Below the pieces are notes generated by a model. The model was not told where the DNA came from. It saw nothing but the letters and a program-made list of their open reading frames with translations, and made no database searches. The translations under genes were made by a program, and so were the position numbers. Shown piece after piece: positions 1 through 64,000 of a stretch of DNA of 64,000 nucleotides. The stretch covers positions 47,964-111,963 of the forward strand of contig JAERMQ010000005.1 in assembly GCA_016844745.1 (NCBI GenBank). Direction: 5' to 3'. This DNA comes from Ignavibacteria bacterium. Lineage in GTDB: Bacteria; Bacteroidota; Ignavibacteria; Kapaibacteriales; UBA2268. Every line of letters starts with the position of its first letter. Within the stretch, counting starts at the first letter, position 1.

Positions 1-605
1 TTTCCGGCTTTGACACCAAATTGAGTTGTATAAGTAGGATAATAAGTAACTGCTGTTCCGTTTTGAGTGGCAACTATCAGAATTTGTGGAGGCTTGTTTT
101 CAGTAACACCGGAATACATTTTTACCCTGTCCTGGTACATGTTTAAAGTAAAATATTCCTTTCCAAGCCATGCAGTTGGAGTTACTCTATATGCTTCGCC
201 AGACCATTTGTATGCAACGAAAACTGCCACATTGACCGGGTCATTGGAGAAAAGATGTATACCTTTGTCCTCTGCAACTTCCGACTGGGTATTGATAACC
301 ATTTCGGTAAGTGAAACAGATTTAACCTGATTCGGCATAACTTCGAATGTCTGAGTTGCAAAAACTCCGCCAGGGCTCTCGATAGTAAATCTGGTTTTTA
401 CTTTCGATGATACCCATAAATCGACAGGGTATTGCCCCCATCTAATGGGTTCGGCTCTATCTCTTCCGCAAACGGGAACACCGAACCAAAAATCGGTGCC
501 GTCGGAAATTTCTTCTTCCTGGGCTTGTGAATATACAGGCACGGAAGAGAAGTATGCGGCAAAGAATAATGCGAACACCCCAAATATAGTAAACATGCGC
601 TTCAT
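1..605 (-). CDS. Partial CDS (5' end in window, runs off the left edge): secreted protein. The N-terminal region resembles the IgGFc-binding-protein-N-terminal-like domain of FCB cell-surface proteins.
   Basis: Own reverse-strand translation from ATG at 605-603: MKRMFTIFGVFALFFAAYFSSVPVYSQAQEEEISDGTDFWFGVPVCGR...LWVSSKVKTRFTIESPGG. The frame stays open to position 1. It is absent from the ORF track because no stop lies in the window. Confidence 0.65.
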   Translation of the reverse strand, partial: MKRMFTIFGVFALFFAAYFSSVPVYSQAQEEEISDGTDFWFGVPVCGRDRAEPIRWGQYPVDLWVSSKVKTRFTIESPGGVFATQTFEVMPNQVKSVSLTEMVINTQSEVAEDKGIHLFSNDPVNVAVFVAYKWSGEAYRVTPTAWLGKEYFTLNMYQDRVKMYSGVTENKPPQILIVATQNGTAVTYYPTYTTQFGVKAG

Positions 606-849
606 AGTAACTCCTATAGTTAAAAATTTAATATAAAAAATATATATTTTAATTTAGTATTCATTTTTGTTTTTTTCATTATTGCATTATAATAAAAAGT
701 TATTAAATTTGCAAATTATTTTTTTAGAAATTTAAATTTTTCATATAATTTTATTTTAAAAATGAAAAATATTTATTCCCATTTAATATATCATTCAAAT
801 AACAGTTGAAAATCTATTTTGTTACATTAATGTTGAAAAATAATTATTT

Positions 850-3306
850 ATGTTACATTTTCTTAAATTTATTGAATTAAAAAGCCTAATAGTATTCCTC
901 CTTATATATCCTTGTTTCGACATTTTTGCTCAAAAAGTTAATAATAAAAGTATAGATTTTTCCGGGTATAGTTTACTTAAAATCAATGCCGGTTCTTCAT
1001 TCAATGAGGATTCGGCAGGTAAATACGGATTAGAAGTTATTTCCAACGATAAATCCGGGCAAAGTATCATTGCCGTCGTTAATCGAAACTCAAGGGAACT
1101 CCTTATTCAAAAGAAAATTAACTTTGAAATTTTAATCAAAAATTATGAAGAATATTTATCCGAAAATCTTTCATCAGTCAAAAGAAATAACAATTCTAAG
1201 GAGCTTTCCGATGCCCTTCTTGGAGAAAAGTATTTTAATTTAGGCTCAATGAGCGGGTATTTCAAATTAGAGGAGATTTATGAAAATTTCGACAGAATGA
1301 CCAATATTTTTCCTCAATATCATATACAAAAGGATACAATCGGCTATTCTTTTGAGAAACACCCCATCTTAGCTTATACATTTTCACCGGGAAATACAGG
1401 AAAACCGCAAACCCTGTTCACATCACTACATCATGCCCGCGAACCTGGGAGTGCGACGACATTAATTTATTTTTTCTGGAAATTATTAGAAAAAGCAAGT
1501 CAGGGAAACCCCGAAGAGGAATTTTTATTAAGTAACCGTAGAATCTCAGTTATACCTGTAGTCAATCCTGATGGTTATTATTTTAATCAGAAAAACTATC
1601 CGAATGGCGGAGGTATGTGGCGAAAGAATCGCCGTAAAATCAATGACAGTACTTATGGAGTTGATATTAATCGGAATTATGGACCGCTTCAATTCTGGGA
1701 TTCAAAAAATGAAGGTTCTTCAACTACTCCCTGGAATGATACATACAGAGGTGATTCTGCTTTCTCCGAACCGGAAACGCGTGCAATTAGAGACTTTTGC
1801 ATAAAAAATAAATTTAAAACAGCCTTAAATTATCATACCTTCAGCAATTGTTTAATTTATCCTTCCAGCGCTACTTCTTCCGAAACATCCGATTCCCTTA
1901 CTTACAGATTATTTTCATTGGATAATTCATATCGTTCCCATTATTCTTTCGGACTTGATTTTCAGAATGTTGGATACTTCGCACGTGGAGTATCGGACGA
2001 CTGGATGTATCTTGAATCACCAATGAAACCAAAAATATTATCATTCACTTGCGAAGTCGGCTCTCAATCAGCATCAACCGAATATTCCGGATTCTGGCAA
2101 TCCCGTGATTCAATATTAGTTCAGGCAATTACAAATTACCCGATAAATATGCAGATATTATTTTCTGCTAATTTCAATTTGAGACCGGTAGAAGTTTATT
2201 TTAATTGCGGCAATAACTGCACTTCACCTTCGGTGGTTGTTCGAGTTGCAAACATTGGGGTTAATGCTTCCGATATGTTATCGGGAATTGCAGTTCATTC
2301 GCTGGATACTTCAATATCGGTCACAAATCCTGATGTGAATTTACCTTCTTTGAGTTCCGGTAATACGGTTGAATTGGCATTTAATGTTTCATACCCAAAG
2401 AAATTTTTTAATGGTAAATACATACCTTTTGAAATAGAAATTCATCAGGAAGGAATTGTTCGAAAAGACACTTTTAATATTCAAATGTATAAACCGGAAA
2501 TTGTTGGGTTGTTTAATTCCGATACTTCAATAAAAAATTGGTCTTCGGATAGCTGGGGTATTGAATATGATTCATCCATAAAAAGATTTGTTCTCTCGGA
2601 TAGTCCCGCAGGGAAATATAAGGATTCTTCTCTAAGTATTTGCACATTGCTCCCAACAATCGATTTGACCGATTTTATTAGCGCTACACTTGAATTCAAA
2701 TCATCCTGGAATTTTGAAAGATTCTATGATTGTGTTGTTTTAGAAGCCAAATCCGTACAGAATGGTAACTGGGAGCGACTTACAGGCAACAGAATGATGA
2801 CTGCGCCGAAACTCAACAATTCACGCCTTAAGCAGGGTGAACAAGGTTACACCGGACATTCCCCATTTTGGTTACATAACGAATGTTCATTGGATAAGTA
2901 CATTGGAAAAATAATTGAAATAAGATTTGTACTGCTTAGCGACGGCAATAAAAATTTTAACGGTATCCGGTTTTCGGAAATTGGACTGCGGCTTTATAAG
3001 GAGCTATCAGGTACATCCGACAGTTTTTCTTATCCCGAATATGAATATTCATTCCACCCAAACCCAGTGGAAGCCGGCTCCGATTTTACCTTCGAATTTA
3101 ATTCATTTAAATTACCTTTTTCGGATAATATTCAATTCAAATTAGTCAATCCTATCGGACAGACAATTTTCGAGGAAAACAGGGACAGAATTATTAATCA
3201 AAAGCATATAATTCAAATTCCAACAACCGGATTGGCTGCCGGATGTTATTTTGCAATTTTGAATTATGGAGGCAGAGCCTTCATTAATAAAATTATCATC
3301 TTTTAA
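850..3306 (+). CDS. M14-family zinc carboxypeptidase with C-terminal T9SS (Por) sorting domain
   Basis: Motifs HHAREPGS, NPDGY, WRKNRR, GVDINRNY and FSEPET. The C-terminus (FHPNPVEAGSDFTFEF...GCYFAIL) is typical of the Por secretion tail. There is an N-terminal hydrophobic signal. Confidence 0.85.
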   Translation: MLHFLKFIELKSLIVFLLIYPCFDIFAQKVNNKSIDFSGYSLLKINAGSSFNEDSAGKYGLEVISNDKSGQSIIAVVNRNSRELLIQKKINFEILIKNYEEYLSENLSSVKRNNNSKELSDALLGEKYFNLGSMSGYFKLEEIYENFDRMTNIFPQYHIQKDTIGYSFEKHPILAYTFSPGNTGKPQTLFTSLHHAREPGSATTLIYFFWKLLEKASQGNPEEEFLLSNRRISVIPVVNPDGYYFNQKNYPNGGGMWRKNRRKINDSTYGVDINRNYGPLQFWDSKNEGSSTTPWNDTYRGDSAFSEPETRAIRDFCIKNKFKTALNYHTFSNCLIYPSSATSSETSDSLTYRLFSLDNSYRSHYSFGLDFQNVGYFARGVSDDWMYLESPMKPKILSFTCEVGSQSASTEYSGFWQSRDSILVQAITNYPINMQILFSANFNLRPVEVYFNCGNNCTSPSVVVRVANIGVNASDMLSGIAVHSLDTSISVTNPDVNLPSLSSGNTVELAFNVSYPKKFFNGKYIPFEIEIHQEGIVRKDTFNIQMYKPEIVGLFNSDTSIKNWSSDSWGIEYDSSIKRFVLSDSPAGKYKDSSLSICTLLPTIDLTDFISATLEFKSSWNFERFYDCVVLEAKSVQNGNWERLTGNRMMTAPKLNNSRLKQGEQGYTGHSPFWLHNECSLDKYIGKIIEIRFVLLSDGNKNFNGIRFSEIGLRLYKELSGTSDSFSYPEYEYSFHPNPVEAGSDFTFEFNSFKLPFSDNIQFKLVNPIGQTIFEENRDRIINQKHIIQIPTTGLAAGCYFAILNYGGRAFINKIIIF

Positions 3307-3374
3307 AACTTATACAAGAGGCTTTTGAAAAAGTAAGATGAATAATTTAAAAATTGAAAATTTAATAATTAATT

Positions 3375-3494
3375 GAGACCTCTGAAAAATAATAAAATTA
3401 TCATGATTGTTATTCTGAACTTGTTTCAGAATCCACTCCCAGTGCGGTTTATGGATTCTGAAACAAGTTCAGAATGACATTTTTCAGAAGTCTC
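3375..3494. repeat. Palindromic intergenic element, copy A (variant stem with compensatory changes)
   Basis: Outer arms are gagacCtctgaaaaat / atttttcagaaGtctc. Inner arms are attctgaacttgtttcagaatcc / ggattctgaaacaagttcagaat. The loop starts ACTCCCA as in other copies. Confidence 0.85.
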
Positions 3495-3592
3495 TAATTG
3501 AAAATTGCTAAATTAGAAATTGAAAATTCATTAAATAAAAACATTTAGTTATAAGAAGTCAAATTTGAATTACAAAATAAAGGATTATTAGT

Positions 3593-4879
3593 TTGACAGT
3601 TACTAAAGCAGAAAGAACAGGCTGGTATTTTTATGATTGGGCTAATTCAGCTTTTTATACTACTGTTATAACTGTTTTTTTAGGTCCTTATCTCACTTCA
3701 ATTACCAAATCTGCTGCTGATTCATCAGGATATGTTCAGGTTATTGGTATCCCTGTTTATGCTGATTCCTTATTTGCTTATACTGTTTCACTATCTGTTG
3801 CTCTTCAGGTTATAATACTTCCATTATTTGGAGCAATTGCCGATACCACCAATTATAAAAAAACGATATTAGGTATATCGGCATATATTGGCGCAATAGC
3901 TACAACATTAATGTTCTTTCTGGAGGGAACAAGATTCCTGCTTGGAAGTATTTTATTTATAATTGCAAATATTAGTTTCGGTGTATCGGTTATTATTTAT
4001 AATTCCTATTTGAACGAAATCGCCGAGCCGGAGAATCGCGATAAAATATCTGCAAACGGTTGGGCATTCGGTTACCTGGGTGGTGGAATTTTACTTGCTT
4101 TGAATCTTCTTCTATTTTCCCAGAAAGACAAACTTGGAATAACGACGGATTATGCCGTAAGAATTTGTTTATGCTCTGCTGGACTTTGGTGGGGAATATT
4201 CACCATTATTCCTTTATTGACATTAAAAAACCGGAAACAGAACGGTATTAAAGCCTTATCCGGTAATATCGTTTATTCGGGATTCAGACAATTATTCAAA
4301 ACAATACGGGATGCAAGAAAATATCCTGTAACTTTACTTTTTCTCTTATCATTTATTTTCTACAATGAGGGAATCCAGACTATTATTGTAATTTCTTCTC
4401 TATTCGGACATGAAGAACTGGGAATACCATTTTCGACTCTAACCCAGATAATTCTAATGGTTCAGTTCATTGCCTTTCTTGGTTCCCTTTTTTATAAATT
4501 CGTTTTGAGATATTTAAGTGTAAAAAATACAATAATAATTTCCCTTTTCATTTGGCTTTCAATAATAGTTTATACTTATAGATTTTTAACCGGTACAACA
4601 GATTTTTTTATACTTGCTGCATGTATAGCCCTTGTATTAGGAGGAACACAAGCAATGAGCCGTTCTTTTTTTTCAAATATGATACCTTTGGGATACGAAG
4701 CAGAATATTTCAGTCTTTACGAAATAAGCGACCGTGGAACAAGCTGGCTTGGTCCTTTGATATTTGGTTTGTCCCTTCAATTAACCGGTTCATACAGATA
4801 TGCTATGCTATCTCTCGGAGTATTTATCGCAATCGGATTAGCGCTTCTATTTAAAGTAAAAGAAAGTGAACTCAAATAA
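3593..4879 (+). CDS. MFS transporter, UMF1 (Atg22-like) family
   Basis: N-terminus AERTGWYFYDWANSAFYTTVITVFLGPYL, about 12 hydrophobic segments, TTG start. Confidence 0.75.
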   Translation: MTVTKAERTGWYFYDWANSAFYTTVITVFLGPYLTSITKSAADSSGYVQVIGIPVYADSLFAYTVSLSVALQVIILPLFGAIADTTNYKKTILGISAYIGAIATTLMFFLEGTRFLLGSILFIIANISFGVSVIIYNSYLNEIAEPENRDKISANGWAFGYLGGGILLALNLLLFSQKDKLGITTDYAVRICLCSAGLWWGIFTIIPLLTLKNRKQNGIKALSGNIVYSGFRQLFKTIRDARKYPVTLLFLLSFIFYNEGIQTIIVISSLFGHEELGIPFSTLTQIILMVQFIAFLGSLFYKFVLRYLSVKNTIIISLFIWLSIIVYTYRFLTGTTDFFILAACIALVLGGTQAMSRSFFSNMIPLGYEAEYFSLYEISDRGTSWLGPLIFGLSLQLTGSYRYAMLSLGVFIAIGLALLFKVKESELK

Positions 4880-4891
4880 TTCCAGGTAAAA

Positions 4892-6580
4892 ATGTTTCTA
4901 CCAATGACAATAAAAGAAGCCCGCAGGCTTGGCTGGGACAATTTCGATGTAATATTAGTTACCGGCGATGCTTATATAGATTCTCCTTTCGACGGAACTG
5001 CGGTTATTGGTAAAGCGCTTCATTCCAGGGGATATAGAGTCGGAATTATTTCTCAACCGGATATAAATTCATACTTCGATATAACCCTGTTAGGCGAGCC
5101 TTTGCTATTTTGGGGAGTCAGCGGCGGATGCGTCGATTCAATGGTTGCTAATTATACTTCACTCAAAAAAAAGAAAAGGAATGATGACACTACTCCCGGT
5201 GGTATTAATAATAAACGACCCGACAGGGCAGTTATTCGATATGTAAATCTAATCAAGCAAAATTTCAAAAATAAAAAGCCAATAATAATCGGGGGTATTG
5301 AAGCAAGCCTTAGGCGTATTGCTCACTATGACTACTGGTCGGATTCGGTACGCGGTTCAATTCTGGCTGACTCAAAAGCAGACCTTCTTGTTTATGGTGA
5401 AGGTGAGAGAACTATATTAGAAATAGCGGATTCCATCAAAAACGGCTCTGAATGTAGGAATATAAGGGGAGTTTGCTATTTATCTCAAACACTGCCAAAC
5501 GCATATTTAGAACTGCCTTCATTCGAGCAAGTTGCAGTAAATAAAGAAGCATTTTTGTCTATGTTCGACTTGTTTTATAAAAATAATGACCCTCGCAATG
5601 CAAAAGGAATATACCAAAAGCATGGCAATAGATATTTAGTGCAGAATCCGCCTAATTATTATTTGTCAGGAACTGAACTGGATGAGATTCATGATTTGGA
5701 ATTCGAGTATGATGCTCATCCCGAATGTCTCAAACATGGTAAAATCAAATCATTGGAAACAATTAAATTTTCATTGATTTCACACCGCGGTTGCTATGGC
5801 GAGTGTAATTTTTGTGCAATTTCGGTTCATCAGGGCAGAACAATTCGCAGCAGGTCAAAGGAATCAATAATAAAAGAAGCTCAAAAATATACATCAATAA
5901 GAGATTTTAAAGGGAACATTTTCGATGTAGGCGGTCCAACGGCTAATATGTACCGGAACGTATGTGCTGTTCAACAGAAAGCAGGAAGCTGCAAAAACAA
6001 GCGCTGCTCTACTCCCGAACGCTGTGAAAAAATGAATATTGAACATAATTCGCAAATTGAACTTCTTCGTGAATTAAGGAAAATCCCCGGAATAAAAAAT
6101 ATATTTATTGGGTCAGGATTAAGATATGACCTGATTGTTGAGGATAAACAATTCGGAGACAATTATTTTCATGATATCGTCAAATATCATACCGGCGGAC
6201 AGCTCAAGATAGCTCCCGAGCATATTGCCGACAATGTAGTTGATTTGATGGGTAAGCCGAAGAACAAACACCTCCTGAAGTTTGTCGAAAAATTTAAATC
6301 ATTGACAGCCCAAATCGGTAAAAAACAATTCCTGACATATTATTTCATTGCTGCACATCCTGGCTGCTCGGAATTCGAAATGGAAATATTGCGAAAATTC
6401 CTGGATAAACAATTGAAATTCAAACCGGAACAAATCCAGGTATTCAATCCGACACCTTCGACTTATTCGGCAGCAATGTATTGGACCGGACTCAACCCTA
6501 AGACCAGGAAAAAAATATTCGTTGAAAAGGAATTAAAGCGGAAAGATCTGCAGAAAAGCTTAATTTCGGGAAAGTACTAA
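4892..6580 (+). CDS. ygiQ: YgiQ-family radical SAM protein (UPF0313)
   Basis: MFLPMTIKEARRLGWDNFDVILVTGDAYIDSPFDGTAVIGK plus the CYGECNFC radical SAM cysteine motif. Confidence 0.85.
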   Translation: MFLPMTIKEARRLGWDNFDVILVTGDAYIDSPFDGTAVIGKALHSRGYRVGIISQPDINSYFDITLLGEPLLFWGVSGGCVDSMVANYTSLKKKKRNDDTTPGGINNKRPDRAVIRYVNLIKQNFKNKKPIIIGGIEASLRRIAHYDYWSDSVRGSILADSKADLLVYGEGERTILEIADSIKNGSECRNIRGVCYLSQTLPNAYLELPSFEQVAVNKEAFLSMFDLFYKNNDPRNAKGIYQKHGNRYLVQNPPNYYLSGTELDEIHDLEFEYDAHPECLKHGKIKSLETIKFSLISHRGCYGECNFCAISVHQGRTIRSRSKESIIKEAQKYTSIRDFKGNIFDVGGPTANMYRNVCAVQQKAGSCKNKRCSTPERCEKMNIEHNSQIELLRELRKIPGIKNIFIGSGLRYDLIVEDKQFGDNYFHDIVKYHTGGQLKIAPEHIADNVVDLMGKPKNKHLLKFVEKFKSLTAQIGKKQFLTYYFIAAHPGCSEFEMEILRKFLDKQLKFKPEQIQVFNPTPSTYSAAMYWTGLNPKTRKKIFVEKELKRKDLQKSLISGKY

Positions 6581-6684
6581 TTTTAAAAAAATTCTAAAAC
6601 GTCATTTTTAATAATTACTCATTGAAAATATATTGAAAATTAGTAATTTAAAATTGAAAATTATGAAAAATTTTGGGATTAAAA

Positions 6685-6963
6685 ATGTATTTTATTCTTT
6701 TTTACAAAACAGTGGATGATTACTTAGAAAGGCGCATTCAATACAGGGAGCGACACTTAAATTATGCTATGGATTCCCATAACCGTGGCGAATTAATCAT
6801 TGCCGGAGCATATTCCGAGCCTGCCGACGGTGCCGTCCTGATATTCAAAGCCGAATCATCAACAATAGTCGAAGATTTTGCCAAAAACGACCCTTACGTT
6901 ATTTACGGTCTGGTAGTCGAATGGACAGTCAGGAAATGGACTGTTGTGATTGGCGGAGATTGA
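6685..6963 (+). CDS. YciI-family protein
   Basis: MYFILFYKTVDDYLERRIQYRERHLNY...ELIIAGAY...DPYV pattern. The ATG at 6685 is preferred over the TTG at 6673 used by the ORF track. Confidence 0.7.
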   Translation: MYFILFYKTVDDYLERRIQYRERHLNYAMDSHNRGELIIAGAYSEPADGAVLIFKAESSTIVEDFAKNDPYVIYGLVVEWTVRKWTVVIGGD

Positions 6964-7085
6964 TATTTTGAAATAAAATTCAATTCGATTTTGCAATTCT
7001 TTTATTTTTTGATAATTTGATTAAGTAGGTTTTAAAATAATAATAAAAAGTTACTCATTTATAAATTAGTAACGATTCCAATTAT

Positions 7086-9320
7086 TTGAGCGATGTTTTC
7101 AAAAAATATTTAAACCAAAATAAAAGGATAAAATTGTATAAATCGAGAACAGATATAATCTCTAATATTTTAAGTTCACTTACAATTCAAGACAAGGATG
7201 TAACCCTACCTAAAGTTTGTTATTTAAGCGGTGGTTTCGGAATAGGGAAATCTTATATTATAAATGAAGTAAAGAATAGACTCGTACAATCAGATTATTT
7301 CGATGCAATCTTCTTTCTCAATTCATTGGACCATATTAAATATTTAACCGAATTTGCAGTAAAATTATTTAACCGACCGGTAATAAGAAATCATATAATT
7401 AATGCCCTTCCATCTGAATCAATCTATAACGCCGAACGATTTGAAAATATTATATACGAAATTCAGCTAAAAAATTCAGAATTAGCATCTGAATTTTCTT
7501 ATGTGAAGAAAATGGTTCCGAATCACATTTTTCAAAGTACCTCCTCAGATGCTATTATCCCGTCTCATTTCGAAGAACTGCTGCCTAAAAAGAGCGAAAG
7601 AAGGATGGTTGCGGAAACTGAATGTGTTGTCTCAGAATCGTTTATAATTGATTTGATTGGATATTTTTATCCCATTACGGGTGAATTGAAGATATTCGAA
7701 GAAAGCCTGAAGAATAAATCAAAACCCAAAATTCTCATTATTGCAGATAATTACGACAAATTTGCAGGTTCAATTAATTTCTGGATTTTTGGTTCCTTGC
7801 TTAAATACTTATCCGCTGCAGGATTTAAAGATTTTGTTAATTATGATGTGCAATTGGATAATCCGGAAATTAAGATTTCAGATATAATCAACGTAAGTTT
7901 TCTTATTGGGAACAGGCAAACACTGGCATCAAATCTAAAAACCAATGCTATTTCCAATTCCGAATTTACTCAAATTGAATTAGAACCACTTCCGGATAAT
8001 GAAATAAAGAAATTCATTGAAACCCTGAAAATAAATTATGCAGAGAATCGTGAATTTATAAATGATTTGACCTGCGGTATTCCTTATGTACTCGACCTTT
8101 TTAATGAATATATTCGCCTTGCTTATGATTCATCGGACTACTCATTAATATATAATAAGGCTGCAGAAAAAATTTATTCCTACAGAACCGAAGATGAACG
8201 GGATTGGCTGCGGTGTGCCTGTTTTTTGGATGAATTTGACGAAAGCGGACTGAAGCTTTTTCCTTTCATAGCCGGCAATTCGGCAAAAGCTTTTGAATTT
8301 CTTTTTCATTCCGGCGATTTGACAATTGCAGGAAAAAACTCCGGTAAAATTACAATACGACCGGAGGTATCCAAATTCATAAAATTTTCCACCAAGATTG
8401 AATCGGTTACTGTTGCAAAAGAATTCGAAAAAATCTCCGAACTCAATAACCGCACTTCTACACTTTTTTGCTCAATGACGGAGAAAGAAAGTGAAGTATT
8501 ACGAAATCTGGCATATTTCAGGCAATTTGATACTGAATTTGCTTTACCGGAATACTTTGGTATGGAAAAGCAACTTGCAATTTCCATGATTTACAAATAT
8601 TCACTTATATTTGATAAACATGATTTTACTTATTCCCTGAAGCCCCAGATTTTTGATTTAATGAAGGAATATAATAAATATTTTAGCCCCGAAAATAACG
8701 AAGAACAATTCAAAAAAGTAGAGCTGCTTTGGCAAAACAGACTTTATCAACTGAAGGATAAAGTAATTAACAACAATTCCGAAATCAACCTTCTGAATAA
8801 AAAATATGATGAATTAAGAGAAGATTTAAACCATTTGGAAGTTGAAAAAATTGGAATGAATCAATCAATCGATGTAATAGATGTGGAATCGAAGGCTCTT
8901 GAACAATCATGTCAGAATCAAAAGAAAAGTAGATTTATCAAATATATGCTCTTTATTTTATGTGGCATAATTTTACTGTTTTTTGGGCATAGTACCGAAA
9001 AAGTATTTCAATTATTAAGCTTCAAGTGGTTATCAATATATCATTCGGCATATTTGATTATTTCCCTATCACTTATAAGTTATGGACTTATATTTTGGTA
9101 CCTAAACAGAATAGGTAAAATAAACTCCAATAAATCATTGCAATCTCCAACAATAAAAGAAAAAAACAAGGAATCCAAAATCATTAATGAGAATCTTAAC
9201 TTACTCGAAGAAAGAATAAAAACTGTGAAAGACAACTTGGAAATGACTAAAAAGAATATGGAATTATTATCAAAAGATAACTTTGAAATCGAACAAAAAG
9301 CCAAAGCAAGTTATTTATAA
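7086..9320 (+). CDS. P-loop NTPase (STAND/AAA_16-like) with C-terminal coiled coil - two TM helices - coiled coil
   Basis: Walker A is SGGFGIGKS and Walker B-like is KILIIADNYD. Hydrophobic stretches are YMLFILCGIILLFFG and YLIISLSLISYGLIFWYL, flanked by K/E/L/N-rich heptad-like sequence. TTG start. Confidence 0.6.
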   Translation: MSDVFKKYLNQNKRIKLYKSRTDIISNILSSLTIQDKDVTLPKVCYLSGGFGIGKSYIINEVKNRLVQSDYFDAIFFLNSLDHIKYLTEFAVKLFNRPVIRNHIINALPSESIYNAERFENIIYEIQLKNSELASEFSYVKKMVPNHIFQSTSSDAIIPSHFEELLPKKSERRMVAETECVVSESFIIDLIGYFYPITGELKIFEESLKNKSKPKILIIADNYDKFAGSINFWIFGSLLKYLSAAGFKDFVNYDVQLDNPEIKISDIINVSFLIGNRQTLASNLKTNAISNSEFTQIELEPLPDNEIKKFIETLKINYAENREFINDLTCGIPYVLDLFNEYIRLAYDSSDYSLIYNKAAEKIYSYRTEDERDWLRCACFLDEFDESGLKLFPFIAGNSAKAFEFLFHSGDLTIAGKNSGKITIRPEVSKFIKFSTKIESVTVAKEFEKISELNNRTSTLFCSMTEKESEVLRNLAYFRQFDTEFALPEYFGMEKQLAISMIYKYSLIFDKHDFTYSLKPQIFDLMKEYNKYFSPENNEEQFKKVELLWQNRLYQLKDKVINNNSEINLLNKKYDELREDLNHLEVEKIGMNQSIDVIDVESKALEQSCQNQKKSRFIKYMLFILCGIILLFFGHSTEKVFQLLSFKWLSIYHSAYLIISLSLISYGLIFWYLNRIGKINSNKSLQSPTIKEKNKESKIINENLNLLEERIKTVKDNLEMTKKNMELLSKDNFEIEQKAKASYL

Positions 9321-9452
9321 AATACGTTTTCATTTAACTTTCATTTTTATTTCTTAATTTTTTAAATTCAAATAAGTAGATTTTGTTATTTACAATAATA
9401 CTTTGATTAAATAGTTAAAATATATTGGATGTAGAATAATAGTTGATTTTAT

Positions 9453-11252
9453 ATGGAAATGCTTTATGAATATGAATTCGAGGAAGATTATAAATTTGGC
9501 GATAATCCTGATGAGGACTTGTTATATCTATTAAATATTTGCCATGAAAATACGAGTGATATAGACGAAGATATTGTTAAAAAAGCCTTCGGTTTATGCT
9601 TAAGGGCTCATGGAACTCAAAACAGGTCTTCCGGAAAACCCTATTATACCCATCCAATGAAAGTTGCAATTATTATTATCCGGGAATTTTCAATATCCGA
9701 CCCAATAGCCGTTGCAGCATGTTTACTCCATGATACAATCGAAGATACCAAAAATTTAAATGATGATGATAAAATTACATATCAGTCTATTGTAAATGAA
9801 TTCGGCAAGGATATTGGATTTGAAATAGCCGACATCGTAGAAGCCGTAACTAAAATTAAACACTCTAAAACAAGTTTGGTATCAAGCAGGGCTTCCACTT
9901 ATAGGAAACTTTTTCTTTCGCTTGTTAAGGATGTAAGGGTAATACTGATAAAATTAGCAGACCGTCTGCACAATATGAGAACCCTGCATTACTTAGCTCC
10001 TAATAAACAGAAAACTATTGCACTCGAAACATTGAATTTCTATACTCCAATGGCACACCGTCTTGGTCTGTCAAAAATAAAAATGGAATTGGAAGACCGC
10101 TCATTGTATTTTACAGACAACTCTGCCTACGAAGCCATAAGAAATGCACTGATTGAAAAGCGGCGTGACTTCATCGAATATATCCGTGTCTTTTCCGAAC
10201 ATATAGTCACAAGTTTAAACGATAACAGCGTTTCTCATATACTAACAGTTGTTCATAAGCATATTTATGAAATTTACCAGATGATTCAATCAGGCAAATC
10301 TTTAGCCGATATTGATAATTTTTATTCGATGGTGATTACGCTGAATTCCAATGATAAGTTTGAATGTTACAAGGCTCACGGCATTTTGGTTAATGCTTTT
10401 TCTTCAGTTGAAAAGTTAATAGATTATGTAGCGCAGCCTAAAATCAATTGGTTCCAATCCCTGAATACTTTGCTCGTAGGACCGGACGGTAAATTAGTTG
10501 AGGTTTTGATTAGAACCCAGGAAATGGATAAAATTGCAGAAGGCGGAATAGCTGCTTATTTTTCTTTAAATCAGGAAAATGTTCATGCCCTGAATATCAC
10601 AATGGAAGATATTGAACTTTGGGGTGAATGGATGCAGGAAATTGTAGAAGAAGAAGGTGAAGAAGCAACTCAGATTATTTGGGATTCCATTAAAACAAAT
10701 ATTTTCGACAGTGAAATCGTAGTATTTTCTTATGACGGACAAAAAGTAACCCTGCCTCGGGGTTCTACCCCTCTCGATTTTGCCTTCAGTGTTTCGGATG
10801 ATTTGGGGTTTCATTTCATTTCTGCAAAAGTTGGCGGTGAAATCAAAGAACCGTCATACGAATTACAATCGGGTGACAGAGTGTATATAATATCTTCTCC
10901 GAATGCTATGCCAAAATATGAATGGCAGAATTCGGTAGTTTCATGGAGAGCTAAAGTTCATCTCCATAACTACTTTAAAGAACATTCACCGGAAACATCA
11001 CGAACCGGTGAGAAGAAAGAAAATTTCGAAGTACGATTAAGGATTCGTGGAGATAATCAACCCGGAATGCTACGGTCAATCACAGAAGTAATCGGTCAGG
11101 TTAATATTAAACGTATCAACCTCGATAGTTTCGGCGAATTATTCGAAGGTGTAATATGCTTAAATGTAAAAGATATTGCCAATTTAAACAAACTTTTCGC
11201 CCAAATACTCAATATAAGGGGCATCAGGTCTATCGAACAATTAGATGATTAA
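9453..11252 (+). CDS. RelA/SpoT homologue (HD hydrolase, divergent synthetase-like region, TGS, ACT)
   Basis: HD motif is YYTHPMKVA...LLHDTIEDT, followed by ADRLHNMRTL. TGS-like region is VVFSYDGQKVTLPRGSTPLDFAF...GDRVYI. The C-terminus is ACT-like. Confidence 0.8.
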   Translation: MEMLYEYEFEEDYKFGDNPDEDLLYLLNICHENTSDIDEDIVKKAFGLCLRAHGTQNRSSGKPYYTHPMKVAIIIIREFSISDPIAVAACLLHDTIEDTKNLNDDDKITYQSIVNEFGKDIGFEIADIVEAVTKIKHSKTSLVSSRASTYRKLFLSLVKDVRVILIKLADRLHNMRTLHYLAPNKQKTIALETLNFYTPMAHRLGLSKIKMELEDRSLYFTDNSAYEAIRNALIEKRRDFIEYIRVFSEHIVTSLNDNSVSHILTVVHKHIYEIYQMIQSGKSLADIDNFYSMVITLNSNDKFECYKAHGILVNAFSSVEKLIDYVAQPKINWFQSLNTLLVGPDGKLVEVLIRTQEMDKIAEGGIAAYFSLNQENVHALNITMEDIELWGEWMQEIVEEEGEEATQIIWDSIKTNIFDSEIVVFSYDGQKVTLPRGSTPLDFAFSVSDDLGFHFISAKVGGEIKEPSYELQSGDRVYIISSPNAMPKYEWQNSVVSWRAKVHLHNYFKEHSPETSRTGEKKENFEVRLRIRGDNQPGMLRSITEVIGQVNIKRINLDSFGELFEGVICLNVKDIANLNKLFAQILNIRGIRSIEQLDD

Positions 11253-11335
11253 AAAAAATATTTTCAAATAATAAAATACGATAACAATAGTCGGATTTAT
11301 TAAACGTCATACCAGGAAAATTATGTAATGGTAAG

Positions 11336-11740
11336 ATGTTTAAATTATCAAAAAAAGTAGAATACGGGATTTTATCCCTTCAATACATGGCAAACCAAAA
11401 CGGTAACATAATTACTGCAAAGGAAATCTCCGAACACTTGAATATTTCATTTGAATTTCTATCAAAAACCCTGCAAAGCCTGATTAAACAAGGCTTGATT
11501 GAATCCATTCAAGGTGTTCACGGCGGGTACAAATTAGCCAAACCTGCTGATAAAATCACTTTTTCCGATGTAATCAGGGCTTTGGAAAATCGCTCATCAA
11601 TCGTTGAGTGTTTAACAGAAGATATTGAAAATTGCGGCAGAATCAGTTGTTGCACAATCAAAACTCCTATGACTCAAATTCAGGATAAAATCAATAATAT
11701 TTTTGATATAACTACTATTGCTGAAATTGCCATTTACTAA
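11336..11740 (+). CDS. Rrf2-family transcriptional regulator (IscR/SufR-like), probably Fe-S-sensing
   Basis: MFKLSKKVEYGILSLQYMA is a typical Rrf2 N-terminal wHTH. It has the Cys cluster CLTEDIENCGRISCC and sits directly upstream of sufB. Confidence 0.8.
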   Translation: MFKLSKKVEYGILSLQYMANQNGNIITAKEISEHLNISFEFLSKTLQSLIKQGLIESIQGVHGGYKLAKPADKITFSDVIRALENRSSIVECLTEDIENCGRISCCTIKTPMTQIQDKINNIFDITTIAEIAIY

Positions 11741-11786
11741 TAAAAAATTAGAAGATTTTGAAAAACGATTTAATTGAATATAAAAT

Positions 11787-13226
11787 ATGAATAATGATAA
11801 TATTATTGAACAGTTAACTCAAAGCGAATATAAATACGGTTTTGTATCTTCAATCGAACAGGAATTTGCACCAAAAGGTTTGAATGAAGATGTAATTAGA
11901 TTTATTTCAGCTAAGAAAAATGAACCTGAATATATGCTTGAATGGCGTTTAAAATCTTATGCTCATTGGAAAAAGATGACTGAGCCTCATTGGGCAAAAC
12001 TTTACTACCCACCTATTGATTACGATGACGCTTATTATTATGCAGCTCCGAAAAAGAATCTGAAACTCAGTCTTGATGAGGTTGACCCGGAATTATTAGC
12101 TACGTTTAATAAATTGGGTGTTCCTATCGAAGAGCAGAAACATTTAGCCGGGGTTGCTGTCGATGCAGTATTGGACAGCGTTTCGGTCGCAACTACATTC
12201 AAAAGTAAACTTGCTGAGTTAGGAATAATATTTTGTCCTATAAGCGAAGCCATTATCGAGCATCCGGAATTAGTAAAAAAGCACTTGGGAAGCGTCGTTC
12301 CATATACGGACAACTTTTTTGCAGCGCTCAATTCCGCTGTTTTTACTGATGGCTCTTTTTGTTATATTCCGCCAGGAGTGCGTAGTCCGATGGAGCTATC
12401 GACTTATTTTCGCATAAATGCAGCATCCACAGGACAATTCGAACGAACATTGATAATTGCGGATGAAGGTAGCTATGTTAGTTACCTTGAAGGCTGCACA
12501 GCGCCTATACGGGATGAAAACCAGCTACATGCCGCCGTGGTTGAGCTTATTGCTTACAAGAAGGCAGAAATTAAGTATTCAACAGTACAGAACTGGTACC
12601 CCGGCGATAAAGACGGAAAGGGTGGAATTTATAATTTCGTAACTAAAAGGGGCATTTGCTTAGGGGATAATTCAAAAATATCCTGGACACAAGTTGAAAC
12701 AGGCTCTTCGATTACATGGAAATATCCTGGATGTATTCTTAAGGGAGACAATTCCGTTGGCGAATTTTATTCCGTCGCAATGACCAACAACAAACAGCAG
12801 GCGGATACGGGAACGAAAATGATTCATCTCGGGAAAAATACAAAGAGCAGAATAGTATCAAAAGGTATTTCCGCTGGAAAGAGTAACAATAGTTATCGTG
12901 GTTTGGTTAAAATAAACAAAGGTTCCGAAAACTCAAGAAATTTTTCGCAATGCGATTCCCTTCTGATTGGCGACCGCTGTGGCGCTCATACTTTTCCATA
13001 TCTGGAAGTATCGAACAGTTCGGCTATTGTTGAGCATGAAGCCACAACTTCCAAGATTTCCGAAGACCAGCTTTTTTACTTTAAGCAGCGCGGTATTTCG
13101 AATGAAGATGCTATTGCAATGATAGTCAACGGATACGCCCGTGAAGTGTTGAATCAGTTACCGATGGAATTCGCAGTAGAAGCACAAAAGCTGCTGGCTG
13201 TAAGTCTTGAGGGAAGCGTGGGGTAA
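11787..13226 (+). CDS. sufB: Fe-S cluster assembly protein SufB
   Basis: Full-length SufB-like sequence (YKYGF..., [15 protein letters not shown] end) in the suf operon context. Confidence 0.92.
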
Positions 13227-13267
13227 ATTACGAATTACGAATTACGAATTACGAATTACGAATTACG
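13226..13267. repeat. Heptanucleotide tandem repeat (AATTACG)x6
   Basis: Six perfect units counted, starting on the last base of the sufB stop codon. Confidence 0.95.
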
Positions 13268-13316
13268 AAAAATAAACATTTTGACAATAAAAGAGACGAA
13301 ATGGAATTTCGTGTTA

Positions 13317-13343
13317 CATTGACCATTAACCATTGACCATTAA
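13317..13343. repeat. Heptanucleotide tandem repeat (CATTGAC/CATTAAC), short array
   Basis: Sequence is cattgaccattaaccattgaccattaa. This is the same unit as the long array at 25214..25311. Confidence 0.9.
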
Positions 13344-13348
13344 AAAAA

Positions 13349-14095
13349 ATGAACTTATTAAAGATTAGTAAATTAGAAGCACAAATAGACGGTAAACAAA
13401 TACTTCGCGGAGTTGACCTTACAGTTAACACCGGAGAAATTCATGCTATAATGGGACCTAACGGTTCGGGTAAAAGCACATTGGCTTCCGTTTTAGCCGG
13501 ACGGGATGGATACGAAGTTACCGGCGGTTCGGTCGAATTCGAAGGAAAAAATTTGTTCGATATGCCACCGGAAATCAGGGCTCGCGAAGGTATCTTCCTT
13601 GCATTTCAATATCCCGTTGAAATTCCGGGTGTATCCAATGCAAATTTTATGAAATCTGCCGTTAATGAAATACGGAAACACAGGAACTTAGAACCATTCG
13701 ATGCTCTCGACTTTTTAGAAGAAATGAAACAAAAGGCACAACTCGTCGAAATGGATAAAAGTTTTATGAGCAGGTCGGTTAACGAAGGATTTTCCGGTGG
13801 CGAAAAAAAGCGTAATGAAATTTTTCAGATGGCAATGTTAGAGCCGCGTTTGGCAATTTTAGATGAAACCGATTCCGGATTGGATATTGATGCTTTGAAA
13901 ATTGTTGCGGCAGGAGTAAATAAAATTCACGGTAAGGATGACGCCGTAATATTGATAACTCATTATCAAAGACTGCTGGATTATATAACCCCCGATTTCG
14001 TTCATGTACTTTACAATGGAATGATTGTAAAATCCGGTACGAAGGAACTTGCATTCGAACTTGAAGAAAAAGGCTACGACTGGCTTAAGGGATGA
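13349..14095 (+). CDS. sufC: Fe-S cluster assembly ATPase SufC
   Basis: Walker A GPNGSGKST, signature FSGGEKKR and Walker B LAILDETDSGLD. Confidence 0.93.
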   Translation: MNLLKISKLEAQIDGKQILRGVDLTVNTGEIHAIMGPNGSGKSTLASVLAGRDGYEVTGGSVEFEGKNLFDMPPEIRAREGIFLAFQYPVEIPGVSNANFMKSAVNEIRKHRNLEPFDALDFLEEMKQKAQLVEMDKSFMSRSVNEGFSGGEKKRNEIFQMAMLEPRLAILDETDSGLDIDALKIVAAGVNKIHGKDDAVILITHYQRLLDYITPDFVHVLYNGMIVKSGTKELAFELEEKGYDWLKG

Positions 14096-14120
14096 TTTTT
14101 TGAACAATAGCTAAGTTAAA

Positions 14121-15437
14121 ATGAATATGAATACAGGATTTAGTAAGTTTATCGATTCGATGAGGGATTACTTTGAGAATTCAAATGGAACAACTCAAAT
14201 ATCGGATTTCCGCAGAAATGCATGGAATGAATTTGAGAGGAACGGCATTCCAACCAGGAAAACAGAAGACTGGAAATATGTCAATCTTAGTTTCATTGGA
14301 GATATTGATTTCAATTATGCTAAGTTTATCAGCAAAATAAATGACATAAGAAAATATGATAAATTCAGAACTATTCTACCTTCAGCACATAATCTAATAT
14401 TCGTTAACGGTGTTTTCCTGCCGGAATTATCTTCTCCGGCAATACCACAAATCGAGTACTGTAGCCTTAACACGGATACTATGCTTGTGAATTTTAGTAA
14501 TAATGTAAATCTGAATAATAGAATCAAATCCCATAAAAATCCATTTTCATTATTGTCTGAAGCCCTTACAGATAATTATTTTTCTATTCGCATCGAGGAT
14601 AATGTAACAATAGAAACACCTATACATTTAATAAATATCCTCGATTCTAGCGATGAATCAATAATTTCGACAACAAGGTGCAATATTTCCATTGGCAAGA
14701 ATTCTGAAGTATCACTAATTGAAACAAATTATAAAACAGGCAATAATGCCGGTTTGGGAATAAACTTAACGAATATAATTGCAGATAATGACAGCCGGTG
14801 TACATATTATAAGTTGCAGAGTGATAATAATAATTCTTATTTCATCAGCGAAACTAATTTCTTACAAAATCGTGGCTCTATGCTTGATTCATTCTCCTTT
14901 TCGTTAGATGGCAAATTGATTAGAAATGACCTGAATATTGTTTTAAATGGTTCCGGCTCCGAATCTAATCTTTATGGACTTTATTTTGCAGATGGAAAAG
15001 ATTTAATCGATAATCATACATCCATATATCATGCAAATCCCGATTGTAGTAGTAATCAGACTTACAAAGGCATATTGGCAGGTTCCGGTACGGGTATTTT
15101 TAATGGAAAAATTGTCGTCGAGGAAGATGCACAGCGAACAAAAGCATATCAATCAAACAAGAATATTTTATTATCCAACGATGCCACAATCAATACGAAA
15201 CCTCAGCTTGAAATCAATGCTGATGATGTACGATGCAGCCATGGCGCCACTTCCGGCAGGTTGGATGAAGAATCGTTGTTTTATTTAAGAAGCCGGGGTA
15301 TCAGCGCTGATGATGCGAAAATTTTACTTTTAAAAGCTTTTGCGGATGATATAATTTCAAAAGTAAAATATACGGAATTACAGGATTTAATCTCGAATTT
15401 GGTAAGTGAAAAATTTACATCCAATGGTAATAATTAG
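14121..15437 (+). CDS. sufD: Fe-S cluster assembly protein SufD
   Basis: Position after sufC, with the C-terminal beta-helix region shared with SufB (RCSHGATSGRLDEESLFYLRSRGIS). Confidence 0.88.
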   Translation: MNMNTGFSKFIDSMRDYFENSNGTTQISDFRRNAWNEFERNGIPTRKTEDWKYVNLSFIGDIDFNYAKFISKINDIRKYDKFRTILPSAHNLIFVNGVFLPELSSPAIPQIEYCSLNTDTMLVNFSNNVNLNNRIKSHKNPFSLLSEALTDNYFSIRIEDNVTIETPIHLINILDSSDESIISTTRCNISIGKNSEVSLIETNYKTGNNAGLGINLTNIIADNDSRCTYYKLQSDNNNSYFISETNFLQNRGSMLDSFSFSLDGKLIRNDLNIVLNGSGSESNLYGLYFADGKDLIDNHTSIYHANPDCSSNQTYKGILAGSGTGIFNGKIVVEEDAQRTKAYQSNKNILLSNDATINTKPQLEINADDVRCSHGATSGRLDEESLFYLRSRGISADDAKILLLKAFADDIISKVKYTELQDLISNLVSEKFTSNGNN

Positions 15438-15459
15438 ACAAATAATATAAAAAGTTTGT

Positions 15460-16734
15460 ATGTTCAAATTTAAGATACAGGAAGGTTTAAAGGTAATTCA
15501 GCCGGGACAATTAGTTGAATTCCCTGTTGCCCAAATTCGTGGGGATTTTCCTATCCTGCAGAGAATTGTACATAACAAACCACTTATATATTTCGATAAC
15601 GCCGCTACCACTCAAAAGCCCCGTTCTGTTATCGATACGATTACTAATTATTATACTTCATATAACAGCAATATTCACCGCGGTGTTCATTATCTTTCGC
15701 AGCTTGCAACGGACGATTACGAGAAAGCACGCAAGATAATTCAAAAATTCATTAATGCCGGCAGCTCCGATGAAATAATATATACGAGAGGAGCAACCGA
15801 ATCAATTAATCTTGTTGCTGCAACCTATGGCAGGGCGAATTTAAAATCAGGAGATGAGGTACTAATCTCTTACATGGAACATCATTCTAACATAGTTCCC
15901 TGGCAAATAATATGCGAGCAAACAGGAGCTAAGCTGATTGTTGCTCCAATTGACGACAACGGCGATATTATTTTAGAAGAATTCAATAAATTATTAAACG
16001 ACAGGACAAAGATTGTATCAATAGTTCACATTTCCAATTCTCTTGGAACAATTAATCCAATTAAGGAAATTATTGACCGGGGACATCGCTATGGCGCTGT
16101 TGTGCTTATTGACGGCGCTCAATCCGTACAACATGCTAAAATTGATGTTAAAACTCTTGACTGTGATTTTTTTGTTTTTTCAGGTCATAAAATTTATGGT
16201 CCTACCGGCATCGGGGTGCTTTATGGAAAAAGAGCTATTCTTGAAAAGATGCCACCTTATCAGGGCGGCGGCGATATGATAAAATCGGTGCGTTTCGAAC
16301 GTACAATTTACAACGACCTGCCATATAAATTCGAAGCAGGCACTCCCAATATAGTAGGCGCTATTGGACTTGGCGAAGCGATTGATTACCTGCATAGCAT
16401 TGGAATCGAAGCCATTGCCAATTATGAAACAAGATTATTGAATTATGCAACTCATGTTATTAGCGAAATACCAGGTGTGGAAATCATCGGTAAAGCAAAA
16501 CACAAATCGAGTGTTATATCATTCGTGATTGTCGGTATTCACCCACACGATATAGGTACTATGCTGGATGTGGACGGTATTGCAATTCGAACCGGTCATC
16601 ACTGCACCGAGCCTGTTATGCACCGGTATGGGATACCTGCAACATCCAGGGCATCATTTGCTTTTTACAATACCTTCGAGGAAATCGACTACTTTGCGGA
16701 ATCATTAAAAAAAGTTATAAAAATGTTTTCATGA
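15460..16734 (+). CDS. sufS: Cysteine desulfurase SufS (class V aminotransferase)
   Basis: Motifs IRGDFPIL, YFDNAATTQKP, SGHKIYGPTGIG (PLP lysine) and RTGHHCTEP (catalytic Cys). Confidence 0.92.
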   Translation: MFKFKIQEGLKVIQPGQLVEFPVAQIRGDFPILQRIVHNKPLIYFDNAATTQKPRSVIDTITNYYTSYNSNIHRGVHYLSQLATDDYEKARKIIQKFINAGSSDEIIYTRGATESINLVAATYGRANLKSGDEVLISYMEHHSNIVPWQIICEQTGAKLIVAPIDDNGDIILEEFNKLLNDRTKIVSIVHISNSLGTINPIKEIIDRGHRYGAVVLIDGAQSVQHAKIDVKTLDCDFFVFSGHKIYGPTGIGVLYGKRAILEKMPPYQGGGDMIKSVRFERTIYNDLPYKFEAGTPNIVGAIGLGEAIDYLHSIGIEAIANYETRLLNYATHVISEIPGVEIIGKAKHKSSVISFVIVGIHPHDIGTMLDVDGIAIRTGHHCTEPVMHRYGIPATSRASFAFYNTFEEIDYFAESLKKVIKMFS

Positions 16735-16740
16735 AACAGT

Positions 16741-17214
16741 ATGAATGAAATTCAGGAGTTATATCAGCAGGTTATCCTGGACCATAATAAGAATCCCAGG
16801 AATTTTGGCGCAATCGAGCATCCGAGCCATTTCGCAGAAGGACACAATCCGTTATGCGGCGACCATTTGGATTTGTATATGAATATCGAAGAAGGAATAA
16901 TTAAGGAAGTCAGGTTTAACGGCTCCGGATGTGCTATTTCAAAGGCATCTGCATCGGTTATGACTACTATTCTGAAAAATAAAACAATCACTGAAGCACA
17001 GGAATTGTTTAAATCATTTCAAGAGGCTGTAACATCCGATACCGAAACACTTATTGACGAAATTAATTTAGGCAAACTTGCCGTTTTTTGTGGGGTAAGG
17101 GAATTCCCTGCCCGTGTTAAATGTGCTTCCCTCCCCTGGCATACTCTCATTAACGCCCTGGAAGGGAAACAGGAATCTTCAATAGAAATTCAAAGTGAAA
17201 ATCATGGAAAATAA
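16741..17214 (+). CDS. sufU: SUF-system NifU-family Fe-S scaffold SufU
   Basis: Motifs YQQVILDHNKNPRN, NPLCGD, GSGCAIS and RVKCASLPW. Confidence 0.88.
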   Translation: MNEIQELYQQVILDHNKNPRNFGAIEHPSHFAEGHNPLCGDHLDLYMNIEEGIIKEVRFNGSGCAISKASASVMTTILKNKTITEAQELFKSFQEAVTSDTETLIDEINLGKLAVFCGVREFPARVKCASLPWHTLINALEGKQESSIEIQSENHGK

Positions 17215-17527
17215 TATAGATTTAAATCAGCTTGAAACCAAGATTATTGAGGTTCTCAAAGATATTTACGACCCGGAAATTCCGGTTAATATTTTCGATT
17301 TGGGCTTGGTTTATAATGTGGGCATTACAAAAGAACTGGAAGTGGTTATTCTGATGACACTGACATCACCGAATTGCCCGGTTGCGGAAAGCTTGCCGAT
17401 GGAAGTTCAGCAGCATATTTCTGAAATTCCAGGTGTAAAAAGCACCGAAGCAGTTGTAACATTCGACCCACCCTGGGATAGGTCGATGCTCTCCGAAGCT
17501 GCCAAACTCGATTTGGGGCTTTGGTGA
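17195..17527 (+). CDS. DUF59/SufT-like metal-sulfur cluster assembly factor
   Basis: DPEIPVNIFDLGLVY...LTSPNCPVAE motif. It overlaps sufU by 20 nt. Confidence 0.8.
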   Translation: MKIMENNIDLNQLETKIIEVLKDIYDPEIPVNIFDLGLVYNVGITKELEVVILMTLTSPNCPVAESLPMEVQQHISEIPGVKSTEAVVTFDPPWDRSMLSEAAKLDLGLW

Positions 17528-17545
17528 TTTTATAAAGAAATAAAT

Positions 17546-17821
17546 TTGATGATAGTAAAATTAAAATTATATTCTGAAATACATAATATAAGTGTAGAAG
17601 ATGATGACACAATACTAACATCGGCAATGGAACAAGGAGTGGAACCTCCTTTCAGTTGCCAGATTGGTATATGCTCAACCTGCCGGGCAAAATTGGAAAG
17701 CGGAACAATCTCGATGGATTGTCATGACTCGTTAACCGACGAAGAAGTAGATGAGGGATGGGTTCTTACTTGTCAGGCTCATCCGGTTAGTAATAATGTT
17801 TACTTGAATTATGATTATTAA
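17546..17821 (+). CDS. Plant-type [2Fe-2S] ferredoxin
   Basis: Cys pattern CQIGICSTC...LTCQA. Confidence 0.8.
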   Translation: MMIVKLKLYSEIHNISVEDDDTILTSAMEQGVEPPFSCQIGICSTCRAKLESGTISMDCHDSLTDEEVDEGWVLTCQAHPVSNNVYLNYDY

Positions 17822-17849
17822 ATATTTTCAATAAAGAAAGGATTGAATT

Positions 17850-18236
17850 ATGGAAAACACAATTAACGATATCGAATGCGAAATCATTGACTCGGAAGTG
17901 CTTGGTGGCGAGAACGATGATATGATTAGAATAACACATAAAGCAATCGAAGTAATTAAAAAAGTACGGGTAGAAAATAATGTACCTGATGAATACTACC
18001 TTCGCATCGGCACTCGTGGCGGCGGCTGTTCAGGAATGAATTATACTTTAGGCTTCGACTCGCAGGTTAATGAGAATGATAAATCATTTAAATTAACCGA
18101 TATGGAAATGGTAATCGATGCAAAGAGCATTTTTTACCTTATGGGTATTACTCTCGATTATACTGAAAGCCCTGATGGCAGCGGCTTTGTATTTATTTCC
18201 GAAAATGAATTACCGACTTGTGGCTGTAGTCATTAA
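17850..18236 (+). CDS. HesB/IscA/SufA-family Fe-S cluster insertion protein
   Basis: RIGTRGGGCSGMNY plus a C-terminal CGC motif. Confidence 0.85.
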   Translation: MENTINDIECEIIDSEVLGGENDDMIRITHKAIEVIKKVRVENNVPDEYYLRIGTRGGGCSGMNYTLGFDSQVNENDKSFKLTDMEMVIDAKSIFYLMGITLDYTESPDGSGFVFISENELPTCGCSH

Positions 18237-18278
18237 TTAGTTTATAACATTTTTTTTAATATAATTATTGGAGTTTTT

Positions 18279-18854
18279 ATGAAATACGAATTGCCTGCAT
18301 TGCCATTCCCGATTGACTCTCTTGCTCCGCATATATCGGCGGAAACCCTCGAGTATCATCATGGCAAGCACCACGCAGCTTATGTTAACAATCTCAACAA
18401 TTTAGTTGAAGGCACCGATTTTGCCGGTAAATCATTGGAAGAAATCATCAAATCCGCGCAGGGACCGATTTTCAATAATGCCGCACAAATCTGGAACCAC
18501 ACTTTCTTCTGGGATAGCTTATCCCCAAATAGTGGAGGTACCCCAACAGGCAAGGTTGCCGATGCAATTGCAAACAGCTTTGGCAGCTTTGATGTATTCA
18601 AAGATAAATTTTCAAAAGCAGCAACTTCACTTTTCGGAGCCGGTTGGACATGGCTTGTCAAGACCGAATCCGGCAGCCTCGATATTATTTCCACTTCAAA
18701 TGCAGGAAATCCATTAACCGAAGGTAAGTCGCCCATCCTTACAATTGATGTTTGGGAGCATGCCTACTATATTGACTACCGCAATGCCCGACCTAAATTT
18801 ATCGAGCATTTCTGGGAACTTGTCAATTGGGAAAATGTTCTTAAAGGACTCTGA
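18279..18854 (+). CDS. Fe/Mn superoxide dismutase
   Basis: Motifs LPALPF, LEYHHGKHH, AAQIWNHTFFW and DVWEHAYYIDY. Confidence 0.93.
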   Translation: MKYELPALPFPIDSLAPHISAETLEYHHGKHHAAYVNNLNNLVEGTDFAGKSLEEIIKSAQGPIFNNAAQIWNHTFFWDSLSPNSGGTPTGKVADAIANSFGSFDVFKDKFSKAATSLFGAGWTWLVKTESGSLDIISTSNAGNPLTEGKSPILTIDVWEHAYYIDYRNARPKFIEHFWELVNWENVLKGL

Positions 18855-18908
18855 TACAAATAATAATTTGCCCTTTAAATATTAAATTCTTAATTTTATA
18901 TTTTTGCA

Positions 18909-18947
18909 GCCATCCGGTTTGATAAAGACCGGATGGCATATATTTTT
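18909..18947 (+). terminator. Rho-independent terminator after SOD
   Basis: Stem gccatccgg / ccggatggc with a 10-11 nt loop, followed by atatattttt. Confidence 0.7.
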
Positions 18948-18960
18948 GAATAAATGATTT

Positions 18961-19599
18961 ATGGATACACTTGGATTATTTCCTCTTGGTATAGTACTCT
19001 TTCCGGAGTCAGTACTCCCTCTTCACATTTTCGAAGACAGGTACAAGGTTTTAATTAAGGAGTGTATAGATTCAGGAAAAATATTCGGAATTAATCTAAT
19101 CGAATCCTCAAAATTGCATAATATCGGATGCTCTGCTGAAGTAGCGGAATTATTCCAGGTTTTCGACGACGGTAAAATGGATATATTGGTTCGGGGATTG
19201 AAACGCTTCAAAGTTAAACATTTCACAGAGAGTACTTATGGATATTTCATCGGAAAAGTCGAATATTTCCAGGATGCGGATGATGAAATCGAAGAATACG
19301 TATTGATGGACTGTATAGAGAAATATAATATTATTGTTGATAATTTAGTCGATTTGAAAATAGAAAAACTTGATATTTTGAATATAAAAACAAAAATGCC
19401 ATCTTTTTTAATAGCTCAAAAGGCAGGTTTGGCGCTATTGCAGAAGCAAACTTTACTTGAAATTCATTCTGAAAATAAAAGGCTGCTTTTTCTGCAAGAC
19501 CATTTAACAAAAATTCTTCCAATGGTCAGGGAAGCTGAACACGTATCGAAAATAGTAAGAAACGACGGATATTACAACCCTTTCAACTTTCGCGGATGA
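18961..19599 (+). CDS. LON N-terminal substrate-binding-domain protein
   Basis: LFPLGIVLFPESVLPLHIFEDRYKVLI is a typical LON_substr_bdg start. Confidence 0.75.
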   Translation: MDTLGLFPLGIVLFPESVLPLHIFEDRYKVLIKECIDSGKIFGINLIESSKLHNIGCSAEVAELFQVFDDGKMDILVRGLKRFKVKHFTESTYGYFIGKVEYFQDADDEIEEYVLMDCIEKYNIIVDNLVDLKIEKLDILNIKTKMPSFLIAQKAGLALLQKQTLLEIHSENKRLLFLQDHLTKILPMVREAEHVSKIVRNDGYYNPFNFRG

Positions 19600-20396
19600 T
19601 AAAATTTCCCAAGATAATGGGGGTGGTTAATGTAACTCCCGATTCATTTTCTGACGGTGGATTATTCCTTTCAAGGGAGAATGCTGTAAACCAGGCACTC
19701 AGACTAATCGATGAAGGCGCCGACATCATCGATATCGGTGGTGAATCGACCCGCCCCGGCTCTGCCCGTGTTACTATCGAAGATGAAATTACGCGAGTCA
19801 TTCCGGTAATTAATGAAATAAAAAAAATTAATCCGGCTTTTCCCATATCAATAGATACAATGAATTATGATGTGGCTTTAGAGGCTCTGAATGCAGGTGC
19901 CTCCTTCATAAACGATGTTAGTGCATTCAGGGAAGATATTCGTATTGTAAAGCTTGCCGCTGAGCATAAAGCCGCCCTGATTATAATGCACATGCAGGGC
20001 AATCCCGAAACAATGCAATTACAACCTGAATATATCAATGTTGTTAATGAGGTTTATAATTTCTTAGAAACTAAGGTAGCCGAAGCAAAAATAATAGGAG
20101 CAGAATCAATTTTTATCGATGTAGGTATCGGATTTGGAAAAACATTAGAACAAAACTTAGAACTACTCCGGAATTTGGGACATTTTAAAAAGTTAGGTAC
20201 GCCAATGGTTTTGGGCATTTCAAGAAAATCTTTTTTCGGGAAATTGTTGGGAATTGAAAATCCACTGGAAAGGGATATTGCCACAGCATTGCTACATTCA
20301 TTATTGTTCAATGTTGAAGTAGAAATAATAAGAGTTCATAATGTTACATTATTATCTCAATTGAAAAAATTATATGAATCCATTTGTTTAATTTAA
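19596..20396 (+). CDS. folP: Dihydropteroate synthase
   Basis: IMGVVNVTPDSFSDGG, DIGGESTRPG and GISRKSF. It has a 4-nt overlap with the upstream gene. Confidence 0.92.
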   Translation: MIKFPKIMGVVNVTPDSFSDGGLFLSRENAVNQALRLIDEGADIIDIGGESTRPGSARVTIEDEITRVIPVINEIKKINPAFPISIDTMNYDVALEALNAGASFINDVSAFREDIRIVKLAAEHKAALIIMHMQGNPETMQLQPEYINVVNEVYNFLETKVAEAKIIGAESIFIDVGIGFGKTLEQNLELLRNLGHFKKLGTPMVLGISRKSFFGKLLGIENPLERDIATALLHSLLFNVEVEIIRVHNVTLLSQLKKLYESICLI

Positions 20397-20482
20397 AGTT
20401 TCAAAAATGGATTTTCTTGTAATTCTAAAAAACTTGATTTTCGTTCATTGAATTAGATTTTGTGAGAAAACAAAAAAAGGAA

Positions 20483-20560
20483 GAATGTCATCGTAAGCGA
20501 AGTGAAGAATCCAGTCCCTATGTTTGTTCCGGATTCTTCACTTCGCTTACGAATGACATT
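20483..20560. repeat. Palindromic intergenic element, copy B
   Basis: Left arm gaatgtcatcgtaagcgaagtgaagaatcc, loop agtccctatgtttgttcc, right arm ggattcttcacttcgcttacgaatgacatt. Confidence 0.9.
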
Positions 20561-20698
20561 TTTCCGGACTTTTTATATAATTTTAAATGCTGGAATTACT
20601 ATAATTAGAACTACCTTTTTTTTAATTTAGTTGTTATTATTTTGTTTTAAGATAGAAATTTTTTATATTTACTTTTTATTTTATTAATCAATATCGTT

Positions 20699-21229
20699 AT
20701 GAATGGTTCGGAATACAGGGAGAAATTTAATGATAAAGAATGGGAGGAAGTCCAATTTATTATAATTTGGATGTTACGAACGATAGCACGAGCAGACGGA
20801 AGAATAGATAAACTCGAAATTCGTGCATTGAATATCTTAACAAAACTTGCTAAAAATTTTAAGAATGAGCTTGTCGGAGAATTAATTGTATCGGTAGCGC
20901 CCCAGCTTTTCTATTTAACAACTCAGTTTCATCTGACAGCAGAGCAGATGCAACCGCACATGGAGAAATTCAACAAATTAATGGAAAGTAAATTTGAACA
21001 TGATTTTGTTATTGATTTCAAGAAAACGTTGATAGCCAGTGTAATTTTTGTTGCAAATTCATCAGGAGATGTCGAAGAAAATCTTACAAAAATTAATCCG
21101 AAAGAAAGTCAAATTTTACAGGAATTTATCGGTTGTCTGAAAATGACGGATGATGAATTACAACAGCATCCTTCGATTGAAGATATAACAGTCGATTTCA
21201 GAAAAGTATTGGTATCGAAAATAAACTAA
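20699..21229 (+). CDS. Hypothetical protein, possibly TerB-like
   Basis: WMLRTIARADGRIDKLEIRAL resembles the TerB/DjlA-N motif. No other recognisable motif. Confidence 0.45.
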   Translation: MNGSEYREKFNDKEWEEVQFIIIWMLRTIARADGRIDKLEIRALNILTKLAKNFKNELVGELIVSVAPQLFYLTTQFHLTAEQMQPHMEKFNKLMESKFEHDFVIDFKKTLIASVIFVANSSGDVEENLTKINPKESQILQEFIGCLKMTDDELQQHPSIEDITVDFRKVLVSKIN

Positions 21230-21256
21230 TTTTTCACATAACAAAAGGGGACAATT

Positions 21257-22270
21257 ATGCATAAAAAGCTTCCTGCCTTACTTTCATTTATTTTATTAGC
21301 CGCTTTTCAATATGTTGCCGTTTGCCAGACAAGCGATTACGTTATGAAGACCATTGGCAATCATGAAGATGAAGTATTGGGAGTGTATGTAAACTGGAAT
21401 AATACCATGTTTGCATCCTGCAGCGTAGATGAAACAATCAAACTCTGGTCTTTGCCCGATTGCAAGCTAATTTCAACACTCGAAGGTCATATTGGAGAAG
21501 TTAACAATATATCCATTTCGGGTAACGACCAATGGCTTGCAAGCGGTTCTACGGACGAAACAGTAAAAATATGGGACATTACGACAGCTAAAGAAATGAA
21601 AACACTTTACGGACATTCCGACCAGGTTATCGGCGTTTATTTTAACTCCGATAGCATCAACCCCCGGGTTGCGAGTACGAGTTTTGATAAAACCGTAAAA
21701 TTATGGGATGTTAATCTTGGTTCGGAAATCAAAACCCTTTATGGGCACAAGGAAAGTATAAATAATGTTGCCTATAGCTACGATGGTAAGTTCATTGCCT
21801 CCTGTAGTGATGATAAAACCGTAAAAATATGGTCAACAGATTTAACTACAAAAATACCACTCTTAAATCTGGAAGGACACGAAGCGCCAGTTCTGACTTG
21901 TATTTTCAGCTTCGATAGTAAATACCTTGCTTCATCCGACCAAATCGGGGAAATAATAATCTGGTTGATGCCCGAAGGCAGACTAATACGTAAAGTCAGG
22001 GCACATAAGGATTTGATCCAGGATTTGTCTTTTGCTGAGGATAATAAAACGTTAGTAAGCGGAAGTCTCGATGGCGTAGTTAAATTATGGAATGTAGAAA
22101 CCGGGGAAAACTTAATGAATTTCGAAACCGGAGTTGAAGTTTGGTCGGTTGATTTGGTGAGCGATGCGAGTATAATTACCCTCGGATGTTCTGACGGAAC
22201 AGTAAGAATACTTACAAATAAAGAACCATCGAAAGCGGATAAAAAAGTCAAGAAAGGAGGCAAAAAATGA
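21257..22270 (+). CDS. Secreted WD40-repeat protein
   Basis: Signal peptide, then about 7 repeats with GH...D.T(V/I)K(L/I)W periodicity. Confidence 0.85.
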   Translation: MHKKLPALLSFILLAAFQYVAVCQTSDYVMKTIGNHEDEVLGVYVNWNNTMFASCSVDETIKLWSLPDCKLISTLEGHIGEVNNISISGNDQWLASGSTDETVKIWDITTAKEMKTLYGHSDQVIGVYFNSDSINPRVASTSFDKTVKLWDVNLGSEIKTLYGHKESINNVAYSYDGKFIASCSDDKTVKIWSTDLTTKIPLLNLEGHEAPVLTCIFSFDSKYLASSDQIGEIIIWLMPEGRLIRKVRAHKDLIQDLSFAEDNKTLVSGSLDGVVKLWNVETGENLMNFETGVEVWSVDLVSDASIITLGCSDGTVRILTNKEPSKADKKVKKGGKK

Positions 22271-22995
22271 AAAAGTCAGGATTACTTATTATCTTAGGTT
22301 TTATTTTATGCCTTGCGTATTCATATAAAGCAAATGCCCAAATGAAGTTGGTTGTTTCTTTGACCGGAACCGTAATCAATGAGTTAACACGCGAACCCGT
22401 ACAAGCCGATTTCGATGTATTCGATGAAACCGGTAAAAAGATTCAAAAATTCAAGAGTAATTCCAAAGACGGTTATTATTTTATAACCAACCTAACCCCC
22501 GGTAAGAAATATACTTTGAGAAATCTTCTCAATCTAGGCTCGGAAAAAAGGTATTTCAAACATAAGTTCGAAATCGATATACCTAAAGCCAGCCAATATG
22601 CAGAGTTTTCCCGCGATTTAGTGCTGAAACCCTTAGCAACCGGGATGGCATATAAACTGAAAGTCACACCTTTCAGTATTAATAAAACACTGCTTCGTTT
22701 AGGCAGTGAGAACGTTTTAAAAAACTGGGTAGATGTTCTTAAAGAAACTAAAAAATCAGACATCGAAATTGCATGTTATCCTGATAATGATAACGATGCA
22801 GTTATGAATCAGACAGTGACAACAGAAAGATGCAAAGCATTAAAAGATTATTTTATAAAAAGTGGAGTGGAAACCGATAGGGTTACCGTGACAGCTCACA
22901 ATAACACGGACCCGAAGAATCCTCCACCAACACAGAAACGAGCAAAAGGGAAGCGATATAAGGGTTCAATTTATATTATTATTAAGGAGTCTTAG
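22267..22995 (+). CDS. OmpA-like-domain lipoprotein/periplasmic protein
   Basis: Signal peptide, and a C-terminal OmpA-like segment (RCKALKDYFIKSGVETDRVTVTAHNNTDP). ATGA overlap with the WD40 gene. Confidence 0.55.
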   Translation: MKKSGLLIILGFILCLAYSYKANAQMKLVVSLTGTVINELTREPVQADFDVFDETGKKIQKFKSNSKDGYYFITNLTPGKKYTLRNLLNLGSEKRYFKHKFEIDIPKASQYAEFSRDLVLKPLATGMAYKLKVTPFSINKTLLRLGSENVLKNWVDVLKETKKSDIEIACYPDNDNDAVMNQTVTTERCKALKDYFIKSGVETDRVTVTAHNNTDPKNPPPTQKRAKGKRYKGSIYIIIKES

Positions 22996-23035
22996 CAAAT
23001 TAGACTGGTTTAAATATCATTACTGGTTTGAAATA

Positions 23036-23076
23036 TTAGATGCGTCCTACATCTGTCAAATGTAGGACGCATCTAA
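23036..23076 (+). terminator. Perfect 17-bp stem hairpin terminator
   Basis: ttagatgcgtcctacat ctgtcaa atgtaggacgcatctaa, followed by ttta. Confidence 0.75.
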
Positions 23077-23604
23077 TTTATATGATTCTATTGATAAATT
23101 CGTTTCATATGGAGCAAATACATTAACAATACTACTCAATATTAGACGAATACCGAAAATTATGAAATTCATTATTTGTCATGTTATTCTATATTTGTTC
23201 ATTACAAGTACAATTTCATTATTTGTTTTGGAAGATAATCTATATTTTTTTTTATTTTTTTTCTTCTTTGATATTGTAATGGAATTTGATATGTTTTTAA
23301 AATATAGGAAGGAAAAAAAACTTAATGAAATTGAAGAAAAAAATTTTAATTTTTTTAAAAATTCCGGCATTAGTTTTTCAATACTCTTTACCTGATTATT
23401 TATTGCATTAAGTATAAATATAACTTATTTGGTAACAAAAATTGAATTTTATAAAATCAATATAATTTTATTGGTTGCCGTAATCATTGGTATAACCTTA
23501 TTTTTTCTTCATAAATTTGTCATATTAAAGAAAATAAAACGTGGCAAATGAACCCAATAACGACCTACCTTCTGTATGTATATTAAGGGGAACTAAAAAT
23601 TCAA

Positions 23605-23682
23605 AATTGTCATTCCAGCGAAAGCGGGAATCCACTCCCAGAGCGACTTTATGGATTCCCACTTTCTTGGGAATGACAATTT
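23605..23682. repeat. Palindromic intergenic element, copy C (variant stem)
   Basis: Left arm attgtcattccagcgaaagcgggaatcc, loop actcccagagcgactttatg, right arm gattcccactttcttgggaatgacaatt. Confidence 0.85.
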
Positions 23683-23733
23683 AGGCTTTTTAAAGAGGAT
23701 TCAACTTTTTGAACTTTCAACTTGGAACATTTT

Positions 23734-25053
23734 TTACTCTTCACTTTTTTCATCCAATCGGCTTTGTAAAAGTGTTAATTTTACCAATTCAAGATTTCTC
23801 TTCGAGCGTTTGATGATTTTGCAGTTGTAGCCGGGAATAGGAACAACTTCATTAGCCTCCGGAATGCGTGAGACCAAATTCATGATTAATCCTCCAACAG
23901 TCTCGTAATCTTCTCCTGATGGGAGTTCTACCGGCAGCAAATCATTAACATCATCTATGGAAGCTGAAGCCCTAACGGAAAATTCGTTGTTTCCTAATTG
24001 TTCGACAGCAGGTGTTTCCTCATCATATTCATCCTGGATTTCACCGACGATTTCTTCAATAACATCCTCTAAAGTGACTATACCTGCAGTTTGACCGAAT
24101 TCGTCCAACACAACTGCAATGTGAATTCTTTTCTTTTGGAATAAACTTAAAAGTTTATCGATTTTTTCATTTTCCTGCACGAAAACAACAGGACGGATGA
24201 TATCCTGGACAATAATCAAATGTTTGTTATTAAGCATCGCAATTAAATCTTTAGCATATACAACACCGATTATATTATCGATACTCTTTTCATAAACGGG
24301 CATCCTTGAGTAACCTTCCTGAATAAAGAGTTCGATAATTTTTTGGCTGCTCATAGATAATTCAATACCGACAATTTTGATATGCGGTACCATAATTCTT
24401 TTAATCGGTATATCGGAAAATTCGAAAACATTTTCCAATAATTTATGCTCCGAAATTTCAAGTTCGCCACTTTTTGTACTTTCTTCAAGCAAATAACGTA
24501 ATTCTTCTGCTGAATGAAGATTCACTTCACCAGAAATTATCTCAATTCCAAATAATTTAAGAATTAGAATCGACAATGAATTTAATGCCCAGATTATTGG
24601 TTTAAACACAAATAAAAATAACCTCAGAGGTAATGCAACAAACATTGAAGTTTTCTCAGGTGATGACATAGCCACTGACTTTGGTGCAAGCTCACCAAGT
24701 ATAATATGTAAAACCGTAATTACCACAAAGGCTGTCGGTAGGGAGATTGTATGGGCTGTTTGCGGTGATAAATTAATATTGAAATAACCTAAAATTGTCA
24801 TAATTATTTCACCGACAACGCTCTCCCCTATCCATCCCAATCCAAGTGAAGCAAGTGTAATTCCAAGCTGGCAACCGGATAAACATGTATCCAACCTGGA
24901 AATTAGTTCTTTGGTAATTTTCGCGAAACTGCTGCCAGCACGAATTCGTATTTCTAATTGCGAAGCTCTTATTTTAACCAATGCAAATTCAGCCGCCACA
25001 AAAAAGGCGTTCAGTGCAACAAAAAACAAAGTTAGTAGTATGTTATAAAACAT
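23734..25053 (-). CDS. Hemolysin/CorC-family protein (CNNM/DUF21 TM domain + CBS pair + CorC_HlyC)
   Basis: Motifs AAEFALVKIR, GELAPKS, a tandem CBS region and a CorC C-terminal domain. Confidence 0.88.
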   Translation of the reverse strand: MFYNILLTLFFVALNAFFVAAEFALVKIRASQLEIRIRAGSSFAKITKELISRLDTCLSGCQLGITLASLGLGWIGESVVGEIIMTILGYFNINLSPQTAHTISLPTAFVVITVLHIILGELAPKSVAMSSPEKTSMFVALPLRLFLFVFKPIIWALNSLSILILKLFGIEIISGEVNLHSAEELRYLLEESTKSGELEISEHKLLENVFEFSDIPIKRIMVPHIKIVGIELSMSSQKIIELFIQEGYSRMPVYEKSIDNIIGVVYAKDLIAMLNNKHLIIVQDIIRPVVFVQENEKIDKLLSLFQKKRIHIAVVLDEFGQTAGIVTLEDVIEEIVGEIQDEYDEETPAVEQLGNNEFSVRASASIDDVNDLLPVELPSGEDYETVGGLIMNLVSRIPEANEVVPIPGYNCKIIKRSKRNLELVKLTLLQSRLDEKSEE

Positions 25054-25135
25054 TTTTATTCAATTTCCAATTATTATTCGTAATAGTCAGAATTAGGATT
25101 TATAGGATTAAAGGATGATAGGATAGATTCCCAAT

Positions 25136-25208
25136 TCTAATAATTCATAATTCATATTAATTTATTCGTAATTTATAATTTATAATTCATAATTCATAAT
25201 TCACAATT
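25136..25208. repeat. Degenerate heptad satellite (ATAATTC-type)
   Basis: taattcataattcatatt...tataattcataattcataattcacaatt. Confidence 0.8.
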
Positions 25209-25213
25209 ATTTT

Positions 25214-25311
25214 CATTGACCATTGACCATTGACCATTGACCATTGACCATTAACCATTGACCATTGACCATTGACCATTAACCATTAACCATTGACCAT
25301 TGACCATTAAT
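25214..25311. repeat. Heptanucleotide tandem repeat (CATTGAC/CATTAAC), about 14 units
   Basis: Counted units 25214-25311. The array overlaps the recO stop codon (25307-25309). Confidence 0.95.
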
Positions 25312-26038
25312 CCAGTCCTTTATAAAAAATTCTTTTTTCCAAATGAAAAGTAAAATAGGATGTAAAGAAATCTAATATTTCCTTCTTGATTTGCTTATTT
25401 AAACTTAAATCAAGACGATTTGTAATATCGCTTTTAGTCACACTTTTCAGAAAATCGAAAGCCTGTTTACTTAATACAAAAATATTTTCTTTTGCGTAGG
25501 TTTGGGGAGGCAAATCAACGAATATGCCATCATGAATCGAAAAGAATTTTTTATTATCACCGGAAATTTCATCAGCGCTGGCGAAATCCATCCCGAAACC
25601 CATCTCATCAGCAAGAAAAAAATTATAAGAAACGAATTCGGCAAAGGGATTTGAAGGAAGTTCATCCAGATGAAGAACACATGTTTGAATAAAATCAAAT
25701 AACTCATGGTGAATAGCGCCTTCATCCTGGGTTTGAAGTAATGATTCGGCTATAAATAAGCCAACCTCGAGATGTTCGCTCGATGTATAGAGTTTCCGCA
25801 TCGGATGTTGTATATCTGCAGAAGAAAGTAAATAAAGGGATGTATGAGGCTTTTTATAAAAAGAGATTTCACAAACTGAAAGCAGTTCCAAAGCGCCGCC
25901 AAACTTACTCTTTACTTGTCTGGCACCTTTGGCAATAAATGAGCACAAACCGAATCTCCTGGTGAAAATAGTGACAATTTTACTCGTATCTCCATACTTT
26001 TTTGTCCTTATTACTATTCCTTCTGTTTTTTCTATCAT
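25307..26038 (-). CDS. recO: DNA repair protein RecO
   Basis: MIEKTEGIVIRTKKYGDTSKIVTIFTRRFG is a typical RecO OB-fold start. Length is about 240 aa. Confidence 0.85.
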   Translation of the reverse strand: MIEKTEGIVIRTKKYGDTSKIVTIFTRRFGLCSFIAKGARQVKSKFGGALELLSVCEISFYKKPHTSLYLLSSADIQHPMRKLYTSSEHLEVGLFIAESLLQTQDEGAIHHELFDFIQTCVLHLDELPSNPFAEFVSYNFFLADEMGFGMDFASADEISGDNKKFFSIHDGIFVDLPPQTYAKENIFVLSKQAFDFLKSVTKSDITNRLDLSLNKQIKKEILDFFTSYFTFHLEKRIFYKGLD

Positions 26039-26091
26039 AAAAATTTTGGAAATTAAATTTTTTTTTCTTAATTTTGTAAGCTAAGTACTAC

Positions 26092-26165
26092 TCCCGAGTA
26101 GCTCAGCTGGTTAGAGCACCTGACTGTTAATCAGGGGGTCCACAGTTCAAGTCTGTGCTCGGGAG
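26092..26165 (+). tRNA. tRNA-Asn (anticodon GTT)
   Basis: Hand-folded cloverleaf. Acceptor tcccgag/ctcggga, D stem gctc/gagc, anticodon stem cctga/tcagg with loop ctGTTaa, T stem cacag/ctgtg. Confidence 0.93.
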
Positions 26166-26266
26166 CTTTATTTTGAAAGCCATACATCCTATTTTTCTAA
26201 TATTCCCTTAACTCAAATATAAGCAATTGCATATTGATAAAAAATTTAAATTTGGTAACAGGTCAA

Positions 26267-26480
26267 GAATGTCATTCTGGGTTTCTGACAGCCGCTACGC
26301 TGTCGGTAAAACAAAGCAATGAAATATTAGATATTAAACTTTGCGGCTTAGCGTAAAAAAAATCTCGCAAAGTCGCTAAGATGCAAAGTCGCAAAGAATA
26401 TAATAAAAAGAGGTCATTAACAGCGAAGTCAAGAATCCGGTATTCATGCGGTTTCTATATTCTTTGCTTTTGTCAGAATT
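26267..26480. repeat. Composite/degenerate repeat region (palindromic element copy D interrupted by other short repeats)
   Basis: gaatgtcattctg... on the left and ...ttttgtcagaatt on the right. Internally there is a half-element aggtcattaacagcgaagtcaagaatcc and a gcaaagtcgc/ttagcg-type repeat. Confidence 0.6.
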
Positions 26481-26603
26481 AAATATTCAGTTGTCTCAAT
26501 TCAAATAATTTCTTCAATTTTCTTATGATTCAATTCCTAAATTCTAAAATTTTATGTAATTTTAAATTTTATAAAATTACTGAAACCACTTAAGGTAAAA
26601 AAG

Positions 26604-27878
26604 ATGAATATCAAAACTACAGCAGGTGTTGACCGAATTGTTAAGGCAAGAAATGATAAGATTTATGCAGAGTTATTAGATAAGGATACTTCAATTTTAT
26701 TTGACGACCCCTTAGAGAACGATATGGTTCTTAACATGGGACCCCAGCATCCCGCTACACACGGCGTTCTCCGGGTAGTTTTGCGATTGGATGGAGAAAA
26801 TGTAATTAATGCCGTTCCGGAACTGGGATACCTCCACCGTGGCTATGAAAAATTGGCTGAGAATCTCAATTATCATGAATTCATCCCATTTACCGACCGA
26901 CTGGATTACCTTGCGCCATTTTCAAATAATGTGGCAATTGCCCTTGCTATCGAAAATGCCCTCGGTTTGGAAACACCTGAGCGGGCAAAGTGGGTGCGTA
27001 CTTTGGTAAGCGAACTTGCCCGGATTTCATCGCATTTAATGGCAATGGGTTCCACTTGTATGGATGCCGGCGCTTTGACACTACTTCTCTGGACTTTTAT
27101 CGAACGTGAAAAGTTATATGATATATTTGAATTGATTTGCGGAGCCCGCTTTACGACAAGCTACACGCGCATTGGCGGCATTGCCAACGATATTGATGAT
27201 GCTACAATTGTAAAAATTCGCAAGTGGGCTGATGAATTTCCCGCTGAATTGAAATATTTCGAGGCTCTCGTTAACCGAAATAGAATTTTTGTGAATCGTC
27301 TTGCCGGTATCTGCATTATGCCACCGGAGAAGGCTATAGCGCTTGGTTTGACCGGTCCTACTCTTCGCGGTTCGGGTGTGCCTCGTGATTTGCGCAGGGA
27401 CGAACCGTATCTCATTTATGACCAGTTGGATTTCGACGTTATTACATTCCCCGATTGCGATGTATGGTCGCGGTATCAAGTGAGGGTGCAGGAAATGAAG
27501 CAAAGTTTGAAGATGGTCTATCAAATCTTGGATAAAATGCCTAAAGGGGAGATTATATCCAATAAACACAAAGCTTCGCTGCCACGAAAAGCTTCTGTAT
27601 ATACCAAGATGGAAGAATTAATCAATGATTTCATGCTGGTTAATTTCGGTGCTGCACCGGAAAAAGGAGAAACCTATACACCAATTGAATCTCCAAAGGG
27701 TGAATTAGGATTCTTCATCGTTTCAGACGGAACGGGTCAACCATGGAAATTGAAAATCCGCTCGCCTTCTTCTTCAAATCTGCAAGGCTTACCTGAAATG
27801 ATTATCGGCTCGATGATTGCAGATGTGATTTTGGCAATTGGCTCTATAGACCCAATCATGGGCGAAGCTGATAAGTAA
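26604..27878 (+). CDS. nuoD: NADH-quinone oxidoreductase subunit D (49 kDa subunit)
   Basis: Motifs NMGPQHPATHGVLR, LGYLHRG, RSPSSSNLQ and DPIMGEADK. No other nuo genes lie in the window. Confidence 0.9.
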   Translation: MNIKTTAGVDRIVKARNDKIYAELLDKDTSILFDDPLENDMVLNMGPQHPATHGVLRVVLRLDGENVINAVPELGYLHRGYEKLAENLNYHEFIPFTDRLDYLAPFSNNVAIALAIENALGLETPERAKWVRTLVSELARISSHLMAMGSTCMDAGALTLLLWTFIEREKLYDIFELICGARFTTSYTRIGGIANDIDDATIVKIRKWADEFPAELKYFEALVNRNRIFVNRLAGICIMPPEKAIALGLTGPTLRGSGVPRDLRRDEPYLIYDQLDFDVITFPDCDVWSRYQVRVQEMKQSLKMVYQILDKMPKGEIISNKHKASLPRKASVYTKMEELINDFMLVNFGAAPEKGETYTPIESPKGELGFFIVSDGTGQPWKLKIRSPSSSNLQGLPEMIIGSMIADVILAIGSIDPIMGEADK

Positions 27879-27904
27879 TTTTTTATAAAATAATTTAAAA
27901 CAAC

Positions 27905-28909
27905 ATGAAGAATATTGTAAATCATCTTGAGATAAGCAACTTCAAATCCATAAAAAATTTGAAGATGGATTGCAAGCGGGTCAATATTTTCATTGGCGGA
28001 CCTGATGTTGGCAAATCTAATATTCTAGAAGCATTAGGACTGTTTTCGTTGCCTTTTGGTGTGAATTATTATGCTGGTAATATTAAGGATTTCATTCGTT
28101 ATGACAAACTATATCAATTCTTTTACAATTTTGATTTTTCAAAACCGATTGAAGTAACCACTGATAAATTTCATTGCAGAATTGATTATAATAATAGAAC
28201 CGAAAGTTGCATTATTAAGTATCTTGAACCATTTCATGATGATAGTTTTATTGAAAAAGAACTGAATGTAAATAGTAGTGGTCAACTTACGATCCATAAC
28301 GATTTAGGAAATTACCAAATATTTTTTTATCGTTATATGCAAGCAGAACATAGGATTTTTAATGGAAAGTTCTTAATGCCCCCTTTAGGTTGGAACATTC
28401 AGGAAATCATCTTTATTAATCAAGTTGCACGTTCATTAACAAAAAAAATTTTGGAATCAAATAATAGGGAACCTGTTTTTATAAAGCCCGATAATACTTT
28501 GGTCCAACAAATTAATGTCGGGATTGATGAAAGAGTGCAATTACCATACATTCTATTTTCGGATGGGATGAAGCATTTGTTGTTCAATTTAGCTGCTATT
28601 ATGACCAATACAGATTCTGTGGTTATACTTGAAGAACCGGAATCGCATAGTTTCCCCTATTATTCCGGATTGATTGCTGAAAAAATTGCCGAATCAAAAA
28701 CCAATCAATTTTTCATTGCTACTCATAATCCCTATTTCCTAGATAAAATTATCGAAAAAACTCCCTTGAATGAACTTAATATTTTTATTGTAGATTTTAT
28801 TAATAATGAAACTACAATAAAGAGTCTTAAAGAAAAAGAAATCATTGAAATTATTGAAAATGACATTGATACTTTTTTTAATCTGGATAGGTTTTCTAAT
28901 GAAAAATAG
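27905..28909 (+). CDS. ABC-type/AAA_21-like ATPase (SMC-head-like, no coiled coil)
   Basis: N-terminal LEISNFKSIK. Walker A is GGPDVGKSNILEAL, signature-like is FSDGMKHLL, Walker B is VVILEEPESH and H-loop is IATHNP. Confidence 0.8.
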   Translation: MKNIVNHLEISNFKSIKNLKMDCKRVNIFIGGPDVGKSNILEALGLFSLPFGVNYYAGNIKDFIRYDKLYQFFYNFDFSKPIEVTTDKFHCRIDYNNRTESCIIKYLEPFHDDSFIEKELNVNSSGQLTIHNDLGNYQIFFYRYMQAEHRIFNGKFLMPPLGWNIQEIIFINQVARSLTKKILESNNREPVFIKPDNTLVQQINVGIDERVQLPYILFSDGMKHLLFNLAAIMTNTDSVVILEEPESHSFPYYSGLIAEKIAESKTNQFFIATHNPYFLDKIIEKTPLNELNIFIVDFINNETTIKSLKEKEIIEIIENDIDTFFNLDRFSNEK

Positions 28910-29414
28910 AATTAGGATTCTTACGGAATGTTTCCCGGATACACTTCTTATAAAGTTATTATTGAATACAAAAAAAATTGAACATGAAGGTGGGAAGCCA
29001 TCTGTTGGTAGGAAATTAGAAAAGTTTTTAACTCAAAAAGGAAAAGGTAAAATAGTTACAATTCTAGATGAGGACTCGAATTCTCAGGCATTGACTCACC
29101 CAATCTTTGACAAATTTTCATTACTTATAGACATAAAAGAACTGAAACTTAAGTATTTTCATTTTAATAATTGTTTTATAATTTATTTTAGTCCCAATCT
29201 TGAAATTTTTTTATTAAATGCAGCAAAAATAGCTAAGGTTAATCTAGAAGAATTTAAACTTTCTTCTGATTCAAAGACCCTTCACAATGAAATAAGCCTC
29301 AAAAGACCACCTAAAAATTATAATGAATTGATAAAAAAATTGTTAAATATTAATTCCAAATCTTTATCATCACTTAAAGAGTTAATTAAAGGCTCATCGA
29401 TAGCCAAAAAATGA
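28899..29414 (+). CDS. Small Toprim-like protein (DUF4276/DUF4435-like pattern), partner of the ATPase
   Basis: RIRILTECFPDTLL (conserved Glu) followed by VTILDEDSN (DxD-like). The preferred ATG at 28899 overlaps the ATPase stop by 11 nt. The ORF track start at 28845 lies inside the upstream gene. Confidence 0.5.
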   Translation: MKNRIRILTECFPDTLLIKLLLNTKKIEHEGGKPSVGRKLEKFLTQKGKGKIVTILDEDSNSQALTHPIFDKFSLLIDIKELKLKYFHFNNCFIIYFSPNLEIFLLNAAKIAKVNLEEFKLSSDSKTLHNEISLKRPPKNYNELIKKLLNINSKSLSSLKELIKGSSIAKK

Positions 29415-30028
29415 AAAAAGGACTTAAAATAAATTATCTCGATTTTACAACCGAAAAACGTAAAAAAAAATTAATATCTGTGCTGTCAAATCGGCAGCCG
29501 AGCCTGACAGTAGTACTCGAAAACATTAACGACCCCCATAATTTATCAGCGGTTCTGCGCTCCTGCGATGCAGTCGGTGTTTTGGAAGCTCATCTTATTT
29601 ATTATGGAGAGCAACCATTTCCGCATCTATCTAATACAAGCTCTGCAAGCGCCTCTAAATGGGTCAATACAATTCGCTTCGATTCCATCCAAACAAGTTA
29701 CGAGAAGCTCCGCAAAGAAGGTAAGAAGATTTACACAACCCACATGTCTAAGAAAGCAGTGTCATTATATGATTTGGATTTAACCGAGCCTGTTGCACTC
29801 GTATTCGGAAATGAACATTCTGGCGTCTCGGAAGATGCTGCCAACCTCGCCGACAGCAATTTCTTAATACCCCAGGTCGGGATGATACAAAGCTTAAATA
29901 TATCGGTTGCGGCTGCTGTCAGTTTATTTGAAGCATACCGGCAAAGAATGGCAGCAGGAATGTATGACCAGCCGGTTTTCGATGAAGAACAGTTGCAGAA
30001 TATGCTTGAGCAATGGGCTGCAAGGTAA
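29411..30028 (+). CDS. trmH: SpoU/TrmH-family tRNA/rRNA 2'-O-methyltransferase
   Basis: Motifs VLENINDPHNLSAVLRSCDAVG, FGNEHSGVS and SLNISVAAA. ATGA overlap with the upstream gene. Confidence 0.85.
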   Translation: MKKGLKINYLDFTTEKRKKKLISVLSNRQPSLTVVLENINDPHNLSAVLRSCDAVGVLEAHLIYYGEQPFPHLSNTSSASASKWVNTIRFDSIQTSYEKLRKEGKKIYTTHMSKKAVSLYDLDLTEPVALVFGNEHSGVSEDAANLADSNFLIPQVGMIQSLNISVAAAVSLFEAYRQRMAAGMYDQPVFDEEQLQNMLEQWAAR

Positions 30029-30087
30029 TGATGTTCCTTTTAAATTTCTAAAATTAAGGTTAGGAGTCTGTGGAAACTAATTATATG

Positions 30088-30173
30088 GAAGAAGGTCATT
30101 CGTAAGCGGAGTGAACAATCCAGTCCCAGCATTGTGACTTGATTCTTCACTTCGCTTACGAATGACATTCTTC
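30088..30173. repeat. Palindromic intergenic element, copy E
   Basis: Left arm gaagaaggtcattcgtaagcggagtgaacaatcc, loop agtcccagcattgtgactt, right arm gattcttcacttcgcttacgaatgacattcttc. It lies between convergent genes. Confidence 0.9.
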
Positions 30174-30215
30174 TTGATTTTTTTAAGATTTTGAAACGAA
30201 AATCAAATAATGGTT

Positions 30216-31835
30216 TCAATTCAAAATAAATAATGTCTTAACCTCGCAATCCCTCGAATTGCACAACTGAACAAAATATAAATTTGAGCAAAATAAATCC
30301 GATAAATTCAAATCAATACAATTCTCTCCGGCTAGCAAAAATTTTTGAAAAATAATATTGCTTTTCTTGCTTAATAAATCGAAAACCCTGATTGTAATTA
30401 TATCAGCAATTGGATTTGTAAATTCTAATTTCAAAGCAGCAGATGCAGGATTTGGAAATATTTTTAAGTTAAATTGACCCTTTTCATAACCATTGAAATC
30501 ATCGGTTATAAAATTGGAATTATTTATTTCTTTTATTTGCAGAGCGGGCTTCCATCCCGGATTTTTCCCTTCTCCTGAGTAAGCTCCGAAATACTTCCCC
30601 TCTTGTTTATTCAAATTAAAATCATAATTATAATCCAAATCTTTTTTGAATGAGGTATAATCTAAATTTGCCTTACCGGAACCTGTGAGAGGATAGAAAT
30701 CTAATAAATTAATTAAAGTATCAGGATTGGAAAAATAATTCACGGCTGATGCAAAGTTGCCTGTAATGCTTGAGCTGTCCTTAAATCCACTTAATGGAGT
30801 ATTAGTAAAAATTGCATTTCCTGCCGAATTTTGGGAGTAATTTTTATCCTGCCCGCTTAACGAAATTCCTTTGCCATGCCCCCAAATGGAATTATTATAG
30901 ATGAATACTTCCCTGGGTTGGCGGCTGTTGTGTAATTGTAAATTAATAGCGCCAACGGATGAACCGGCAAATAAATTATTATGGATTGAGATGTTGCCTG
31001 TTGCCTGCATCAGGTATTCACGCGGGTTTTGATATAGGAAATTTCCATAAAATTCCACTCTGTACATATCCCCGCCGGTACCAGACTGGAATCCTCCGAA
31101 AAGCACATTAGGTCTGTCTCCATCGGGCGAAGGACGCGAATCTTTAGCGAATACATTATGCCGAACTACTGTTGATGTCACGGGTTTATTGATATCGAAT
31201 GTATCGGAAGGATTCTGATGTTTAATTTGCATGCAATACCCAACAGGATTCAGTACAAGATTGAATTCGATTTTTCCTCCGATGAATGGCATCGAGCCGT
31301 CTGAATTACCAAGATAAATTCCTGTTCCGGCTTCTATGATTTCATTGTTACGAATAGTCCAATCGCGAGCATATACTTTGGTGGATATACCGCATATTTG
31401 CTGGTTGGTGCCATGCCCAACGATTAAATTCCCCTCGAGCCAAATATTGTTCACTGAATCCTTTGCACTGCCGGAAGCCTTGATAGCATCAACCTCCAAA
31501 TTAGTTCCATCGTATTTCATCCCCTCAATTTTTACATATTCCGAATTGATTATATCAGTTGTGTTTACTCCAGAGCGCCCAAGTATAACAGCTTTATGCT
31601 TTTCTGCGGATTTGATGACGAACCAGGCATTGTTTTTTCCATGCAGGTTATTTATTTTCAATCCACGTGTATAATTGCCGGGTAGAAGCAACAGAGTATC
31701 ACCGGGACTCAACTTGGAAAGCTGAATTAAATAGTCATTAGGATTGGCATTAAAAGTCGAGGCTAAAGCCGAAAAAAAGAACAAAATAAGTCCACATAAG
31801 GCTGCTAAGGCTGGTTTGATTATTATATTCTGCAT
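30216..31835 (-). CDS. Secreted right-handed beta-helix (pectate-lyase-fold) protein with T9SS C-terminal sorting domain
   Basis: Signal peptide, repeated N-x-I/V-x-G beta-helix turns, and the C-terminus IFPNPASAALKLEF... Confidence 0.7.
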   Translation of the reverse strand: MQNIIIKPALAALCGLILFFFSALASTFNANPNDYLIQLSKLSPGDTLLLLPGNYTRGLKINNLHGKNNAWFVIKSAEKHKAVILGRSGVNTTDIINSEYVKIEGMKYDGTNLEVDAIKASGSAKDSVNNIWLEGNLIVGHGTNQQICGISTKVYARDWTIRNNEIIEAGTGIYLGNSDGSMPFIGGKIEFNLVLNPVGYCMQIKHQNPSDTFDINKPVTSTVVRHNVFAKDSRPSPDGDRPNVLFGGFQSGTGGDMYRVEFYGNFLYQNPREYLMQATGNISIHNNLFAGSSVGAINLQLHNSRQPREVFIYNNSIWGHGKGISLSGQDKNYSQNSAGNAIFTNTPLSGFKDSSSITGNFASAVNYFSNPDTLINLLDFYPLTGSGKANLDYTSFKKDLDYNYDFNLNKQEGKYFGAYSGEGKNPGWKPALQIKEINNSNFITDDFNGYEKGQFNLKIFPNPASAALKLEFTNPIADIITIRVFDLLSKKSNIIFQKFLLAGENCIDLNLSDLFCSNLYFVQLCNSRDCEVKTLFILN

Positions 31836-31957
31836 TTTGTTTACATGCTAATTGCATAAATTTCAAAAACTATTTTAAGAATCCAAAAAATATTGCTACT
31901 TTTGAATGTTGAATTTAGTGATTTATTTCCTTTTTGTAAATTTTTTCTAATGGAAAA

Positions 31958-32617
31958 ATGATGAAAAAATATTTTAGATTAAAATTTTTCTCGAAAATAA
32001 CAGTTTTATTATTGATTTTATCTGTCAATGCTGGCTTTGCACAGCAGCAGGGATTAATCAAATCAGCCTATGATGCTATTATTGCCAGGAATTATCCCCT
32101 GGCAGTAGAAAATTACTCGAAGGCAATTTCTGCACAGCCGAATTATGGTCCGGCTTACTATGGACGCGGCTTGGCGTATTATTATTTAAAAGAGTTTAAT
32201 AAATCCCTGGAAGATTTTTCAATGTCTGTTAAACTCGACCCAACTTATCCGGATGCGTTCTATGGATTGGCAATTGTTCAAACCGAATTAGGAAAATACC
32301 AGGAAGCGATTTCAAATGTTACAAAAGCTATCGAATTGAACTCAAAATATTCCGAGGCGTATTATATTCGTGCAACCGCAAATCATTTCCTGAAAAAGGA
32401 TGAGCTTGCAATAGCTGATTATTCCAAGGCTATCGAGCTAAATCCTAAATATGGCTTATCATTTTACGGACGTGGAGTAGCGAATCAATTATTAGGAAGA
32501 AAAGCAGAAGCTATATCCGATTTTGAGGAATACATCAGGCTAAACGGTAACTCCGACGGTATGGAGGCTGAAGCTTTACGATTAATAAAGGTGAATAAAG
32601 AAGAGGAAGAAAAGTAA
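31958..32617 (+). CDS. Secreted TPR-repeat protein
   Basis: Signal peptide, then repeated A..Y..AI.L.P.Y..A.Y.RG 34-aa units. Confidence 0.85.
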   Translation: MMKKYFRLKFFSKITVLLLILSVNAGFAQQQGLIKSAYDAIIARNYPLAVENYSKAISAQPNYGPAYYGRGLAYYYLKEFNKSLEDFSMSVKLDPTYPDAFYGLAIVQTELGKYQEAISNVTKAIELNSKYSEAYYIRATANHFLKKDELAIADYSKAIELNPKYGLSFYGRGVANQLLGRKAEAISDFEEYIRLNGNSDGMEAEALRLIKVNKEEEEK

Positions 32618-32670
32618 TTTTTTCATAGTTAAAATATCATTACTGCATTCAAGGCTATGTGAGAAATCGA

Positions 32671-32756
32671 GAAGAATGTCATTCGTAAGTGAAGTGAAAA
32701 ATCCACTCCCAATACTGATGCTGGATTCTTCATTTCACTTACGAATGACATTCTTC
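32671..32756. repeat. Palindromic intergenic element, copy F
   Basis: Left arm gaagaatgtcattcgtaagtgaagtgaaaaatcc, loop actcccaatactgatgct, right arm ggattcttcatttcacttacgaatgacattcttc. Outer arms aggctatgtgagaaatc / gactttacatacagcct also pair. Confidence 0.9.
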
Positions 32757-32900
32757 TTGACTTTACATACAGCCTCATTTACTCGGAATGACATAATATT
32801 AAAATTCTCAAATTTTCAAAACTCTCAAATTCCCCAAAAAATCTCAAATTCCTTTTTGAAATTAGCGATAATTTTAGCAATTTTGTAATCCGGATCATAA

Positions 32901-32985
32901 GGAGGATTCGCATAATGGTATTGCAGCGGTCTTGAAAACCGCCGGGCGTCAGCCTGTGGGGGTTCGAGTCCCTCATCCTCCGCCA
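32901..32985 (+). tRNA. tRNA-Ser (anticodon TGA), type II with long variable arm, encoded CCA
   Basis: Acceptor ggaggat/atcctcc. Anticodon stem gcggt/accgc with loop ctTGAaa. Long variable arm, T loop ttcgagt, 3' gCCA. Confidence 0.88.
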
Positions 32986-33031
32986 ATACTAATCATAAGC
33001 CCTTGCAAGATAAAAACTTACAAGGGCTAAA
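32958..33031 (+). repeat. Left direct repeat (attL): tRNA-Ser 3' part plus its terminator hairpin
   Basis: Core 32971..33007 is identical to 50573..50609, and 33009..33031 is identical to 50611..50633. There are three mismatches in the T-arm part. Confidence 0.9.
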
Positions 33032-33068
33032 TTATTTTTACTTACAAACTTCATACAAAATTTTGAGC

Positions 33069-33605
33069 TTATTCCTCACTTTTTGCGCTTTTTCGGAATG
33101 TGATACTCGTTGATTTCGTATAGTGGCATAGTTCCTTCGGAAGACACCATGCCTCAACCTTCTCGCGGTACGAATGTTCCAAATCATATTCCAATACAAG
33201 TGAAATTACTTCATTATACTTGTCGTAGTCAAGGTTCTTTAACGTAACGTCGTAGAGCTTATGCTGTTGCTGGATTAGCGCATCATCCCACCAAGCCACA
33301 TCTTTGTTCGTTAGGAATACAGTATTCTCCATTGTCTTGGCTTTGTCTATACCTTCTGCAATCATATCTGACTTAAACTGGTCACGTATCTTCTCAATCC
33401 CGAATTTGAAAATGTTCTCCCTGTCATTCCATAAATCCTTGCGTTCTTTGCAGAGTTCTATTTCAGAGGTTAACCTGTCTATTAGTCACTTTGCGGCATC
33501 TAAACGGCTCTGTACCGGCTGTGAACTGTTAAGGACGTTAATTAGTTCGCCTGTCTCGAAATCAATTGTTTCGAATTTACTTATTAGTTCAATTGTGTTG
33601 TCCAT
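33069..33605 (-). pseudogene. Phage Gp157-like coiled-coil protein gene with in-frame TGA
   Basis: Own translation from ATG 33605: MDNTIELISKFETIDFETGELINVLNSSQPVQSRLDAAK*LIDRLTSEIELCKERK...MIAEGIDKAKT... The stop at 33486-33488 is in frame with track ORF 33069..33365. The family call is tentative. Confidence 0.6.
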
Positions 33606-33620
33606 TTTATAACTCCTTTC

Positions 33621-33842
33621 TTAGTTGATTATAAGTGATTCTTCGACAATTAAACTTTTAATTAACGACTTGAACGATTTGAACTGTTCATCTGAAACAC
33701 GAAGACTGTTCTTGTTATCAGAGAATAAATCAATTTTATATGACTTATCATCAACTTCAATTATCAGTTCATTAGTTTAATAACTGCCTTGTTCCCTTGG
33801 CTCAGTTATCCTGATACCTTTTACATTATGAAAACTTACCAT
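33621..33842 (-). pseudogene. Small ORF with in-frame TAA
   Basis: MVSFHNVKGIRITEPREQGSY*TNELIIEVDDKSYKIDLFSDNKNSLRVSDEQFKSFKSLIKSLIVEESLIIN. The internal stop is at 33777-33779. Confidence 0.45.
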
Positions 33843-33856
33843 TTTGTTTCTCCTGA

Positions 33857-34291
33857 TTAATTGAAAAATAATTTACTGACTTGTCCATCGAGCAGCCGTG
33901 CATAGTTGGAGCTTAATCCGTACTCATTCGGACGGCTGGACATATTTGTTACAGCCATGAATAAAGCAAACTCCGGCATATCGGAATATACTTTCTCCAT
34001 TTTCCCAAACTCACTATTCAATGCTATTACTGCCGGATGCACACTACTATCCTTGCGTTTCGGGAATAGGGTTGTAATCTCTTCGAATTGCTTTATTACT
34101 GTTTGCTGAGAGCTGCTCCATACTTTGCTTTCGATATGGTCAACTCTATCCTCGACGTAGTGTATTGAATCCTGAATAAACCCTTTAAGCTCGTTTGTAC
34201 CTATTGCTGCGGTATGCTTGCGTTTGAACTCATACGTTAACCTACCGACTTTAGCACCGTTACTGCATACTAATACAAACAAACCTTTCAT
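33857..34291 (-). CDS. Probable 5'-truncated DUF932/DUF945-like (phage/plasmid-associated) protein fragment
   Basis: GLFVLVCSNGAKVG resembles the conserved DUF932 core. A stop lies 10 codons upstream of the ATG, and 144 aa is much shorter than typical family members. Confidence 0.45.
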   Translation of the reverse strand: MKGLFVLVCSNGAKVGRLTYEFKRKHTAAIGTNELKGFIQDSIHYVEDRVDHIESKVWSSSQQTVIKQFEEITTLFPKRKDSSVHPAVIALNSEFGKMEKVYSDMPEFALFMAVTNMSSRPNEYGLSSNYARLLDGQVSKLFFN

Positions 34292-34752
34292 AGATATTTG
34301 TAGCTGTATTATCAGTTTCTGTTAAAATAGAACTAAGCTAATATTTAAATATCCGTTTTAACGCTTTTAAGGCACTCAGGACTCACGTTATTACCTTTAG
34401 CTACTCGAAGGTAAATCTGTTAAATCTAATTATTATCAAGTATTATTAATCATCTGTATAAATTAATTGGTTTGACCAAAATTTGTTATTGAAAATGGAA
34501 TACTATTAATTGAAATAATACAAGACATTTATATTTGTAATTCATTTCCTTTTTGCAATTAGTTCCAAATTTTCCTCCTATGCTTAATTACTTTCTTATT
34601 TTAACTTTATGAAAATCATCCTATGGTGATATTACCTCTTAATGCGATTTTTCTAATTTTAGCTTTGCGTAATGCTTAGAATCAATAAATCAAAATTCAA
34701 TAAGTAATTTACTTATAATCAATTATTTACCACTATTTTACCGGAGTTTATT

Positions 34753-35169
34753 ATGAATACCGTTGCAAAATCCAAGAACGGCAAAGCAGTTGCTAATACT
34801 GCAGCACAATCAATCGACGCTACTATCGATAATGCAGAACACTTATTCTCAAGTCTCATGGCAGATTACGAGGTCGAAGTAGTTCGCATTGCTACCGATA
34901 AAGAAGTCGATATCATTGAATTACTCAACAGCGACGATGCTTCCGACCGTCAGATAGCCGCATCTATCAAAGAAGAAACCTATAACAGCGTCGTATTTCC
35001 GAAAGTAACCCGTAAGCTGGCAGAGTTCGCTATTTCGTTACTGCATGATGCCTATGGAAATGAATACGTTCCCGACAATGTCAAAAGAAATGGTTTCAGA
35101 CAATCAGGAGATGAAGGAACGCAATATATCATGGTAAATAATACCGGAGGTTTTGGAAGGGAAAAATGA
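34753..35169 (+). CDS. Hypothetical protein
   Basis: Clean ORF with an ATG start in an otherwise non-coding stretch. No motif recognised. Confidence 0.5.
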   Translation: MNTVAKSKNGKAVANTAAQSIDATIDNAEHLFSSLMADYEVEVVRIATDKEVDIIELLNSDDASDRQIAASIKEETYNSVVFPKVTRKLAEFAISLLHDAYGNEYVPDNVKRNGFRQSGDEGTQYIMVNNTGGFGREK

Positions 35170-35431
35170 AATTTTGGGAAAATTTAGTGTCGTTGTAAAT
35201 TAAATTATCATCTATTTCGTAAATTAATTTTTTAGAATTATTGCTTTGTGGTGGTAGAATTATATTGTTGGTCAAAATATACCTTACTCATATATATTAG
35301 AAACTAATGAATTAAAAGGAGATATTGATATTTTTTTAATTCCTTATACAAAACTGCTATATGATTTAAATAAAGTAGAACTTGATTTTAACAGAATAAT
35401 TGGTATCGAAGTTAAGACCTCTTACTTTAGT

Positions 35432-35956
35432 TTGAATAATGAAATAAAATCTATCAAACTAAATAAACAATGGAAATTTAGAAAGCAAGCTCAAAATCTT
35501 TGCAAAACTGGTTTTAATGATGCTTGTTTATTATATATTATAACCACCGAACCAGAAAAGTCAGTTTATGGGAACATTAATGATTGGTTTATAGCAAGTG
35601 ATAGGGCTTCGGCTTCATTAGATAAAATAAAGGATAAATTTGATTTTCAAGTAAATGATAAATTTTCAACAATTGGACTCTTTATAGGTTCTTTAGAATC
35701 TATGATTGAACCTTTTGCTAATTCTCAAATCCATAAAATTTTTCATTCAGTTAATAGAGACCAAAATAATGATAGACAAAATGATTTTAGGTTGGCTTTT
35801 GAAAAAAAAATTGGTAAACTATTTCCAATTGAAGTTTCTTTAGCATGTTTTCCAATTCAAATTAGAGCTTGTTCCAATCAATCATGTAAAAATATTTATC
35901 CATTATCACGTGGTGTGCAATTGAATTGTCCAATATGTGGAAGTTCACCATACTAA
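35432..35956 (+). CDS. Hypothetical protein with C-terminal zinc ribbon. The frame is open upstream to 35258 and encodes a PD-(D/E)xK-like motif.
   Basis: C-terminus is CSNQSCKN...CPICGS. Upstream in-frame sequence is GDIDIFLIP...IIGIEVKTSYF, with no ATG upstream. Confidence 0.5.
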   Translation: MNNEIKSIKLNKQWKFRKQAQNLCKTGFNDACLLYIITTEPEKSVYGNINDWFIASDRASASLDKIKDKFDFQVNDKFSTIGLFIGSLESMIEPFANSQIHKIFHSVNRDQNNDRQNDFRLAFEKKIGKLFPIEVSLACFPIQIRACSNQSCKNIYPLSRGVQLNCPICGSSPY

Positions 35957-36017
35957 ATTTGAAAAAAATTGAATCCCCTGATAAATTTTACTCCTTTCAA
36001 ACATTTATTGTTAGATT

Positions 36018-37520
36018 TCAATTATTTAGCACCTCAATTATCTCTTTAAAGCTATTCAAAGCTGTTTCAATATTTTCAACAATTTCTAATGCTATTGCAT
36101 CCGGTTCCGGTAAATTGTCAAGGTCTCCTAAGCTCTCGTCTTTAAGCCAGAAAATGTCAAGGTTAGTCTTGTCCCGTGCTATCAGTTCTTCATAAGTGAA
36201 ACATTTGAATTGCTCGGTTTCTTTTCGTTTGAATCTGTTTTCCGGATTGTAGCATTTTACGAAGTCCTCAAGATGTTCATATTGCATCTGCTGGGTTTTT
36301 AAAGTGAAATGCTGATTAGTCCGTAGGTCGTAAATCCAGACTTCTTTTGTCCATGCTGATTTACTTGCCGGTTTGTTATCAAAGAAAATTACATTTGCCT
36401 TCACTCCCTGTGCATAGAAAATACCAGTCGGTAGCCTTAAAAGAGTATGCACATCACAGCTTTCAAGTAGTTTCTTACGGATTGTTTCACCTGCTCCACC
36501 TTCAAATAAAACGTTATCAGGTACAACTACAGCCGCTTTACCATCTATTTTCAGCATTGTCCTGATATGCTGAATGAAATTCAATTGCTTATTTGAAGTA
36601 GTTGCCCAGAAGTCCTGCCTGTTATATGTTAGGGATTCTTTACCTTGCGAACCGTCCTCGTGTGTTAAAGTTATACTACTCTTTTTGCCAAAAGGAGGAT
36701 TAGTCAGAACATAGTCAAATCTCTGGTTCGGGTCTGAAATTAAGCTGTCTGCCTGAACAATGACGGGTGTGCTGTCAATATCACCTATATTATGCAGGAA
36801 CAAATTCATAAGGCACAAACGAGCCGTCATCGGAACAATTTCCCATCCCTTGAATGTTTTGAATTTCAGGAAGTCCTTTTGTTCCCTGTTTAGCTGATAT
36901 TTCTTGCTTATATAATCGTAGAATGAAATAATAAAACCACCGGTACCGGCTGCAGGGTCGCACATTGTTTTCGATGGTTCCGGATGAATGCACTCAACCA
37001 TAGCCTTGATTAACGGTCTCAATGTAAAATACTGCCCGGCTCCGCTTTTGGTATCCTCTGCATTCTTTTGCAGTAACCCTTCGTATATTTCACCTTTAAC
37101 GTCGTAGTCAATGCTAATCCAGGTTTCTTCATTTATTAGTTGAACTAACTTAAAGAGCTTTGCCGGGTCTTGGATTCGGTTCTGAGCTTTATTGAATATC
37201 GTGCCTAACATTCCTTTTTCCAAACCGAGGTTCTTGAGAAGATTGATATAATGCAATTCAAGTTCAGCGCCTGTCTTACTTACAAGAGATTCCCAGTTGA
37301 ATTCTTTTGGAATATTTATTTTCCGGTTATATGGCGGTTTCGAGTATTCATCTGCCATTTTCAGGAAAAGTAAAAATGTTAGTTGCTCGAGGTAGTCGCC
37401 ATAACTGACACCGTCATCCCTCAAAATATTACAGTAATTCCAAACCTTGGCAACTATATTTGACGATGACTTTTTTAATGCTGAATGCTGAATTCTGAAT
37501 TCTGAATTATTTTTTTGCAT
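36018..37520 (-). CDS. hsdM: Type I restriction-modification system methyltransferase subunit HsdM
   Basis: HsdM_N-like start (KVWNYCNILRDDGVSYGDYLEQLTFLLFLK), AdoMet motif DPAAGTGGF and catalytic NPPFGKK. Confidence 0.93.
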   Translation of the reverse strand: MQKNNSEFRIQHSALKKSSSNIVAKVWNYCNILRDDGVSYGDYLEQLTFLLFLKMADEYSKPPYNRKINIPKEFNWESLVSKTGAELELHYINLLKNLGLEKGMLGTIFNKAQNRIQDPAKLFKLVQLINEETWISIDYDVKGEIYEGLLQKNAEDTKSGAGQYFTLRPLIKAMVECIHPEPSKTMCDPAAGTGGFIISFYDYISKKYQLNREQKDFLKFKTFKGWEIVPMTARLCLMNLFLHNIGDIDSTPVIVQADSLISDPNQRFDYVLTNPPFGKKSSITLTHEDGSQGKESLTYNRQDFWATTSNKQLNFIQHIRTMLKIDGKAAVVVPDNVLFEGGAGETIRKKLLESCDVHTLLRLPTGIFYAQGVKANVIFFDNKPASKSAWTKEVWIYDLRTNQHFTLKTQQMQYEHLEDFVKCYNPENRFKRKETEQFKCFTYEELIARDKTNLDIFWLKDESLGDLDNLPEPDAIALEIVENIETALNSFKEIIEVLNN

Positions 37521-37663
37521 TGCTTCTTTCTTTAGAAGTTAATATTATACTATTATATTTGACGATGCTTTTTTAATGCTGAATTCTGAATGCTGAATTC
37601 TGAATGCTGAATTCTGAATTATTTTTTTGCATTGCTTCTTTCTTTAGAAGTTAATATTATACT
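37455..37663. repeat. Tandem ~100/110-nt duplication spanning the hsdM start and the four-helix-bundle gene 3' end
   Basis: Copy 1 (37455..37553) has 4 heptamer units. Copy 2 (37554..~37663) has 6 units and a 1-nt deletion. Both contain attatttttttgcattgcttctttctttagaagttaatattatact. Confidence 0.9.
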
Positions 37664-37987
37664 GTTGATTATTTTTAGGATTTCCGAAGAGTCTTTTGAT
37701 ATGGAATCAAAAGATTTCTTATCAATATAGTTGGTATCTTTTAATAAATTTAACCAATACTCAGTTTCTCTTGTTTCTTTTGCAGAAATTCCTAATTTGT
37801 GAACAAAATCCATTTTTGATTCTGCAGATTGAGCTTCATTAATATTTGCTCCAATTGATGTGCCGCTTCTTAAAATTTGCTTTGAAATGACATATTCTTT
37901 CTTTTCATCAATCAAAAATTTATATAGTTTGATTATTCTAATAGCAAATTTATATGATTTTCCAACGATGATATTTTCTTTTCCCAT
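37619..37987 (-). CDS. Four-helix-bundle protein (23S rRNA intervening-sequence protein family, TIGR02436-like)
   Basis: Motifs YKFAIRIIKLYKFL, QILRSGTSIGANINEAQ, SKMDFVHKLGISAKETRETEYWL. Confidence 0.85.
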   Translation of the reverse strand: MGKENIIVGKSYKFAIRIIKLYKFLIDEKKEYVISKQILRSGTSIGANINEAQSAESKMDFVHKLGISAKETRETEYWLNLLKDTNYIDKKSFDSISKDSSEILKIINSIILTSKERSNAKK

Positions 37988-38000
37988 TTTATTATCCCTT

Positions 38001-38131
38001 CTTCTTTAATGCTGAACTTCTTTAATGCTGAATTCTGAATGCTGAACTTCTTTAATGCTGAATTCTGAATGCTGAATTCTGAATGAAAAGACAATTCAGC
38101 ATTCAGCATTCAGCATTCAGCATTCATAATT
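38001..38131. repeat. Heptamer array with orientation switch (imperfect long hairpin)
   Basis: Three cttctttaatgctgaa... units, then gctgaattctgaatgctgaattctgaatg, a 7-nt loop aaaagac, then aattcagcattcagcattcagcattcagcattc. Confidence 0.9.
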
Positions 38132-38702
38132 ATTTCCCTTTTTCAAATTCATTCTTCAATCGGAAATAGTAATCTTCCATAAAATCCGAAAATCCCCAAC
38201 CAATATTACGTGAACGCTCATAAAGTATTTTCAATCTTTCGCTGAACATATTATATAAATGAGGATATTTATTCAATGTAGAGCAAAAATCATCGAATGC
38301 AACATCAATCGAATTATAAAAATTAGAAGAAATATCACCGAAATCCTTTGTAAAAGCATTGCAGGTTTCAACATAATAGAGTTTTAAGTCTGCTATATGT
38401 TGGGGATAATCCTTGAGTATTTTAGCATTATCCGAAATTACTTTTTTGGCTTCTCTTAGTTTTAAATGATTATTAGAATAAACAGAAGTACCATAAATAA
38501 AACGATAAATTTTCTTTTTAGCATCTGTTATCATTGCATCAAAATTAATTCCATCAGAACCTTTCAAAAATACATCCAGAAATTCTTTATTCTTAGGATT
38601 AATTTTTGTCATTTCAATAATAACTTCAATAAGCTCCTCTTTCTCTAATTCCAGAAGCTCATACTTCAATGTCTTTTTCGGTATCTTCTTTATTTCTTTC
38701 AT
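38130..38702 (-). CDS. Hypothetical helical protein (cassette between hsdS and hsdM)
   Basis: Intact 190-aa ORF with arrays in the same orientation on both sides. No catalytic motif recognised. Confidence 0.6.
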   Translation of the reverse strand: MKEIKKIPKKTLKYELLELEKEELIEVIIEMTKINPKNKEFLDVFLKGSDGINFDAMITDAKKKIYRFIYGTSVYSNNHLKLREAKKVISDNAKILKDYPQHIADLKLYYVETCNAFTKDFGDISSNFYNSIDVAFDDFCSTLNKYPHLYNMFSERLKILYERSRNIGWGFSDFMEDYYFRLKNEFEKGK

Positions 38703-38836
38703 TCTACATTCTACATTCTAAATTCAGCATTCAGCATTCTAAATTCAGCATTCATAATTCAGCATTCAGCATTCTAAATTCAGCATTCAGCATTCATAAT
38801 TCAGCATTCAGCATTCATAATTCAGCATTCAGCATT
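38701..38836. repeat. Heptamer array (ATTCAGC/ATTCTAA/ATTCATA/ATTCTAC), about 19 units
   Basis: Read directly. It spans the gap between the hsdS stop and the start of the 190-aa ORF. Confidence 0.95.
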
Positions 38837-40151
38837 TCTTAATCCTTTCAAGCAAGACCGAAGCCGGTTCATCATTCGGGTCTTGAGGAACAAGCCTACC
38901 TTCAAATGCTTTTTTCAAAATGCTCTGACGAAGGCTTTCAGCTTGAATTAAGCTCAAATCTATTGTCTTTTCTAAATTCTCTGTTTCTGAAAAACGGGCT
39001 TCTATCTCGGATACGATTTGGTTTTGTAATGCTGAATTAGGAATGCTGAATGCTGAATTTTTTAAGAAATCGGCAGGAACTCTTAATTGACCAGCTGTGC
39101 CTTTCATATTATTTCTTGCATTCTTACGAAATGTCTCTTGCAGAACAAAATAAAACATAAATTTTGGGATTACTTCGGTTTTATAAACCCTAATTACATG
39201 AAATTCCGTTGAACCACAACCAACTCCATTAATAAGATTTTCCAATAGAGCAATTTTACCATTTTCCATACAGGGAGTTATTTTAGCAAAGATAATATCA
39301 CCGTTTTGAAATTGAGTAAATCCTTTTTTAACTACCCCAAATTTACGAATGTCTGATAAATTATATTTCCCTGATTCTGCTTCAACCATTTTCATCGGTA
39401 AAAATGAAACTTCAACATTATCATCAGGATTAGAATCAAGTCTTGGATTTACTTTAGCAACGTCACAAATTCTTTTTTTCTTCCATTCAGAATTCAGCAT
39501 TCTTAATTCAGCATTCTCACAGACCAATTTCCCACTAAAAGCATAAGACAGGACAGATTGTTTATAGCGCGAAATCTGTTCTTTCGCTTTTTTCAATGCC
39601 GAAACTGCAACATCAAGCTGGCTGAAAAGTTCTTCGAGTTTGGCTACTATGCGGTGCTGTTCTGGGAGTGGAGGGAGGGGGATTGGTATAATTTTCAGAT
39701 GACCTAATGGGATAAATTTCTGTGTAGTACCTTTAATCAATTGTTCTTTTTCAAGAATAAGATTTAAATATTGAGATTGCAACCAATAACAAATATATCT
39801 ATTAAGACAAATTCTATTTTGTGGTTTAAAAAGTCCAACATTTTTGATTGCAAACTGTTTATCATAATTAACAATAACAGGATTACCAATAGTTCCAATC
39901 ATTGCAAATAAAATATCTCCACGATTTACTTTGGAACGAAGATTTATTTGAATATAGTCCGCTTGTGAAATTAATTTAATGTTATCAAAATCAATAAATC
40001 CAAATTTAAGGTTTTTAGAAGTTATCAATGGATAACCTGAAGATTGATATTTTGGAGTATCATGCGTACCATCAGTAATTTTTTCACAAATATCACCAAG
40101 TTTAGTGATAGTCCAAGAAGGTGGGAGATTATTTTTCAATTCAGAATTCAT
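38829..40151 (-). CDS. hsdS: Type I R-M specificity subunit HsdS (two TRDs)
   Basis: LPPSWTITKLGDI start of TRD1. Central conserved helix is LPPLPEQHRIVAKLEELFSQLD, and the C-terminal conserved helix is QNQIVSEIEARFSE...SILKKAFEGRLV. Confidence 0.9.
   Translation of the reverse strand: MNSELKNNLPPSWTITKLGDICEKITDGTHDTPKYQSSGYPLITSKNLKFGFIDFDNIKLISQADYIQINLRSKVNRGDILFAMIGTIGNPVIVNYDKQFAIKNVGLFKPQNRICLNRYICYWLQSQYLNLILEKEQLIKGTTQKFIPLGHLKIIPIPLPPLPEQHRIVAKLEELFSQLDVAVSALKKAKEQISRYKQSVLSYAFSGKLVCENAELRMLNSEWKKKRICDVAKVNPRLDSNPDDNVEVSFLPMKMVEAESGKYNLSDIRKFGVVKKGFTQFQNGDIIFAKITPCMENGKIALLENLINGVGCGSTEFHVIRVYKTEVIPKFMFYFVLQETFRKNARNNMKGTAGQLRVPADFLKNSAFSIPNSALQNQIVSEIEARFSETENLEKTIDLSLIQAESLRQSILKKAFEGRLVPQDPNDEPASVLLERIKKC
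39028..39059. repeat. Heptamer tract inside hsdS (GCTGAAT orientation), translated as NSAFSIPNSALQ
   Basis: aatgctgaattaggaatgctgaatgctgaatt. It sits at the TRD2 / C-terminal conserved-region boundary. Confidence 0.9.
39485..39516. repeat. Heptamer tract inside hsdS (ATTCAGC orientation), translated as ENAELRMLNSEW
   Basis: attcagaattcagcattcttaattcagcattc. It sits at the central conserved-region / TRD2 boundary and is inverted relative to 39028..39059. Confidence 0.9.
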
Positions 40152-40172
40152 AATTCAGCATTTTACATTCTA
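40135..40172. repeat. Heptamer tract covering the hsdS start codon
   Basis: attcagaattcataattcagcattttacattctaaac. The hsdS ATG (40151-40149) lies inside it. Confidence 0.85.
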
Positions 40173-40205
40173 AACTTTAAATTAATTATTTTAAAATTTT
40201 AACCC

Positions 40206-40703
40206 TTAATCTTCTTTAATAGCCACCATAACTGATAAATTTAATTCACCTTCTATAGTGAAGTCAATTTCATAATCCTGAATCAGGAAATTATATTGAT
40301 TAAACAACAGTTCTTTACGTTTTATAAGTTTATCAAGTTCAGTAATTTGCTGTGAATTATATTTAAAAAGATTAAGTGCATATTTATATTCCTTATCTCT
40401 GATATTAGCCGGCAAAATTGCAATATTCCACGCTACAACCGCAAATTCAATAACGGCTCTGATTTCATCATCATTTTTAGTAAGTTCAAGCAAAGGCTCT
40501 GCAAATTCAATAATGATTTGTGAAGCTTTTTCCTTGAAGGGTTTCTTTTTAAAACTAATTTTTCCGGTATTTTCTATTTTATCGGCTCTATCTAATAATT
40601 TTTCGCTAACACCATCCTTTTTAGCTTTTTCAAGGAAGCTCCTCTTTTTCTTGTTAAAATCTTCTTTCTTTTTCTGTCTTTTAATATTTGATTTAATGGA
40701 CAT
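40206..40703 (-). CDS. Hypothetical protein, paralogue A of 42443..42916 (Lys-rich N-terminus + conserved ~110-aa C-domain)
   Basis: Alignment by eye: SQIIIEFAEPLL...AVIEFAVVAWNIAILP...KRKELLFNQYNF versus SNIILEFALPFI...KALEFAIIVWNITTLP...NRKHELFSEYDF. The ATG at 40703 is preferred. The track ORF starts at TTG 40787. Confidence 0.6.
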   Translation of the reverse strand: MSIKSNIKRQKKKEDFNKKKRSFLEKAKKDGVSEKLLDRADKIENTGKISFKKKPFKEKASQIIIEFAEPLLELTKNDDEIRAVIEFAVVAWNIAILPANIRDKEYKYALNLFKYNSQQITELDKLIKRKELLFNQYNFLIQDYEIDFTIEGELNLSVMVAIKED

Positions 40704-40783
40704 ATAAACTAAGATATATCTTAAAAATTCCCAATTCCTAATTATTTTATTTGTTTGAATATTTACACAGTTATTCAACATTC

Positions 40784-42283
40784 TCAATTGTTAATTGTCA
40801 ATTCCTTTGCGAACGCTCTAAATTTGTCAGTTGTAACGTATTTGCCTGTTTTATCTGAGCCATGATATTCAATAAAACCAATTTTCTTTAAAAAGACTAA
40901 ATCATTTTCTACCGTTCTATCAGTTATTCCGACATTTTTGGTATTTATACCGTCTTTTACTCCGAAATTTACAGCGAACTCTTTTGCTGATTCAAACTTT
41001 GAAGAATTAATTAAATCCAGTATTTTCAATAATCTTTGTATTCGTTTGCCTTTTACTCCGAAATTTACTCCGAAATTTACTCCGAAATTTACTCCGAAAT
41101 TTACTCCGAAATTTTCACTCAAAATGTCGGTGGTTATTTCTTTGTAATTTTCATTATTCTCAGCTTTTAATTTTCTTTCAAACTTTATCGTAAAAAAAGA
41201 ACCTTTTTCAAAGATAGCGGGAGGCAAATCAGCTTCTTTCATAGCATCCTGAATTCGCTTTATTCCAGTTCCAAGCTTTTCAATATAATTTGCCCTTAGC
41301 ATCATCGAAGCAATTAAAGTATTTCTTGTAACACTCTTAGTTCCGAAATCAGATTCCTTCAATCCATGGGGTAAGCCTCCGGGGTTTGAAATCTCAACTC
41401 TGTCGTCAAATATTTCAATAATTACATTTGCTCCCTTTTCAAAATAATCGCGATGGACAACAGAATTGATAATTGCTTCACGCAAAGCTGTTTCTGGGAT
41501 TTCCAAAATATCTTCTCTCTGAAGAGTTTTAATTTTGTAGCTTATTTTCAGATGCTTTTTCAGGAATAAAATTGCTTCCTCAACATTGGATATAAGGTCG
41601 CCATTGAAATCCTTTCTGTCAAGTATATGAATTTTTTCCTTACCTTTATATAAAACTCCCGTAACTACAGATTGTATAAATATTCTATCGGGATTCTTAG
41701 CAAAGAATAGAATTCCTGCATTATTCAGTATTGTTTTTGTTTCGTCCTGGGATAAAATACCAAGATTTTCTAATACCACTTTGTAATCATATTCTGAGGA
41801 GATACCACATTTTCTTAAGAATCTATTATATTTATCCAAATCAAAATCTTCAGCAAAATTGAATCTTTTGTCATAAATCTCATCGAATCTGACTCTTCCT
41901 TCATTCTGAATAAAAGCTATTATGTCGTCTGTGCTCATCTTTTGAGAAGTAGCGCCATTTCTTAGATAGAAACCGGAAGAGCATTTATAAGGTTTTCTAT
42001 TTCCTTCAGGAACATTTATAATTACTATTTTTTCAAATTTTTCAATTGTAATTCTTATCGGGGGGTCGCAGTTTTCAGCAATGCTTTGAATCTCTGATTT
42101 AATCCTATTGTCTAATTTAAACCCTTTAATAGCTGAAGCATCAGTAATTCCAAGAAAAATTCTTCCTCTAGCAGAATTAGCAAAAGAAACTATTTCTTTA
42201 TCAATTTTCGATAAAGATTCTTTGAATTCTATGAAATATCCTTCACCTTCTTCGAGGATTATTCTCAACTCTTCTTGTCTCAT
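40784..42283 (-). CDS. AlbA_2 (Schlafen-like DNA-binding) + HATPase_c_4 + C-terminal wHTH protein (RecG-like putative transcriptional regulator family)
   Basis: N-terminus is EGEGYFIEFKESL...FANSARGRIFLGI. The HATPase_c_4-like part is REAIINSVVHRDYFEKGANVIIEIFDDRVEISNPGGLP. There is an internal (NFGV)5 repeat. Confidence 0.75.
   Translation of the reverse strand: MRQEELRIILEEGEGYFIEFKESLSKIDKEIVSFANSARGRIFLGITDASAIKGFKLDNRIKSEIQSIAENCDPPIRITIEKFEKIVIINVPEGNRKPYKCSSGFYLRNGATSQKMSTDDIIAFIQNEGRVRFDEIYDKRFNFAEDFDLDKYNRFLRKCGISSEYDYKVVLENLGILSQDETKTILNNAGILFFAKNPDRIFIQSVVTGVLYKGKEKIHILDRKDFNGDLISNVEEAILFLKKHLKISYKIKTLQREDILEIPETALREAIINSVVHRDYFEKGANVIIEIFDDRVEISNPGGLPHGLKESDFGTKSVTRNTLIASMMLRANYIEKLGTGIKRIQDAMKEADLPPAIFEKGSFFTIKFERKLKAENNENYKEITTDILSENFGVNFGVNFGVNFGVNFGVKGKRIQRLLKILDLINSSKFESAKEFAVNFGVKDGINTKNVGITDRTVENDLVFLKKIGFIEYHGSDKTGKYVTTDKFRAFAKELTINN
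41052..41111. repeat. 12-nt tandem repeat x5 (tttactccgaaa), in frame, encoding (NFGV)5
   Basis: Five perfect units counted. A sixth diverged copy at about 40950-40975 encodes AVNFGVKD. Confidence 0.95.
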
Positions 42284-42290
42284 GATATTC

Positions 42291-42376
42291 CTATGCTACA
42301 AGTTCCAAATTAATTTCTTCAATTATATTATCTAATTCATTGCCGAACAGCTTCCAGACCAACCATGCTCGGCAAA
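42291..42376 (-). pseudogene. Relic of hsdR 3' end (copy 3, with ~10-nt deletion)
   Basis: Aligns with 45108..45200 and 44810..44906: ...gccgaacagcttccagacc[..]ccatgctcggcaaa. It ends in LELVA-stop 8 nt from the AlbA_2 start codon. Confidence 0.8.
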
Positions 42377-42399
42377 TTCTACATTCTAAATTCTACATT
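42376..42399. repeat. Heptamer tract (ATTCTAC/ATTCTAA)
   Basis: attctacattctaaattctacatt. Confidence 0.85.
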
Positions 42400-42447
42400 G
42401 AAAAAGCCAAGTTTAGCAATAGTCCATGAATGAAGTAAGAAATTATT
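42400..42447 (-). other. hsdS-5'-like relic 1
   Basis: Reverse strand reads AATAATTTCTTACTTCATTCATGGACTATTGCTAAACTTGG. hsdS codons 6-20 read AAAAATAATCTCCCACCTTCTTGGACTATCACTAAACTTGG. Confidence 0.7.
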
Positions 42448-42916
42448 TATCATATTTTACAGACACTCCAAGCGATAAATACATATCGCCATTTTCATTA
42501 AAATTAGCATTAAAATCGTTTATATAAAAATCATATTCGCTAAATAATTCATGCTTTCGATTTATGAGATTTTTCATATCATTAATATCGAATATATTAT
42601 TTTGAAGTTTAGAGATTTCTTTTTGTAATGATTCGGATGGTAAAGTAGTTATATTCCATACAATTATAGCAAATTCAAGTGCCTTTAATTGTTCCATTTG
42701 ATTTGACTTTTGAGAAATAAATGGCAATGCAAATTCAAGAATGATATTAGATTGGTTTTCTTTTAATTGTTTACTTTTAAAACTACTTCTATTATTATCG
42801 TTAAACTTGTTTTCCATCGACAATAATTTCGAAATATTTCTTTCGTCTTTAACCTTTTCCAAATTGGTTTGTTTTTTTATTTTTCCATTCTGATTAATAA
42901 ATGATTTTTTTGCCAT
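42443..42916 (-). CDS. Hypothetical protein, paralogue B of 40206..40703
   Basis: See paralogue A. Intact 157-aa ORF with an ATG start. Confidence 0.6.
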   Translation of the reverse strand: MAKKSFINQNGKIKKQTNLEKVKDERNISKLLSMENKFNDNNRSSFKSKQLKENQSNIILEFALPFISQKSNQMEQLKALEFAIIVWNITTLPSESLQKEISKLQNNIFDINDMKNLINRKHELFSEYDFYINDFNANFNENGDMYLSLGVSVKYDK

Positions 42917-42949
42917 AATATTGTCAAATTATTTATTTAATATTTTTAA

Positions 42950-42979
42950 TTTTACATTCTACATTTTCAATTATCAATT
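42950..42979. repeat. Heptamer tract (degenerate)
   Basis: ttttacattctacattttcaattatcaatt. Confidence 0.7.
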
Positions 42980-43024
42980 GAAAAGCCAAATTTAACAAGA
43001 GTCAATGAGGGTGAGAAGTTATTA
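42977..43024 (-). other. hsdS-5'-like relic 2
   Basis: Reverse strand reads TAACTTCTCACCCTCATTGACTCTTGTTAAATTTGGCTTTTCAATTG. It aligns with relic 1, including the shared GGCTTTT(T)CAAT tail. Confidence 0.6.
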
Positions 43025-43432
43025 ATTTTCATCATAAATAATAATGTTTTCTGAACTTATTTCGGCAAGAATTGTTGCAACAAATTTCTTATCTTCGAAA
43101 TTGGGTTTGCCCTCCCAACCTATAATATCAATATGTCTTTCAGGAATATAGTTTTTTTCAATATCAATTTCATCAGCGGGGAAATCTGACTCATTTATCG
43201 AGCAATGTCCATGGGGAAACTTCTTATTAGGTCGTACATTATTTTTTGAAGCTATTTCTTTAACTTCAGAAATATCTATACATTGTGTTTCATAACATGA
43301 AACCTCAAGTCTTTGATTTATTTCGTTTGTATCAGGGAAAAATGCTTTCCAGTGAACACGTGAATTAGAATCTTTTAAGTTATTTTCTCTTAAAAATCTT
43401 GAATAAATTTCAGGTGTTCCGTATTTGCTCAT
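43022..43432 (-). CDS. Hypothetical protein (third gene of the three-gene cassette)
   Basis: Intact 136-aa ORF with an ATGA overlap to the upstream gene. No motif recognised. Conserved-looking His/Cys/Glu residues (HGHCSI, ERHIDIIGW). Confidence 0.6.
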   Translation of the reverse strand: MSKYGTPEIYSRFLRENNLKDSNSRVHWKAFFPDTNEINQRLEVSCYETQCIDISEVKEIASKNNVRPNKKFPHGHCSINESDFPADEIDIEKNYIPERHIDIIGWEGKPNFEDKKFVATILAEISSENIIIYDEN

Positions 43433-44010
43433 ACAAACTTATCCTTAAATAATCTTTCAATATCATTTTGGATTTTAGTTATTGAAGTTTTGTTAATATA
43501 CATTTTGGAACTGGAAGATTCCCCATGAAAAAGTGATACGAAATAAAGTTCACCATTTTTGCCAAAAGTCAGATTAGCTCTTGCTCCAATTCTGCCATAC
43601 CATTCAAAGTCAATTTCGCCATCATAATCGACATCAACTTCAGGTTTCAAAGTAGTTATATAATTAGAATCGAATAACCTAATAAAATTGGATAAATTTG
43701 AACGTGAATGATGAAAAGTTTCTTTAATTTTAGCTCTTTTTTGCTCGTAAAGTGATTTATCGGAAGTTTGAATATCAATATTCTCTTCTTCAAATTCAAT
43801 AAAGAATTCTTGAAATTTCTTATGAATTAAAGTTAACATGTCTGAAAATTCAAAAAATTCTCCATCTTTTGTACAAAAAGTACTACTTAATTCGTTAATA
43901 AGTTTTATTTCGCTATTAATAAATGAGAATGAATTTTCTCCGGAATATAGGTATTGATTAGATATTTGAAGTTGATAATCAAGGGTTTCGTTATAATTTT
44001 CAATTCCCAT
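43429..44010 (-). CDS. Hypothetical protein (second gene of the three-gene cassette)
   Basis: Intact 193-aa ORF. TAATG overlap with the upstream gene and ATGA overlap with the downstream gene. Confidence 0.6.
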   Translation of the reverse strand: MGIENYNETLDYQLQISNQYLYSGENSFSFINSEIKLINELSSTFCTKDGEFFEFSDMLTLIHKKFQEFFIEFEEENIDIQTSDKSLYEQKRAKIKETFHHSRSNLSNFIRLFDSNYITTLKPEVDVDYDGEIDFEWYGRIGARANLTFGKNGELYFVSLFHGESSSSKMYINKTSITKIQNDIERLFKDKFV

Positions 44011-44735
44011 TACAAAAGCTCCTCTAATTTATCAGATACTATTTGAAAAAAAATGTCATTCTTTATTTTTCTCATTTTATCAAGTATTTTATTAACTTTT
44101 TTAAGTTCGGTTGGATTAAAAATGCTTGTATTGAAAACATCAGTATCAACGATAATTTTTTTATTTTTTAAATCAACAATAAAATTTAAAATTGCTCCTT
44201 CAAAATCAGAATATTCAAAGATCGATTGATTATATGTTCTTTTAATTTTTCCTGAAAGTTCTTTTTTAAAAACTAAAGGAGTTCTTTCTAAATATTTTTT
44301 AAATCTGTCCGGGAAGTTTATTTCATTTATATATCTTAATCCAATTCTGGAAATATTTCCTAATTTGAAAAGATTATTAATTTCAGAATAAATCTTAAAA
44401 AATTCTTCAAGTAAAGTTTCAAAATTATTATAGGAATTGATTTTGCTTACTGATAACCTATCTTTTAAAAAATGAACAACAAAACCACGTGTTTTATCTT
44501 CCAACTTAATTCCTTGAAATGGAAACTGGCTTTCAGAAACTTCAGTAGCTTTATCCATTTGAACCCCAAAGGTAAATTTTTTCAAGTCTAAAAATTGAGA
44601 GCTACTATAATTTTCCTTTAAATGTTCTTGAAAATTCAAAAGTTCTTCTTTATTAAAATTCAGCATTGGCTGGAATTGAAATTCAATTACAGCTTCTTTT
44701 ATAGGTGGTCTATATAAATTTCTTTGCTTACTCAT
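44010..44735 (-). CDS. TIGR04255-family-like protein (sporadically distributed, function unknown)
   Basis: N-terminus YRPPIKEAVIEFQF and mid-protein ISRIGLRYINEI match my recollection of the TIGR04255 signature. Not verified by search. Confidence 0.6.
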   Translation of the reverse strand: MSKQRNLYRPPIKEAVIEFQFQPMLNFNKEELLNFQEHLKENYSSSQFLDLKKFTFGVQMDKATEVSESQFPFQGIKLEDKTRGFVVHFLKDRLSVSKINSYNNFETLLEEFFKIYSEINNLFKLGNISRIGLRYINEINFPDRFKKYLERTPLVFKKELSGKIKRTYNQSIFEYSDFEGAILNFIVDLKNKKIIVDTDVFNTSIFNPTELKKVNKILDKMRKIKNDIFFQIVSDKLEELL

Positions 44736-44809
44736 TATCTATTACTTTTTTCATAATCAAACTTACTTTTGAGATTGACGAAATTAAACAAAATTTCATT
44801 CAAAAAAAT

Positions 44810-44906
44810 TTATGCCACCAATTCCACATTCATTTCTTCAATTAAATTATCTAATTCATTACCGAACAGCTTCCAGACCTTCATTAGCCCTCCATGCTCG
44901 GCAAAT
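44810..44906 (-). pseudogene. Relic of hsdR 3' end (copy 2)
   Basis: 5 mismatches in 96 aligned nt versus 45108..45203. It would encode FAEHGGLMKVWKLFGNELDNLIEEMNVELVA-stop. Confidence 0.9.
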
Positions 44907-44953
44907 TCAATATTCTACATCCTACATTCTACATTCTTCATTCAGCATCATTA
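44905..44953. repeat. Heptamer tract (ATTCTAC/ATTCAGC)
   Basis: attcaatattctacatcctacattctacattcttcattcagcatcatt. Confidence 0.85.
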
Positions 44954-45011
44954 ATATTTTGTAAAATAAAAAAATTCTTATTGTATTCCAATAAGTTTTG
45001 TATTATATTTG

Positions 45012-45092
45012 TAAAACTCTGAAAAGCGAATGTCGGTTCCATGCCGTGTGTGATATATCAAGCATATAGCGCCTAGCTTTTTAAGAGTTTTA
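45012..45092. other. Long hairpin with comparatively GC-rich ~50-nt loop, directly downstream of hsdR
   Basis: Stems are taaaactctgaaaag / ctttttaagagtttta. The interior is cgaatgtcggttccatgccgtgtgtgatatatcaagcatatagcgcctag. Confidence 0.5.
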
Positions 45093-45107
45093 TTTTGTCA
45101 TGATTGT

Positions 45108-47861
45108 TTACGCCACCAATTCTACATTCATTTCTTCAATTAAATTATCCAAATCATTACCGAACAGCTTCCAGACCTTCATTAGCCCTCCATGCTCTGC
45201 AAAAGGGGTATTGTCGAAATCACTTTTTTCAATATTTACCGAAGAAATGATATGGTCTTTTATCATTCTCAGCCATTCAGTTTGTTCTTCGGTAAACTGC
45301 ATATTCCCTGCATTCTTCCTGAATATCCAATCCTTAAAATTCCTGTTGACAATATCATTGTAAGGATAAAGCTCAGTATCAAAGCCCAGTTCGAACCTTA
45401 GAATGGAAATAATATCAGTCAAAGTTCTTTTTATACTTTTTCCCTTAACAATCGCTCCATTAAGATGCTCATAAGCAAACCAGAGCTTATCTATAGTCAA
45501 GAGCAGTGGTGGTCGTTGAATTGCTTCATACAATTCTTTAATCATTTTGAATGTAAGTTCTCTTCTTCTATACGGCTGGTCATAAAAGATTCTTAGAGCT
45601 ATCATTTCATCTTTATTCTCAGCTATAAACTTTTTGAATGATTCAATTGTCTGTTGAGCTTTATCTTTTGCTTGCTCATCGTATCCGGCAAATATAAGTT
45701 TATCGATGTTCTGATTGTCAATTATCTGTTCATGGGTTTGTCTGCATGTTTCGAAATAATCTCTAAGCTCCGGTTTATTGAACGGCATGCAAGCTGTTTT
45801 TATCAAATCCCTCTTAGCAATTTCTATCTGTTCATGGTTTGATTCCTTGTTTTCAGTTATTTTGAAGAGTTCTTTAGCTTTTTCAAATTGTTTATCCGGG
45901 TCATAAGAATTGAGCAAGTCATGAATTATTTGGTTCATTTTTTTACCATCAGCTAATTCATTGATTTTACTTCTTTCTTCATCAGTTATTTGCCTGTCTA
46001 TGCGTGTAAGACGATTAGCAAGCGATGTAATAGTATCCTCATCATGCTGCCCGAGTGCAACTCCTATAAGCAATTCTTTCAAAGGAACAGATTTCTTTCT
46101 TTCGAGCGGTCTTGAATCAGTCTTGATAGATTTACAAACTCCAACTGCATCTACAATAACAAAATGCGTTTTATTGGTTGTAGCCGATGGTGTAACTGTT
46201 TTCAATGAATCCATATCCAGAGTCCTGGTTCCGCGTCCCTTCATTTGTTCAAAGTAGTTCTTGCTTTTCACATCCCTCATGAATAGTAAACATTCAATAG
46301 GTTTTACATCAGTCCCGGTAGCTATCATGTCCACTGTAACAGCAATACGGGGATAGTACGAATTACGAAATGATTGAAGTATGGAACTTGGATTTTCTGC
46401 ATTGTAAGTTATCTTTTTGCAGAATTTATTTTCTTCGCCAAACTCTTCTAAAACGATACTGATAATATCATCAGCATGGCTATCGGTTTTAGCAAATATC
46501 AAAGTTTTCGGGACTTCTTTTCTGTTCGGGAAAATTTCAGTTTGCAGAGATTCTTTGAATGTTCTGATAACTTTTCTAATTTGGCTTTTATTAACAATGT
46601 CCCTATCTAATTGAGTTGGTTTGTATTCAATATCCTCATCAAGCTGTGTCCAGCGTTTCTTCCGGTCCAACTTACTCCTGGTTTCTACATAATCTTTCAG
46701 GATTTTACCACCTTTAGTTGTTATTTCCGTTTCGATTGTATAAACATCATAACCTACATTCACACCGTCTGCTACTGCTGATTCATGTGAATATTCACTA
46801 ACGATGTTTTCATTGAAAAAGGCATAAGTCCTTGCATCAGGAGTAGCTGTTAAACCAATTAAAAAGCTGTCAAAATAATCCAGTACCTGCTTCCAGAGAT
46901 TGTATATTGAACGGTGACATTCATCAACTATAATAAAATCAAAGAATTCAATTGGTATTATTTGGTTATAATATACCTCTTTTGGCTTTTCATCTTTCAA
47001 GTGCAATTCATTTAATGAGGTTTGCTCTGCACTTTCGTCGAGTTCTTCATTTGAAAGTATTGAATACATTCTTTGAATTGTAGAAATACAAACCTGGCTG
47101 TTCTTATCAATGAAATTGGAATTTAATCTTTGTACATTATAAAGCTCAGTAAATTTTCTATTATCGTCCGGAGGAGTAAAAGCCTGAAACTCCTGTTGAG
47201 CCTGCTCACCAAGATTCCTTGTGTCAACCAAGAAAAGGATTCTTTTGGCTCCGGCAAACTTCAATAAACGATAGATTGACGTTATAGCTGTAAAAGTTTT
47301 CCCGCTACCTGTAGCCATTTGAATAAGCGCTTTGGGTTTAGCATCTGAAAAAGATTTATCAAGTTTATTAATAGCATTAAACTGGCAATCACGTAAGTTA
47401 TTTAATTCAAGAGTAGGAATATGCTGTAATCTATATCTTAAAGAATTGGCATTTTTTAACCATTCTTTCAAAGTTTCCGGTTTATGAAATGAAAAGATTT
47501 CTCTTGAACGTGGCTTTGGGTCTCTGTAATCAGCAAAGTGGATTTCAATTCCGGTAGATTCGTAAACAAAAGGAAGTGGTTCACTATTAATAAACCATTT
47601 GATTTTATCAGTAGCATATCTGAAAGACTGGTCATGGACTGTTGTAAGTATTGTTCCCTCTGGTTTGGCTTCAATTACTCCAATTGGCTTTCCTTCGATA
47701 AATAGCATGTAATCTGCTTCTCCGGAATCAGTCGGAAATTCCCGAACTGCAATACCAGGACCTACAGATAAATTAACCTGCTTATAATCTTGAATAATCC
47801 AACAACATTGAGTTAGTTGGATATCAATATTCTGTCTCGCTTCTTGTTCCGGATTTTGCAC
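45108..47861 (-). CDS. hsdR: Type I restriction endonuclease subunit HsdR (SF2 helicase, EcoEI_R_C-like C-terminus)
   Basis: HSDR_N-like nuclease start (ADYMLFIEGKPIGVIEAK), Walker A MATGSGKT, DEAD-box VDECHRS and motif VI QMKGRGTR. Confidence 0.93.
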   Translation of the reverse strand: MQNPEQEARQNIDIQLTQCCWIIQDYKQVNLSVGPGIAVREFPTDSGEADYMLFIEGKPIGVIEAKPEGTILTTVHDQSFRYATDKIKWFINSEPLPFVYESTGIEIHFADYRDPKPRSREIFSFHKPETLKEWLKNANSLRYRLQHIPTLELNNLRDCQFNAINKLDKSFSDAKPKALIQMATGSGKTFTAITSIYRLLKFAGAKRILFLVDTRNLGEQAQQEFQAFTPPDDNRKFTELYNVQRLNSNFIDKNSQVCISTIQRMYSILSNEELDESAEQTSLNELHLKDEKPKEVYYNQIIPIEFFDFIIVDECHRSIYNLWKQVLDYFDSFLIGLTATPDARTYAFFNENIVSEYSHESAVADGVNVGYDVYTIETEITTKGGKILKDYVETRSKLDRKKRWTQLDEDIEYKPTQLDRDIVNKSQIRKVIRTFKESLQTEIFPNRKEVPKTLIFAKTDSHADDIISIVLEEFGEENKFCKKITYNAENPSSILQSFRNSYYPRIAVTVDMIATGTDVKPIECLLFMRDVKSKNYFEQMKGRGTRTLDMDSLKTVTPSATTNKTHFVIVDAVGVCKSIKTDSRPLERKKSVPLKELLIGVALGQHDEDTITSLANRLTRIDRQITDEERSKINELADGKKMNQIIHDLLNSYDPDKQFEKAKELFKITENKESNHEQIEIAKRDLIKTACMPFNKPELRDYFETCRQTHEQIIDNQNIDKLIFAGYDEQAKDKAQQTIESFKKFIAENKDEMIALRIFYDQPYRRRELTFKMIKELYEAIQRPPLLLTIDKLWFAYEHLNGAIVKGKSIKRTLTDIISILRFELGFDTELYPYNDIVNRNFKDWIFRKNAGNMQFTEEQTEWLRMIKDHIISSVNIEKSDFDNTPFAEHGGLMKVWKLFGNDLDNLIEEMNVELVA

Positions 47862-48023
47862 TAATACTATATTCGTTTATATTTTTTAAATACAATATTT
47901 ACTAAATAACCTTAGAATTTTTGTGCTAAAATATTTGTTAAATTCAAAAACCTAAATTAATAAATAATCTCTATCATTATTTGGATTTTGAATGAATTTA
48001 TAAATTATTAATTAAATCTAAAA

Positions 48024-48293
48024 TTATTTATTGAACATAAATTTTGTAAGAGAGTCATTATTTCTTTGGGTTGGAACATTATTAATCCGATTTGTAATAT
48101 TAACCCTATTTTTTATATTAATTTTAAAAAGCTCTGATAATGCTAAAACTATATCATCTTGATTACCTATAACAGCTTTACTTTCTTTTAAAGCCTTACA
48201 TAATTCAAGAAAGTCATTTTGAGAATAATCGTCATTCCATTTGATTTTATAAGTCTTTTTAGCTATCGAAGAGCTTTGCAGGCTATCAGCCAA
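48024..48293 (-). CDS. Hypothetical ORF. The frame is open upstream to 48386 without an ATG, so it is possibly the distal part of the decayed gene 48383..48865.
   Basis: TTG start in the track. The upstream in-frame sequence is VNYWNTNEIKKLEEILQKLLDETVPPKKENQL. Confidence 0.35.
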   Translation of the reverse strand: MADSLQSSSIAKKTYKIKWNDDYSQNDFLELCKALKESKAVIGNQDDIVLALSELFKINIKNRVNITNRINNVPTQRNNDSLTKFMFNK

Positions 48294-48382
48294 TTGATTT
48301 TCTTTTTTTGGAGGAACAGTTTCATCAAGGAGTTTTTGAAGAATTTCTTCTAATTTTTTAATCTCGTTTGTATTCCAGTAAT

Positions 48383-48865
48383 TTACTCAACTATTTTATT
48401 CTTTATTTTATCTCTATAGTTATGACAAGTTATTTTCTTGTAACGAATAATTGGATACTCTAATAACAAATCAATAAATTCAATCTTGAGTCTTGGTTTA
48501 TCAATAATATCAATTATTTCAAGAAATTGAACAAATGAAATCAAATTATGAGTTAAATTAAAACCTGTCTTATTGTTGATTCTTTCTAACTCAAATCAGT
48601 CTGCTATACCATTTTCAAGTAGAAATTTCAAAATATAAGATAAAGTAGATTCTTGGTTAACCAATTGAAAACCATTTTGACGATAAACCCAATCGCAAGA
48701 TTTAACAAACCCTACTAAATAACTAATTATGTGTTGTAACTGATTAAATCTATCCTTATCGTTAATAGTTTGACGCAAACTAATTTCTTTAAGAATGGCA
48801 TCAATTTTTTTTACAGGATTATTATACCCAAATTCTTGATAATCATCATCATAATAAAAATCCAT
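48383..48865 (-). pseudogene. Hypothetical gene with in-frame TGA
   Basis: MDFYYDDDYQEF...LLENGIAD*FELERINNKTGFNLTHNLISFVQFLEIIDIIDKPRLKIEF...KNKIVE. The stop at 48596-48598 is in frame. The total is 161 codons. Confidence 0.5.
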
Positions 48866-48916
48866 ATTCGTTGCCGATTTAATAAAAAAAAATTTCTAAT
48901 TCGAACTAATAATTCT

Positions 48917-49168
48917 TTAAACCTTTGCCAATTTCAGTTCCGGCTCTTTTCGCCAAACCTTATTCATTTCAACAAATTTGATATTGCTCGTAATTTTTAT
49001 ATACTTCTTGAATGTTTTATAATCGGAATGCCCGGTGATTTCCATTACAGTTTCCGGACGTAATCCTCGTTCAAGAGATAAAGTAACAAAGGTCCTGCGG
49101 GCAGTTTGAGTAGTGATAAGTTCTATCATGCTTTCATTGCCAATTTTAACTCCGGCTCCATACGCCAA
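48917..49168 (-). pseudogene. Relic of a second tyrosine integrase (C-terminal ~68 codons only)
   Basis: ELITTQTARRTFVTLSLERGLRPETVMEITGHSDYKTFKKYIKI... parallels the C-terminus of the adjacent integrase (HTARRTFVTLSLEKGMRPETVMAITGHKDYKTFDKYVKI). Confidence 0.8.
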
Positions 49169-50361
49169 GTCCTATTCATCTCAACTTTCTTTACCTTGCT
49201 CGAAATTTTTACATATTTGTCGAATGTCTTATAATCCTTATGCCCAGTAATCGCCATAACCGTTTCAGGACGCATACCTTTCTCTAAAGATAATGTAACG
49301 AAAGTTCGTCTGGCTGTGTGGGTGCTGATTAGTTCATACTTGAAAAAAATCTCTTCAATTTTTTCAGCGCCACGGTACTTTGTAATTTTTCTTTTATCAT
49401 TGATTCTTGCAATTTGGCATAAGTTTTTAAGATGTTCATTCGTTTTCTGGTTCGAAATAACCGGTAAAGGCTCATCATTACTCAAATACTTATTTATAAT
49501 TGCTTCGGAAAAGGCATTTAGTGGAATTTCAAGAGGGTCTTTAGTTTTAGCTGTTCGTAAATACCACTGCCCATCTCTTATATCATCTCTTTTTAATTTA
49601 GAAATATCTGAAAACCTTTGACCAGTGAAGCATCCAAAACAAAATACATCCCTAACCCTCTCCAATGCTTTATTCGCGGATAAATCAAGATTATAAAGCC
49701 TCATCAGCTCAAATTCAGTCAAATAAATTATTTCTGTTTTTACTTCCTTTGATTTGAATTTCTTATAATCGAGGTTGGCATTGGCTTTCCGCTCAGTTGC
49801 CTAATTCATAAAAATTCTTAATAATCCTATCAGCTTATGGACAGTATTATTAGTATGCTGCTTATCGTCCAGCAGATAATTTTTAAATTGGTCAAAAAAC
49901 ATCATATCCATATTATTGAATGACAAGTGATAATTCCTCGATTTATTGAAATTCTCTATATGAGTTTTAAGTTGTTTGAACTTTTGTATGCTTGCTTTAC
50001 TCAAATCAGTTTGCCTGACCTTTAGAAACAGGTCATATACTTCAAAGAAACTCAATATTTTTTTTTCTTCCACTTTTTTAAAATGGGAATAAATAATTTT
50101 TTTAAATTCCTCAATGCTGGCAAAAGGGTTATCGTTTAATAAATTTCTGTGAATCTTTAGAATTTCATTTTTTATTGTAGTAAGCCGCTCTTCCAACTCA
50201 ATACAACCGGCATAAGTGGATTGAGCTTTCTGAAGTTTTACGTTCCATTTTGAAGGGTCGAGTTTTTCTCCAGTATTAAGAACAATTGTAGTATCGGTTT
50301 TAGCAGCGCATCTTATGTAAGCATAAATAGTTTTTTCTTTTTGCTTACTTTTTTTTATCAA
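49126..50361 (-). pseudogene. Tyrosine recombinase/integrase (Bacteroidetes type) interrupted by one in-frame TAG
   Basis: Track ORFs 49801..50361 (N-terminal arm/SAM-like part) and 49126..49722 (catalytic part with R...HxxR...Y) are in the same frame. They are joined by 26 sense codons, and the only stop is at 49801-49803 (...LLRIFMN*ATERKANANL...). Confidence 0.85.
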
Positions 50362-50561
50362 GATAAAATCTTATTCTCATTACGATACTTTTAATATAAT
50401 CGATAATACTCAAAATTAATATTTTACTTACAAATATCATACAAAATTAGTTTATTTATCTTATTTTTTATTAATTTAAATTAAACCGAAGGCAAAGAAA
50501 AAAAAAAGTATTTGTAAGTAAGTCAAAAACTTAAGTAAATTTAAATTAAGGAGTTATAAGT

Positions 50562-50633
50562 GGGTTCAAGAGCCTCATCCTCCGCCAATACTAATCATAA
50601 GCCCTTGCAGGATAAAAACTTACAAGGGCTAAA
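50562..50633 (+). repeat. Right direct repeat (attR): partial tRNA-Ser 3' end plus terminator hairpin copy
   Basis: tgggttcaagagcctcatcctccgccaatactaatcataagcccttgcaggataaaaacttacaagggctaaa. See the attL feature. Confidence 0.9.
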
Positions 50634-50670
50634 ATTTTCTTGTTAAGTCAGAAAATTATTATAATATCAA

Positions 50671-51486
50671 ATGAAAAGAAATGAATTAAATGATTCTCCA
50701 ATTGAAGGGAAAACATATTCTTTATTTGGGAATTCAAGTTCTACAAATGAATATTACATCAAAATAAAAGAATTAACCGATACAATTATAGAAGAAGAAC
50801 CTAACATAAATTCTGCTCTTAAAACATTACAGCAATATTCAAATAAAAAGCGATTCTTACGAAAAATCATCATCAATCCAATAAAAGATAAATTAATTTC
50901 CGACTGGCTCAATTTGATTAATACTGAATTAATGCCTTATACACAGAAAGTCAAAGAGCATTTAAGAAATTTATCTTTTACAAAATTTCGTGATAAAAGA
51001 CTTCGTATAACACGTGAACAGTATCATCTATACATGCTCGAAATAGAACTGACCAATAGATTATTTGTGAATGATTTTAGAAACTCAGCTTTCAAAATTG
51101 CACTTCTGCCTTATTGTTTGCAGGACTTTTCAATGGAATGTAAATCTGAAAAAAATGATTTTGATTACCAATGCAAGCACTGTTCTTTAAGTTGCTATCA
51201 AAACCATGCAAGTATAATCCTGAAAAAAAATCAAATTGAGCCTTACATTTGGATGGATAGCGATATAAAAAAATTGGCTATGAATACAATGAAAAAAGGG
51301 CAGAGTTTTGGAATACTTGGCATAGCCTGTATTCCATTATTAGTTTGGGGAATGAGAAAATACCGAAAAAAAAATATTCCTGTCGTTGGTATTCCGTTAA
51401 ATGCGAATCGGTGCAAACGCTGGTTTGGTGAATTCCTGCCAAATTCAATTAATTTGGATGAATTGGAAAAATTAGTTTCTTATTAA
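50671..51486 (+). CDS. DUF116-family Cys-rich protein
   Basis: LLPYCLQDFSMECKS...CKHCSLSC...ILGIACIPLLVWG pattern. Confidence 0.7.
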   Translation: MKRNELNDSPIEGKTYSLFGNSSSTNEYYIKIKELTDTIIEEEPNINSALKTLQQYSNKKRFLRKIIINPIKDKLISDWLNLINTELMPYTQKVKEHLRNLSFTKFRDKRLRITREQYHLYMLEIELTNRLFVNDFRNSAFKIALLPYCLQDFSMECKSEKNDFDYQCKHCSLSCYQNHASIILKKNQIEPYIWMDSDIKKLAMNTMKKGQSFGILGIACIPLLVWGMRKYRKKNIPVVGIPLNANRCKRWFGEFLPNSINLDELEKLVSY

Positions 51487-51655
51487 ATATTAAGTCCAAT
51501 CCAAAAAAAATAAAAACTGAATTCCAAAGTACAACTTTGGAATTAGTAAGCCCTTGATATATCTCATTCCAAAATTCCGATTTTGGAATGTAATTTTCAC
51601 TAATAATACTTTTTGGAGAGGACTTAATATTTTTGACCTTATTATTTTATTCGAA

Positions 51656-54600
51656 CTACTTTTTTCCAATCCATTTATCAATTAAAGCCAGAAACGTATC
51701 TGTTATTATAGGCTTTGTTACAAAATCGCAACAGCCTGCTTCATTACTAAATTTCCGTTCATAGTAATTTGAATAAGCAGTTTGTGCAATTACCTTGGCG
51801 TTTGGATTGAGAATTAAAATTTCTTTGGTAACTTCATATCCGTTAATATCGGCTAATTCTATATCCATCAAGACCAAATCAATATTCCCGATACTTTTAA
51901 ATATTTCAATAGCCTCTTGTCCCTTTTGTGAAAAGTATAATTTGGCTTGAGTAAACTCTAACAGTTTCGATATCAATTCCAAATTATATTCATCATCATC
52001 TACAATTAAAATTGAACGACCAGACCAATCATAATTGCTTTCGACCGAATTCTGATAATCCGGTTCATCAATTAAAGCAGGACGATATGGAATTGTGAAG
52101 TAAAATGTAGTACCCCTGCCAACTTCGGATTCGCACCAAATACTTCCCTTCATTAGTTCCACTAATCCCTGTGAAATTGATAGTCCTAATCCCGAACCTC
52201 CGAATTTCCTGCTTGTAAATTTATCTTCTGCCTGTCTGAATCTTTCAAAAATAATTTTCTGCTTATCTTTTGGGATGCCTATCCCGGTATCCTGGACATA
52301 AAATTTCAACAGGTCATTTTCTAAAGAACATCCGTACTCAACTTGCCCATTTTCAGTAAATTTAATTGCATTGCCGATTAGATTGACTAAAATTTGCTGT
52401 AACCTTGCAAAGTCTGCAATAATACCACAGTCTTTACCTAATTGTTTACCAAAAATCAAAGAAACGGATTGATTTCTAATTAATTCATCCTGTGAAGAGA
52501 ATGTATATTGTATATCATATAACAATTTATTAATGTCTACCATAGTCTCGTTAAGTTCCAATTGATTTGCTTCAATTTTAGAAATATCCAAAATATCGTC
52601 GATTATATTGAGTAAATCCATACCCCGTTTATTGATATAGCTGATATATTTCTTTTTTTCTGTTATATCCAAGAAGTCATCTGTCAGCAATTTGGAAAAT
52701 CCAAGAATGGCATTCATCGGCGTCCTGATTTCATGCGACATATTGGCAAGGAAAGCAGATTTCAGATGGTCACTTTGTTCGGCTTGTTCTTTTGTTTTTA
52801 TTAGTTCCAATTCTTCATTTTTTCTTTCGGTAATATCCAAATCTATGCCGTCAAAAAGTATTACTCCTCCATTGATTACTCTAGGCTTTGCAATATGTCT
52901 ATGCCAGCGGATTTCTCCGGATTGTTTGCGAATCCTAACTGTATGGTCATAAATACACCCATCCCGGACAGCTTGTTCGGCTGCTTTTTGCCAACCGCCC
53001 CTATCTTCTTCGACAACCATATTGAGAAGAAGATTTGAATCTGATAAGGCTTCTTCGACGGAAATGCCATAAGATTCTTTAACTCCTGCGCTAAGATATG
53101 TAAAGCGGGATGTGCCGTCGGATTCCATTCTCATTTGGTAAATTTGTGCACCAGGCAGATTATCCCCGATAATACGGAACCGCGTTTCACTCTCTCGCAG
53201 TGCTTCTTCAACTCGTTTACGTACCGTGTCATCCCTGAAAACACCGAAAGTCCCAATATGATTACCTTGTTTGTCATATTGCGGAGTTGCCGTCACAAGC
53301 AACGTTCGACGTTCTCCATTTTTAAGGATATCTAATTCATAAGTAGAAACTAATCCCGATTTCCTCAATTGTGTTTCCTTTATTACAATCACATTGTGTT
53401 CGGGTATGATAAATTCTTTCAAATTTCTGTTAACTAATGTATGCGGTTCAACGCCAAATATTCTTTCACCTGCCGGATTTGCAAAAGTGAAATTTTCTTC
53501 AAGGTCAACAATTCCAATCCCTTCCCCTTGACTATTTACAAGCAAACGATATTTTTCTTCGCTTTCAATAAGTGCTTCTTCGGCTAATTTGCGGTCGGTG
53601 ATATCATGCAAACTACCGACAATCAGGTAAGGTTCATTAAAATCATCTTTAATCAAACTGTAATTACCATGCAACCAGATATATTTACCATTCTTATGTT
53701 TCAATCGAAAGTCCCGTTCTATATAATTTTCACCCGAACCATCCGCTTCGATTAAATCATTACTGAAATTAATTAAGTTCGGCAAATCACCGGGATGTAC
53801 ATTGGATATTTGTGCATCGATATCCATTTTCATCAATTCATCCTGGGAATATCCAAGGATAGAAAAAATTTTTGGACTTACATATTCAAATTTTCCGGTG
53901 AGCAAGTTTTGGCGATAGAATATATCATTTGACCTTTCAATTATTTGCCGGAATCGCTCTTCGCTTTTTATAAGGGCTTCTTCTGCCATTTTTCTTTCAG
54001 TTATGTCAGTCATCATAGCAAAAGAACCATCGAACTTCCCATCTGAATTATAGATTGGAGTTGCAGATAGAATTACCCATAAATCACTTCCATCTTTACG
54101 GATTAATCTGATTTCATAAAAAGAAGAGATACCTTTTTTTCTATCTTGTATTTGTTGACTTGCTTCCATAATATTTTCCGGATGAGTAAGGTCATCTAAT
54201 AAGTGAAGCCCTAACATTTCCTTTGGATTATAAGCAAGCATTTCCGCAAGCCGTTCATTTACGTTTTTAATCCTGAAATTCGAATCAAGTTCACAGAATC
54301 CTTCCCTTGTTGTCTTAATAAATTGCCTTATTTTTACATCTGCCTGTTGTAAAGCCCTATAGATATTTCTTTGTTTACCCCTGTAAACATAAGCAAAACC
54401 TAAACTCGTAACCAGAATTAAGATTAAAATAAATACAAAAATAAGTGCATTATGGAAGAGAATTTCCGAAAAAATCTCGTTTTCGTCAACTTTTGAAATC
54501 ATTACCCAATCAGTTCCGGCTATTGGCAGGGCATCGGCAATGACATTTACACCTCTGTAATCGCTGCCATGAATTATTCCAACAGTTCCTAATGCTGCCT

Positions 54601-55348
54601 GAACGGCTGGAATTTCTTTTTTAGATAAATGTATTTTGAATTTGAGAGCTGTGTTCTTTTTATATCTCAGTTCACTAAGGAATACTACACTATCGCCTTC
54701 CTTTTTAATTATAAAATTCTCTGCCGTCCTGCTCGGTGTTGGCCAGGTTCTGATAAGAGGAAATAAATAATCATCGGGATCTATTCTGAAAATTATTGCA
54801 ATCGAATACTTTTTCCCGGAGAAATTTATTGGTGAAATAAAATCATAATGTAATCTGTTATGTTCGTTACAAAAATAAAGATTATCTAAAACTATATTTT
54901 TATCAATAGATTTTTTTATATAATTAATTGTGGTTTTATTTATGATTTTGTCCTGACTTTGTAATGTTATCAAAACCTCTCCTTCTGAATTGACCAACAT
55001 GATATTTTCAAATTGATATCCTTCTAAAGGCAGACTTAACCGCTGTTCAATTTTTTTCTGCAATACTTTATTACTTCTTTTATCTAACCATTTCTCAATT
55101 CCTTCGATAAATAATTGTGATTTAGAAATTACAATCGCATCTGCCATCCGCTCCTGTCGCCATTTTACCATCTGTCCTACTTTTAATTCGGCGATTGCTT
55201 TCAATTCATCATATTTGTCCTTCTCAACATTTGATTTTACATGGTTTCTATATAGAACACCGGTAATTATGAAAATTATACTTATTACTAAAGTAAGTGA
55301 AAATGCTCCAATTTTTGATGATAAATTTAGTTTATAAAGATTCTGCAT
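51656..55348 (-). CDS. Hybrid sensor histidine kinase. Architecture: TM - extracytoplasmic Cache-like domain - TM - multiple PAS domains - HisKA - HATPase_c - receiver.
   Basis: H-box SHEIRTPMNAILGF, G-boxes DTGIGI / GGSGLGLS, and receiver ILIVDDDEYN...DLVLMDIELADINGYE. Repeated PAS signatures (ITERK/DITDRK boundaries). Confidence 0.9.
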   Translation of the reverse strand: MQNLYKLNLSSKIGAFSLTLVISIIFIITGVLYRNHVKSNVEKDKYDELKAIAELKVGQMVKWRQERMADAIVISKSQLFIEGIEKWLDKRSNKVLQKKIEQRLSLPLEGYQFENIMLVNSEGEVLITLQSQDKIINKTTINYIKKSIDKNIVLDNLYFCNEHNRLHYDFISPINFSGKKYSIAIIFRIDPDDYLFPLIRTWPTPSRTAENFIIKKEGDSVVFLSELRYKKNTALKFKIHLSKKEIPAVQAALGTVGIIHGSDYRGVNVIADALPIAGTDWVMISKVDENEIFSEILFHNALIFVFILILILVTSLGFAYVYRGKQRNIYRALQQADVKIRQFIKTTREGFCELDSNFRIKNVNERLAEMLAYNPKEMLGLHLLDDLTHPENIMEASQQIQDRKKGISSFYEIRLIRKDGSDLWVILSATPIYNSDGKFDGSFAMMTDITERKMAEEALIKSEERFRQIIERSNDIFYRQNLLTGKFEYVSPKIFSILGYSQDELMKMDIDAQISNVHPGDLPNLINFSNDLIEADGSGENYIERDFRLKHKNGKYIWLHGNYSLIKDDFNEPYLIVGSLHDITDRKLAEEALIESEEKYRLLVNSQGEGIGIVDLEENFTFANPAGERIFGVEPHTLVNRNLKEFIIPEHNVIVIKETQLRKSGLVSTYELDILKNGERRTLLVTATPQYDKQGNHIGTFGVFRDDTVRKRVEEALRESETRFRIIGDNLPGAQIYQMRMESDGTSRFTYLSAGVKESYGISVEEALSDSNLLLNMVVEEDRGGWQKAAEQAVRDGCIYDHTVRIRKQSGEIRWHRHIAKPRVINGGVILFDGIDLDITERKNEELELIKTKEQAEQSDHLKSAFLANMSHEIRTPMNAILGFSKLLTDDFLDITEKKKYISYINKRGMDLLNIIDDILDISKIEANQLELNETMVDINKLLYDIQYTFSSQDELIRNQSVSLIFGKQLGKDCGIIADFARLQQILVNLIGNAIKFTENGQVEYGCSLENDLLKFYVQDTGIGIPKDKQKIIFERFRQAEDKFTSRKFGGSGLGLSISQGLVELMKGSIWCESEVGRGTTFYFTIPYRPALIDEPDYQNSVESNYDWSGRSILIVDDDEYNLELISKLLEFTQAKLYFSQKGQEAIEIFKSIGNIDLVLMDIELADINGYEVTKEILILNPNAKVIAQTAYSNYYERKFSNEAGCCDFVTKPIITDTFLALIDKWIGKK

Positions 55349-55545
55349 ATTATTCCTTAATTTTTAATTTTTCTATTCAAAATGTAACATTTGAAATTTA
55401 GATATTTCTATCTCAAAATACATGAAAATATGGTTTATAGATTTATAATTTTTATTCTTTTTTCACAACCTTATACCTTACTGACAACAAGAATGATAAT
55501 TATTATTTATAGGACTTCAATTCAAGGCTATCTCAAAAGCCAAGT

Positions 55546-55624
55546 AGAATGTCATTCTGAACGAAGTGAAGAATCCAGTCCCAATGCTGCTTCTGGATTC
55601 TTCACTTCGTTCAGAATGACATTC
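55546..55624. repeat. Palindromic intergenic element, copy G
   Basis: Left arm agaatgtcattctgaacgaagtgaagaatcc, loop agtcccaatgctgcttct, right arm ggattcttcacttcgttcagaatgacattc. Confidence 0.92.
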
Positions 55625-55828
55625 CACCAATTTTTCAACTTATGAGTCAAACTCATAATTTTCTTTTTAACGGTTTATTATCAGTTTTTACAAGTTTCAT
55701 GGTTATTTTTCTGTTCATATACAAAAATGAATAATTATCAATATTAAATATTAATATACAAAAATTCCCAAAATAATTTTGAATTAAGAAATAAAGAAAT
55801 TCCTGCTATTAATGCAAAAGAAAATTGC

Positions 55829-57094
55829 TCAGGCAAAATCTTTCAAGTTATTTTTTGCCTGTTGCCATACTTTCAAAGCGTTTTCGAATGGTAACAGAAC
55901 ACGCTCAAGAACTCCATTAGTAAGCGCTATTGCCATACCGTAATTCGTTATTGGAATACCATGAGAAACAGCTTTATAAATTCGTCTTTTCATTTCCTGC
56001 CCGGTAAGCATACACCCACCGCAATGAATGATAACTTTGTAATCGCTGAGATTATCGGGATAATCACGTCCTGCAGCATAATCAATCTGAATATCGGAAC
56101 CGAGATACTGAGTAAGCCAGCGGGGAAGTTTAACTCTTCCGATATCGTCTTCATTGGCATGGTGACTGCACGCTTCCGCAATTAGAATTTTATCTCCGGC
56201 ATGAAGTTTTTCTATTGCAGCAGCGCCGCGTACTTGCTCGTTTAAATCACCCTTGAAACGTGAAAATAAAATTGAGAAAGTTGTACATTTAATATCAAGC
56301 GGTGTTTCGGCAACCATTTTCATTACAACCTGGGAATCACAGACAACCAAATCCGGCTTTTTAGTTAGATATTGCAATGCCCGGAAATATTCATTTTCCT
56401 TTACAACCAAAGCTATTGCATTATTATCAAGAATACCTCTGATTGCCTGAACCTGAGGCAGGATGATTCTCCCTTTAGGGGCTTCCATATCAATAGGAAC
56501 AATTAACACAGCTATTCCACCCGGAGGCAGCAAATCACCTATTAGGGGCTGGGGTTCTGTAAATCCTTGCGGTAAAATATTGATTATAGCATTCTTAAAT
56601 TCATTAATATACTGCTCACGTTGAGCTATATTGACAGATGAGCATTTGATAATATTTAAATTGTGATTACCGATAGTTTCGATAAATTCACCGGAAGGCT
56701 CACCGGTATCGATTTTATTTATAACAATGAAAAAAGGAATTTCAGTATTCAAAATTTCATCATAAAATTCCTGTTCTGCATCTGTCCATACGTTTGGTTC
56801 GACTAAAAGAACGATAACATCTGCGCGATTGAAAATTCTTTTTGTACGCTCGAGTCTTTTATCGGCTAAAATAGATGTATCATCGAAGCCTGCAGTATCT
56901 AAAAATACAACAGGACCAATGGGCAGAAGCTCGAAGGATTTTTCAACTACGTCTGTAGTGGTGCCGGGTTGTGAGGATGTCATTGCTACATCCTGATTAG
57001 CGAGCATATTAAGAAAACTGGATTTGCCGACGTTTGTTCTGCCGAAAATTCCAATCTGAAGGCGCATCGATTTAGGAGTGGTTTCCGTTTTCAT
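55829..57094 (-). CDS. hydF: [FeFe]-hydrogenase H-cluster maturation GTPase HydF
   Basis: G1 GRTNVGKSS, G3 DTAG and NKID. The C-terminal cluster motif is CSHH...HCGGC. Confidence 0.85.
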   Translation of the reverse strand: MKTETTPKSMRLQIGIFGRTNVGKSSFLNMLANQDVAMTSSQPGTTTDVVEKSFELLPIGPVVFLDTAGFDDTSILADKRLERTKRIFNRADVIVLLVEPNVWTDAEQEFYDEILNTEIPFFIVINKIDTGEPSGEFIETIGNHNLNIIKCSSVNIAQREQYINEFKNAIINILPQGFTEPQPLIGDLLPPGGIAVLIVPIDMEAPKGRIILPQVQAIRGILDNNAIALVVKENEYFRALQYLTKKPDLVVCDSQVVMKMVAETPLDIKCTTFSILFSRFKGDLNEQVRGAAAIEKLHAGDKILIAEACSHHANEDDIGRVKLPRWLTQYLGSDIQIDYAAGRDYPDNLSDYKVIIHCGGCMLTGQEMKRRIYKAVSHGIPITNYGMAIALTNGVLERVLLPFENALKVWQQAKNNLKDFA

Positions 57095-59193
57095 ATTTCT
57101 GCTGAAAGAGTAGAGAAATTCAATTTATTCGATATCTCCTTAGCTGCAGTAATGTATTTACGGGCTTCCAATGGGTCATTGTTTTCCAGTATATTTCCAA
57201 TATTTATCATGGTAAGAAGTTGTAATTCAGTAGCCAAATTATCGGACTTGGAAGCTAATTTTCTCAAAATTTCGAGGGATTCGCCCCGACTGCCGCGAGT
57301 TGCCCTCAGAACTGCAATAGCATTAGCTGCAAGGGATTCTGCAAACAGAGCCGGGCGAATATCCTGGTTAACACTTTGAGAATTGTTCTCTTCTAAGACA
57401 GATAAAGCTTCCGTGCAATAGCGCTCTGCATCCTGCCAATTTTCCGATTCGCTATATGCCCGTCCGGCAAAGGAGAATAACTGGCTCTTCTCATAAGGAT
57501 TCATCGCATCATTATGATTAGTAATTAATGCAAGAGCTAACTCAGCAGCCTGCTCGAAGTGTCCTGCTAAAAACTCCTTTATGACTGCCTTCCTGGAAGA
57601 AGAGAATTCAAAATCAATTTTGGTGCCGGTCGGTTTGCCTTCTTCATTGCCATCCTGTAATTCCTGCAAGGAGTTCTCGTAAGACGGTTCCATACTTTTG
57701 ATTACTTCGGAGAAGAATAAATTGTCTGCTTCCGAATTCTCGTTTTCCTGGGTAGTTTTTGTGCCGATGTTAGAGAATGTATCATAAGTTTCTTTGATTA
57801 CATCTGCATTACCGTACTTTTGGGCATATTGTGCCGAAGCTAATAGCATTTCCTTTGCTGTTGAATCATCTCCAGCTTCGGCGCTGTGGGCTGCAATAAA
57901 TGGAGCAATTTCTTCTCGAATCATCTCATCAGATTCGTTGTATTTTGTTTTCAGTAAAGCTGCTATTTGCCCATGTAGAGCCACATGCTCTTCGTATTCC
58001 AGTGTTTTCTCGAAGTAAGAATGATAAAATGCCTGAGTAAATCTATAAACAGTAGTTTTCACTCCATATCTGAAGTGTGCGCCAATACTTTTGAAAATAT
58101 CGGTTTTATGCTGAAGACTTCGAAGTTTCTTGATTGTCGTTAAAACATCGCATTTGAGCAGCTCCGATACGACCAAGGATGTAAATTCCCTTCCTTCTGC
58201 GCTGCATACGGCAAGAGTATTTCTTTCTTCGTCGCTGAGTTTCTCAATTGTCTGAGAGAAAGCATTATGAACTGATGACGGCATGAATTTTGTATCGAGG
58301 AAATCCTCATTGAAAGTACCATCAGCCCTCATTGGCGGATTGTTTATAAAATATTTCAGGTATTCGATTATTACTCCAGGCACTCCCAAAGATTGCTCAA
58401 TCAGCCATCCTTCGAATTTACGATTTTGAATATATGCAGGAAGTTTTGATTTACATAATAAACCAACCTGCCCAATTGATAAAGGTTCAAGTTCGATTTC
58501 ATCAAATTTCCCGGTTTCAATATATTTCCGGATAAAACCATGAAGTGGTGATGCGTGGCTCTGAATAACACTTTTCCTGTAAGAAACTACAATAATAACA
58601 GGGATTTTCGAAATATTCCCGGCGAATAAATCTAATAATTCGATTGACTGGGCATCTGCATAATGAAAATCATCGATTAATATGACCAAATGCTTTTTAT
58701 CTGCGATAAAGCATATTTTTTCATAATATTCCGCCGAGCCGCTGCTGACATGGGTTTTGCTTTGTACTTCCCTTGCTTTTATATCGTTTTTATATTGCCG
58801 TAAATCCCTCGTTATTTCCTTTGTAGCATAGAAAACGTCTCCAATCAGGGGAATGGAAGCCAATGCTGTCATACCGATATTGAGCGCTAATAATTTTTTT
58901 GCCGAGAATTCTTTATTTTCATTTAATTTAATAATTGCCTTGGTAAACGGCAGTAGTGGCTGTATATTACCCAATGAAAAATTTCCAATCGGGGTCTGGC
59001 ATTCCACCAATACCGGGATTGCTTCATATTCCCGTCCGGAGGATAACGTTTCAAATTGCTGCATTAAATAAGTTTTGCCGTAAGCCTGCTCACCTGAAAT
59101 GCAAACAATAGAGCCAATACCGGATTTCAGGTTTGCTAAATGCTTTTTGAAATTATTCTGATTTTCATTTCCTACGGCTGTTTCTTTGCTCAT
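57091..59193 (-). CDS. AAA_16-like P-loop ATPase with C-terminal TPR-like helical repeats
   Basis: Walker A GEQAYGKTYL, Walker B LVILIDDFHYAD, and a hydrophobic insert LLALNIGMTALASIPLIGDVFYA. The C-terminus is TPR-like. ATGA overlap with hydF. Confidence 0.7.
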   Translation of the reverse strand: MSKETAVGNENQNNFKKHLANLKSGIGSIVCISGEQAYGKTYLMQQFETLSSGREYEAIPVLVECQTPIGNFSLGNIQPLLPFTKAIIKLNENKEFSAKKLLALNIGMTALASIPLIGDVFYATKEITRDLRQYKNDIKAREVQSKTHVSSGSAEYYEKICFIADKKHLVILIDDFHYADAQSIELLDLFAGNISKIPVIIVVSYRKSVIQSHASPLHGFIRKYIETGKFDEIELEPLSIGQVGLLCKSKLPAYIQNRKFEGWLIEQSLGVPGVIIEYLKYFINNPPMRADGTFNEDFLDTKFMPSSVHNAFSQTIEKLSDEERNTLAVCSAEGREFTSLVVSELLKCDVLTTIKKLRSLQHKTDIFKSIGAHFRYGVKTTVYRFTQAFYHSYFEKTLEYEEHVALHGQIAALLKTKYNESDEMIREEIAPFIAAHSAEAGDDSTAKEMLLASAQYAQKYGNADVIKETYDTFSNIGTKTTQENENSEADNLFFSEVIKSMEPSYENSLQELQDGNEEGKPTGTKIDFEFSSSRKAVIKEFLAGHFEQAAELALALITNHNDAMNPYEKSQLFSFAGRAYSESENWQDAERYCTEALSVLEENNSQSVNQDIRPALFAESLAANAIAVLRATRGSRGESLEILRKLASKSDNLATELQLLTMINIGNILENNDPLEARKYITAAKEISNKLNFSTLSAEI

Positions 59194-59260
59194 ATTACTA
59201 TTACTTATTAGTAAATAATTCAGGATTCAAATTTAATGAAATTTCATCAGTCATTATAAT

Positions 59261-59932
59261 TTAAACACCAACTGCATCAGCGCCCCAAATCAATTTATGA
59301 AGCTGTATTTGAAACCTGACATTAAGTCTGTCTTCCAGAATCCACTCTGCCAGATTTTTTAAATCGAGCTGTCCTGAAACAGGGGAGAAGAGTATTGCAG
59401 CAGTACGGCGATTCAAATCGAATTCATCGATTACCCGTATAGCCCAGTCATAATCTTTTCTGCTTCCAATAACGAATTTCACTTCGTCATTTTTTGTAAT
59501 GATGTCGAGATTAGTGTAGTCATTATGTTTCCATGCATTTGAGTCCGGACATTTCATATCGAGAATTTTAATTACTCTCGGGTCAATTCCTTCGATACTT
59601 TTGGAGCCACTCGTTTCGAGTGCAACGGTATAACCAATATCGCACAGGTATTCCATAAATGGGAGTGAATTGGTCTGCAGAAGCGGTTCTCCGCCCGTTA
59701 ATAATAAATATTTACAATTATATTTTTCTATTTCAGGCATTATCTCACCGACAGTCATTTCTTTTCCTGCATTTTTGATTTCCAAAGCATAAGGTGTATC
59801 GCACCATTGACAGCGAATATGGCAGCCCTGGAGCCTGATGAATACACATGGTAATCCGGTAAGAGTGGATTCTCCCTGTATCGAATAAAATATTTCCGAT
59901 ACCTTAAATTTCAAATCATTTATATTATTCAT
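59261..59932 (-). CDS. queE: 7-carboxy-7-deazaguanine synthase QueE (radical SAM)
   Basis: EIFYSIQGESTLTGLPCVFIRLQGCHIRCQWCDT and LTGGEPLLQ. Confidence 0.85.
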   Translation of the reverse strand: MNNINDLKFKVSEIFYSIQGESTLTGLPCVFIRLQGCHIRCQWCDTPYALEIKNAGKEMTVGEIMPEIEKYNCKYLLLTGGEPLLQTNSLPFMEYLCDIGYTVALETSGSKSIEGIDPRVIKILDMKCPDSNAWKHNDYTNLDIITKNDEVKFVIGSRKDYDWAIRVIDEFDLNRRTAAILFSPVSGQLDLKNLAEWILEDRLNVRFQIQLHKLIWGADAVGV

Positions 59933-59962
59933 TTATATATTCTTGAGTTAATAATAATAAGT

Positions 59963-61375
59963 TTATTTTCGGGTTAAAAGAGCAATTGACTCTAAATGAT
60001 ATGTCTGGGGAAACATATCGACCGGTTGTGCGGAAATAATATCGTATTTTTCGGAAAGTAACGCACAATCACGTGCCTGAGTAACCGGATTGCAGCTTAC
60101 ATAAACAATTTTCGGTGGTGCAATTTCCATTAAATTCTCAATTAGATTATTAGTCATTCCGGAGCGCGGCGGGTCTAAAATAATTATATCCGGTCGTTCC
60201 AGATTGCGCAGCAGTTCCGGCATTTCACGGCTATGTAAATCACTGCAAATAAAATCAACATTACTAATTGAATTAATATTTTTGTTGTTATTTGCATCGT
60301 TGACCGAGCTCTGGCTCAATTCAATGCCAATAACTTTTCCGGCAATAACGGCTGCGGGAAGGGAAATGGAGCCTGTTCCGCAATACAAATCCCAAACTGT
60401 TTGAGAGCCGTTAATTTTAGCAGTTTCGAGAATTTTTCCTATGAAACCATCCAATGCCTGCGAATTTGTCTGGAAGAAAGAAAACGGCGATATTTTGTAA
60501 TTCAAACCAAGAATTTTTTCAGTTATATAATCCTGTCCTTTAGAGAATATAATATCACCTATGGCAACAGGTGTAATTTTACTATTAACGGCATGATGCA
60601 TACTCGTGATTCCAAGCACCTCCGGATTGAAATCATTATAAAACCATTTCAGGAAATCATTTTCTATGTCATCGACCGGTTTATTTGTAATCAGGTTTAC
60701 CATGCAATCATCCGTTGCCCTGGCTCTTCTAATTACCAAATGCCGCAGGAATCCTATATGCTTTACTTCATGATATGCTGACACATCAAGCCTTAACGCC
60801 TGCTCCCGGATTGTATTAAGAATATTATCATTTCCTTCAGGCTGAATCAAACATTTCTCAATATCCAAAACTTTATCGTATCTACCCGAAACATGCAGCC
60901 CAAGAGCAAAGTATTTATGTGCAATATCAGAATCAACCAGTAATTCAGCATTTGTTAACCAACGAGATGCCCCGAAAGAGAACTCCATTTTATTCCTGTA
61001 ATGCCATGGTTCGGAAAGCGATAAAATAGGCTTGTACTCTATGTTTGGAATTTTTCCTATTCGGTAAAAAGCGTCTTCAATATGCCTTTGCTTCCATTTT
61101 AATTGTTCAGGGAAATCTATATTTTGCCATGAACACCCACCGCATACTCCAAAATAAATGCAGGGAGCTTGCTGTCTATGCGGCGATGGCTCTAAGATTT
61201 CATTAATCCTACACTCGTAATAAGTTTTTTTCTTTCTGATTATTTCTGCTAATACAGTATCTCCCGGCACACCGCCTTTGACGAAATAAACAAACCCGTC
61301 ACTTCGGGCAATAGATATTCCCTCGAAACCAATAGCTTCTATTTTTAGTTGAATTATTTTCCTCTTTGAATTCAT
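59963..61375 (-). CDS. rlmD: 23S rRNA (uracil-C5)-methyltransferase RlmD/RumA family (TRAM + Fe-S + MTase)
   Basis: TRAM-like N-terminus, CGGCSWQ cluster motif, DLYCGTGS, DPPRSG and YVSCNP. Confidence 0.88.
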   Translation of the reverse strand: MNSKRKIIQLKIEAIGFEGISIARSDGFVYFVKGGVPGDTVLAEIIRKKKTYYECRINEILEPSPHRQQAPCIYFGVCGGCSWQNIDFPEQLKWKQRHIEDAFYRIGKIPNIEYKPILSLSEPWHYRNKMEFSFGASRWLTNAELLVDSDIAHKYFALGLHVSGRYDKVLDIEKCLIQPEGNDNILNTIREQALRLDVSAYHEVKHIGFLRHLVIRRARATDDCMVNLITNKPVDDIENDFLKWFYNDFNPEVLGITSMHHAVNSKITPVAIGDIIFSKGQDYITEKILGLNYKISPFSFFQTNSQALDGFIGKILETAKINGSQTVWDLYCGTGSISLPAAVIAGKVIGIELSQSSVNDANNNKNINSISNVDFICSDLHSREMPELLRNLERPDIIILDPPRSGMTNNLIENLMEIAPPKIVYVSCNPVTQARDCALLSEKYDIISAQPVDMFPQTYHLESIALLTRK

Positions 61376-61553
61376 TATCTATCTATTTAATCAAATCAAT
61401 TACCTTAAATTTCGGTATTGAGTTTAGAAAATCCATTATTAAAAAACATTCAATATACTAATAATTCATAAATTCAAAGTAATGGAAATTTTATTAATTT
61501 TATATTTTTTCAGTAGATAAATAAAAGATTTTCATTTAATGGAATAATATATT

Positions 61554-63887
61554 ATGAAACAAAAACTTCAGGCAAAAGTCAGCTCAAAAGATGAGAAAAA
61601 GTTCGTTAAACAACTTATAAAACCCCCAAAAGATTTGCCCATAAGCATTGTATTAATCATATTTGCCGTAACAACAGCAATATTTTTCTGGGGACATCTC
61701 GCCGGTACCAGCTTTTTCTGGGAGGATTTCGTAGAATATATTTATCCAACACAATCATTTGCTGCAGCGGAATTCGCTCGTGGTGTGATTCCATTCTGGA
61801 ATCCATACACCTTTGCAGGAATGCCCTTTCTTGCTGATTTGCAGGTCGGATTTTTCTACCCATTCAATAGAATATTATCACTTTTCGTAGATTCTAATGG
61901 TTGGTTATCGGTAGGCTGGCTGCAGTTTATTATAATTCTGCACTTTTTTATTGCACAAACCGGGATGTATTTATTATGCAGGGAACATAAGCTCAGCTCG
62001 ATTGGCTCTATGATTTCGTCGGTATCTTACTCCTTTTCGATGATTTTGGTTTGCCATGTAATTCACCCTATGATAGTCGAACACCTTGCATGGTTACCGT
62101 TTATTATTTTATTTTTTTCAAAAGGTATAAAAAGCCGCAGAATAAGATTAGCAGTCATTGCCGGATTATTACTCGGAATGTCTTTTCTATCAGGACATCC
62201 ACAAATGACCTTATACGAAATGCTCCTTATTGGGTTCCTGTTTCTTTGGGAACTCGTACTTGGTTTAAAGAACAAGGAAATTGCAGGAGCAGGAGTCATC
62301 CGCTTTTTACTTTGTGGAATAATACCAATAATCATATCGGTTGGAATTTTTGCTATACAGTATTTGCCTTCGAAAGAATTAGCAACACTTTCGCAGCGCA
62401 ATGAATTGACTTATGAAAAATCATCCGAAGGTTCGCTCGAATTCAAGCAATTATTCTGCTCAATATCACCGAATTTATTCGGAAGCGTGAACCCGAAAGA
62501 AAACAGTTTTAGCCTGAAAAGCACTGGTACAGATGGTTCATCAAAAGATGCGCCATATTATTATTATTGGGAAACAGCATATTATTTCGGTATAGCTGCA
62601 TTGCTATTAGGTTTATTCGGAACTTTCACACAAATAAAAAATCGTTTCGTGATATTTTTAGTAATAATTTCCGGCTTCGGGGTTATATTTGCACTTGGTT
62701 CTAACGGATTTTTATATTCGCTTTTTTTCAATTTGCCACTATTCGGAAGTTTCCGCAATCCTTCCAGAATGATTTTCTTTACTGTTTTTGCGATGAGTAT
62801 TTTAGCAGGCTTTGGATTCGATGCGCTCTGGAATTCCGGTGGTGAGAGAAAAACAATTTTGAAATTTTCATTAATTAGTATTGGTTTAATTTTTATTTCA
62901 TTTTTAGCATCAACCGGCAGCCTGCACTCTGCTTTTGAGTCCCAATCAGGTGTACTTTCAGCTTCCGATGAAACAAGCACAATAACATTATTCTTTGCAA
63001 TTGTAATTTTTGTATTTGGTTACCTGGCAGCCAAAGGGAAAATTAAGATTGAAATTGTAGGGGGTTTAATATTCATCATAGCATTTGTCGATTTATTATT
63101 CATTAGTTCTGAATTTATTTCAAGTAAGCAGGACCCTAAGAAATCTTATGCTGTCGAGCCTGAATTAAAGCAATTATTCAAACCAAATCCACCTAAAGAA
63201 ATTTTCAGGATAAATGCAAGAATGTACAATCCATCATACTCTGCAATGATGCGCAATCAGGGCTTGTTAGATAAAATTATGATGCTTGAAGGGTACAATC
63301 CATTAAGATTGGAAAAAGTCATACCACCGGATTTGAGCCGGAATGAACTAAATGCTCTCTATAACGTGAAATATCAAATTGATTTAAACCCGGACAGGCA
63401 GCCGGTTTTCAATAAAAGGGATTTGTTTTTCCAACGTGCCTGGCTTCTGCATAATGCAATAATTATTCCTGAAAAGCAGGTTTTCGATGAGATGAAGAAA
63501 AAGCATTTTGATTTAAGTGTAGTAGCAATTTTGGAAGAGCAGCCCGATGTCAAATTACCGGGATTGGAGCCGGATTCGAGCGATGTTGTGGAATGCCTGG
63601 ATTACCAAAGTAATTCTTTTAAGTACAAAGTAAATTCCCAGAATGCCGGTATTCTTTGCTTCAGCGAGATTTGGTATCCGGCATGGAAACCATATATAGA
63701 TGGCAAACCTGCTAAGTTGCTAAGACTCGATTATTGCTTGCGAGCTGTAGCCCTCGATAGAGGAATACATACCGTCGAAATGCGCTATGAATCAGAAACA
63801 TTTAAAACAGGCGCATATATTACTTTATTTACATTAATATTATCAATAATTTTAATATTTATCCCTATCCGAAAGAATAAGGAATAG
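61554..63887 (+). CDS. YfhO-family polytopic membrane protein (glycosyltransferase-C-like)
   Basis: FFWEDFVEYIYPTQSFAAAEFARGVIPFWNPYTFAGMPFLADLQVGFFYP, and many TM helices. Confidence 0.8.
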   Translation: MKQKLQAKVSSKDEKKFVKQLIKPPKDLPISIVLIIFAVTTAIFFWGHLAGTSFFWEDFVEYIYPTQSFAAAEFARGVIPFWNPYTFAGMPFLADLQVGFFYPFNRILSLFVDSNGWLSVGWLQFIIILHFFIAQTGMYLLCREHKLSSIGSMISSVSYSFSMILVCHVIHPMIVEHLAWLPFIILFFSKGIKSRRIRLAVIAGLLLGMSFLSGHPQMTLYEMLLIGFLFLWELVLGLKNKEIAGAGVIRFLLCGIIPIIISVGIFAIQYLPSKELATLSQRNELTYEKSSEGSLEFKQLFCSISPNLFGSVNPKENSFSLKSTGTDGSSKDAPYYYYWETAYYFGIAALLLGLFGTFTQIKNRFVIFLVIISGFGVIFALGSNGFLYSLFFNLPLFGSFRNPSRMIFFTVFAMSILAGFGFDALWNSGGERKTILKFSLISIGLIFISFLASTGSLHSAFESQSGVLSASDETSTITLFFAIVIFVFGYLAAKGKIKIEIVGGLIFIIAFVDLLFISSEFISSKQDPKKSYAVEPELKQLFKPNPPKEIFRINARMYNPSYSAMMRNQGLLDKIMMLEGYNPLRLEKVIPPDLSRNELNALYNVKYQIDLNPDRQPVFNKRDLFFQRAWLLHNAIIIPEKQVFDEMKKKHFDLSVVAILEEQPDVKLPGLEPDSSDVVECLDYQSNSFKYKVNSQNAGILCFSEIWYPAWKPYIDGKPAKLLRLDYCLRAVALDRGIHTVEMRYESETFKTGAYITLFTLILSIILIFIPIRKNKE

Positions 63888-63897
63888 AAACTTCCAA

Positions 63898-63988
63898 ATT
63901 GTCATTCTGAACGAAGTGAAGAATCTTCTCAAAAATAAGAATCAAAATAATTCAACAAGATTCTTCACTTCGTTCAGAATGACATTCG
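63898..63988. repeat. Palindromic intergenic element, copy H (longer AT-rich loop)
   Basis: Left arm attgtcattctgaacgaagtgaagaatc, loop ttctcaaaaataagaatcaaaataattcaacaa, right arm gattcttcacttcgttcagaatgacattcg. Confidence 0.9.
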
Positions 63989-64000
63989 TTTGACAATTAA

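Follow-up and report, generated by a model that had tools for sequence, protein, structure and literature searches.

Closest Described Systems

[quoted passage not shown] Systems of this type have been described as working through a sensor plus a tRNase (PMC11464382, PMC12409363, bioRxiv 10.64898/2026.07.10.737580). The pair of genes presented here was found in a 64,000-nucleotide stretch of an Ignavibacteria bacterium contig (hereafter, the window), and what is new is the compactness of the family, with proteins of about 330 and 155 amino acids. The pair most probably represents a compact, uncharacterised relative of the AbiL and PARIS anti-phage systems.

As judged from HMM scores, the closest named system is AbiL, rather than PARIS or Gabija. 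AbiL, from Lactococcus plasmids, is a two-gene operon in which an AAA_15/AAA_21 ABC ATPase is followed by a small partner of the Toprim/RloB type, and its mechanism is not known (PMC13064643). AbiLi is the best PADLOC model of the window ATPase and AbiLii is the most frequent weak match of the small-protein family. However, the small protein of the window does not match AbiLii at E ≤ 1, the partners are of about 155–171 amino acids with no RloB Pfam match, and the window pair lies on a chromosome, within a Kapaibacteria operon, whereas AbiL is plasmid-borne.

PARIS (AriA plus AriB) also combines an ABC ATPase sensor with a separate Toprim effector, and an AriA model matches the window ATPase at 3.7e-13. 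Furthermore, the PDB entry 2p62_A, retrieved with the small protein at a non-significant E of 0.029, is the reported top HHpred match of lactococcal AriB (PMC11381338). The PARIS proteins are nevertheless larger: AriA has about 53–55 kDa (about 450–500 amino acids, including a trigger-sensing insertion) and AriB about 35 kDa with a DUF4435 domain, compared with 334 and 171 amino acids and no DUF4435 match here. PARIS is also common on phages and satellites, in contrast to the window family, which has no full-length relative among viral contigs.

The Mad3–Mad4 proteins of MADS and other AAA_21 plus DUF4276 pairs likewise consist of an ATPase and a small DUF4276-type Toprim protein. The Mad4/DUF4276 motif order, EGxxD...DxD...ExW, resembles the ECxxD...DED...LExW of the small family, in which weak mad4 matches are found in 6 of 140 members. 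However, the MAD3 model scores about 40 bits, with its cut-off at 420, no DUF4276 match is significant and the other MADS genes are absent. Finally, class 1 OLD, Gabija GajA and Septu PtuA provide the closest solved ATPase structures and carry the same ATPase motif set. In OLD and GajA the Toprim domain is fused to the ATPase, whereas the 334-amino-acid window protein has no fused domain; Gabija needs the UvrD-like helicase GajB and Septu the HNH protein PtuB, both absent from a locus where the neighbours are nuoD and trmH. The original prediction, made from the sequence alone, had proposed an OLD-, PARIS- or Gabija-type architecture. This holds for the ATPase and for the pairing, with AbiL taking the place of the named systems as the nearest by HMM.

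Organization of the Locus

The four genes of interest are all encoded on the forward strand. The ATPase gene (positions 27905–28909) encodes a compact ABC ATPase of 334 amino acids, the presumed sensor or regulator subunit. It is followed by the small partner gene (28899–29414), which starts with an ATG at 28899 and encodes 171 amino acids, the presumed minimal Toprim-like nuclease effector. The upstream housekeeping flank is nuoD (26604–27878; TIGR01962 NuoD, 2.9e-149), and the downstream one is a trmH-like gene for a SpoU-family tRNA/rRNA 2'-O-methyltransferase (29411–30028; SpoU_methylase, 1.4e-34). The closest NCBIfam model for the latter is TrmH NF008295 (1.3e-55, 188.5 bits, under its 227-bit cut-off).

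The genes are tightly packed: nuoD and the ATPase gene are separated by 26 nt, the start of the small ORF overlaps the ATPase stop by 11 nt, and the small ORF and trmH overlap in an ATGA. The boundaries of the pair, both overlaps, the spacing after nuoD, a partner of about 170 amino acids and the names of the two flanking genes had all been put forward in the original prediction, and every one of them was recovered. In addition, the N-termini of 140 aligned homologues are consistent with a start at the 28899 ATG.

No terminator-like site was detected between nuoD and trmH by a simple consensus scan. Just 3' of trmH there is a long palindromic repeat element with 41-nt arms (30088–30181, forward strand; RNA fold −64.5 kcal/mol, z −7.7), followed by a T-run, which is the probable terminator of the unit. 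On the basis of these two features, nuoD, the ATPase gene, the small gene and trmH look like one transcription unit, in agreement with the housekeeping unit originally suggested. Neither a promoter nor a terminator belonging to the ATPase–small gene cassette was found, and the cassette would be expressed as a passenger of the nuoD–trmH operon.

The pair differs in composition from its flanks. Its G+C content in the window is 0.27–0.30, against 0.42–0.43 in the flanks, and the same tendency was seen in all five loci examined (0.26–0.33 against 0.35–0.46). The other neighbours in the window are CNNM/CorC, recO, tRNA-Asn, a T9SS-tailed protein and a TPR protein. A defence island was considered and rejected, the neighbours being ordinary housekeeping genes.

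Further copies of the palindromic repeat element are located at 32652–32775 and 20537–20561.

The ATPase

The 334-amino-acid protein is a defence-type (OLD/AbiL/PARIS-type) ABC ATPase. It contains a Walker A motif (GGPDVGKS), a signature-like motif (FSDGMK), a Walker B motif (ILEEPE) and an H-loop (IATHNP), the set already read from the sequence in the original prediction, and it matches the Pfam families AAA_21 (6.3e-12) and AAA_15 (5e-9). Walker A, Walker B (EEPE), NQ and the TH of the H-loop are invariant in an alignment of 120 ATPase sequences, and all are present in the window protein.

The top PADLOC model is AbiLi PDLC02336 (9.2e-20, 69.5 bits, covering profile positions 3–340 of 340), a model without a curated cut-off. 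It is followed by HEC-01A, PDC-M38A, GajA and AriA, with the AriA models matching at 3.7e-13 and 1.7e-9, weaker than AbiLi. The NCBIfam equivalogs MAD3, RecF, PtuA and Rad50 give partial matches far under their cut-offs. Thus, MAD3 (NF047739) reaches 40.3 bits, where the cut-off is 420, over residues 205–281 only, and RecF (TIGR00611) reaches 1.1e-6 and 28 bits against a cut-off of 172, over residues 6–49 only. A RecF sequence from the PDB matches at 1.6e-6.

The AlphaFold2 model (pLDDT 92.9) is a compact head in which a beta-rich insert, at about residues 82–142, takes the place of the coiled coil. Its Foldseek neighbours are PtuA, OLD of T. scotoductus, GajA, retron-associated ATPases and Rad50/SMC heads, all with probability 1.0. 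The model and its neighbours, together with the Pfam and AbiLi matches, agree with the ABC ATPase without a coiled coil that had been proposed.

The homologues of the ATPase form 1358 clusters at 90% identity, nearly all of 312–368 amino acids, and the best is only about 40% identical to the window protein. Their sources include Zixibacteria, Planctomycetota, Dehalococcoidia, Methanoperedens and Thermoplasmata, in a patchy distribution over bacterial phyla and archaea. A tblastn search of plasmids with the ATPase returned one truncated fragment and a match to Walker A only, and no full-length relative was found in 2.9 million viral contigs.

The Small Partner Protein

The window small protein has no match in Pfam, PADLOC, NCBIfam or PHROGs, and none of the Toprim-type models matches it even at E ≤ 1. 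Among the HMMs named along with the original prediction, AAA_15 and AAA_21 recognize the ATPase, but DUF4276, DUF4435 and the Toprim models do not match the small protein, and neither does RloB. A word-indexed homology search with the protein retrieved only itself, and a search of the same kind with a 140-sequence profile retrieved 6 unnamed proteins only. However, a HMMER scan of 1.84 billion representatives revealed a family of at least 210 relatives at E ≤ 1e-3 (clusters at 50%), with a typical length of about 150–175 amino acids; among the matches listed (150 of 210), nearly all members have about 140–190 amino acids.

Residues E10, D57 and E102 are invariant in the alignment of 140 small proteins, and C11, D14, H29, D59 and P99 are conserved in at least 90% of them. 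The window protein, which carries RILTECFPD and ILDEDSN, retains all of these residues. In the AlphaFold2 model (pLDDT 91.8, pTM 0.87), an N-terminal alpha/beta core is followed by a C-terminal helical bundle. Here, E10 lies where strand 1 ends, D57-E-D59 where strand 3 ends, and P99 and E102 where a helix begins. This predicted placement of the acidic residues is that described for Toprim, DUF4276 and RloB domains (PMC12065111).

Structural and profile comparisons were not significant. Foldseek searches of the PDB and BFVD returned no match with E ≤ 1e-3 and did not retrieve RNase M5. The best PDB match, 2p62_A (E 0.029, not significant; probability 0.77, TM 0.41), is the protein reported as the top HHpred match for lactococcal AriB (PMC11381338). 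Profile searches of PDB sequences, with the full profile or with that of the N-terminal core, returned nothing relevant. The hhalign comparison of the family with six DUF4276/RloB-like partner proteins from viral contigs gave a probability of 0.4%; despite this non-significant value, the three motifs of the family line up with those of these partners.

Individual family members give weak matches to the partners of related systems. With PADLOC, 8 of 140 match AbiLii (best 1.7e-4), 6 of 140 match mad4, 2 of 140 match AriB (at 0.021 or weaker) and a single one matches PDC-M38B. In Pfam, OLD-like_TOPRIM is matched by 3 of the 99 members scanned and DUF4276 by 1; the 25 families listed for these 99 do not include DUF4435, nor do the top families include RloB. 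Since no fold or profile match is significant and the weak matches converge, the small protein is assigned as probably a Toprim-like nuclease, its most likely identity. The E...DxD pattern read as a minimal Toprim domain in the original prediction is thus real and conserved over the family, but without a significant HMM, profile or fold match to Toprim.

Gene Pairing Across Genomes

A metagenome scan with the ATPase alignment yielded 80 loci, of which 70 had at least 450 nt downstream and could be tested for a partner. A homologue of the small protein (E 1e-26 to 1e-57) lies directly downstream, on the same strand and usually overlapping, in 68 of these 70, so the co-occurrence is not confined to the window. 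The same linkage is present in L001, L002, L004, L191, L192 and L194, and an archaeal Methanoperedens locus carries the pair in an unrelated gene context. The ATPase gene and the small gene are strictly paired. Given this recurrence and the hundreds of homologues of each protein, the two genes are not chance ORFs. In four loci (L108, L120, L137 and L157) the small gene is split into two ORFs and the ATPase gene is intact.

At the other loci, the neighbours of the pair are diverse and mostly housekeeping genes (DinB, aconitase, ribosomal L3 and TsaD, among others). Neither recurrent integrases nor defence genes were found among the most frequent neighbour families, and trmH is near the pair in 0 of the 80 metagenome loci.

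Counted as clusters, the family comprises more than 1300 ATPases (90% identity) and at least 210 small proteins (50%), and it extends over many bacterial phyla and archaea. If the proposed identity is true, it would be a large family of minimal ATPase plus mini-Toprim systems that current defence-system annotation overlooks, since none of Pfam, PADLOC, NCBIfam and PHROG contains a model of its effector; pipelines based on PADLOC and Pfam would not call the pair.

Several small groups of the metagenome loci have conserved neighbours in common.

An Accessory Cassette at the nuoD–trmH Junction

With the window nuoD as query, 80 species-level genomes were retrieved at 67–80% identity, most of them labelled Kapaibacteria or Ignavibacteria. 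The pair is found in one of them (L040, the same contig as L003). In 24 of the 80, trmH directly follows nuoD with a gap of −41 to +430 nt, and the remainder have other genes downstream; thus, about two dozen nuoD–trmH junctions lack the pair, and of the 25 species genomes with the linkage only 1 carries it. The larger gaps were considered as possible remnants of the pair, a reading that was rejected since no remnant was detected in the nuoD–trmH gaps of relatives, the larger ones included. A clean empty site is provided by L035, which has an 11-nt nuoD|trmH junction and is closely related to L002 (96% protein identity in nuoD, 94% in trmH). The pair is therefore accessory, since 79 of 80 related species genomes lack it and there are clean empty sites, and it does not behave as a universally conserved core function of the lineage.

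The closest relatives of the window ATPase (P0003, P0006, P0020 and P0076) are all encoded directly upstream of trmH, three with nuoD and one with thrS on the other side. A sixth trmH-linked locus carries the closest relative of the small protein in the same layout. The order ATPase–small gene–trmH is kept in 6 of 6 such loci, with overlapping or abutting genes, and all six copies are highly divergent. In a 200-sequence neighbour-joining tree, the five full-length trmH-linked ATPases group together as a single clade (60% bootstrap). Within this clade, identities are 70–78% for nuoD and 54–68% for trmH, falling to 38–50% for the ATPase and 28–39% for the small protein. In the trmH tree, loci that carry the pair are mixed with loci that lack it, a pattern that agrees with the nuoD tree and follows the host phylogeny, so trmH is here an ordinary orthologue and not a dedicated component; a dedicated TrmH paralogue was rejected on this ground. 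The single clade also led to the rejection of recurrent independent insertion at a hot spot.

The divergence of the copies and their single clade suggest a long-resident, co-transcribed cassette. The original prediction of a pair wedged into an operon is upheld as regards an accessory insertion, but the trmH-linked copies belong to an old clade, which suggests long-term residence rather than a recent wedge. In the simplest history, the cassette would have entered the nuoD|trmH junction once, in a Kapaibacteria ancestor, and would have been retained vertically in few lineages and lost repeatedly from most; exchange of the cassette via the conserved flanks is an alternative. The trmH linkage is confined to one clade, and such a history explains it adequately. 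If this is true, modules of this kind can persist for long periods as promoter-less passengers in housekeeping operons, outside defence islands and precisely where island-based discovery methods do not look.

Proposed Function and Alternative Explanations

It is moderately probable that the pair is a compact two-component module directed against mobile elements, abortive-infection or toxin–antitoxin-like, of the ABC-ATPase plus Toprim-nuclease kind. By analogy with PARIS, Septu, OLD and AbiL (PMC11464382, PMC12409363, PMC13064643), the ATPase would oligomerise and keep the small partner inactive in a complex, acting both as oligomeric sensor and as antitoxin. A phage-derived trigger or a change in the ATP state could then release or activate the small partner. 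With two metal ions bound at its acidic cluster (E10, D57, D59 and E102), the partner would cleave nucleic acid, and on infection the activated small two-metal nuclease would lead to growth arrest. If this is true, the pair, with about 500 residues in total, would be among the smallest sensor-plus-nuclease systems of its class, a size that makes it convenient for structural and mechanistic work on the gating of Toprim nucleases by ABC ATPases. Some observations count against a role in defence, namely the absence of full-length relatives in viral contigs, the housekeeping neighbours without a defence island, and the persistence of the cassette beside trmH through deep divergence, which is less typical of defence genes with a fast turnover.

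These same observations would suit a selfish, toxin–antitoxin-like addiction module, with the small protein as toxin and the ATPase as antidote, that stays because its loss is harmful, and that gives its host no real anti-phage benefit. The pair has been kept at one site over hosts whose nuoD differs by 22–30% while evolving fast itself, it has no detected promoter or terminator of its own, and PARIS acts as a type II toxin–antitoxin pair (PMC13064643). However, clean losses are common, with about two dozen empty junctions including that of the close relative of L002, so any addiction would be weak. The split, decaying small genes beside intact ATPases and the fact that the characterised relatives of the ATPase are all defence proteins point in the same direction, and addiction is considered rather unlikely. 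A further alternative concerns the small protein, which could be a non-catalytic adaptor or regulator whose acidic residues bind metal or a partner, with the ATPase or an unlinked factor as the effector. In a family of 155 residues, three invariant acidic positions together with a conserved His and a conserved Cys suit an active site better than an interface, their modelled placement would fit the Toprim topology, and every one of the weak matches is to a nuclease partner of this ATPase class. An adaptor is therefore unlikely, even though the partner is unusually small and no Toprim match by sequence, profile or fold is significant.

The linkage with trmH is intriguing since relatives are tRNases. 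A housekeeping role in RNA metabolism linked to TrmH, such as the processing of tRNA or rRNA by a small Toprim ribonuclease similar to RNase M5 together with the ATPase, would account for the gene order in 6 of 6 linked loci, even where thrS replaces nuoD upstream; RNase M5 is the Toprim RNase that AriB resembles (PMC12409363). This role is quite improbable, given that just 1 of 25 species genomes with the nuoD–trmH linkage has the pair, that trmH is nearby in none of the 80 metagenome loci, that trmH is an ordinary orthologue and that Foldseek did not retrieve RNase M5. It is also very improbable that the Kapaibacteria-clade cassette is functionally coupled to TrmH and not just located beside it, the small protein being a Toprim nuclease that cuts tRNA, like AriB and P2 Old, and whose activity or self-protection is tied to the state of tRNA modification. 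The link would lie in the translational coupling of the small gene to the gene for the tRNA Gm18 methyltransferase: Gm18 could mark host tRNA as self, or the coupling within the operon could make loss of the cassette costly. Finally, RecF is an ABC ATPase and RecR contains a Toprim domain, and a divergent RecF/RecR-like pair of recombination mediators would be in keeping with the RecF matches of the ATPase N-terminus (TIGR00611, 1.1e-6; PDB RecF, 1.6e-6) and with recO, located 1.9 kb upstream in the window and abutting the pair in L129 and L155. These matches are limited to the Walker A region (residues 3–70), and the sequence of the small protein lacks the helix-hairpin-helix and the Cys4 zinc finger of RecR. 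This explanation is extremely improbable and was rejected, being close to refuted by the distribution of the pair, which is missing in 79 of 80 related genomes and belongs to a family found in archaea. Moreover, no recO lies close to the pair in L001, L002, L191 or L192, and the L129 and L155 loci are identical in sequence.

The nuoD junction

The nuoD gene of the window (26604-27878) stands by itself, with recO and a tRNA gene upstream and neither nuoB nor nuoC adjacent. In many Kapaibacteria, the gene that follows nuoD is trmH rather than another nuo gene. Across related genomes, the 3' side of nuoD seems to be a variable junction, where different genes lie directly downstream (coordinates of comparison loci are locus-internal): a NERD-domain protein in L005 (2118-3362), a GT9 glycosyltransferase in L049 (5241-6341) and, by domain scan, a response-regulator+PglZ protein in L042 (5541-7106), with an ORF in L045 (5558-7126) that matches the latter in size and place.

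Other neighbours of the pair

On a high-GC metagenome contig (L094, 897-4281), a NuoB-like ORF lies on one side of the ATPase gene and its small partner gene, and a NuoC/D-like ORF on the other. The pair is thereby found beside Complex I genes for a second time, independently of the nuoD case. Chance is a plausible cause, as such a find would be expected about 1 in 3 times over the 80 loci of the metagenome scan by a rough estimate. In the pair-bearing relative (L002/L003, 6127-7252), trmH is directly followed by toxin-antitoxin modules of the HicA/HicB and ParE/Phd types. The pair of L087 has another ORF for an AAA-type ATPase just 5' of it (2277-3428), which is only distantly related (E 6e-13 against the family profile).

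The small gene is abutted by a convergent recO in L129 (5521-6561) and L155 (1677-2717), the two recO genes being identical, and the recO of the window is located 1.9 kb upstream of the pair. The proximity of recO to the pair was judged to be a coincidence.

The small protein and related partners

The small-protein gene is present as two ORFs beside an intact ATPase gene in L108 (4975-5461), L120 (2516-2858), L137 (3238-3727) and L157 (4954-6435), and these are probably decaying copies.

Other AAA_15/21 ATPases in viral contigs (L166, L167, L169, L178, L184 and L186) have partner ORFs that encode 217-267 aa and match RloB or DUF4276 weakly. These partners share with the small family the motif order EGxxD ... 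DxD ... (S/T)xExW.

Palindromes and tRNA genes

The window carries a family of long imperfect palindromes (20537-20561, 30088-30181 and 32652-32775) that share the core GAATGTCATTCGTAAG and have arms of 41-54 nt; one copy is placed directly 3' of trmH and another 3' of a TPR gene. Five half-site matches to the palindrome were found, versus none expected, and the family resembles REP-like elements or terminators. A tRNA-Ser(TGA) gene (32901-32985) lies 3' of the palindrome at 32652-32775. A tRNA-Asn(GTT) gene (26092-26166) separates recO from nuoD and so precedes the proposed nuoD-ATPase-small-trmH operon.

Follow-up and report, generated by a model that had tools for sequence, protein, structure and literature searches.

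Gene-end relics at the joins of cargo modules nested in a Type I restriction-modification operon

Operon layout and cargo

The window, that is, the whole 64,000-nucleotide stretch of DNA analysed here, comes from an Ignavibacteria bacterium (assembly GCA_016844745.1, contig JAERMQ010000005.1) and contains a Type I restriction-modification (R-M) operon on its minus strand. The entire operon belongs to a 17.6-kb island inserted at tRNA-Ser, and all of its ORFs are intact according to the ORF list. As the first-pass annotation had described, about 5 kb of added genes separates hsdR from hsdS, and this interval contains two copies of the hsdR end, two short fragments of the hsdS start and GAAT-type arrays at every join. 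The core genes and the hosting island are laid out as follows.

32971-33007, plus strand: left island boundary, 3' end of tRNA-Ser (ARAGORN; blastn 37/37 to the right copy)
36018-37520, minus strand: hsdM, methyltransferase subunit (Pfam N6_Mtase, HsdM_N)
37472-37554 and 37584-37666, minus strand: duplicated hsdM upstream region and start, 94% identical at a 112-nt offset, heptamer arrays included (family D6)
37619-38702, minus strand: cargo genes of the hsdS-hsdM interval, encoding a 190-aa protein and one of four-helix-bundle (23S rRNA IVP) type (Pfam, NCBIfam)
38829-40151, minus strand: hsdS (Pfam Methylase_S, two stretches)
44955-45107, minus strand: spacer after hsdR with two hairpins (RNA fold -25.1 kcal/mol, z = -3.56)
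45107-45203, minus strand: final ~97 nt of hsdR, the segment copied downstream (repeat family D4)
45108-47861, minus strand: hsdR, Type I restriction subunit, 917 aa (Pfam ResIII, Helicase_C, HSDR_N, EcoEI_R_C)
49126-50361, minus strand: tyrosine integrase in two ORFs (split), right island end (Pfam Phage_int_SAM_5, Phage_integrase)
50573-50609, plus strand: right island boundary, a perfect 37-nt copy of the tRNA-Ser 3' end (blastn)

The hairpin claimed for the spacer after hsdR does fold (z about -3.6), and the second hairpin there, which is followed by a U-run, looks like a candidate terminator. Between this spacer and hsdS lie the following cargo genes.

43022-44735, minus strand: three-gene cassette c241 (TIGR04255 family), c193 and c136, with overlapping stops and starts (NCBIfam TIGR04255)
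42443-42916, minus strand: paralogue B, orphan family, 157 aa
40784-42283, minus strand: Schlafen AlbA_2/HATPase_c_4 protein, 499 aa (Pfam; PADLOC domain-level matches)
40206-40787, minus strand: paralogue A, 193 aa, immediately before hsdS

Paralogues A and B are 38% identical (E = 8e-28), and no other homologue of paralogue A was found in the search. Among the window cargo, a defence-family signal was detected in the AlbA_2/HATPase_c_4 gene only; consequently, the term "defence cargo" used in the first-pass annotation holds for this gene, and for the others we can only infer it.

Relics and heptamer arrays at the joins

The joins between these genes are made of the following relics and arrays.

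About 44809/44810-44905, minus strand: hsdR-3' relic 1, 95% identity over 97 nt to 45107-45203 (blastn E = 4e-39 to 7e-39)
44906-44946, minus strand: heptamer array (GCTGAAT GAAGAAT GTAGAAT ...) directly adjoining relic 1
42986-43023, minus strand: hsdS-5' relic a, overlapping the c136 stop codon; local alignment score 16, marginal
42948-42975, minus strand: short heptamer run and linker-like AT-rich stretch, where the homology block shared with locus L001 ends
42407-42448, minus strand: hsdS-5' relic b, its ATG overlapping the end of paralogue B; score 19 (family D17)
42376-42396, minus strand: heptamer array (GTAGAAT TTAGAAT GTAGAAT) between hsdS-5' relic b and hsdR-3' relic 2
42291-42375, minus strand: hsdR-3' relic 2, shortened by a 10-nt deletion and separated by 7 nt from the AlbA_2 start downstream
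40138-40174, minus strand: heptamer array that extends into the hsdS start codon
39484-39516 and 39028-39058, minus strand: in-frame heptamer-derived stretches in hsdS, flanking the second target-recognition domain (translation, alignment)
38701-38830, minus strand: 19-unit heptamer array filling the whole spacer from hsdS to the next gene
38002-38126, minus strand: inverted heptamer arrays between the two hsdS-hsdM cargo genes (TRF)

Both hsdR-3' relics have significant blastn matches, and hsdS-5' relic b exceeds shuffled chance, its score of 19 lying above the maximum of 17 obtained when shuffled queries were searched across the whole window by local alignment (14.2 +/- 1.2). Relic a, with a score of 16, is not significant alone against this null, and it is syntenic with a clear relic in L001 (12283-12327, 45 nt, 82%, E = 7e-6) that directly follows the c136 stop. 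The hsdS-5' relics all end after AAACTTGG, and each is fused to the stop codon of a different gene upstream.

Relic 1 is contiguous with the three-gene cassette, and collinear with 10496-11331 of L001; only 298 nt separate it from the live hsdR end, a gap free of hsdS relics. Relic 2 matches the real hsdR end with E = 7e-13 in the blastn search, and relic 1 together with its heptamers with E = 2e-27 (118 nt, 80.5%); all five states in which relic 1 differs from the live hsdR end are also present in relic 2. Judged by identity to the live end (95% for relic 1, 81% for relic 2), the relic nearer hsdR is the younger. Copies within a genome are 81-95% alike, compared with 74% for the pair of relic 2 and the L001 hsdR end, which match in position. 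The left boundary is identical in relics 1 and 2 (both begin at -97), and likewise between the two junctions of L001. Identical left boundaries are not predicted by independent illegitimate joins, and therefore later junction duplication or gene conversion must be invoked. Synonymous differences between the relics and the live ends amount to 30:36 against 19% expected (p = 6e-7), an excess that weakens to p ~0.02 (a rough estimate) on the assumption of constraint on one copy and neutral change in the other, and that does not decide where the relics came from.

Twelve arrays carry GAAT in phase at least three times, compared with 0.04 expected in shuffles; 10 of them fall within 37.4-45.0 kb, and every non-overlapping spacer of the operon has one. 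Arrays of the same type sit in frame, in 21-nt multiples, inside hsdS, hsdM and, in relatives, hsdR. The arrays are simple-sequence repeats characteristic of this island lineage. Heptanucleotide long simple-sequence repeats of bacterial genomes (Mrazek et al., 2007, via MacGregor, 2015, PMC4679880) are, as described through that source, likewise tandem 7-nt units, mostly intergenic and often reaching up to start codons, and both they and the type in the window are scattered among Bacteroidetes, cyanobacteria and others. Compared with that description, the arrays here are concentrated in one mobile R-M locus, recur in two other loci (L001 and L081) and run in frame within hsd genes. The statement that such arrays mark every junction stands for the window, but not as a general requirement: none were found at the junctions of seven other relic-bearing loci, and therefore arrays are not required for relic formation.

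The same modules in related loci

The comparison set comprised 160 related loci, among which hsdR-end relics were scored in 150 and hsdR-hsdS gaps in 105. Across the 160 loci, the hsdR-hsdS-hsdM order is kept across phyla, whereas the inserted genes are highly variable. The gap from hsdR to hsdS has a median of 18 nt and exceeds 500 nt in 44 of the 105 loci. Even the three closest hsdR alleles (71-76% nucleotide identity) carry differing cargo, and, against the accretion reading set out below, no recombination breakpoint inside hsdR is visible among the three compared; the cargo of L081 consists of DUF3800, AAA_21 and RloB. Cargo thus varies while the hsdR and hsdS flanks are conserved, and other loci share the relics or arrays, so the arrangement is neither fixed nor peculiar to the window.

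In L001, modules like those of the window are each headed by a copy of the hsdR end, in another order (R/A/T/N/S, compared with R/T/B/A/S in the window) and with the junction type unchanged. The homologues of the three-gene cassette there show 42-53% aa identity, and the AlbA_2 protein 73%. Relic 2 with the AlbA_2 gene is collinear with the intact hsdR end and AlbA_2 gene of L001 (73% over 1576 nt), and relic 1 with the cassette, hsdS-5' relic and heptamers is collinear with the block of relic A and cassette in L001. This collinearity bears out the proposal that each module keeps flanks from an hsdR-hsdS setting elsewhere. In both loci, the three-gene module is flanked by 118-145-nt direct repeats of ~80% identity.

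The hsdR-3' relics were found in 10 of the 150 loci, bacterial and archaeal (MAGs), with lengths from 31 to 114 nt, and each adjoins the start of the next gene. A like architecture occurs in independent assemblies from other samples or phyla (L001, L022, L032, L035, L072, L093, L128 and L134), and L072, L093 and L128 are single-gene insertions flanked by hsdR-end repeats. For example, the filled site of L093 reads hsdR, AlbA_2, a 110-114-nt repeat (98%), hsdS. Four loci (L006, L016, L087 and L092) have hsdR ends ~90% identical; L087 and L092, where hsdS clearly comes straight after hsdR, provide the empty site for a clean comparison with L093, and L006 and L016 are less clear. The two repeat copies of L093 are each other's closest relatives, a pattern that in-situ target duplication accounts for no less well than a foreign donor would. 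By contrast with the hsdR end (relics in 7/44), the 77 loci whose cargo follows hsdS showed no convincing hsdS-3' relics (Fisher's exact p ~6e-4, hand calculation).

Accretion of modules and its alternatives

We regard stepwise accretion of modules, via recombination with other versions of the operon, as the best explanation and as somewhat likelier true than false; the recombination and capture proposed in the first-pass annotation are thereby supported in part. The ancestral state would be an island operon hsdR-hsdS-hsdM with hsdR and hsdS adjoining, as in most relatives, and the modules would earlier have occupied the hsdR-hsdS junction of other versions of this operon family. Incoming DNA, extending from inside hsdR through its own cargo and sometimes into its own hsdS start, would recombine with the resident locus. 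The upstream join may use homology in the conserved hsdR sequence (one-sided homology), while the downstream join may be illegitimate, or made via short repeats, within the resident hsdR 3' end. The product would be an intact hsdR followed by new cargo, with the old hsdR end left as a relic that keeps its former downstream neighbour, and the donor hsdS start, if present, would persist as a second relic. Survivors would likely be those that restore hsdR and keep the native start context of the downstream gene, and such a selection filter would explain why the relics are specific to the hsdR end. Later, the repeated hsdR-end and heptamer junctions could recombine together, giving concerted evolution and module reshuffling; the heptamer arrays at the joints may supply short homology, although they are not essential in general.

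The permutation of modules between the window and L001, the concerted evolution of junction copies and the direct repeats around the three-gene module in both genomes would also suit an integrase-free, active cassette system, in which modules excise by direct-repeat recombination and re-enter homologous hsdR ends or arrays. The composite junction (hsdS-5' relic, array and hsdR-3' relic) would then be a circle junction, being the exact product of joining the right to the left end of an inter-hsd segment, and the operon would offer several "slots" with universal handles, since the arrays inside hsdR, hsdS and hsdM of the lineage provide dispersed homology. However, the handles are short (35-97 nt at 80-95%, and ~40 nt for the hsdS relics), homologues of the three-gene cassette outside Type I loci lack relics and arrays, the seven other relic-bearing loci have neither heptamers nor hsdS-5' relics, and no hsdR allele with an array at -97 was found. 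We therefore think such a system unlikely. An hsdS-5' relic with an hsdR-3' relic straight after it would also be the expected footprint if tandem islands or operons, arising for instance by repeated tRNA-Ser integration, were fused by deletions from an hsdS start to the next hsdR end, and the operon indeed lies on an integrative island with 37-nt tRNA-Ser repeats and an integrase. Such a history appears decidedly improbable: several deletions would have had to arise independently with almost the same end points (-97 for the hsdR relics, AAACTTGG for the hsdS relics), the model explains neither relic 1, so near the live hsdR end and without an intervening hsdS relic, nor the single-gene insertions in L072, L093 and L128, and no att-site, integrase or hsdM remnants were found between the modules (ORFs, Pfam).

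Local duplication alone could be at work if the arrays promote slippage or unequal exchange and the relics are by-products unrelated to cargo arrival, as the array-bounded duplicated block at the hsdM start, the 298 nt between relic 1 and its source and the arrays adjoining both hsdR relics would allow. The comparative data argue against this, which we hold to be very improbable. Contiguity of relic and cargo is kept in the second genome at 66-73% nucleotide identity, and thus the association is old and linked to the modules; in addition, the hsdS-5' relics are joined to the stops of different genes, relics are present in array-free loci, and they are specific to cargo-bearing hsdR ends. That the assembler concatenated strain variants of one region is scarcely credible: the source is probably a metagenome-assembled contig with near-identical repeats close together, but the architecture recurs in the independent assemblies, the genes beside the relics differ and are not variants of a single gene, and all ORFs are intact.

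The accretion favoured here resembles integron cassette arrays in that co-oriented, mostly promoter-less modules pile up downstream of a fixed gene, with repeated junction elements between them and an order that varies among relatives. However, there is no IntI-type integrase, attI or attC hairpin, and the repeats are fragments of flanking genes whose lengths differ between loci. The junctions show no attC-like folding (z = -0.6 to +1.4) and a conserved integrase does not accompany the locus (homologues in 1/160 loci), so that the label "integron-like" describes the outcome and not the mechanism. Tandem accretion at gene 3' ends with repeated end copies is also typical of SCC elements at orfX/rlmH and of islands at tRNA genes, which rely on site-specific recombinases of their own that act at a fixed core site. 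The tRNA-Ser island of the window is itself an example of the latter. There too, every unit has a copy of the target 3' end at its border and the newest unit lies beside the live gene; the relics here, in contrast, vary in length between loci, and no recombinase travels with the modules.

The footprint matches "insertion with long target duplication" (Nobusato et al., 2000; Furuta, Abe and Kobayashi, 2010, PMC2853133), in which an insert without a mobility gene is flanked by direct repeats of variable length, tens to hundreds of bp, that are single-copy in empty-site relatives, as in L093 versus L087 and L092. The published examples have the R-M unit itself as the insert, placed at an arbitrary chromosomal site (PMC2853133), whereas here the R-M operon receives the inserts, always at the hsdR 3' end; one event is stacked upon another, and the inserted DNA has its far end marked by relics of another type (hsdS 5').

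Accessory or defence genes nested in Type I operons have already been described (Payne et al., 2024, bioRxiv 10.1101/2024.01.29.577857, "guilt-by-embedding"), such as PrrC in EcoprrI, TgvAB in Vibrio cholerae VPI-2 and the rlo genes of Campylobacter (10.1101/2024.01.29.577857, PMC11411939, PMC12707154). As there, co-oriented extra genes lie between hsd genes, their content differs among homologous operons, and typical families are present (AlbA_2/HATPase_c_4, RloB with AAA_21, MNT/HEPN). These studies list which genes are embedded and what they do, without settling how embedding arose; its significance, in the words of Payne et al., "remains to be explored" (10.1101/2024.01.29.577857). Consequently, the novelty claimed in the first-pass annotation does not extend to nesting (Payne et al., 2024) or long target duplication (Furuta et al., 2010), but the relic footprint, with joins that carry datable hsdR-3' and hsdS-5' relics, and the permutation of modules in a relative appear to be new. 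The joins of this operon point to how accessory defence genes become nested in restriction operons.

The operon, its cargo and its island

The three hsd ORFs of the window are all intact and, according to their Pfam domains, encode an HsdR that combines an SF2 helicase motor with an N-terminal nuclease domain, an HsdM of the N6-adenine methyltransferase type and an HsdS with two target-recognition domains. The operon is thus predicted to specify a Type I restriction-modification (R-M) system in the order hsdR-hsdS-hsdM. It lies entirely within a 17.6-kb segment flanked by a perfect direct repeat of the 3' end of a tRNA-Ser gene (tRNA end at 32985). GC content falls to 28-31% over 40-52 kb. The sole recombinase is a split integrase of the tRNA-island type, about 1.3 kb upstream of hsdR, and its homologues occur at only 1 of 160 related loci. 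With both the tRNA-end repeat and the integrase present, the operon sits on a tRNA-integrated genomic island. A protein with a T9SS sorting domain is encoded elsewhere in the window and, together with the best hsdR matches, points to a host of the Ignavibacteriota/Bacteroidota type.

Main features of the operon and the island
32971-33007 and 50573-50609, direct repeat of the tRNA-Ser 3' end, 37/37 nt identical
50361-49126, tyrosine integrase at the right end of the island, beside attR, two ORFs of 186 and 198 aa, Phage_int_SAM_5
47861-45108, minus strand, hsdR (ResIII 1.5e-38, Helicase_C, HSDR_N, EcoEI_R_C 4.7e-39)
40151-38829, minus strand, hsdS (Methylase_S in two stretches; single full copy)
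37520-36018, minus strand, hsdM (N6_Mtase 4.4e-68, HsdM_N)

The hsdR-hsdS interval holds six additional ORFs and the hsdS-hsdM interval two, all co-oriented on the minus strand. The former comprise a translationally coupled trio of 241, 193 and 136 aa (c241, c193 and c136), whose first member belongs to the sporadically distributed TIGR04255 family (NCBIfam), a Schlafen AlbA_2/HATPase_c_4 protein of 499 aa, and two orphans, paralogue B (157 aa) and paralogue A (193 aa), which are 38% identical to each other (E = 8e-28). The latter are a 190-aa protein and a four-helix-bundle "23S rRNA IVP" protein (Pfam, NCBIfam). No transposase or integrase was found in any cargo ORF by the Pfam, NCBIfam and PADLOC scans, and PADLOC gave domain-level matches for the AlbA_2 protein and zero for the remaining cargo. 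The homologue search with paralogue A returned only the query itself, while exact-sequence look-ups of hsdR, the AlbA_2 gene and c241 gave zero matches. Sigma-70 promoters and terminators were predicted in the locus as often as in shuffled sequences, and the spacer 3' of hsdR forms hairpins on folding (z = -3.6). The AlbA_2/HATPase_c_4 gene carries at 41052-41114 an in-frame 12-nt tandem repeat of 5.2 perfect copies encoding (VNFG)n; similar 12-nt repeats lie at nearby positions (10014-10043 and 10180-10231) in its homologue in L001, which together with L081 is the locus most closely related in hsdR.

Copies of hsd gene ends at the junctions

The first-pass annotation had described this operon as an integron-like site of cassette capture, with junctions built of hsdR-3' relics, hsdS-5' relics and heptamer arrays. 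All the elements that it listed are present, displaced by a few bases at most.

Gene ends and relics in the window, read on the minus strand
45203-45107, last 97 nt of the live hsdR
44905-44809, hsdR-3' relic 1, 95% identical to the live end (blastn, E = 4e-39 to 7e-39)
43023-42986, hsdS-5' relic a, after c136, score 16
42448-42407, hsdS-5' relic b, after paralogue B, score 19
42375-42291, hsdR-3' relic 2, with a 10-nt deletion (E = 7e-13 to the live end)

The score of relic b exceeds those of all 60 whole-window searches with shuffled queries (14.2 +/- 1.2, maximum 17), and relic a, marginal when taken alone, occupies the same site as a clear hsdS-start relic in L001. A phase-variable hsdS shufflon or inverton was rejected, because there is only one full hsdS and the extra pieces are 5' fragments of about 40 nt in direct orientation. 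Relic 2 also matches relic 1 together with its heptamers (E = 2e-27; 118 nt at 80.5% identity), so that this repeat encloses the block of the trio and paralogue B. The two hsdR relics agree at all five states that separate relic 1 from the live end, and their left boundary is the same (heptamers followed by TGCCGAGCATGG). The hsdR-end copies in the window are 81-95% identical, versus 74% between relic 2 and the live hsdR end of L001 at the matching position before AlbA_2. The shared states and boundary, together with the higher identity within the window, indicate gene conversion between the junction copies or their repeated re-creation; on both accounts, recombination links the copies.

Of the two hsdR relics, the one nearer hsdR resembles the live end more (95% vs. 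81%), as a model of last-in-nearest stacking predicts, and the relics give the insertions an internal order, those nearer hsdR being younger. Codon differences in 11 relic/live pairs amount to 30 synonymous and 36 non-synonymous ones against 19% synonymous expected by chance (p = 6e-7), although about one third would be synonymous if one copy were constrained and the other neutral, which leaves a marginal excess. The excess is only suggestive of relics that were still coding as they diverged. A comparison of hsdR among the window, L001 and L081 shows no recombination breakpoint within the gene. A possible remnant of a 294-aa gene of L001 directly after the hsdR stop (77% over 61 nt) was set aside, since the aligned sequence past the stop codon is A-rich and of low complexity.

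The window holds 12 arrays in which GAAT recurs with a 7-nt phase, where 0.04 would be expected by chance. Ten are within the hsd locus, and every non-overlapping operon spacer holds one, in agreement with the reported coincidence of junctions and arrays. Heptanucleotide simple-sequence repeats are known, with a patchy distribution, in some bacteria including Bacteroidetes (PMC4679880), and the arrays of the window match such long repeats (TRF): they greatly exceed chance and lie for the most part between genes, close to start codons. GAAT-type arrays recur in L001 and L081, there inside hsdR and hsdS too, and arrays unrelated to hsd occur in several other low-GC loci. Their concentration in the island and recurrence in L001 and L081 show that the arrays travel with this operon lineage, in which they supply dispersed short homology.

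Within the operon, 19 heptamer units with a 21-nt super-period (38701-38830) fill the whole spacer from the hsdS stop to the next start codon. Outside the island, arrays of other heptamers (AATTACG x6, CATTAAC/CATTGAC, ATAATTC x10, CATTGAC x14) likewise occupy entire spacers that separate co-directional genes, at 13226-13343 and 25140-25308, and one whole-spacer array lies between a CNNM/CorC gene and recO. In-frame, heptamer-derived stretches in inverted orientation stand on either side of the second target-recognition domain of hsdS (39484-39516 and 39028-39058). L081, the closest relative in hsdR, has an in-frame heptamer-based array inside hsdR (2552-2731, 21 nt x 5.6) and, after hsdS, a 52-copy GATGTAA array running to the contig end (7836-8200), which probably broke the assembly. 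The HsdS proteins of the window, L001 (13901-13933) and L081 (7111-7142) differ in the number of 7-aa MQNxExx units (21 nt) with which their central conserved region ends. This variation recalls, by analogy, the 12-bp TAEL repeat of EcoR124I/II, which sets the length of the recognition-site spacer. Codons 5-16 of hsdM in the window are encoded by an array, so that a change of one unit would cause a frameshift, and the array could act as a phase-variation switch. The upstream region and start of hsdM are duplicated with their heptamer array (37472-37554 vs. 37584-37666, 94% identical, offset 112 nt), and the 3' end of the four-helix-bundle ORF extends into the upstream copy.

Cargo and relics in related Type I loci

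HsdR scans of genome and metagenome collections yielded 160 loci, which belong to a wide range of bacterial phyla and to some archaea and across which the order hsdR-hsdS-hsdM is conserved. The distance from hsdR to hsdS could be compared at 105 loci: it ranges from 0 to 5 kb with a median of 18 nt, is no more than 100 nt at 58 loci and exceeds 500 nt at 44, and the 5 kb of the window is the largest. The median distance from hsdS to hsdM is 1.3 kb. The three closest hsdR alleles (71-76% nucleotide and 73-78% amino acid identity) each carry different cargo.

Cargo of the three closest alleles
Window: trio, paralogue B, AlbA_2, paralogue A
L001: AlbA_2, trio, 294-aa gene
L081: DUF3800, AAA_21 ATPase, RloB

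Cargo thus varies between conserved flanks. The case that the first-pass annotation had named as refuting its proposal, a fixed arrangement whose features no other locus shares, does not apply.

L001 shares modules with the window in a different order, with junctions of the same kind. Relic 2 and AlbA_2 of the window are collinear with the live hsdR end and AlbA_2 of L001 (73% over 1576 nt); relic 1, the spacer and c241 align to the first relic, spacer and c241 homologue of L001 (66% over 861 nt); and the final part of the trio likewise aligns, as do the hsdS-start relic and the heptamers. Each hsdR-end copy therefore belongs natively with the sequence after it, and each hsdS-start relic with the sequence before it, which bears out the proposal that each module carries the flanks of its former hsdR-hsdS setting. 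Both junctions of L001 read hsdS-start relic, GAATNNN array, linker of about 40 nt with TGTCAAT repeats, last 35 nt of hsdR and next gene, with 80% identity between the two over 145 nt. L001 comes from a MAG labelled as Hyphomicrobiales, but its contig, with 30% GC and an Ignavibacteria-like hsd locus, is probably mis-binned.

Homologues of c136 were found among housekeeping genes on nine other contigs, where hsdR/hsdS relics and heptamer arrays are absent. Consequently, the 3-gene cassette also exists outside Type I loci, and the relics are no inherent part of it. On these unrelated low-GC contigs (L161-L169), homologues of the c193/c136 pair have no R-M genes near and are accompanied by a c241 homologue in L168 only; the cassette is a module of sporadic distribution.

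Duplicated hsdR 3' ends occur downstream of hsdR at 10 of 150 testable loci, the named ones being the window and L001 (two each), L022, L032, L035, L072, L093, L128 and L134. The repeats are 31-114 nt long in nine loci other than the window, and the relic continues to the stop codon and abuts the next start in all those named except L022. There, no gene lies 3' of hsdR, and 12715-13720 holds non-coding tandem repeats of about 240 nt, each with a GC hairpin (GTCGTCCCTATGGGACGA), one of which starts with a 43-nt hsdR-3' relic.

Genes that separate hsdR from its relic
L093: AlbA_2
L072 (12364-12940) and L128 (9685-10280): GIY-YIG
L035 (12764-13447): PD-(D/E)XK "GxxExxY"
L032 (7049-7957): MNT/HEPN pair; the downstream sequence of L134 (7402-8648) is identical

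These are typical embedded or selfish genes. The small nuclease and toxin-antitoxin units of L072, L128, L035, L032 and L134 are flanked by short repeats of their own, such as the inverted copies of GTCATTCCCGCGAAGGCGGGAATCC in L072, and may be small selfish elements that prefer the hsdR-end junction. As a clean case of an insertion, L093 has the structure hsdR, AlbA_2, a repeat of 110-114 nt (98%) and hsdS, and the hsdR ends of L006, L016, L087 and L092 are about 90% identical to its own. In L087 and L092, hsdS directly follows hsdR (L006 and L016 are less clear), so that the target repeat is single-copy at the uninterrupted site, in a comparison made outside the window's own species.

The relics are specific to the hsdR end. 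No convincing hsdS-3' relic was found in the 77 loci whose hsdS-hsdM gap measures 400 nt or more, against hsdR-end relics in 7 of 44 loci (Fisher's exact p ~6e-4, hand calculation), and hsdM-5' relics gave only weak short matches in three loci beside the window (L037, L074 and L136). In a blastn scan for hsdS-5' relics, which missed those of the window itself, only L001 passed. Heptamers are found at the joint in none of the seven other relic-bearing loci. The arrays may mediate the joins in this lineage, but other lineages do without them.

Origin of the embedded modules

It is established that Type I operons can harbour nested accessory and defence genes, as in PrrC, TgvAB and a guilt-by-embedding survey (PMC12707154, PMC11411939, 10.1101/2024.01.29.577857), and the authors of that survey left the origin of embedding open (10.1101/2024.01.29.577857). 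Like the embedded genes of Payne et al. (2024), the window has co-oriented extra genes inside a multi-gene system, with contents that differ among 160 homologous loci. Insertion with long target duplication, the mechanism of which is still unexplained, was described by the Kobayashi group for R-M units (PMC2853133). The window likewise has flanking direct repeats longer than 30 bp (97 nt, 95%) and an insert free of transposase and integrase genes, and in L001 the AlbA_2 gene directly follows hsdR, as at an uninterrupted site. However, the published R-M unit is the insert, while here the R-M operon is the target. The likeness to integrons extends to the outcome, in that co-oriented modules are stacked at a single site, but not to the mechanism, which was rejected: there is no IntI-type integrase beside the array, no attI and no conserved recombinase, and no attC-like imperfect palindromes, six single-stranded junction or spacer segments (four from the window, two from L001) folding no better than shuffles (z = -0.95 to +1.36). 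As for novelty, nesting itself was already known, but a literature search of limited coverage found no account of hsdR-end or hsdS-start relics as junction markers, nor of module permutation between related Type I operons. We rate the picture of relics and permutation as a variation on known phenomena.

The best-supported explanation is that modules accreted as the operon recombined with other versions of itself, for which we infer the following steps. Incoming DNA would be anchored by homology in hsdR, and its other end would be joined within the 3' end of the resident hsdR. This would restore hsdR and place new cargo behind it, at times along with the hsdS start of the donor; the hsdR end of the resident, now displaced, would remain behind that cargo, fused to its old neighbour. 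Since hsdR and hsdS normally abut and the relics are specific to the hsdR end, a survival filter is suggested, by which an event would persist only if it rebuilds hsdR and leaves the start context downstream intact. Rival explanations are an active cassette system of circles and reintegration, with the junction repeats as its handles, and tandem islands fused by deletion. Slippage noise from the arrays and an assembly artefact, two further rivals, both fit badly with the cross-genome collinearity and the independent assemblies.

Many new anti-phage systems are coming to light through their position within Type I R-M, BREX and comparable operons, and to our knowledge nobody has explained the route by which such genes enter. 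The relics would be a sequence footprint of embedding, which marks the hsdR-hsdS junction as a preferred entry point, points to whole inter-hsd segments moving between operon versions and makes the origin of embedded defence genes directly testable. In any genome collection, the duplicated hsdR 3' end is a simple searchable signature by which cargo modules can be delimited and their exchange followed. Should the junction repeats themselves be active in recombination, Type I operons would be self-contained platforms that gather defence genes without a dedicated recombinase. A far broader reading, which we consider rather unlikely at present, is that the conserved hsdR 3' end is a general recombinase-free docking site, at which Type I operons of bacteria and archaea alike take up accessory and defence modules from one another, stack them and change their order, and that in this lineage the arrays and the hsdS 5' end may help. 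If true, the embedded genes of Type I systems would constitute a shared pool of exchangeable cassettes, with the relic junctions as its recombination sites.

Follow-up and report, generated by a model that had tools for sequence, protein, structure and literature searches.

A three-gene cassette in a Type I restriction-modification operon

Three intact genes, here called ORF1, ORF2 and ORF3, can be read from the sequence on the minus strand of the window (the whole 64,000-nucleotide stretch of DNA that was analysed), encoding proteins of 241, 193 and 136 amino acids (aa), respectively. They sit between hsdR and hsdS/hsdM of an otherwise intact Type I restriction-modification (R-M) operon, in which the following features were recognised, given here in the direction of transcription; L001 is a related locus with its own copy of the trio, and its Pfam-matched homologues served to identify the hsd genes.

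hsdR, 45108..47861, minus strand: Type I restriction subunit, upstream of the cassette; 74% identical to its L001 counterpart, which has HSDR_N, ResIII and EcoEI_R_C matches in Pfam
Tandem array of heptamers (coding strand: GAATGTA-like), 44912..44943, minus strand: between the hsdR-end repeat and hsdR
Duplicate of the last 97 nt of hsdR (repeat family D4), 44809..44905, minus strand: just upstream of ORF1; 95% identity with the genuine 3' end of hsdR at 45107-45203
ORF1, 44010..44735, minus strand: 241 aa, member of the TIGR04255 family; would be the shared hub, as sensor or regulator
TAATG junction, ORF1 stop/ORF2 start, 44008..44012, minus strand: 1-nt overlap with common base 44010, sequence read directly
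ORF2, 43429..44010, minus strand: 193 aa, acidic; proposed neutraliser or adaptor
ATGA junction, ORF2 stop/ORF3 start, 43429..43432, minus strand: 4-nt overlap, sequence read directly
ORF3, 43022..43432, minus strand: 136 aa, the most conserved component of the trio; proposed effector or toxin
hsdS, 38829..40151, minus strand: specificity subunit of the Type I system, downstream of the cassette; 37% identity with the Methylase_S protein of L001
hsdM, 36018..37520, minus strand: Type I methyltransferase subunit; 83% identical to the L001 HsdM_N/N6_Mtase protein

An earlier note on this DNA had described three intact reading frames joined by TAATG and ATGA overlaps, inside a Type I R-M operon beside decayed mobility genes; the coordinates and sequence confirm the former, and decayed integrase pieces do adjoin the operon. 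A scan for promoters and terminators returned counts equal to the shuffled expectation in this AT-rich DNA.

The hsdR-end duplicate upstream of ORF1 can be interpreted as the footprint of a cassette insertion. A third copy of repeat D4 (69% identical) lies at 42290-42386, and the trio in L001 is likewise flanked by fragments of the hsdR 3' end. The heptamers of the tandem array recur in every spacer of the operon, with 13 matches to GAATGTAGAATG at no more than one mismatch against 0.5 expected. Comparison of the window with L001 is instructive in another respect: the R-M operons are 74-83% identical, whereas the trio proteins are only 42-54% identical, and the trios occupy different slots. 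Embedding in or adjacency to Type I R-M genes was found in about 5 of about 87 loci, between hsdR and hsdS in the window and L001 and beside hsdS in L031, L033 and L048, and some 80 of the 87 have no R-M gene beside the trio; R-M embedding is recurrent, yet not obligatory.

A widespread and previously unnamed operon family

The genes in the window belong to a widespread, previously unnamed three-gene operon family. Its non-redundant loci number 87 and span more than 15 phyla; 62 of them have the complete ORF1-ORF2-ORF3 array. The family is sporadic, with roughly 100 matches among 185,579 species genomes. In iterated profile searches, about 77 of 80 distant genome loci have an ORF2-like gene as the immediate upstream neighbour of the ORF3-like gene, and at least 60 of about 80 have a TIGR04255 gene ahead of that pair. 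The ORF2-like gene is absent from only three, ORF3-only loci, two of which (L020 and L037) have ORF3 at a contig edge; wherever a contig extends far enough upstream, ORF3 comes with ORF2. Pairs of the ORF2-ORF3 type that lack TIGR04255 also occur (L002, L004), and one locus (L076) encodes an ORF1-ORF2 fusion protein of 414 aa that could be a MAG assembly error.

The gene overlaps are not chance, since 48 of 63 ORF1-ORF2 junctions across related loci are of the same -4 nt type (the -1 type occurs in 2) and the ORF2-ORF3 junctions are tight, mostly within -25 to +20 nt; the 4-nt ORF2-ORF3 overlap of the window is found again in L001, L002, L008, L013, L016 and 16 further loci. Because the three genes co-occur in so many loci and phyla with conserved overlaps, the trio is a single co-inherited unit, which supports the single operon proposed in the earlier note, and the check suggested there, whether homologues of the trio co-occur elsewhere, has a positive answer. 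The note's description of ORF2 and ORF3 as orphans, by contrast, does not hold, both being members of large, unnamed and obligately paired families.

No conserved fourth gene accompanies the trio. The 143 proteins encoded immediately beside it match 167 Pfam families and in many cases have housekeeping roles; there is no conservation of the flanks, whose genes are related to defence or mobility only in a minority of cases (raw counts, n=143: Type I S subunit 2, ResIII 2, RadC 4, mad5/mad8 2-3, IstB 2, phage portal 1), and most loci have no MGE hallmarks within 4 kb. The lack of a fourth gene, the diversity of neighbours, the phylogenetic spread and the different slots occupied in related R-M operons together indicate a module that is self-contained and horizontally mobile. 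The neighbours also temper the earlier argument that the setting strongly predicts anti-phage function: with R-M embedding in about 5 of some 87 loci and mostly varied or housekeeping neighbours elsewhere, the argument is weaker than was claimed.

A search of 72,556 plasmids (PLSDB) with one member of the ORF3 superfamily as query detected no ORF3-like gene. Among 2.9 million viral contigs an ORF3-like gene occurs in only one, an IMG/VR contig (L160) that carries the full trio. A TIGR04255 array with an ORF2-like gene is also present at the portal-proximal end of a Ralstonia P2-like prophage record, which is flagged 'UNVERIFIED' and may include host flank; its third gene can be aligned in register with the motifs of ORF3, though at no better than E 0.004 and 8% probability.

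The three proteins

ORF1 matches the NCBIfam model TIGR04255 at E 5.7e-32 and 111.5 bits over model positions 4-250 of 252, well above the curated cut-off of 30 bits, and carries every invariant column of a 49-sequence family alignment (E14, A15, Y102, R134, N137, D197, F229). On its sequence ORF1 is a bona fide, full-length member, which substantiates the likeness to TIGR04255 noted earlier; the trio-linked homologues in L001 and L008 likewise exceed the cut-off. NCBIfam describes the family as 'sporadically distributed' and assigns it no function. ORF1 found nothing in PADLOC (E<=0.1), PHROGs or PDB, no above-threshold match in Pfam, and no recognisable DNA-binding domain. The Pfam family Imm59 was considered and rejected: the match reaches 19.1 bits against a gathering threshold of 26.9 and covers 40 residues only, and none of 40 other ORF1 homologues matches Imm59.

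ORF2 is acidic (pI 4.9; family median 4.85), with a close family of 17 members in which a variable N-terminus precedes a beta domain that is conserved at the C-terminus (DxDGEIDFEWYGR...). Its predicted structure (pLDDT 76) comprises a disordered segment (residues 1-48), a helical hairpin (49-112) and a beta sheet with a helix (124-192). The model has no significant fold match in PDB, and no DNA-binding domain is recognisable. Resemblances of the C-terminal domain to the phage T4 MotA double-wing and to a TriTu immunity protein were not significant (probability ~0.75, E>0.1).

ORF3 has a close family of 15 members (44-66% identity) within an unnamed superfamily of 263 representative clusters at E<=1e-3. 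Its signature residues are R12, S45, P97, R99-H100 and W106, of which S45 and H100 are invariant throughout the superfamily and R99 in the close family. The earlier note had singled out conserved-looking His, Cys and Glu residues in this protein, a detail that needs refining: in the 'ERHIDIIGW' segment the signature consists of R99 and H100, and in 'HGHCSI', H74, H76 and C77 are variable and it is G75 that is near-invariant. The superfamily is basic (median pI 8.9), whereas ORF3 of the window is acidic (pI 5.0). The predicted structure (pLDDT 92, pTM 0.86) combines six strands and three helices in an alpha/beta fold. Foldseek searches with this model against PDB and BFVD returned nothing significant (best E 0.09-0.15; the top match, SdeA, superposes at a meaningless rmsd of 11.7 Å), and profile searching of PDB sequences was likewise negative. 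Several assignments suggested by motif or topology reasoning, namely ADP-ribosyltransferase, RES, RelE/YoeB/barnase and PD-(D/E)xK folds, found no support in Foldseek or the PDB profile search. ORF3 is also unlike a HEPN RNase: the model is alpha/beta rather than all-alpha, R99 and H100 are adjacent and lack the Rx4-6H spacing, and Pfam and PDB gave no HEPN match.

Neither ORF2 nor ORF3 has a match in Pfam, NCBIfam, PADLOC or PHROGs, none of the three proteins matches PADLOC-DB v2.0.0 at E<=0.1, and a search with 119 family members against Pfam, NCBIfam, PADLOC and PHROGs found no homology to a toxin-antitoxin (TA) family. A full-text search of the available papers for 'TIGR04255' found none, and neither the trio nor TIGR04255 appears in the accessible part of the supplements of Payne et al. 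(2024, bioRxiv 10.1101/2024.01.29.577857). With no PADLOC, Pfam or PDB match and no paper naming TIGR04255, the system is indeed uncharacterised, as the earlier note had supposed.

Sister arrays headed by TIGR04255

TIGR04255 genes also head arrays in which the second and third genes are replaced by others. On a Vibrio plasmid (CP063527) such an array ends in a zeta toxin. In eight loci, archaea included, gene 3 is a HEPN-like gene encoding ~125 aa (labelled from the RefSeq annotation of its homologues), and in three loci a Cys/His protein (labelled from motif reading); PDB searches with the HEPN-like and Cys/His proteins gave no match. HEPN gene pairs without TIGR04255 were found in Gloeothece. 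Gene 3 of the 'type D' arrays was considered as a remote relative of ORF3 and rejected (hhalign probability 0.7%), and ORF2 showed no homology to the upstream partners of HEPN genes (1.6%).

TIGR04255 has the appearance of a hub common to modular conflict systems with swappable gene-2/gene-3 pairs. Because a HEPN-like gene holds the position of ORF3 in sister arrays, ORF3 may have an equivalent effector role, and the presence of zeta toxin and HEPN proteins at that position behind TIGR04255 strengthens a reading in terms of defence or conflict. What is new with respect to the NCBIfam entry is that family members head three-gene arrays with such exchangeable pairs.

Relation to known systems and proposed function

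The trio resembles tripartite TA systems (omega-epsilon-zeta and three-component type II systems) in comprising three small, adjacent, co-directional, translationally coupled and co-inherited genes, with an acidic middle gene and an enzyme-like last gene that is the most conserved. The resemblance extends to the Vibrio array that ends in a zeta toxin and to the existence of a two-gene core without the first gene, the pairs lacking TIGR04255 (L002, L004 and the HEPN pairs of Gloeothece) being as expected for a two-gene TA core. However, neither in sequence nor in fold does any of ORF1-3 resemble omega, epsilon, zeta or a catalogued TA family. ORF1 in particular differs from omega in its length (~245 aa) and in having no recognisable DNA-binding domain, so that an omega-like repressor role is not indicated. 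Unlike many classic TA systems, the trio is absent from the plasmids searched and very rare in viral contigs. HEPN TA or abortive-infection pairs offer a second likeness, in that gene 3 of the TIGR04255 sister arrays comes with a cognate upstream partner, but ORF3 is alpha/beta and not an all-helical bundle, has no Rx4-6H motif, and ORF2 is not homologous to the HEPN partners.

Embedded defence genes are a further point of comparison. Like PrrC/EcoprrI, TgvAB and the 'guilt-by-embedding' candidates of PADLOC, the trio lies within Type I operons in several unrelated lineages, and gene embedding is a validated predictor of defence function (Payne et al. 2024; for TgvAB, in VPI-2 of V. cholerae, PMC11411939). 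In these published cases the embedded genes often prove to be anti-phage systems in their own right. The trio is not homologous to PrrC or GmrSD/TgvAB and matches none of the PADLOC v2.0.0 models, and the PrrC-like combination of an ABC-ATPase and an anticodon nuclease is absent from all three proteins. PrrC, moreover, is confined almost wholly to Type I R-M loci (Payne et al. 2024), whereas the trio is found mostly outside them and lacks this near-exclusive embedding.

We hypothesize, and regard it as about an even call, that the trio is a tripartite TA or abortive-infection-type conflict module in a widespread unnamed family. ORF3 would act as effector or toxin, a small enzyme-like protein whose conserved site centres on Ser, His and Arg and whose fold has no PDB or BFVD match. 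ORF2, its acidic and translationally coupled partner, would bind ORF3 through the C-terminal beta domain and hold it inactive, and ORF1 would be the common sensor or regulator that acts through ORF2 and decides when the effector is released. Release, on phage attack or loss of the module, would lead to growth arrest or abortive infection. The module of the window would then be stacked as a cassette within the Type I R-M operon and be mechanistically independent of R-M.

In weighing this hypothesis, the co-inheritance and conserved coupling of the genes, the contrast in pI between an acidic ORF2 and a basic ORF3 superfamily, the pairs without TIGR04255, the sister arrays, the self-contained and mobile character of the trio, the ORF1-ORF2 fusion, recurrent Type I R-M embedding and carriage on a viral contig and prophage were counted in favour. 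Counted against it were the absence of any component like a known toxin, antitoxin or defence protein in sequence or fold, the mostly non-defence neighbours, the absence from plasmids and rarity in viruses, the acidity of ORF3 in the window, the lack of a recognisable DNA-binding domain in ORF2, the annotation- and motif-based labels of the HEPN and Cys/His genes, and the chance that the L076 fusion is an assembly error.

Alternative explanations

The trio might instead serve pure addiction or stabilisation, as a tripartite TA whose post-segregational killing keeps the island or the R-M operon and which has no anti-phage role. This would suit the tight pair with its acidic upstream partner, the pairs without ORF1, the zeta analogue on a plasmid and the survival of an intact trio in an island with decayed integrase genes. 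It is nonetheless unlikely, in view of the absence of ORF3-like genes from the PLSDB plasmids searched and of the fact that most loci are chromosomal and beside housekeeping genes, where addiction would bring little benefit; recurrent R-M embedding and occasional prophage or viral carriage fit defence better, though the two roles are not mutually exclusive. Another possibility, for which PrrC sets the precedent (PMC12707154), is that the trio guards the R-M system, being kept latent by the Type I complex until inhibition of the complex by a phage anti-restriction protein sets it off. Its position between hsdR and hsdS in two loci and beside hsdS in three invites the comparison, but we consider it very unlikely: unlike PrrC, most loci have no adjoining R-M gene, the trio has no homology to PrrC or RloC, and in related R-M operons it shifts position and has diverged far more than the R-M genes have.

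The trio might also serve the cell outside any conflict, for instance in a small pathway of regulation, stress response or modification, and have landed in the R-M operon by chance. This would account for the frequent housekeeping neighbours, the lack of similarity to defence or toxin families and the occurrence on large chromosomal contigs in many phyla. Against it stand the sporadic distribution and unconserved context, the zeta and HEPN toxins that TIGR04255 is paired with in the corresponding place, the cassette-type insertion footprints, and a divergence of the trio far above that of flanking genes, which together make it decidedly improbable. There is, lastly, a slim prospect that the trio is cargo of mobile elements for counter-defence or competition between elements (e.g. 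anti-restriction or superinfection exclusion). One viral contig and the end of a P2-like prophage record do carry it, and RadC, IstB and a phage portal gene are among its neighbours; however, that viral contig is one in 2.9 million, the prophage record with its 'UNVERIFIED' flag may include host flank, and most loci have no MGE hallmarks nearby.

Implications

Beyond the conflict module proposed for the trio, it is tempting to speculate, with less than even confidence, that TIGR04255 defines a large unrecognised modular immune superfamily of bacteria and archaea, in which a common sensor acts via cognate adaptors or antitoxins on exchangeable effectors (zeta kinase, HEPN RNase, a papain-like Cys/His enzyme and the ORF3 superfamily), ORF3 being an enzyme of unseen fold with a Ser/His/Arg active site. 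The conflict module itself, if correctly read, would give a function and a testable architecture to a curated family for which full-text search of the available papers found no mention, and a design of a hub with swappable effectors would connect the ORF2 and ORF3 families with zeta toxins and HEPN proteins. These two superfamilies are themselves further protein families, absent from Pfam, NCBIfam and PADLOC yet spread over more than 15 phyla. The window additionally offers a view of cassette stacking in a Type I R-M operon via heptamer arrays and repeated stretches from the 3' end of hsdR, which bears on the assembly of defence islands. Finally, because its confidently predicted structure has no neighbour in PDB or BFVD, ORF3 may reveal new effector chemistry.

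Organization of the cassette

The cassette consists of three intact minus-strand genes inside a Type I R-M operon, between hsdR and hsdS, as the earlier note had described; hsdM lies beyond hsdS. On the minus strand, the stop codon of ORF1 and the start of ORF2 overlap in TAATG (44012-44008), and the stop of ORF2 and the start of ORF3 in ATGA (43432-43429); both overlaps stand as that note had read them.

Features of the operon (window positions)
45108-47861, hsdR, upstream neighbour of the cassette
44735-44010, minus, ORF1, 241 aa, intact, TIGR04255 family
44010-43429, minus, ORF2, 193 aa, intact
43432-43022, minus, ORF3, 136 aa, intact
42443-42916, 157-aa ORF, inserted between cassette and hsdS
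40784-42283, SLFN_AlbA_2/HATPase_c_4 gene, 499 aa, inserted between cassette and hsdS
40206-40787, 193-aa paralogue of the 157-aa ORF, inserted between the SLFN_AlbA_2 gene and hsdS
38829-40151, hsdS, beyond the inserted block
38130-38702 and 37619-37987, two small genes inserted between hsdS and hsdM: a TIGR02436 / 23S-rRNA-IVS four-helix-bundle protein (E 1e-32) is the product of one, and the other encodes 190 aa with a weak match to DUF6155
36018-37520, hsdM

The proposed resemblance of ORF1 to TIGR04255 extends over the entire protein (NCBIfam, E 5.7e-32, 111.5 bits, cut-off 30); its sole Pfam match, Imm59, fell below threshold at 19 bits and was rejected. ORF2 and ORF3 have no match in Pfam, NCBIfam, PADLOC or PHROGs, in keeping with the earlier impression that neither carries a recognizable motif, and their families are absent from every domain library queried.

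The paralogous 157- and 193-aa ORFs, 38% identical to each other and without a family match, lie on either side of the SLFN_AlbA_2/HATPase_c_4 gene and have no counterpart in L001, a related Type I R-M operon. The protein encoded between them matches the PADLOC pAgo-associated and SIR2-PNTD models, and its gene contains a perfect 12-nt tandem repeat in five copies (41052-41114) that encodes (FGVN)n and may serve as a linker subject to phase or length variation. Outside the operon, a gene that reads as tyrosine-recombinase-like from its motifs (48917-50361) is broken into three ORFs of 83, 198 and 186 aa with the C-terminal motif duplicated. A tRNA-Ser (32901-32985) about 16 kb from these pieces might mark the other end of the island.

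The ORF2 and ORF3 families

The description of ORF2 and ORF3 as orphans did not survive wider searching. In a collection of 5.8 billion proteins their close families comprise 17 and 15 clusters, respectively, with members on contigs whose lengths agree pairwise, and a profile of the ORF3 family reaches 263 proteins at E<=1e-3 among 1.84 billion representative proteins. The 150 matches listed of these 263 are stand-alone proteins of ~90-180 aa. Their alignment holds S45 and H100 invariant (numbering of the window ORF3) and R12, F31, P33, P97 and W106 nearly so, within the motifs ..RF(I/L).., VK..AF.P, E.SVF and P.RHANI.GWP. Typical members of the ORF2 superfamily carry an ECSxxNWDGYGA motif in their N-terminal half that has been lost from the window's subfamily. 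Median pI is 4.85 for ORF2 proteins, which are uniformly acidic, and 8.9 for the ORF3 superfamily, which tends to be basic; in the window itself, ORF3 is acidic, with a pI of 5.0. None of 60 ORF3-superfamily members matched Pfam, nor did any of 119 typical members across all three families in a Pfam-A scan, and PDB profile searches returned no match for the families of the trio.

ORF3 is predicted to adopt an alpha/beta fold of six strands and three helices (pLDDT 92, pTM 0.86), for which Foldseek found no match in the PDB (best E 0.15) or BFVD (best E 0.09). In the ORF2 model, residues 1-48 are disordered, a helical hairpin comes next, and the C-terminal domain, a beta sheet plus helix, is predicted with confidence; the fold search for ORF2 gave non-significant matches only.

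Conservation and genomic context

A scan for the PxRHANIxGW pattern across 185,579 species, one genome each, yielded 101 confirmed loci, almost all from MAGs, of which 80 were fetched (L020-L099). These span Nitrospirota, Thermodesulfobacteriota, Verrucomicrobiota, Gemmatimonadota, Binatia, Planctomycetota, Chloroflexota, Acidobacteriota, Deinococcota, Spirochaetota, Fibrobacterota, Pseudomonadota and others. Local profile searches of all ORFs placed an ORF2-like gene immediately 5' of the ORF3-like gene in ~77 of the 80 loci, and a TIGR04255-like gene directly 5' of the ORF2-like gene in at least 60. That the three genes co-occur elsewhere, as the earlier note's argument supposed, is borne out by ORF1-ORF2-ORF3 arrays in 62/87 non-redundant loci. 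Another 19 have the ORF2-ORF3 pair without ORF1, and three have ORF3 alone, two of these (L020, L037) at a contig edge; the last three comprise one ORF1-ORF2 without detected ORF3, one ORF1-ORF3, and a fusion. In the fusion, from a betaproteobacterial MAG (L076, 2729-3973), a single 414-aa ORF joins TIGR04255 (1-243) to an ORF2-like region (246-413), either as a true Rosetta-stone fusion or through an assembly frameshift. Of the 63 ORF1-ORF2 junctions, 48 have a 4-nt start/stop overlap; spacing between ORF2 and ORF3 is tight as well.

Some copies are disrupted. In L063 (1316-4369) a reverse-strand 494-aa gene separates the ORF2-like gene from ORF3, ~2 kb apart; ORF3 is apparently disrupted in L077 (~3860-4282) and split or truncated in L096 (3801-4237) and L078 (4155-4415). 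Since ORF1 is also affected, with a split copy in L089 and a truncated one in L040 (the latter maybe a contig-edge effect), no clear asymmetry can be claimed. The disrupted trios are possibly MAG errors.

No fourth gene is conserved beside the trio across these loci. The 143 immediate neighbours match 167 different Pfam families, among them RadC (4), response regulators (3), ResIII (2), Methylase_S (2), IstB (2) and a phage portal (1), as well as housekeeping families such as Hsp70, ALAD, carbamoyl-phosphate synthase and tRNA synthetase; PADLOC models pick out two Type I specificity subunits and a few mad genes among these neighbours. Full trios lie outside R-M in L008, L013 and L016, and ORF2-ORF3 pairs without ORF1 lie beside housekeeping genes in L002 and L004. 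An IMG/VR contig carries a complete trio (L160). In Ralstonia phage YO139_2 (ON170239.1, 34.5-36.3 kb; L161/L162), a P2-like prophage record flagged 'UNVERIFIED', an array of TIGR04255, an ORF2-like gene and a third gene of 146 aa sits past the portal gene, where six near-identical relatives end; either the array is cargo occupying a P2-type hotspot, or the unverified prophage prediction took in flanking host DNA. PLSDB plasmids gave no ORF3-like gene with the one query searched. The association with defence or mobile-element genes, on which the earlier note based its defence prediction, appears real but modest, and adjacency to Type I R-M (the window, L001, L031, L033, L048) is the exception rather than the rule. 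Overall, the trio looks like a self-contained module that occurs sporadically and moves horizontally.

Acquisition of the cassette

The last 97 nt of hsdR (45107-45203) are repeated at 44809-44905 with 95% identity, directly upstream of ORF1, and again at 42290-42386 with 69% identity, directly upstream of the AlbA_2 gene, so that each copy precedes an inserted cassette. L001 carries a full trio in a second Type I R-M operon, ordered hsdR, AlbA_2, 48 aa, TIGR04255, ORF2 homologue, ORF3 homologue, 294 aa, hsdS, 146 aa, hsdM. Its HsdR, HsdM and AlbA_2 proteins are 74-83% identical to those of the window and its trio proteins 42-54%; the trio occupies a different slot, after AlbA_2, flanked by shorter hsdR-3'-end-like fragments (9165-9193 and 11100-11160). 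Together, the repeats and this comparison suggest that recombination at the 3' end of hsdR has stacked and exchanged cassettes, and that the trio acts as a cassette of its own.

In addition, 7-nt tandem repeats (GAATGTA / GAATGCT / GAATTCT, coding strand) fill essentially all spacers between the genes from hsdM to hsdR and also lie at two sites inside hsdS. With at most one mismatch, GAATGTAGAATG has 13 matches against 0.5 expected. The heptamers may mark the borders of cassettes, serve as recombination sites or have a regulatory role.

Heptamer arrays (window positions)
37477-37620, 38002-38126, 38700-38836, 39019-39058, 39475-39517
40138-40170, 42375-42399, 42955-42966, 44912-44943, 45118-45129

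TIGR04255 as a proposed hub with exchangeable partners

Plasmid-borne TIGR04255 genes also head arrays with other partners: a 179-aa protein and then a zeta toxin family protein in Vibrio parahaemolyticus (CP063527, 4-nt overlap), 182-aa and 171-aa proteins in Crinalium (pCRI9333.03), and small downstream genes in Thermus (pTB1), where the array adjoins VapBC and a DNA methylase. A DNA-pattern scan for RYINK.E.P recovered 34 TIGR04255 genes, ~30 of them with a co-directional ~120-250-aa gene behind, often overlapping by 4 nt, and after it a ~120-180-aa gene. Twelve of these arrays contain ORF2-like and ORF3-like genes and the remainder unrelated pairs: eight loci, Methanosaeta and Methanothrix among them, have a third gene (~125 aa) whose homologues are annotated 'HEPN domain-containing protein'; in three loci the third gene encodes ~146 aa with the Cys/His motifs YNCIAWA ... 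PTHAARQ, a grouping by motif reading; other loci have further types of second and third gene. HEPN pairs occur without TIGR04255 too, as ORF2-ORF3 pairs do, and ORF2 has no homology to the partners of the HEPN genes. Three-gene arrays headed by TIGR04255 and closed by a HEPN-like gene were seen in Methanosaeta, Methanomicrobia and Methanothrix MAGs (L128, L145, L147); with these methanogenic archaea, the hub family spans both Bacteria and Archaea.

Proposed function

Mechanistically, we consider it an even call whether the trio is a tripartite toxin–antitoxin or abortive-infection-type conflict module. ORF3 would be the effector, ORF2 its neutralizer or adaptor, and ORF1 a sensor or regulator working through ORF2. 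Arguing for this are the translationally coupled obligate pair, with a uniformly acidic upstream and a generally basic downstream member; the constant presence of ORF2 with ORF3 wherever a contig has enough upstream sequence; an optional third protein that also appears in arrays ending with a zeta or HEPN toxin; the fusion of an ORF1-type protein to the middle protein; and a sporadic distribution without fixed context. On the other side, the ORF3 of the window is itself acidic, and none of the three proteins is similar to any toxin, antitoxin or defence protein known so far.

In published work, genes lying inside Type I R-M operons frequently turn out to be anti-phage systems in their own right, and one embedded instance is already predictive (PMC11411939, TgvAB; bioRxiv 10.1101/2024.01.29.577857, Payne et al.; PMC12707154, PrrC review). 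These precedents favour a defence role without proving it. Most loci have no R-M genes, which makes a PrrC-like arrangement, with the trio dependent on the R-M complex, unlikely.

A full-text search for 'TIGR04255' returned no paper mentioning the family in the library covered. Mobile modules resembling toxin–antitoxin or abortive-infection systems, sometimes embedded in R-M operons, are already known as a kind; the members of this trio, and the proposed design of a hub with swappable effectors, are previously undescribed.
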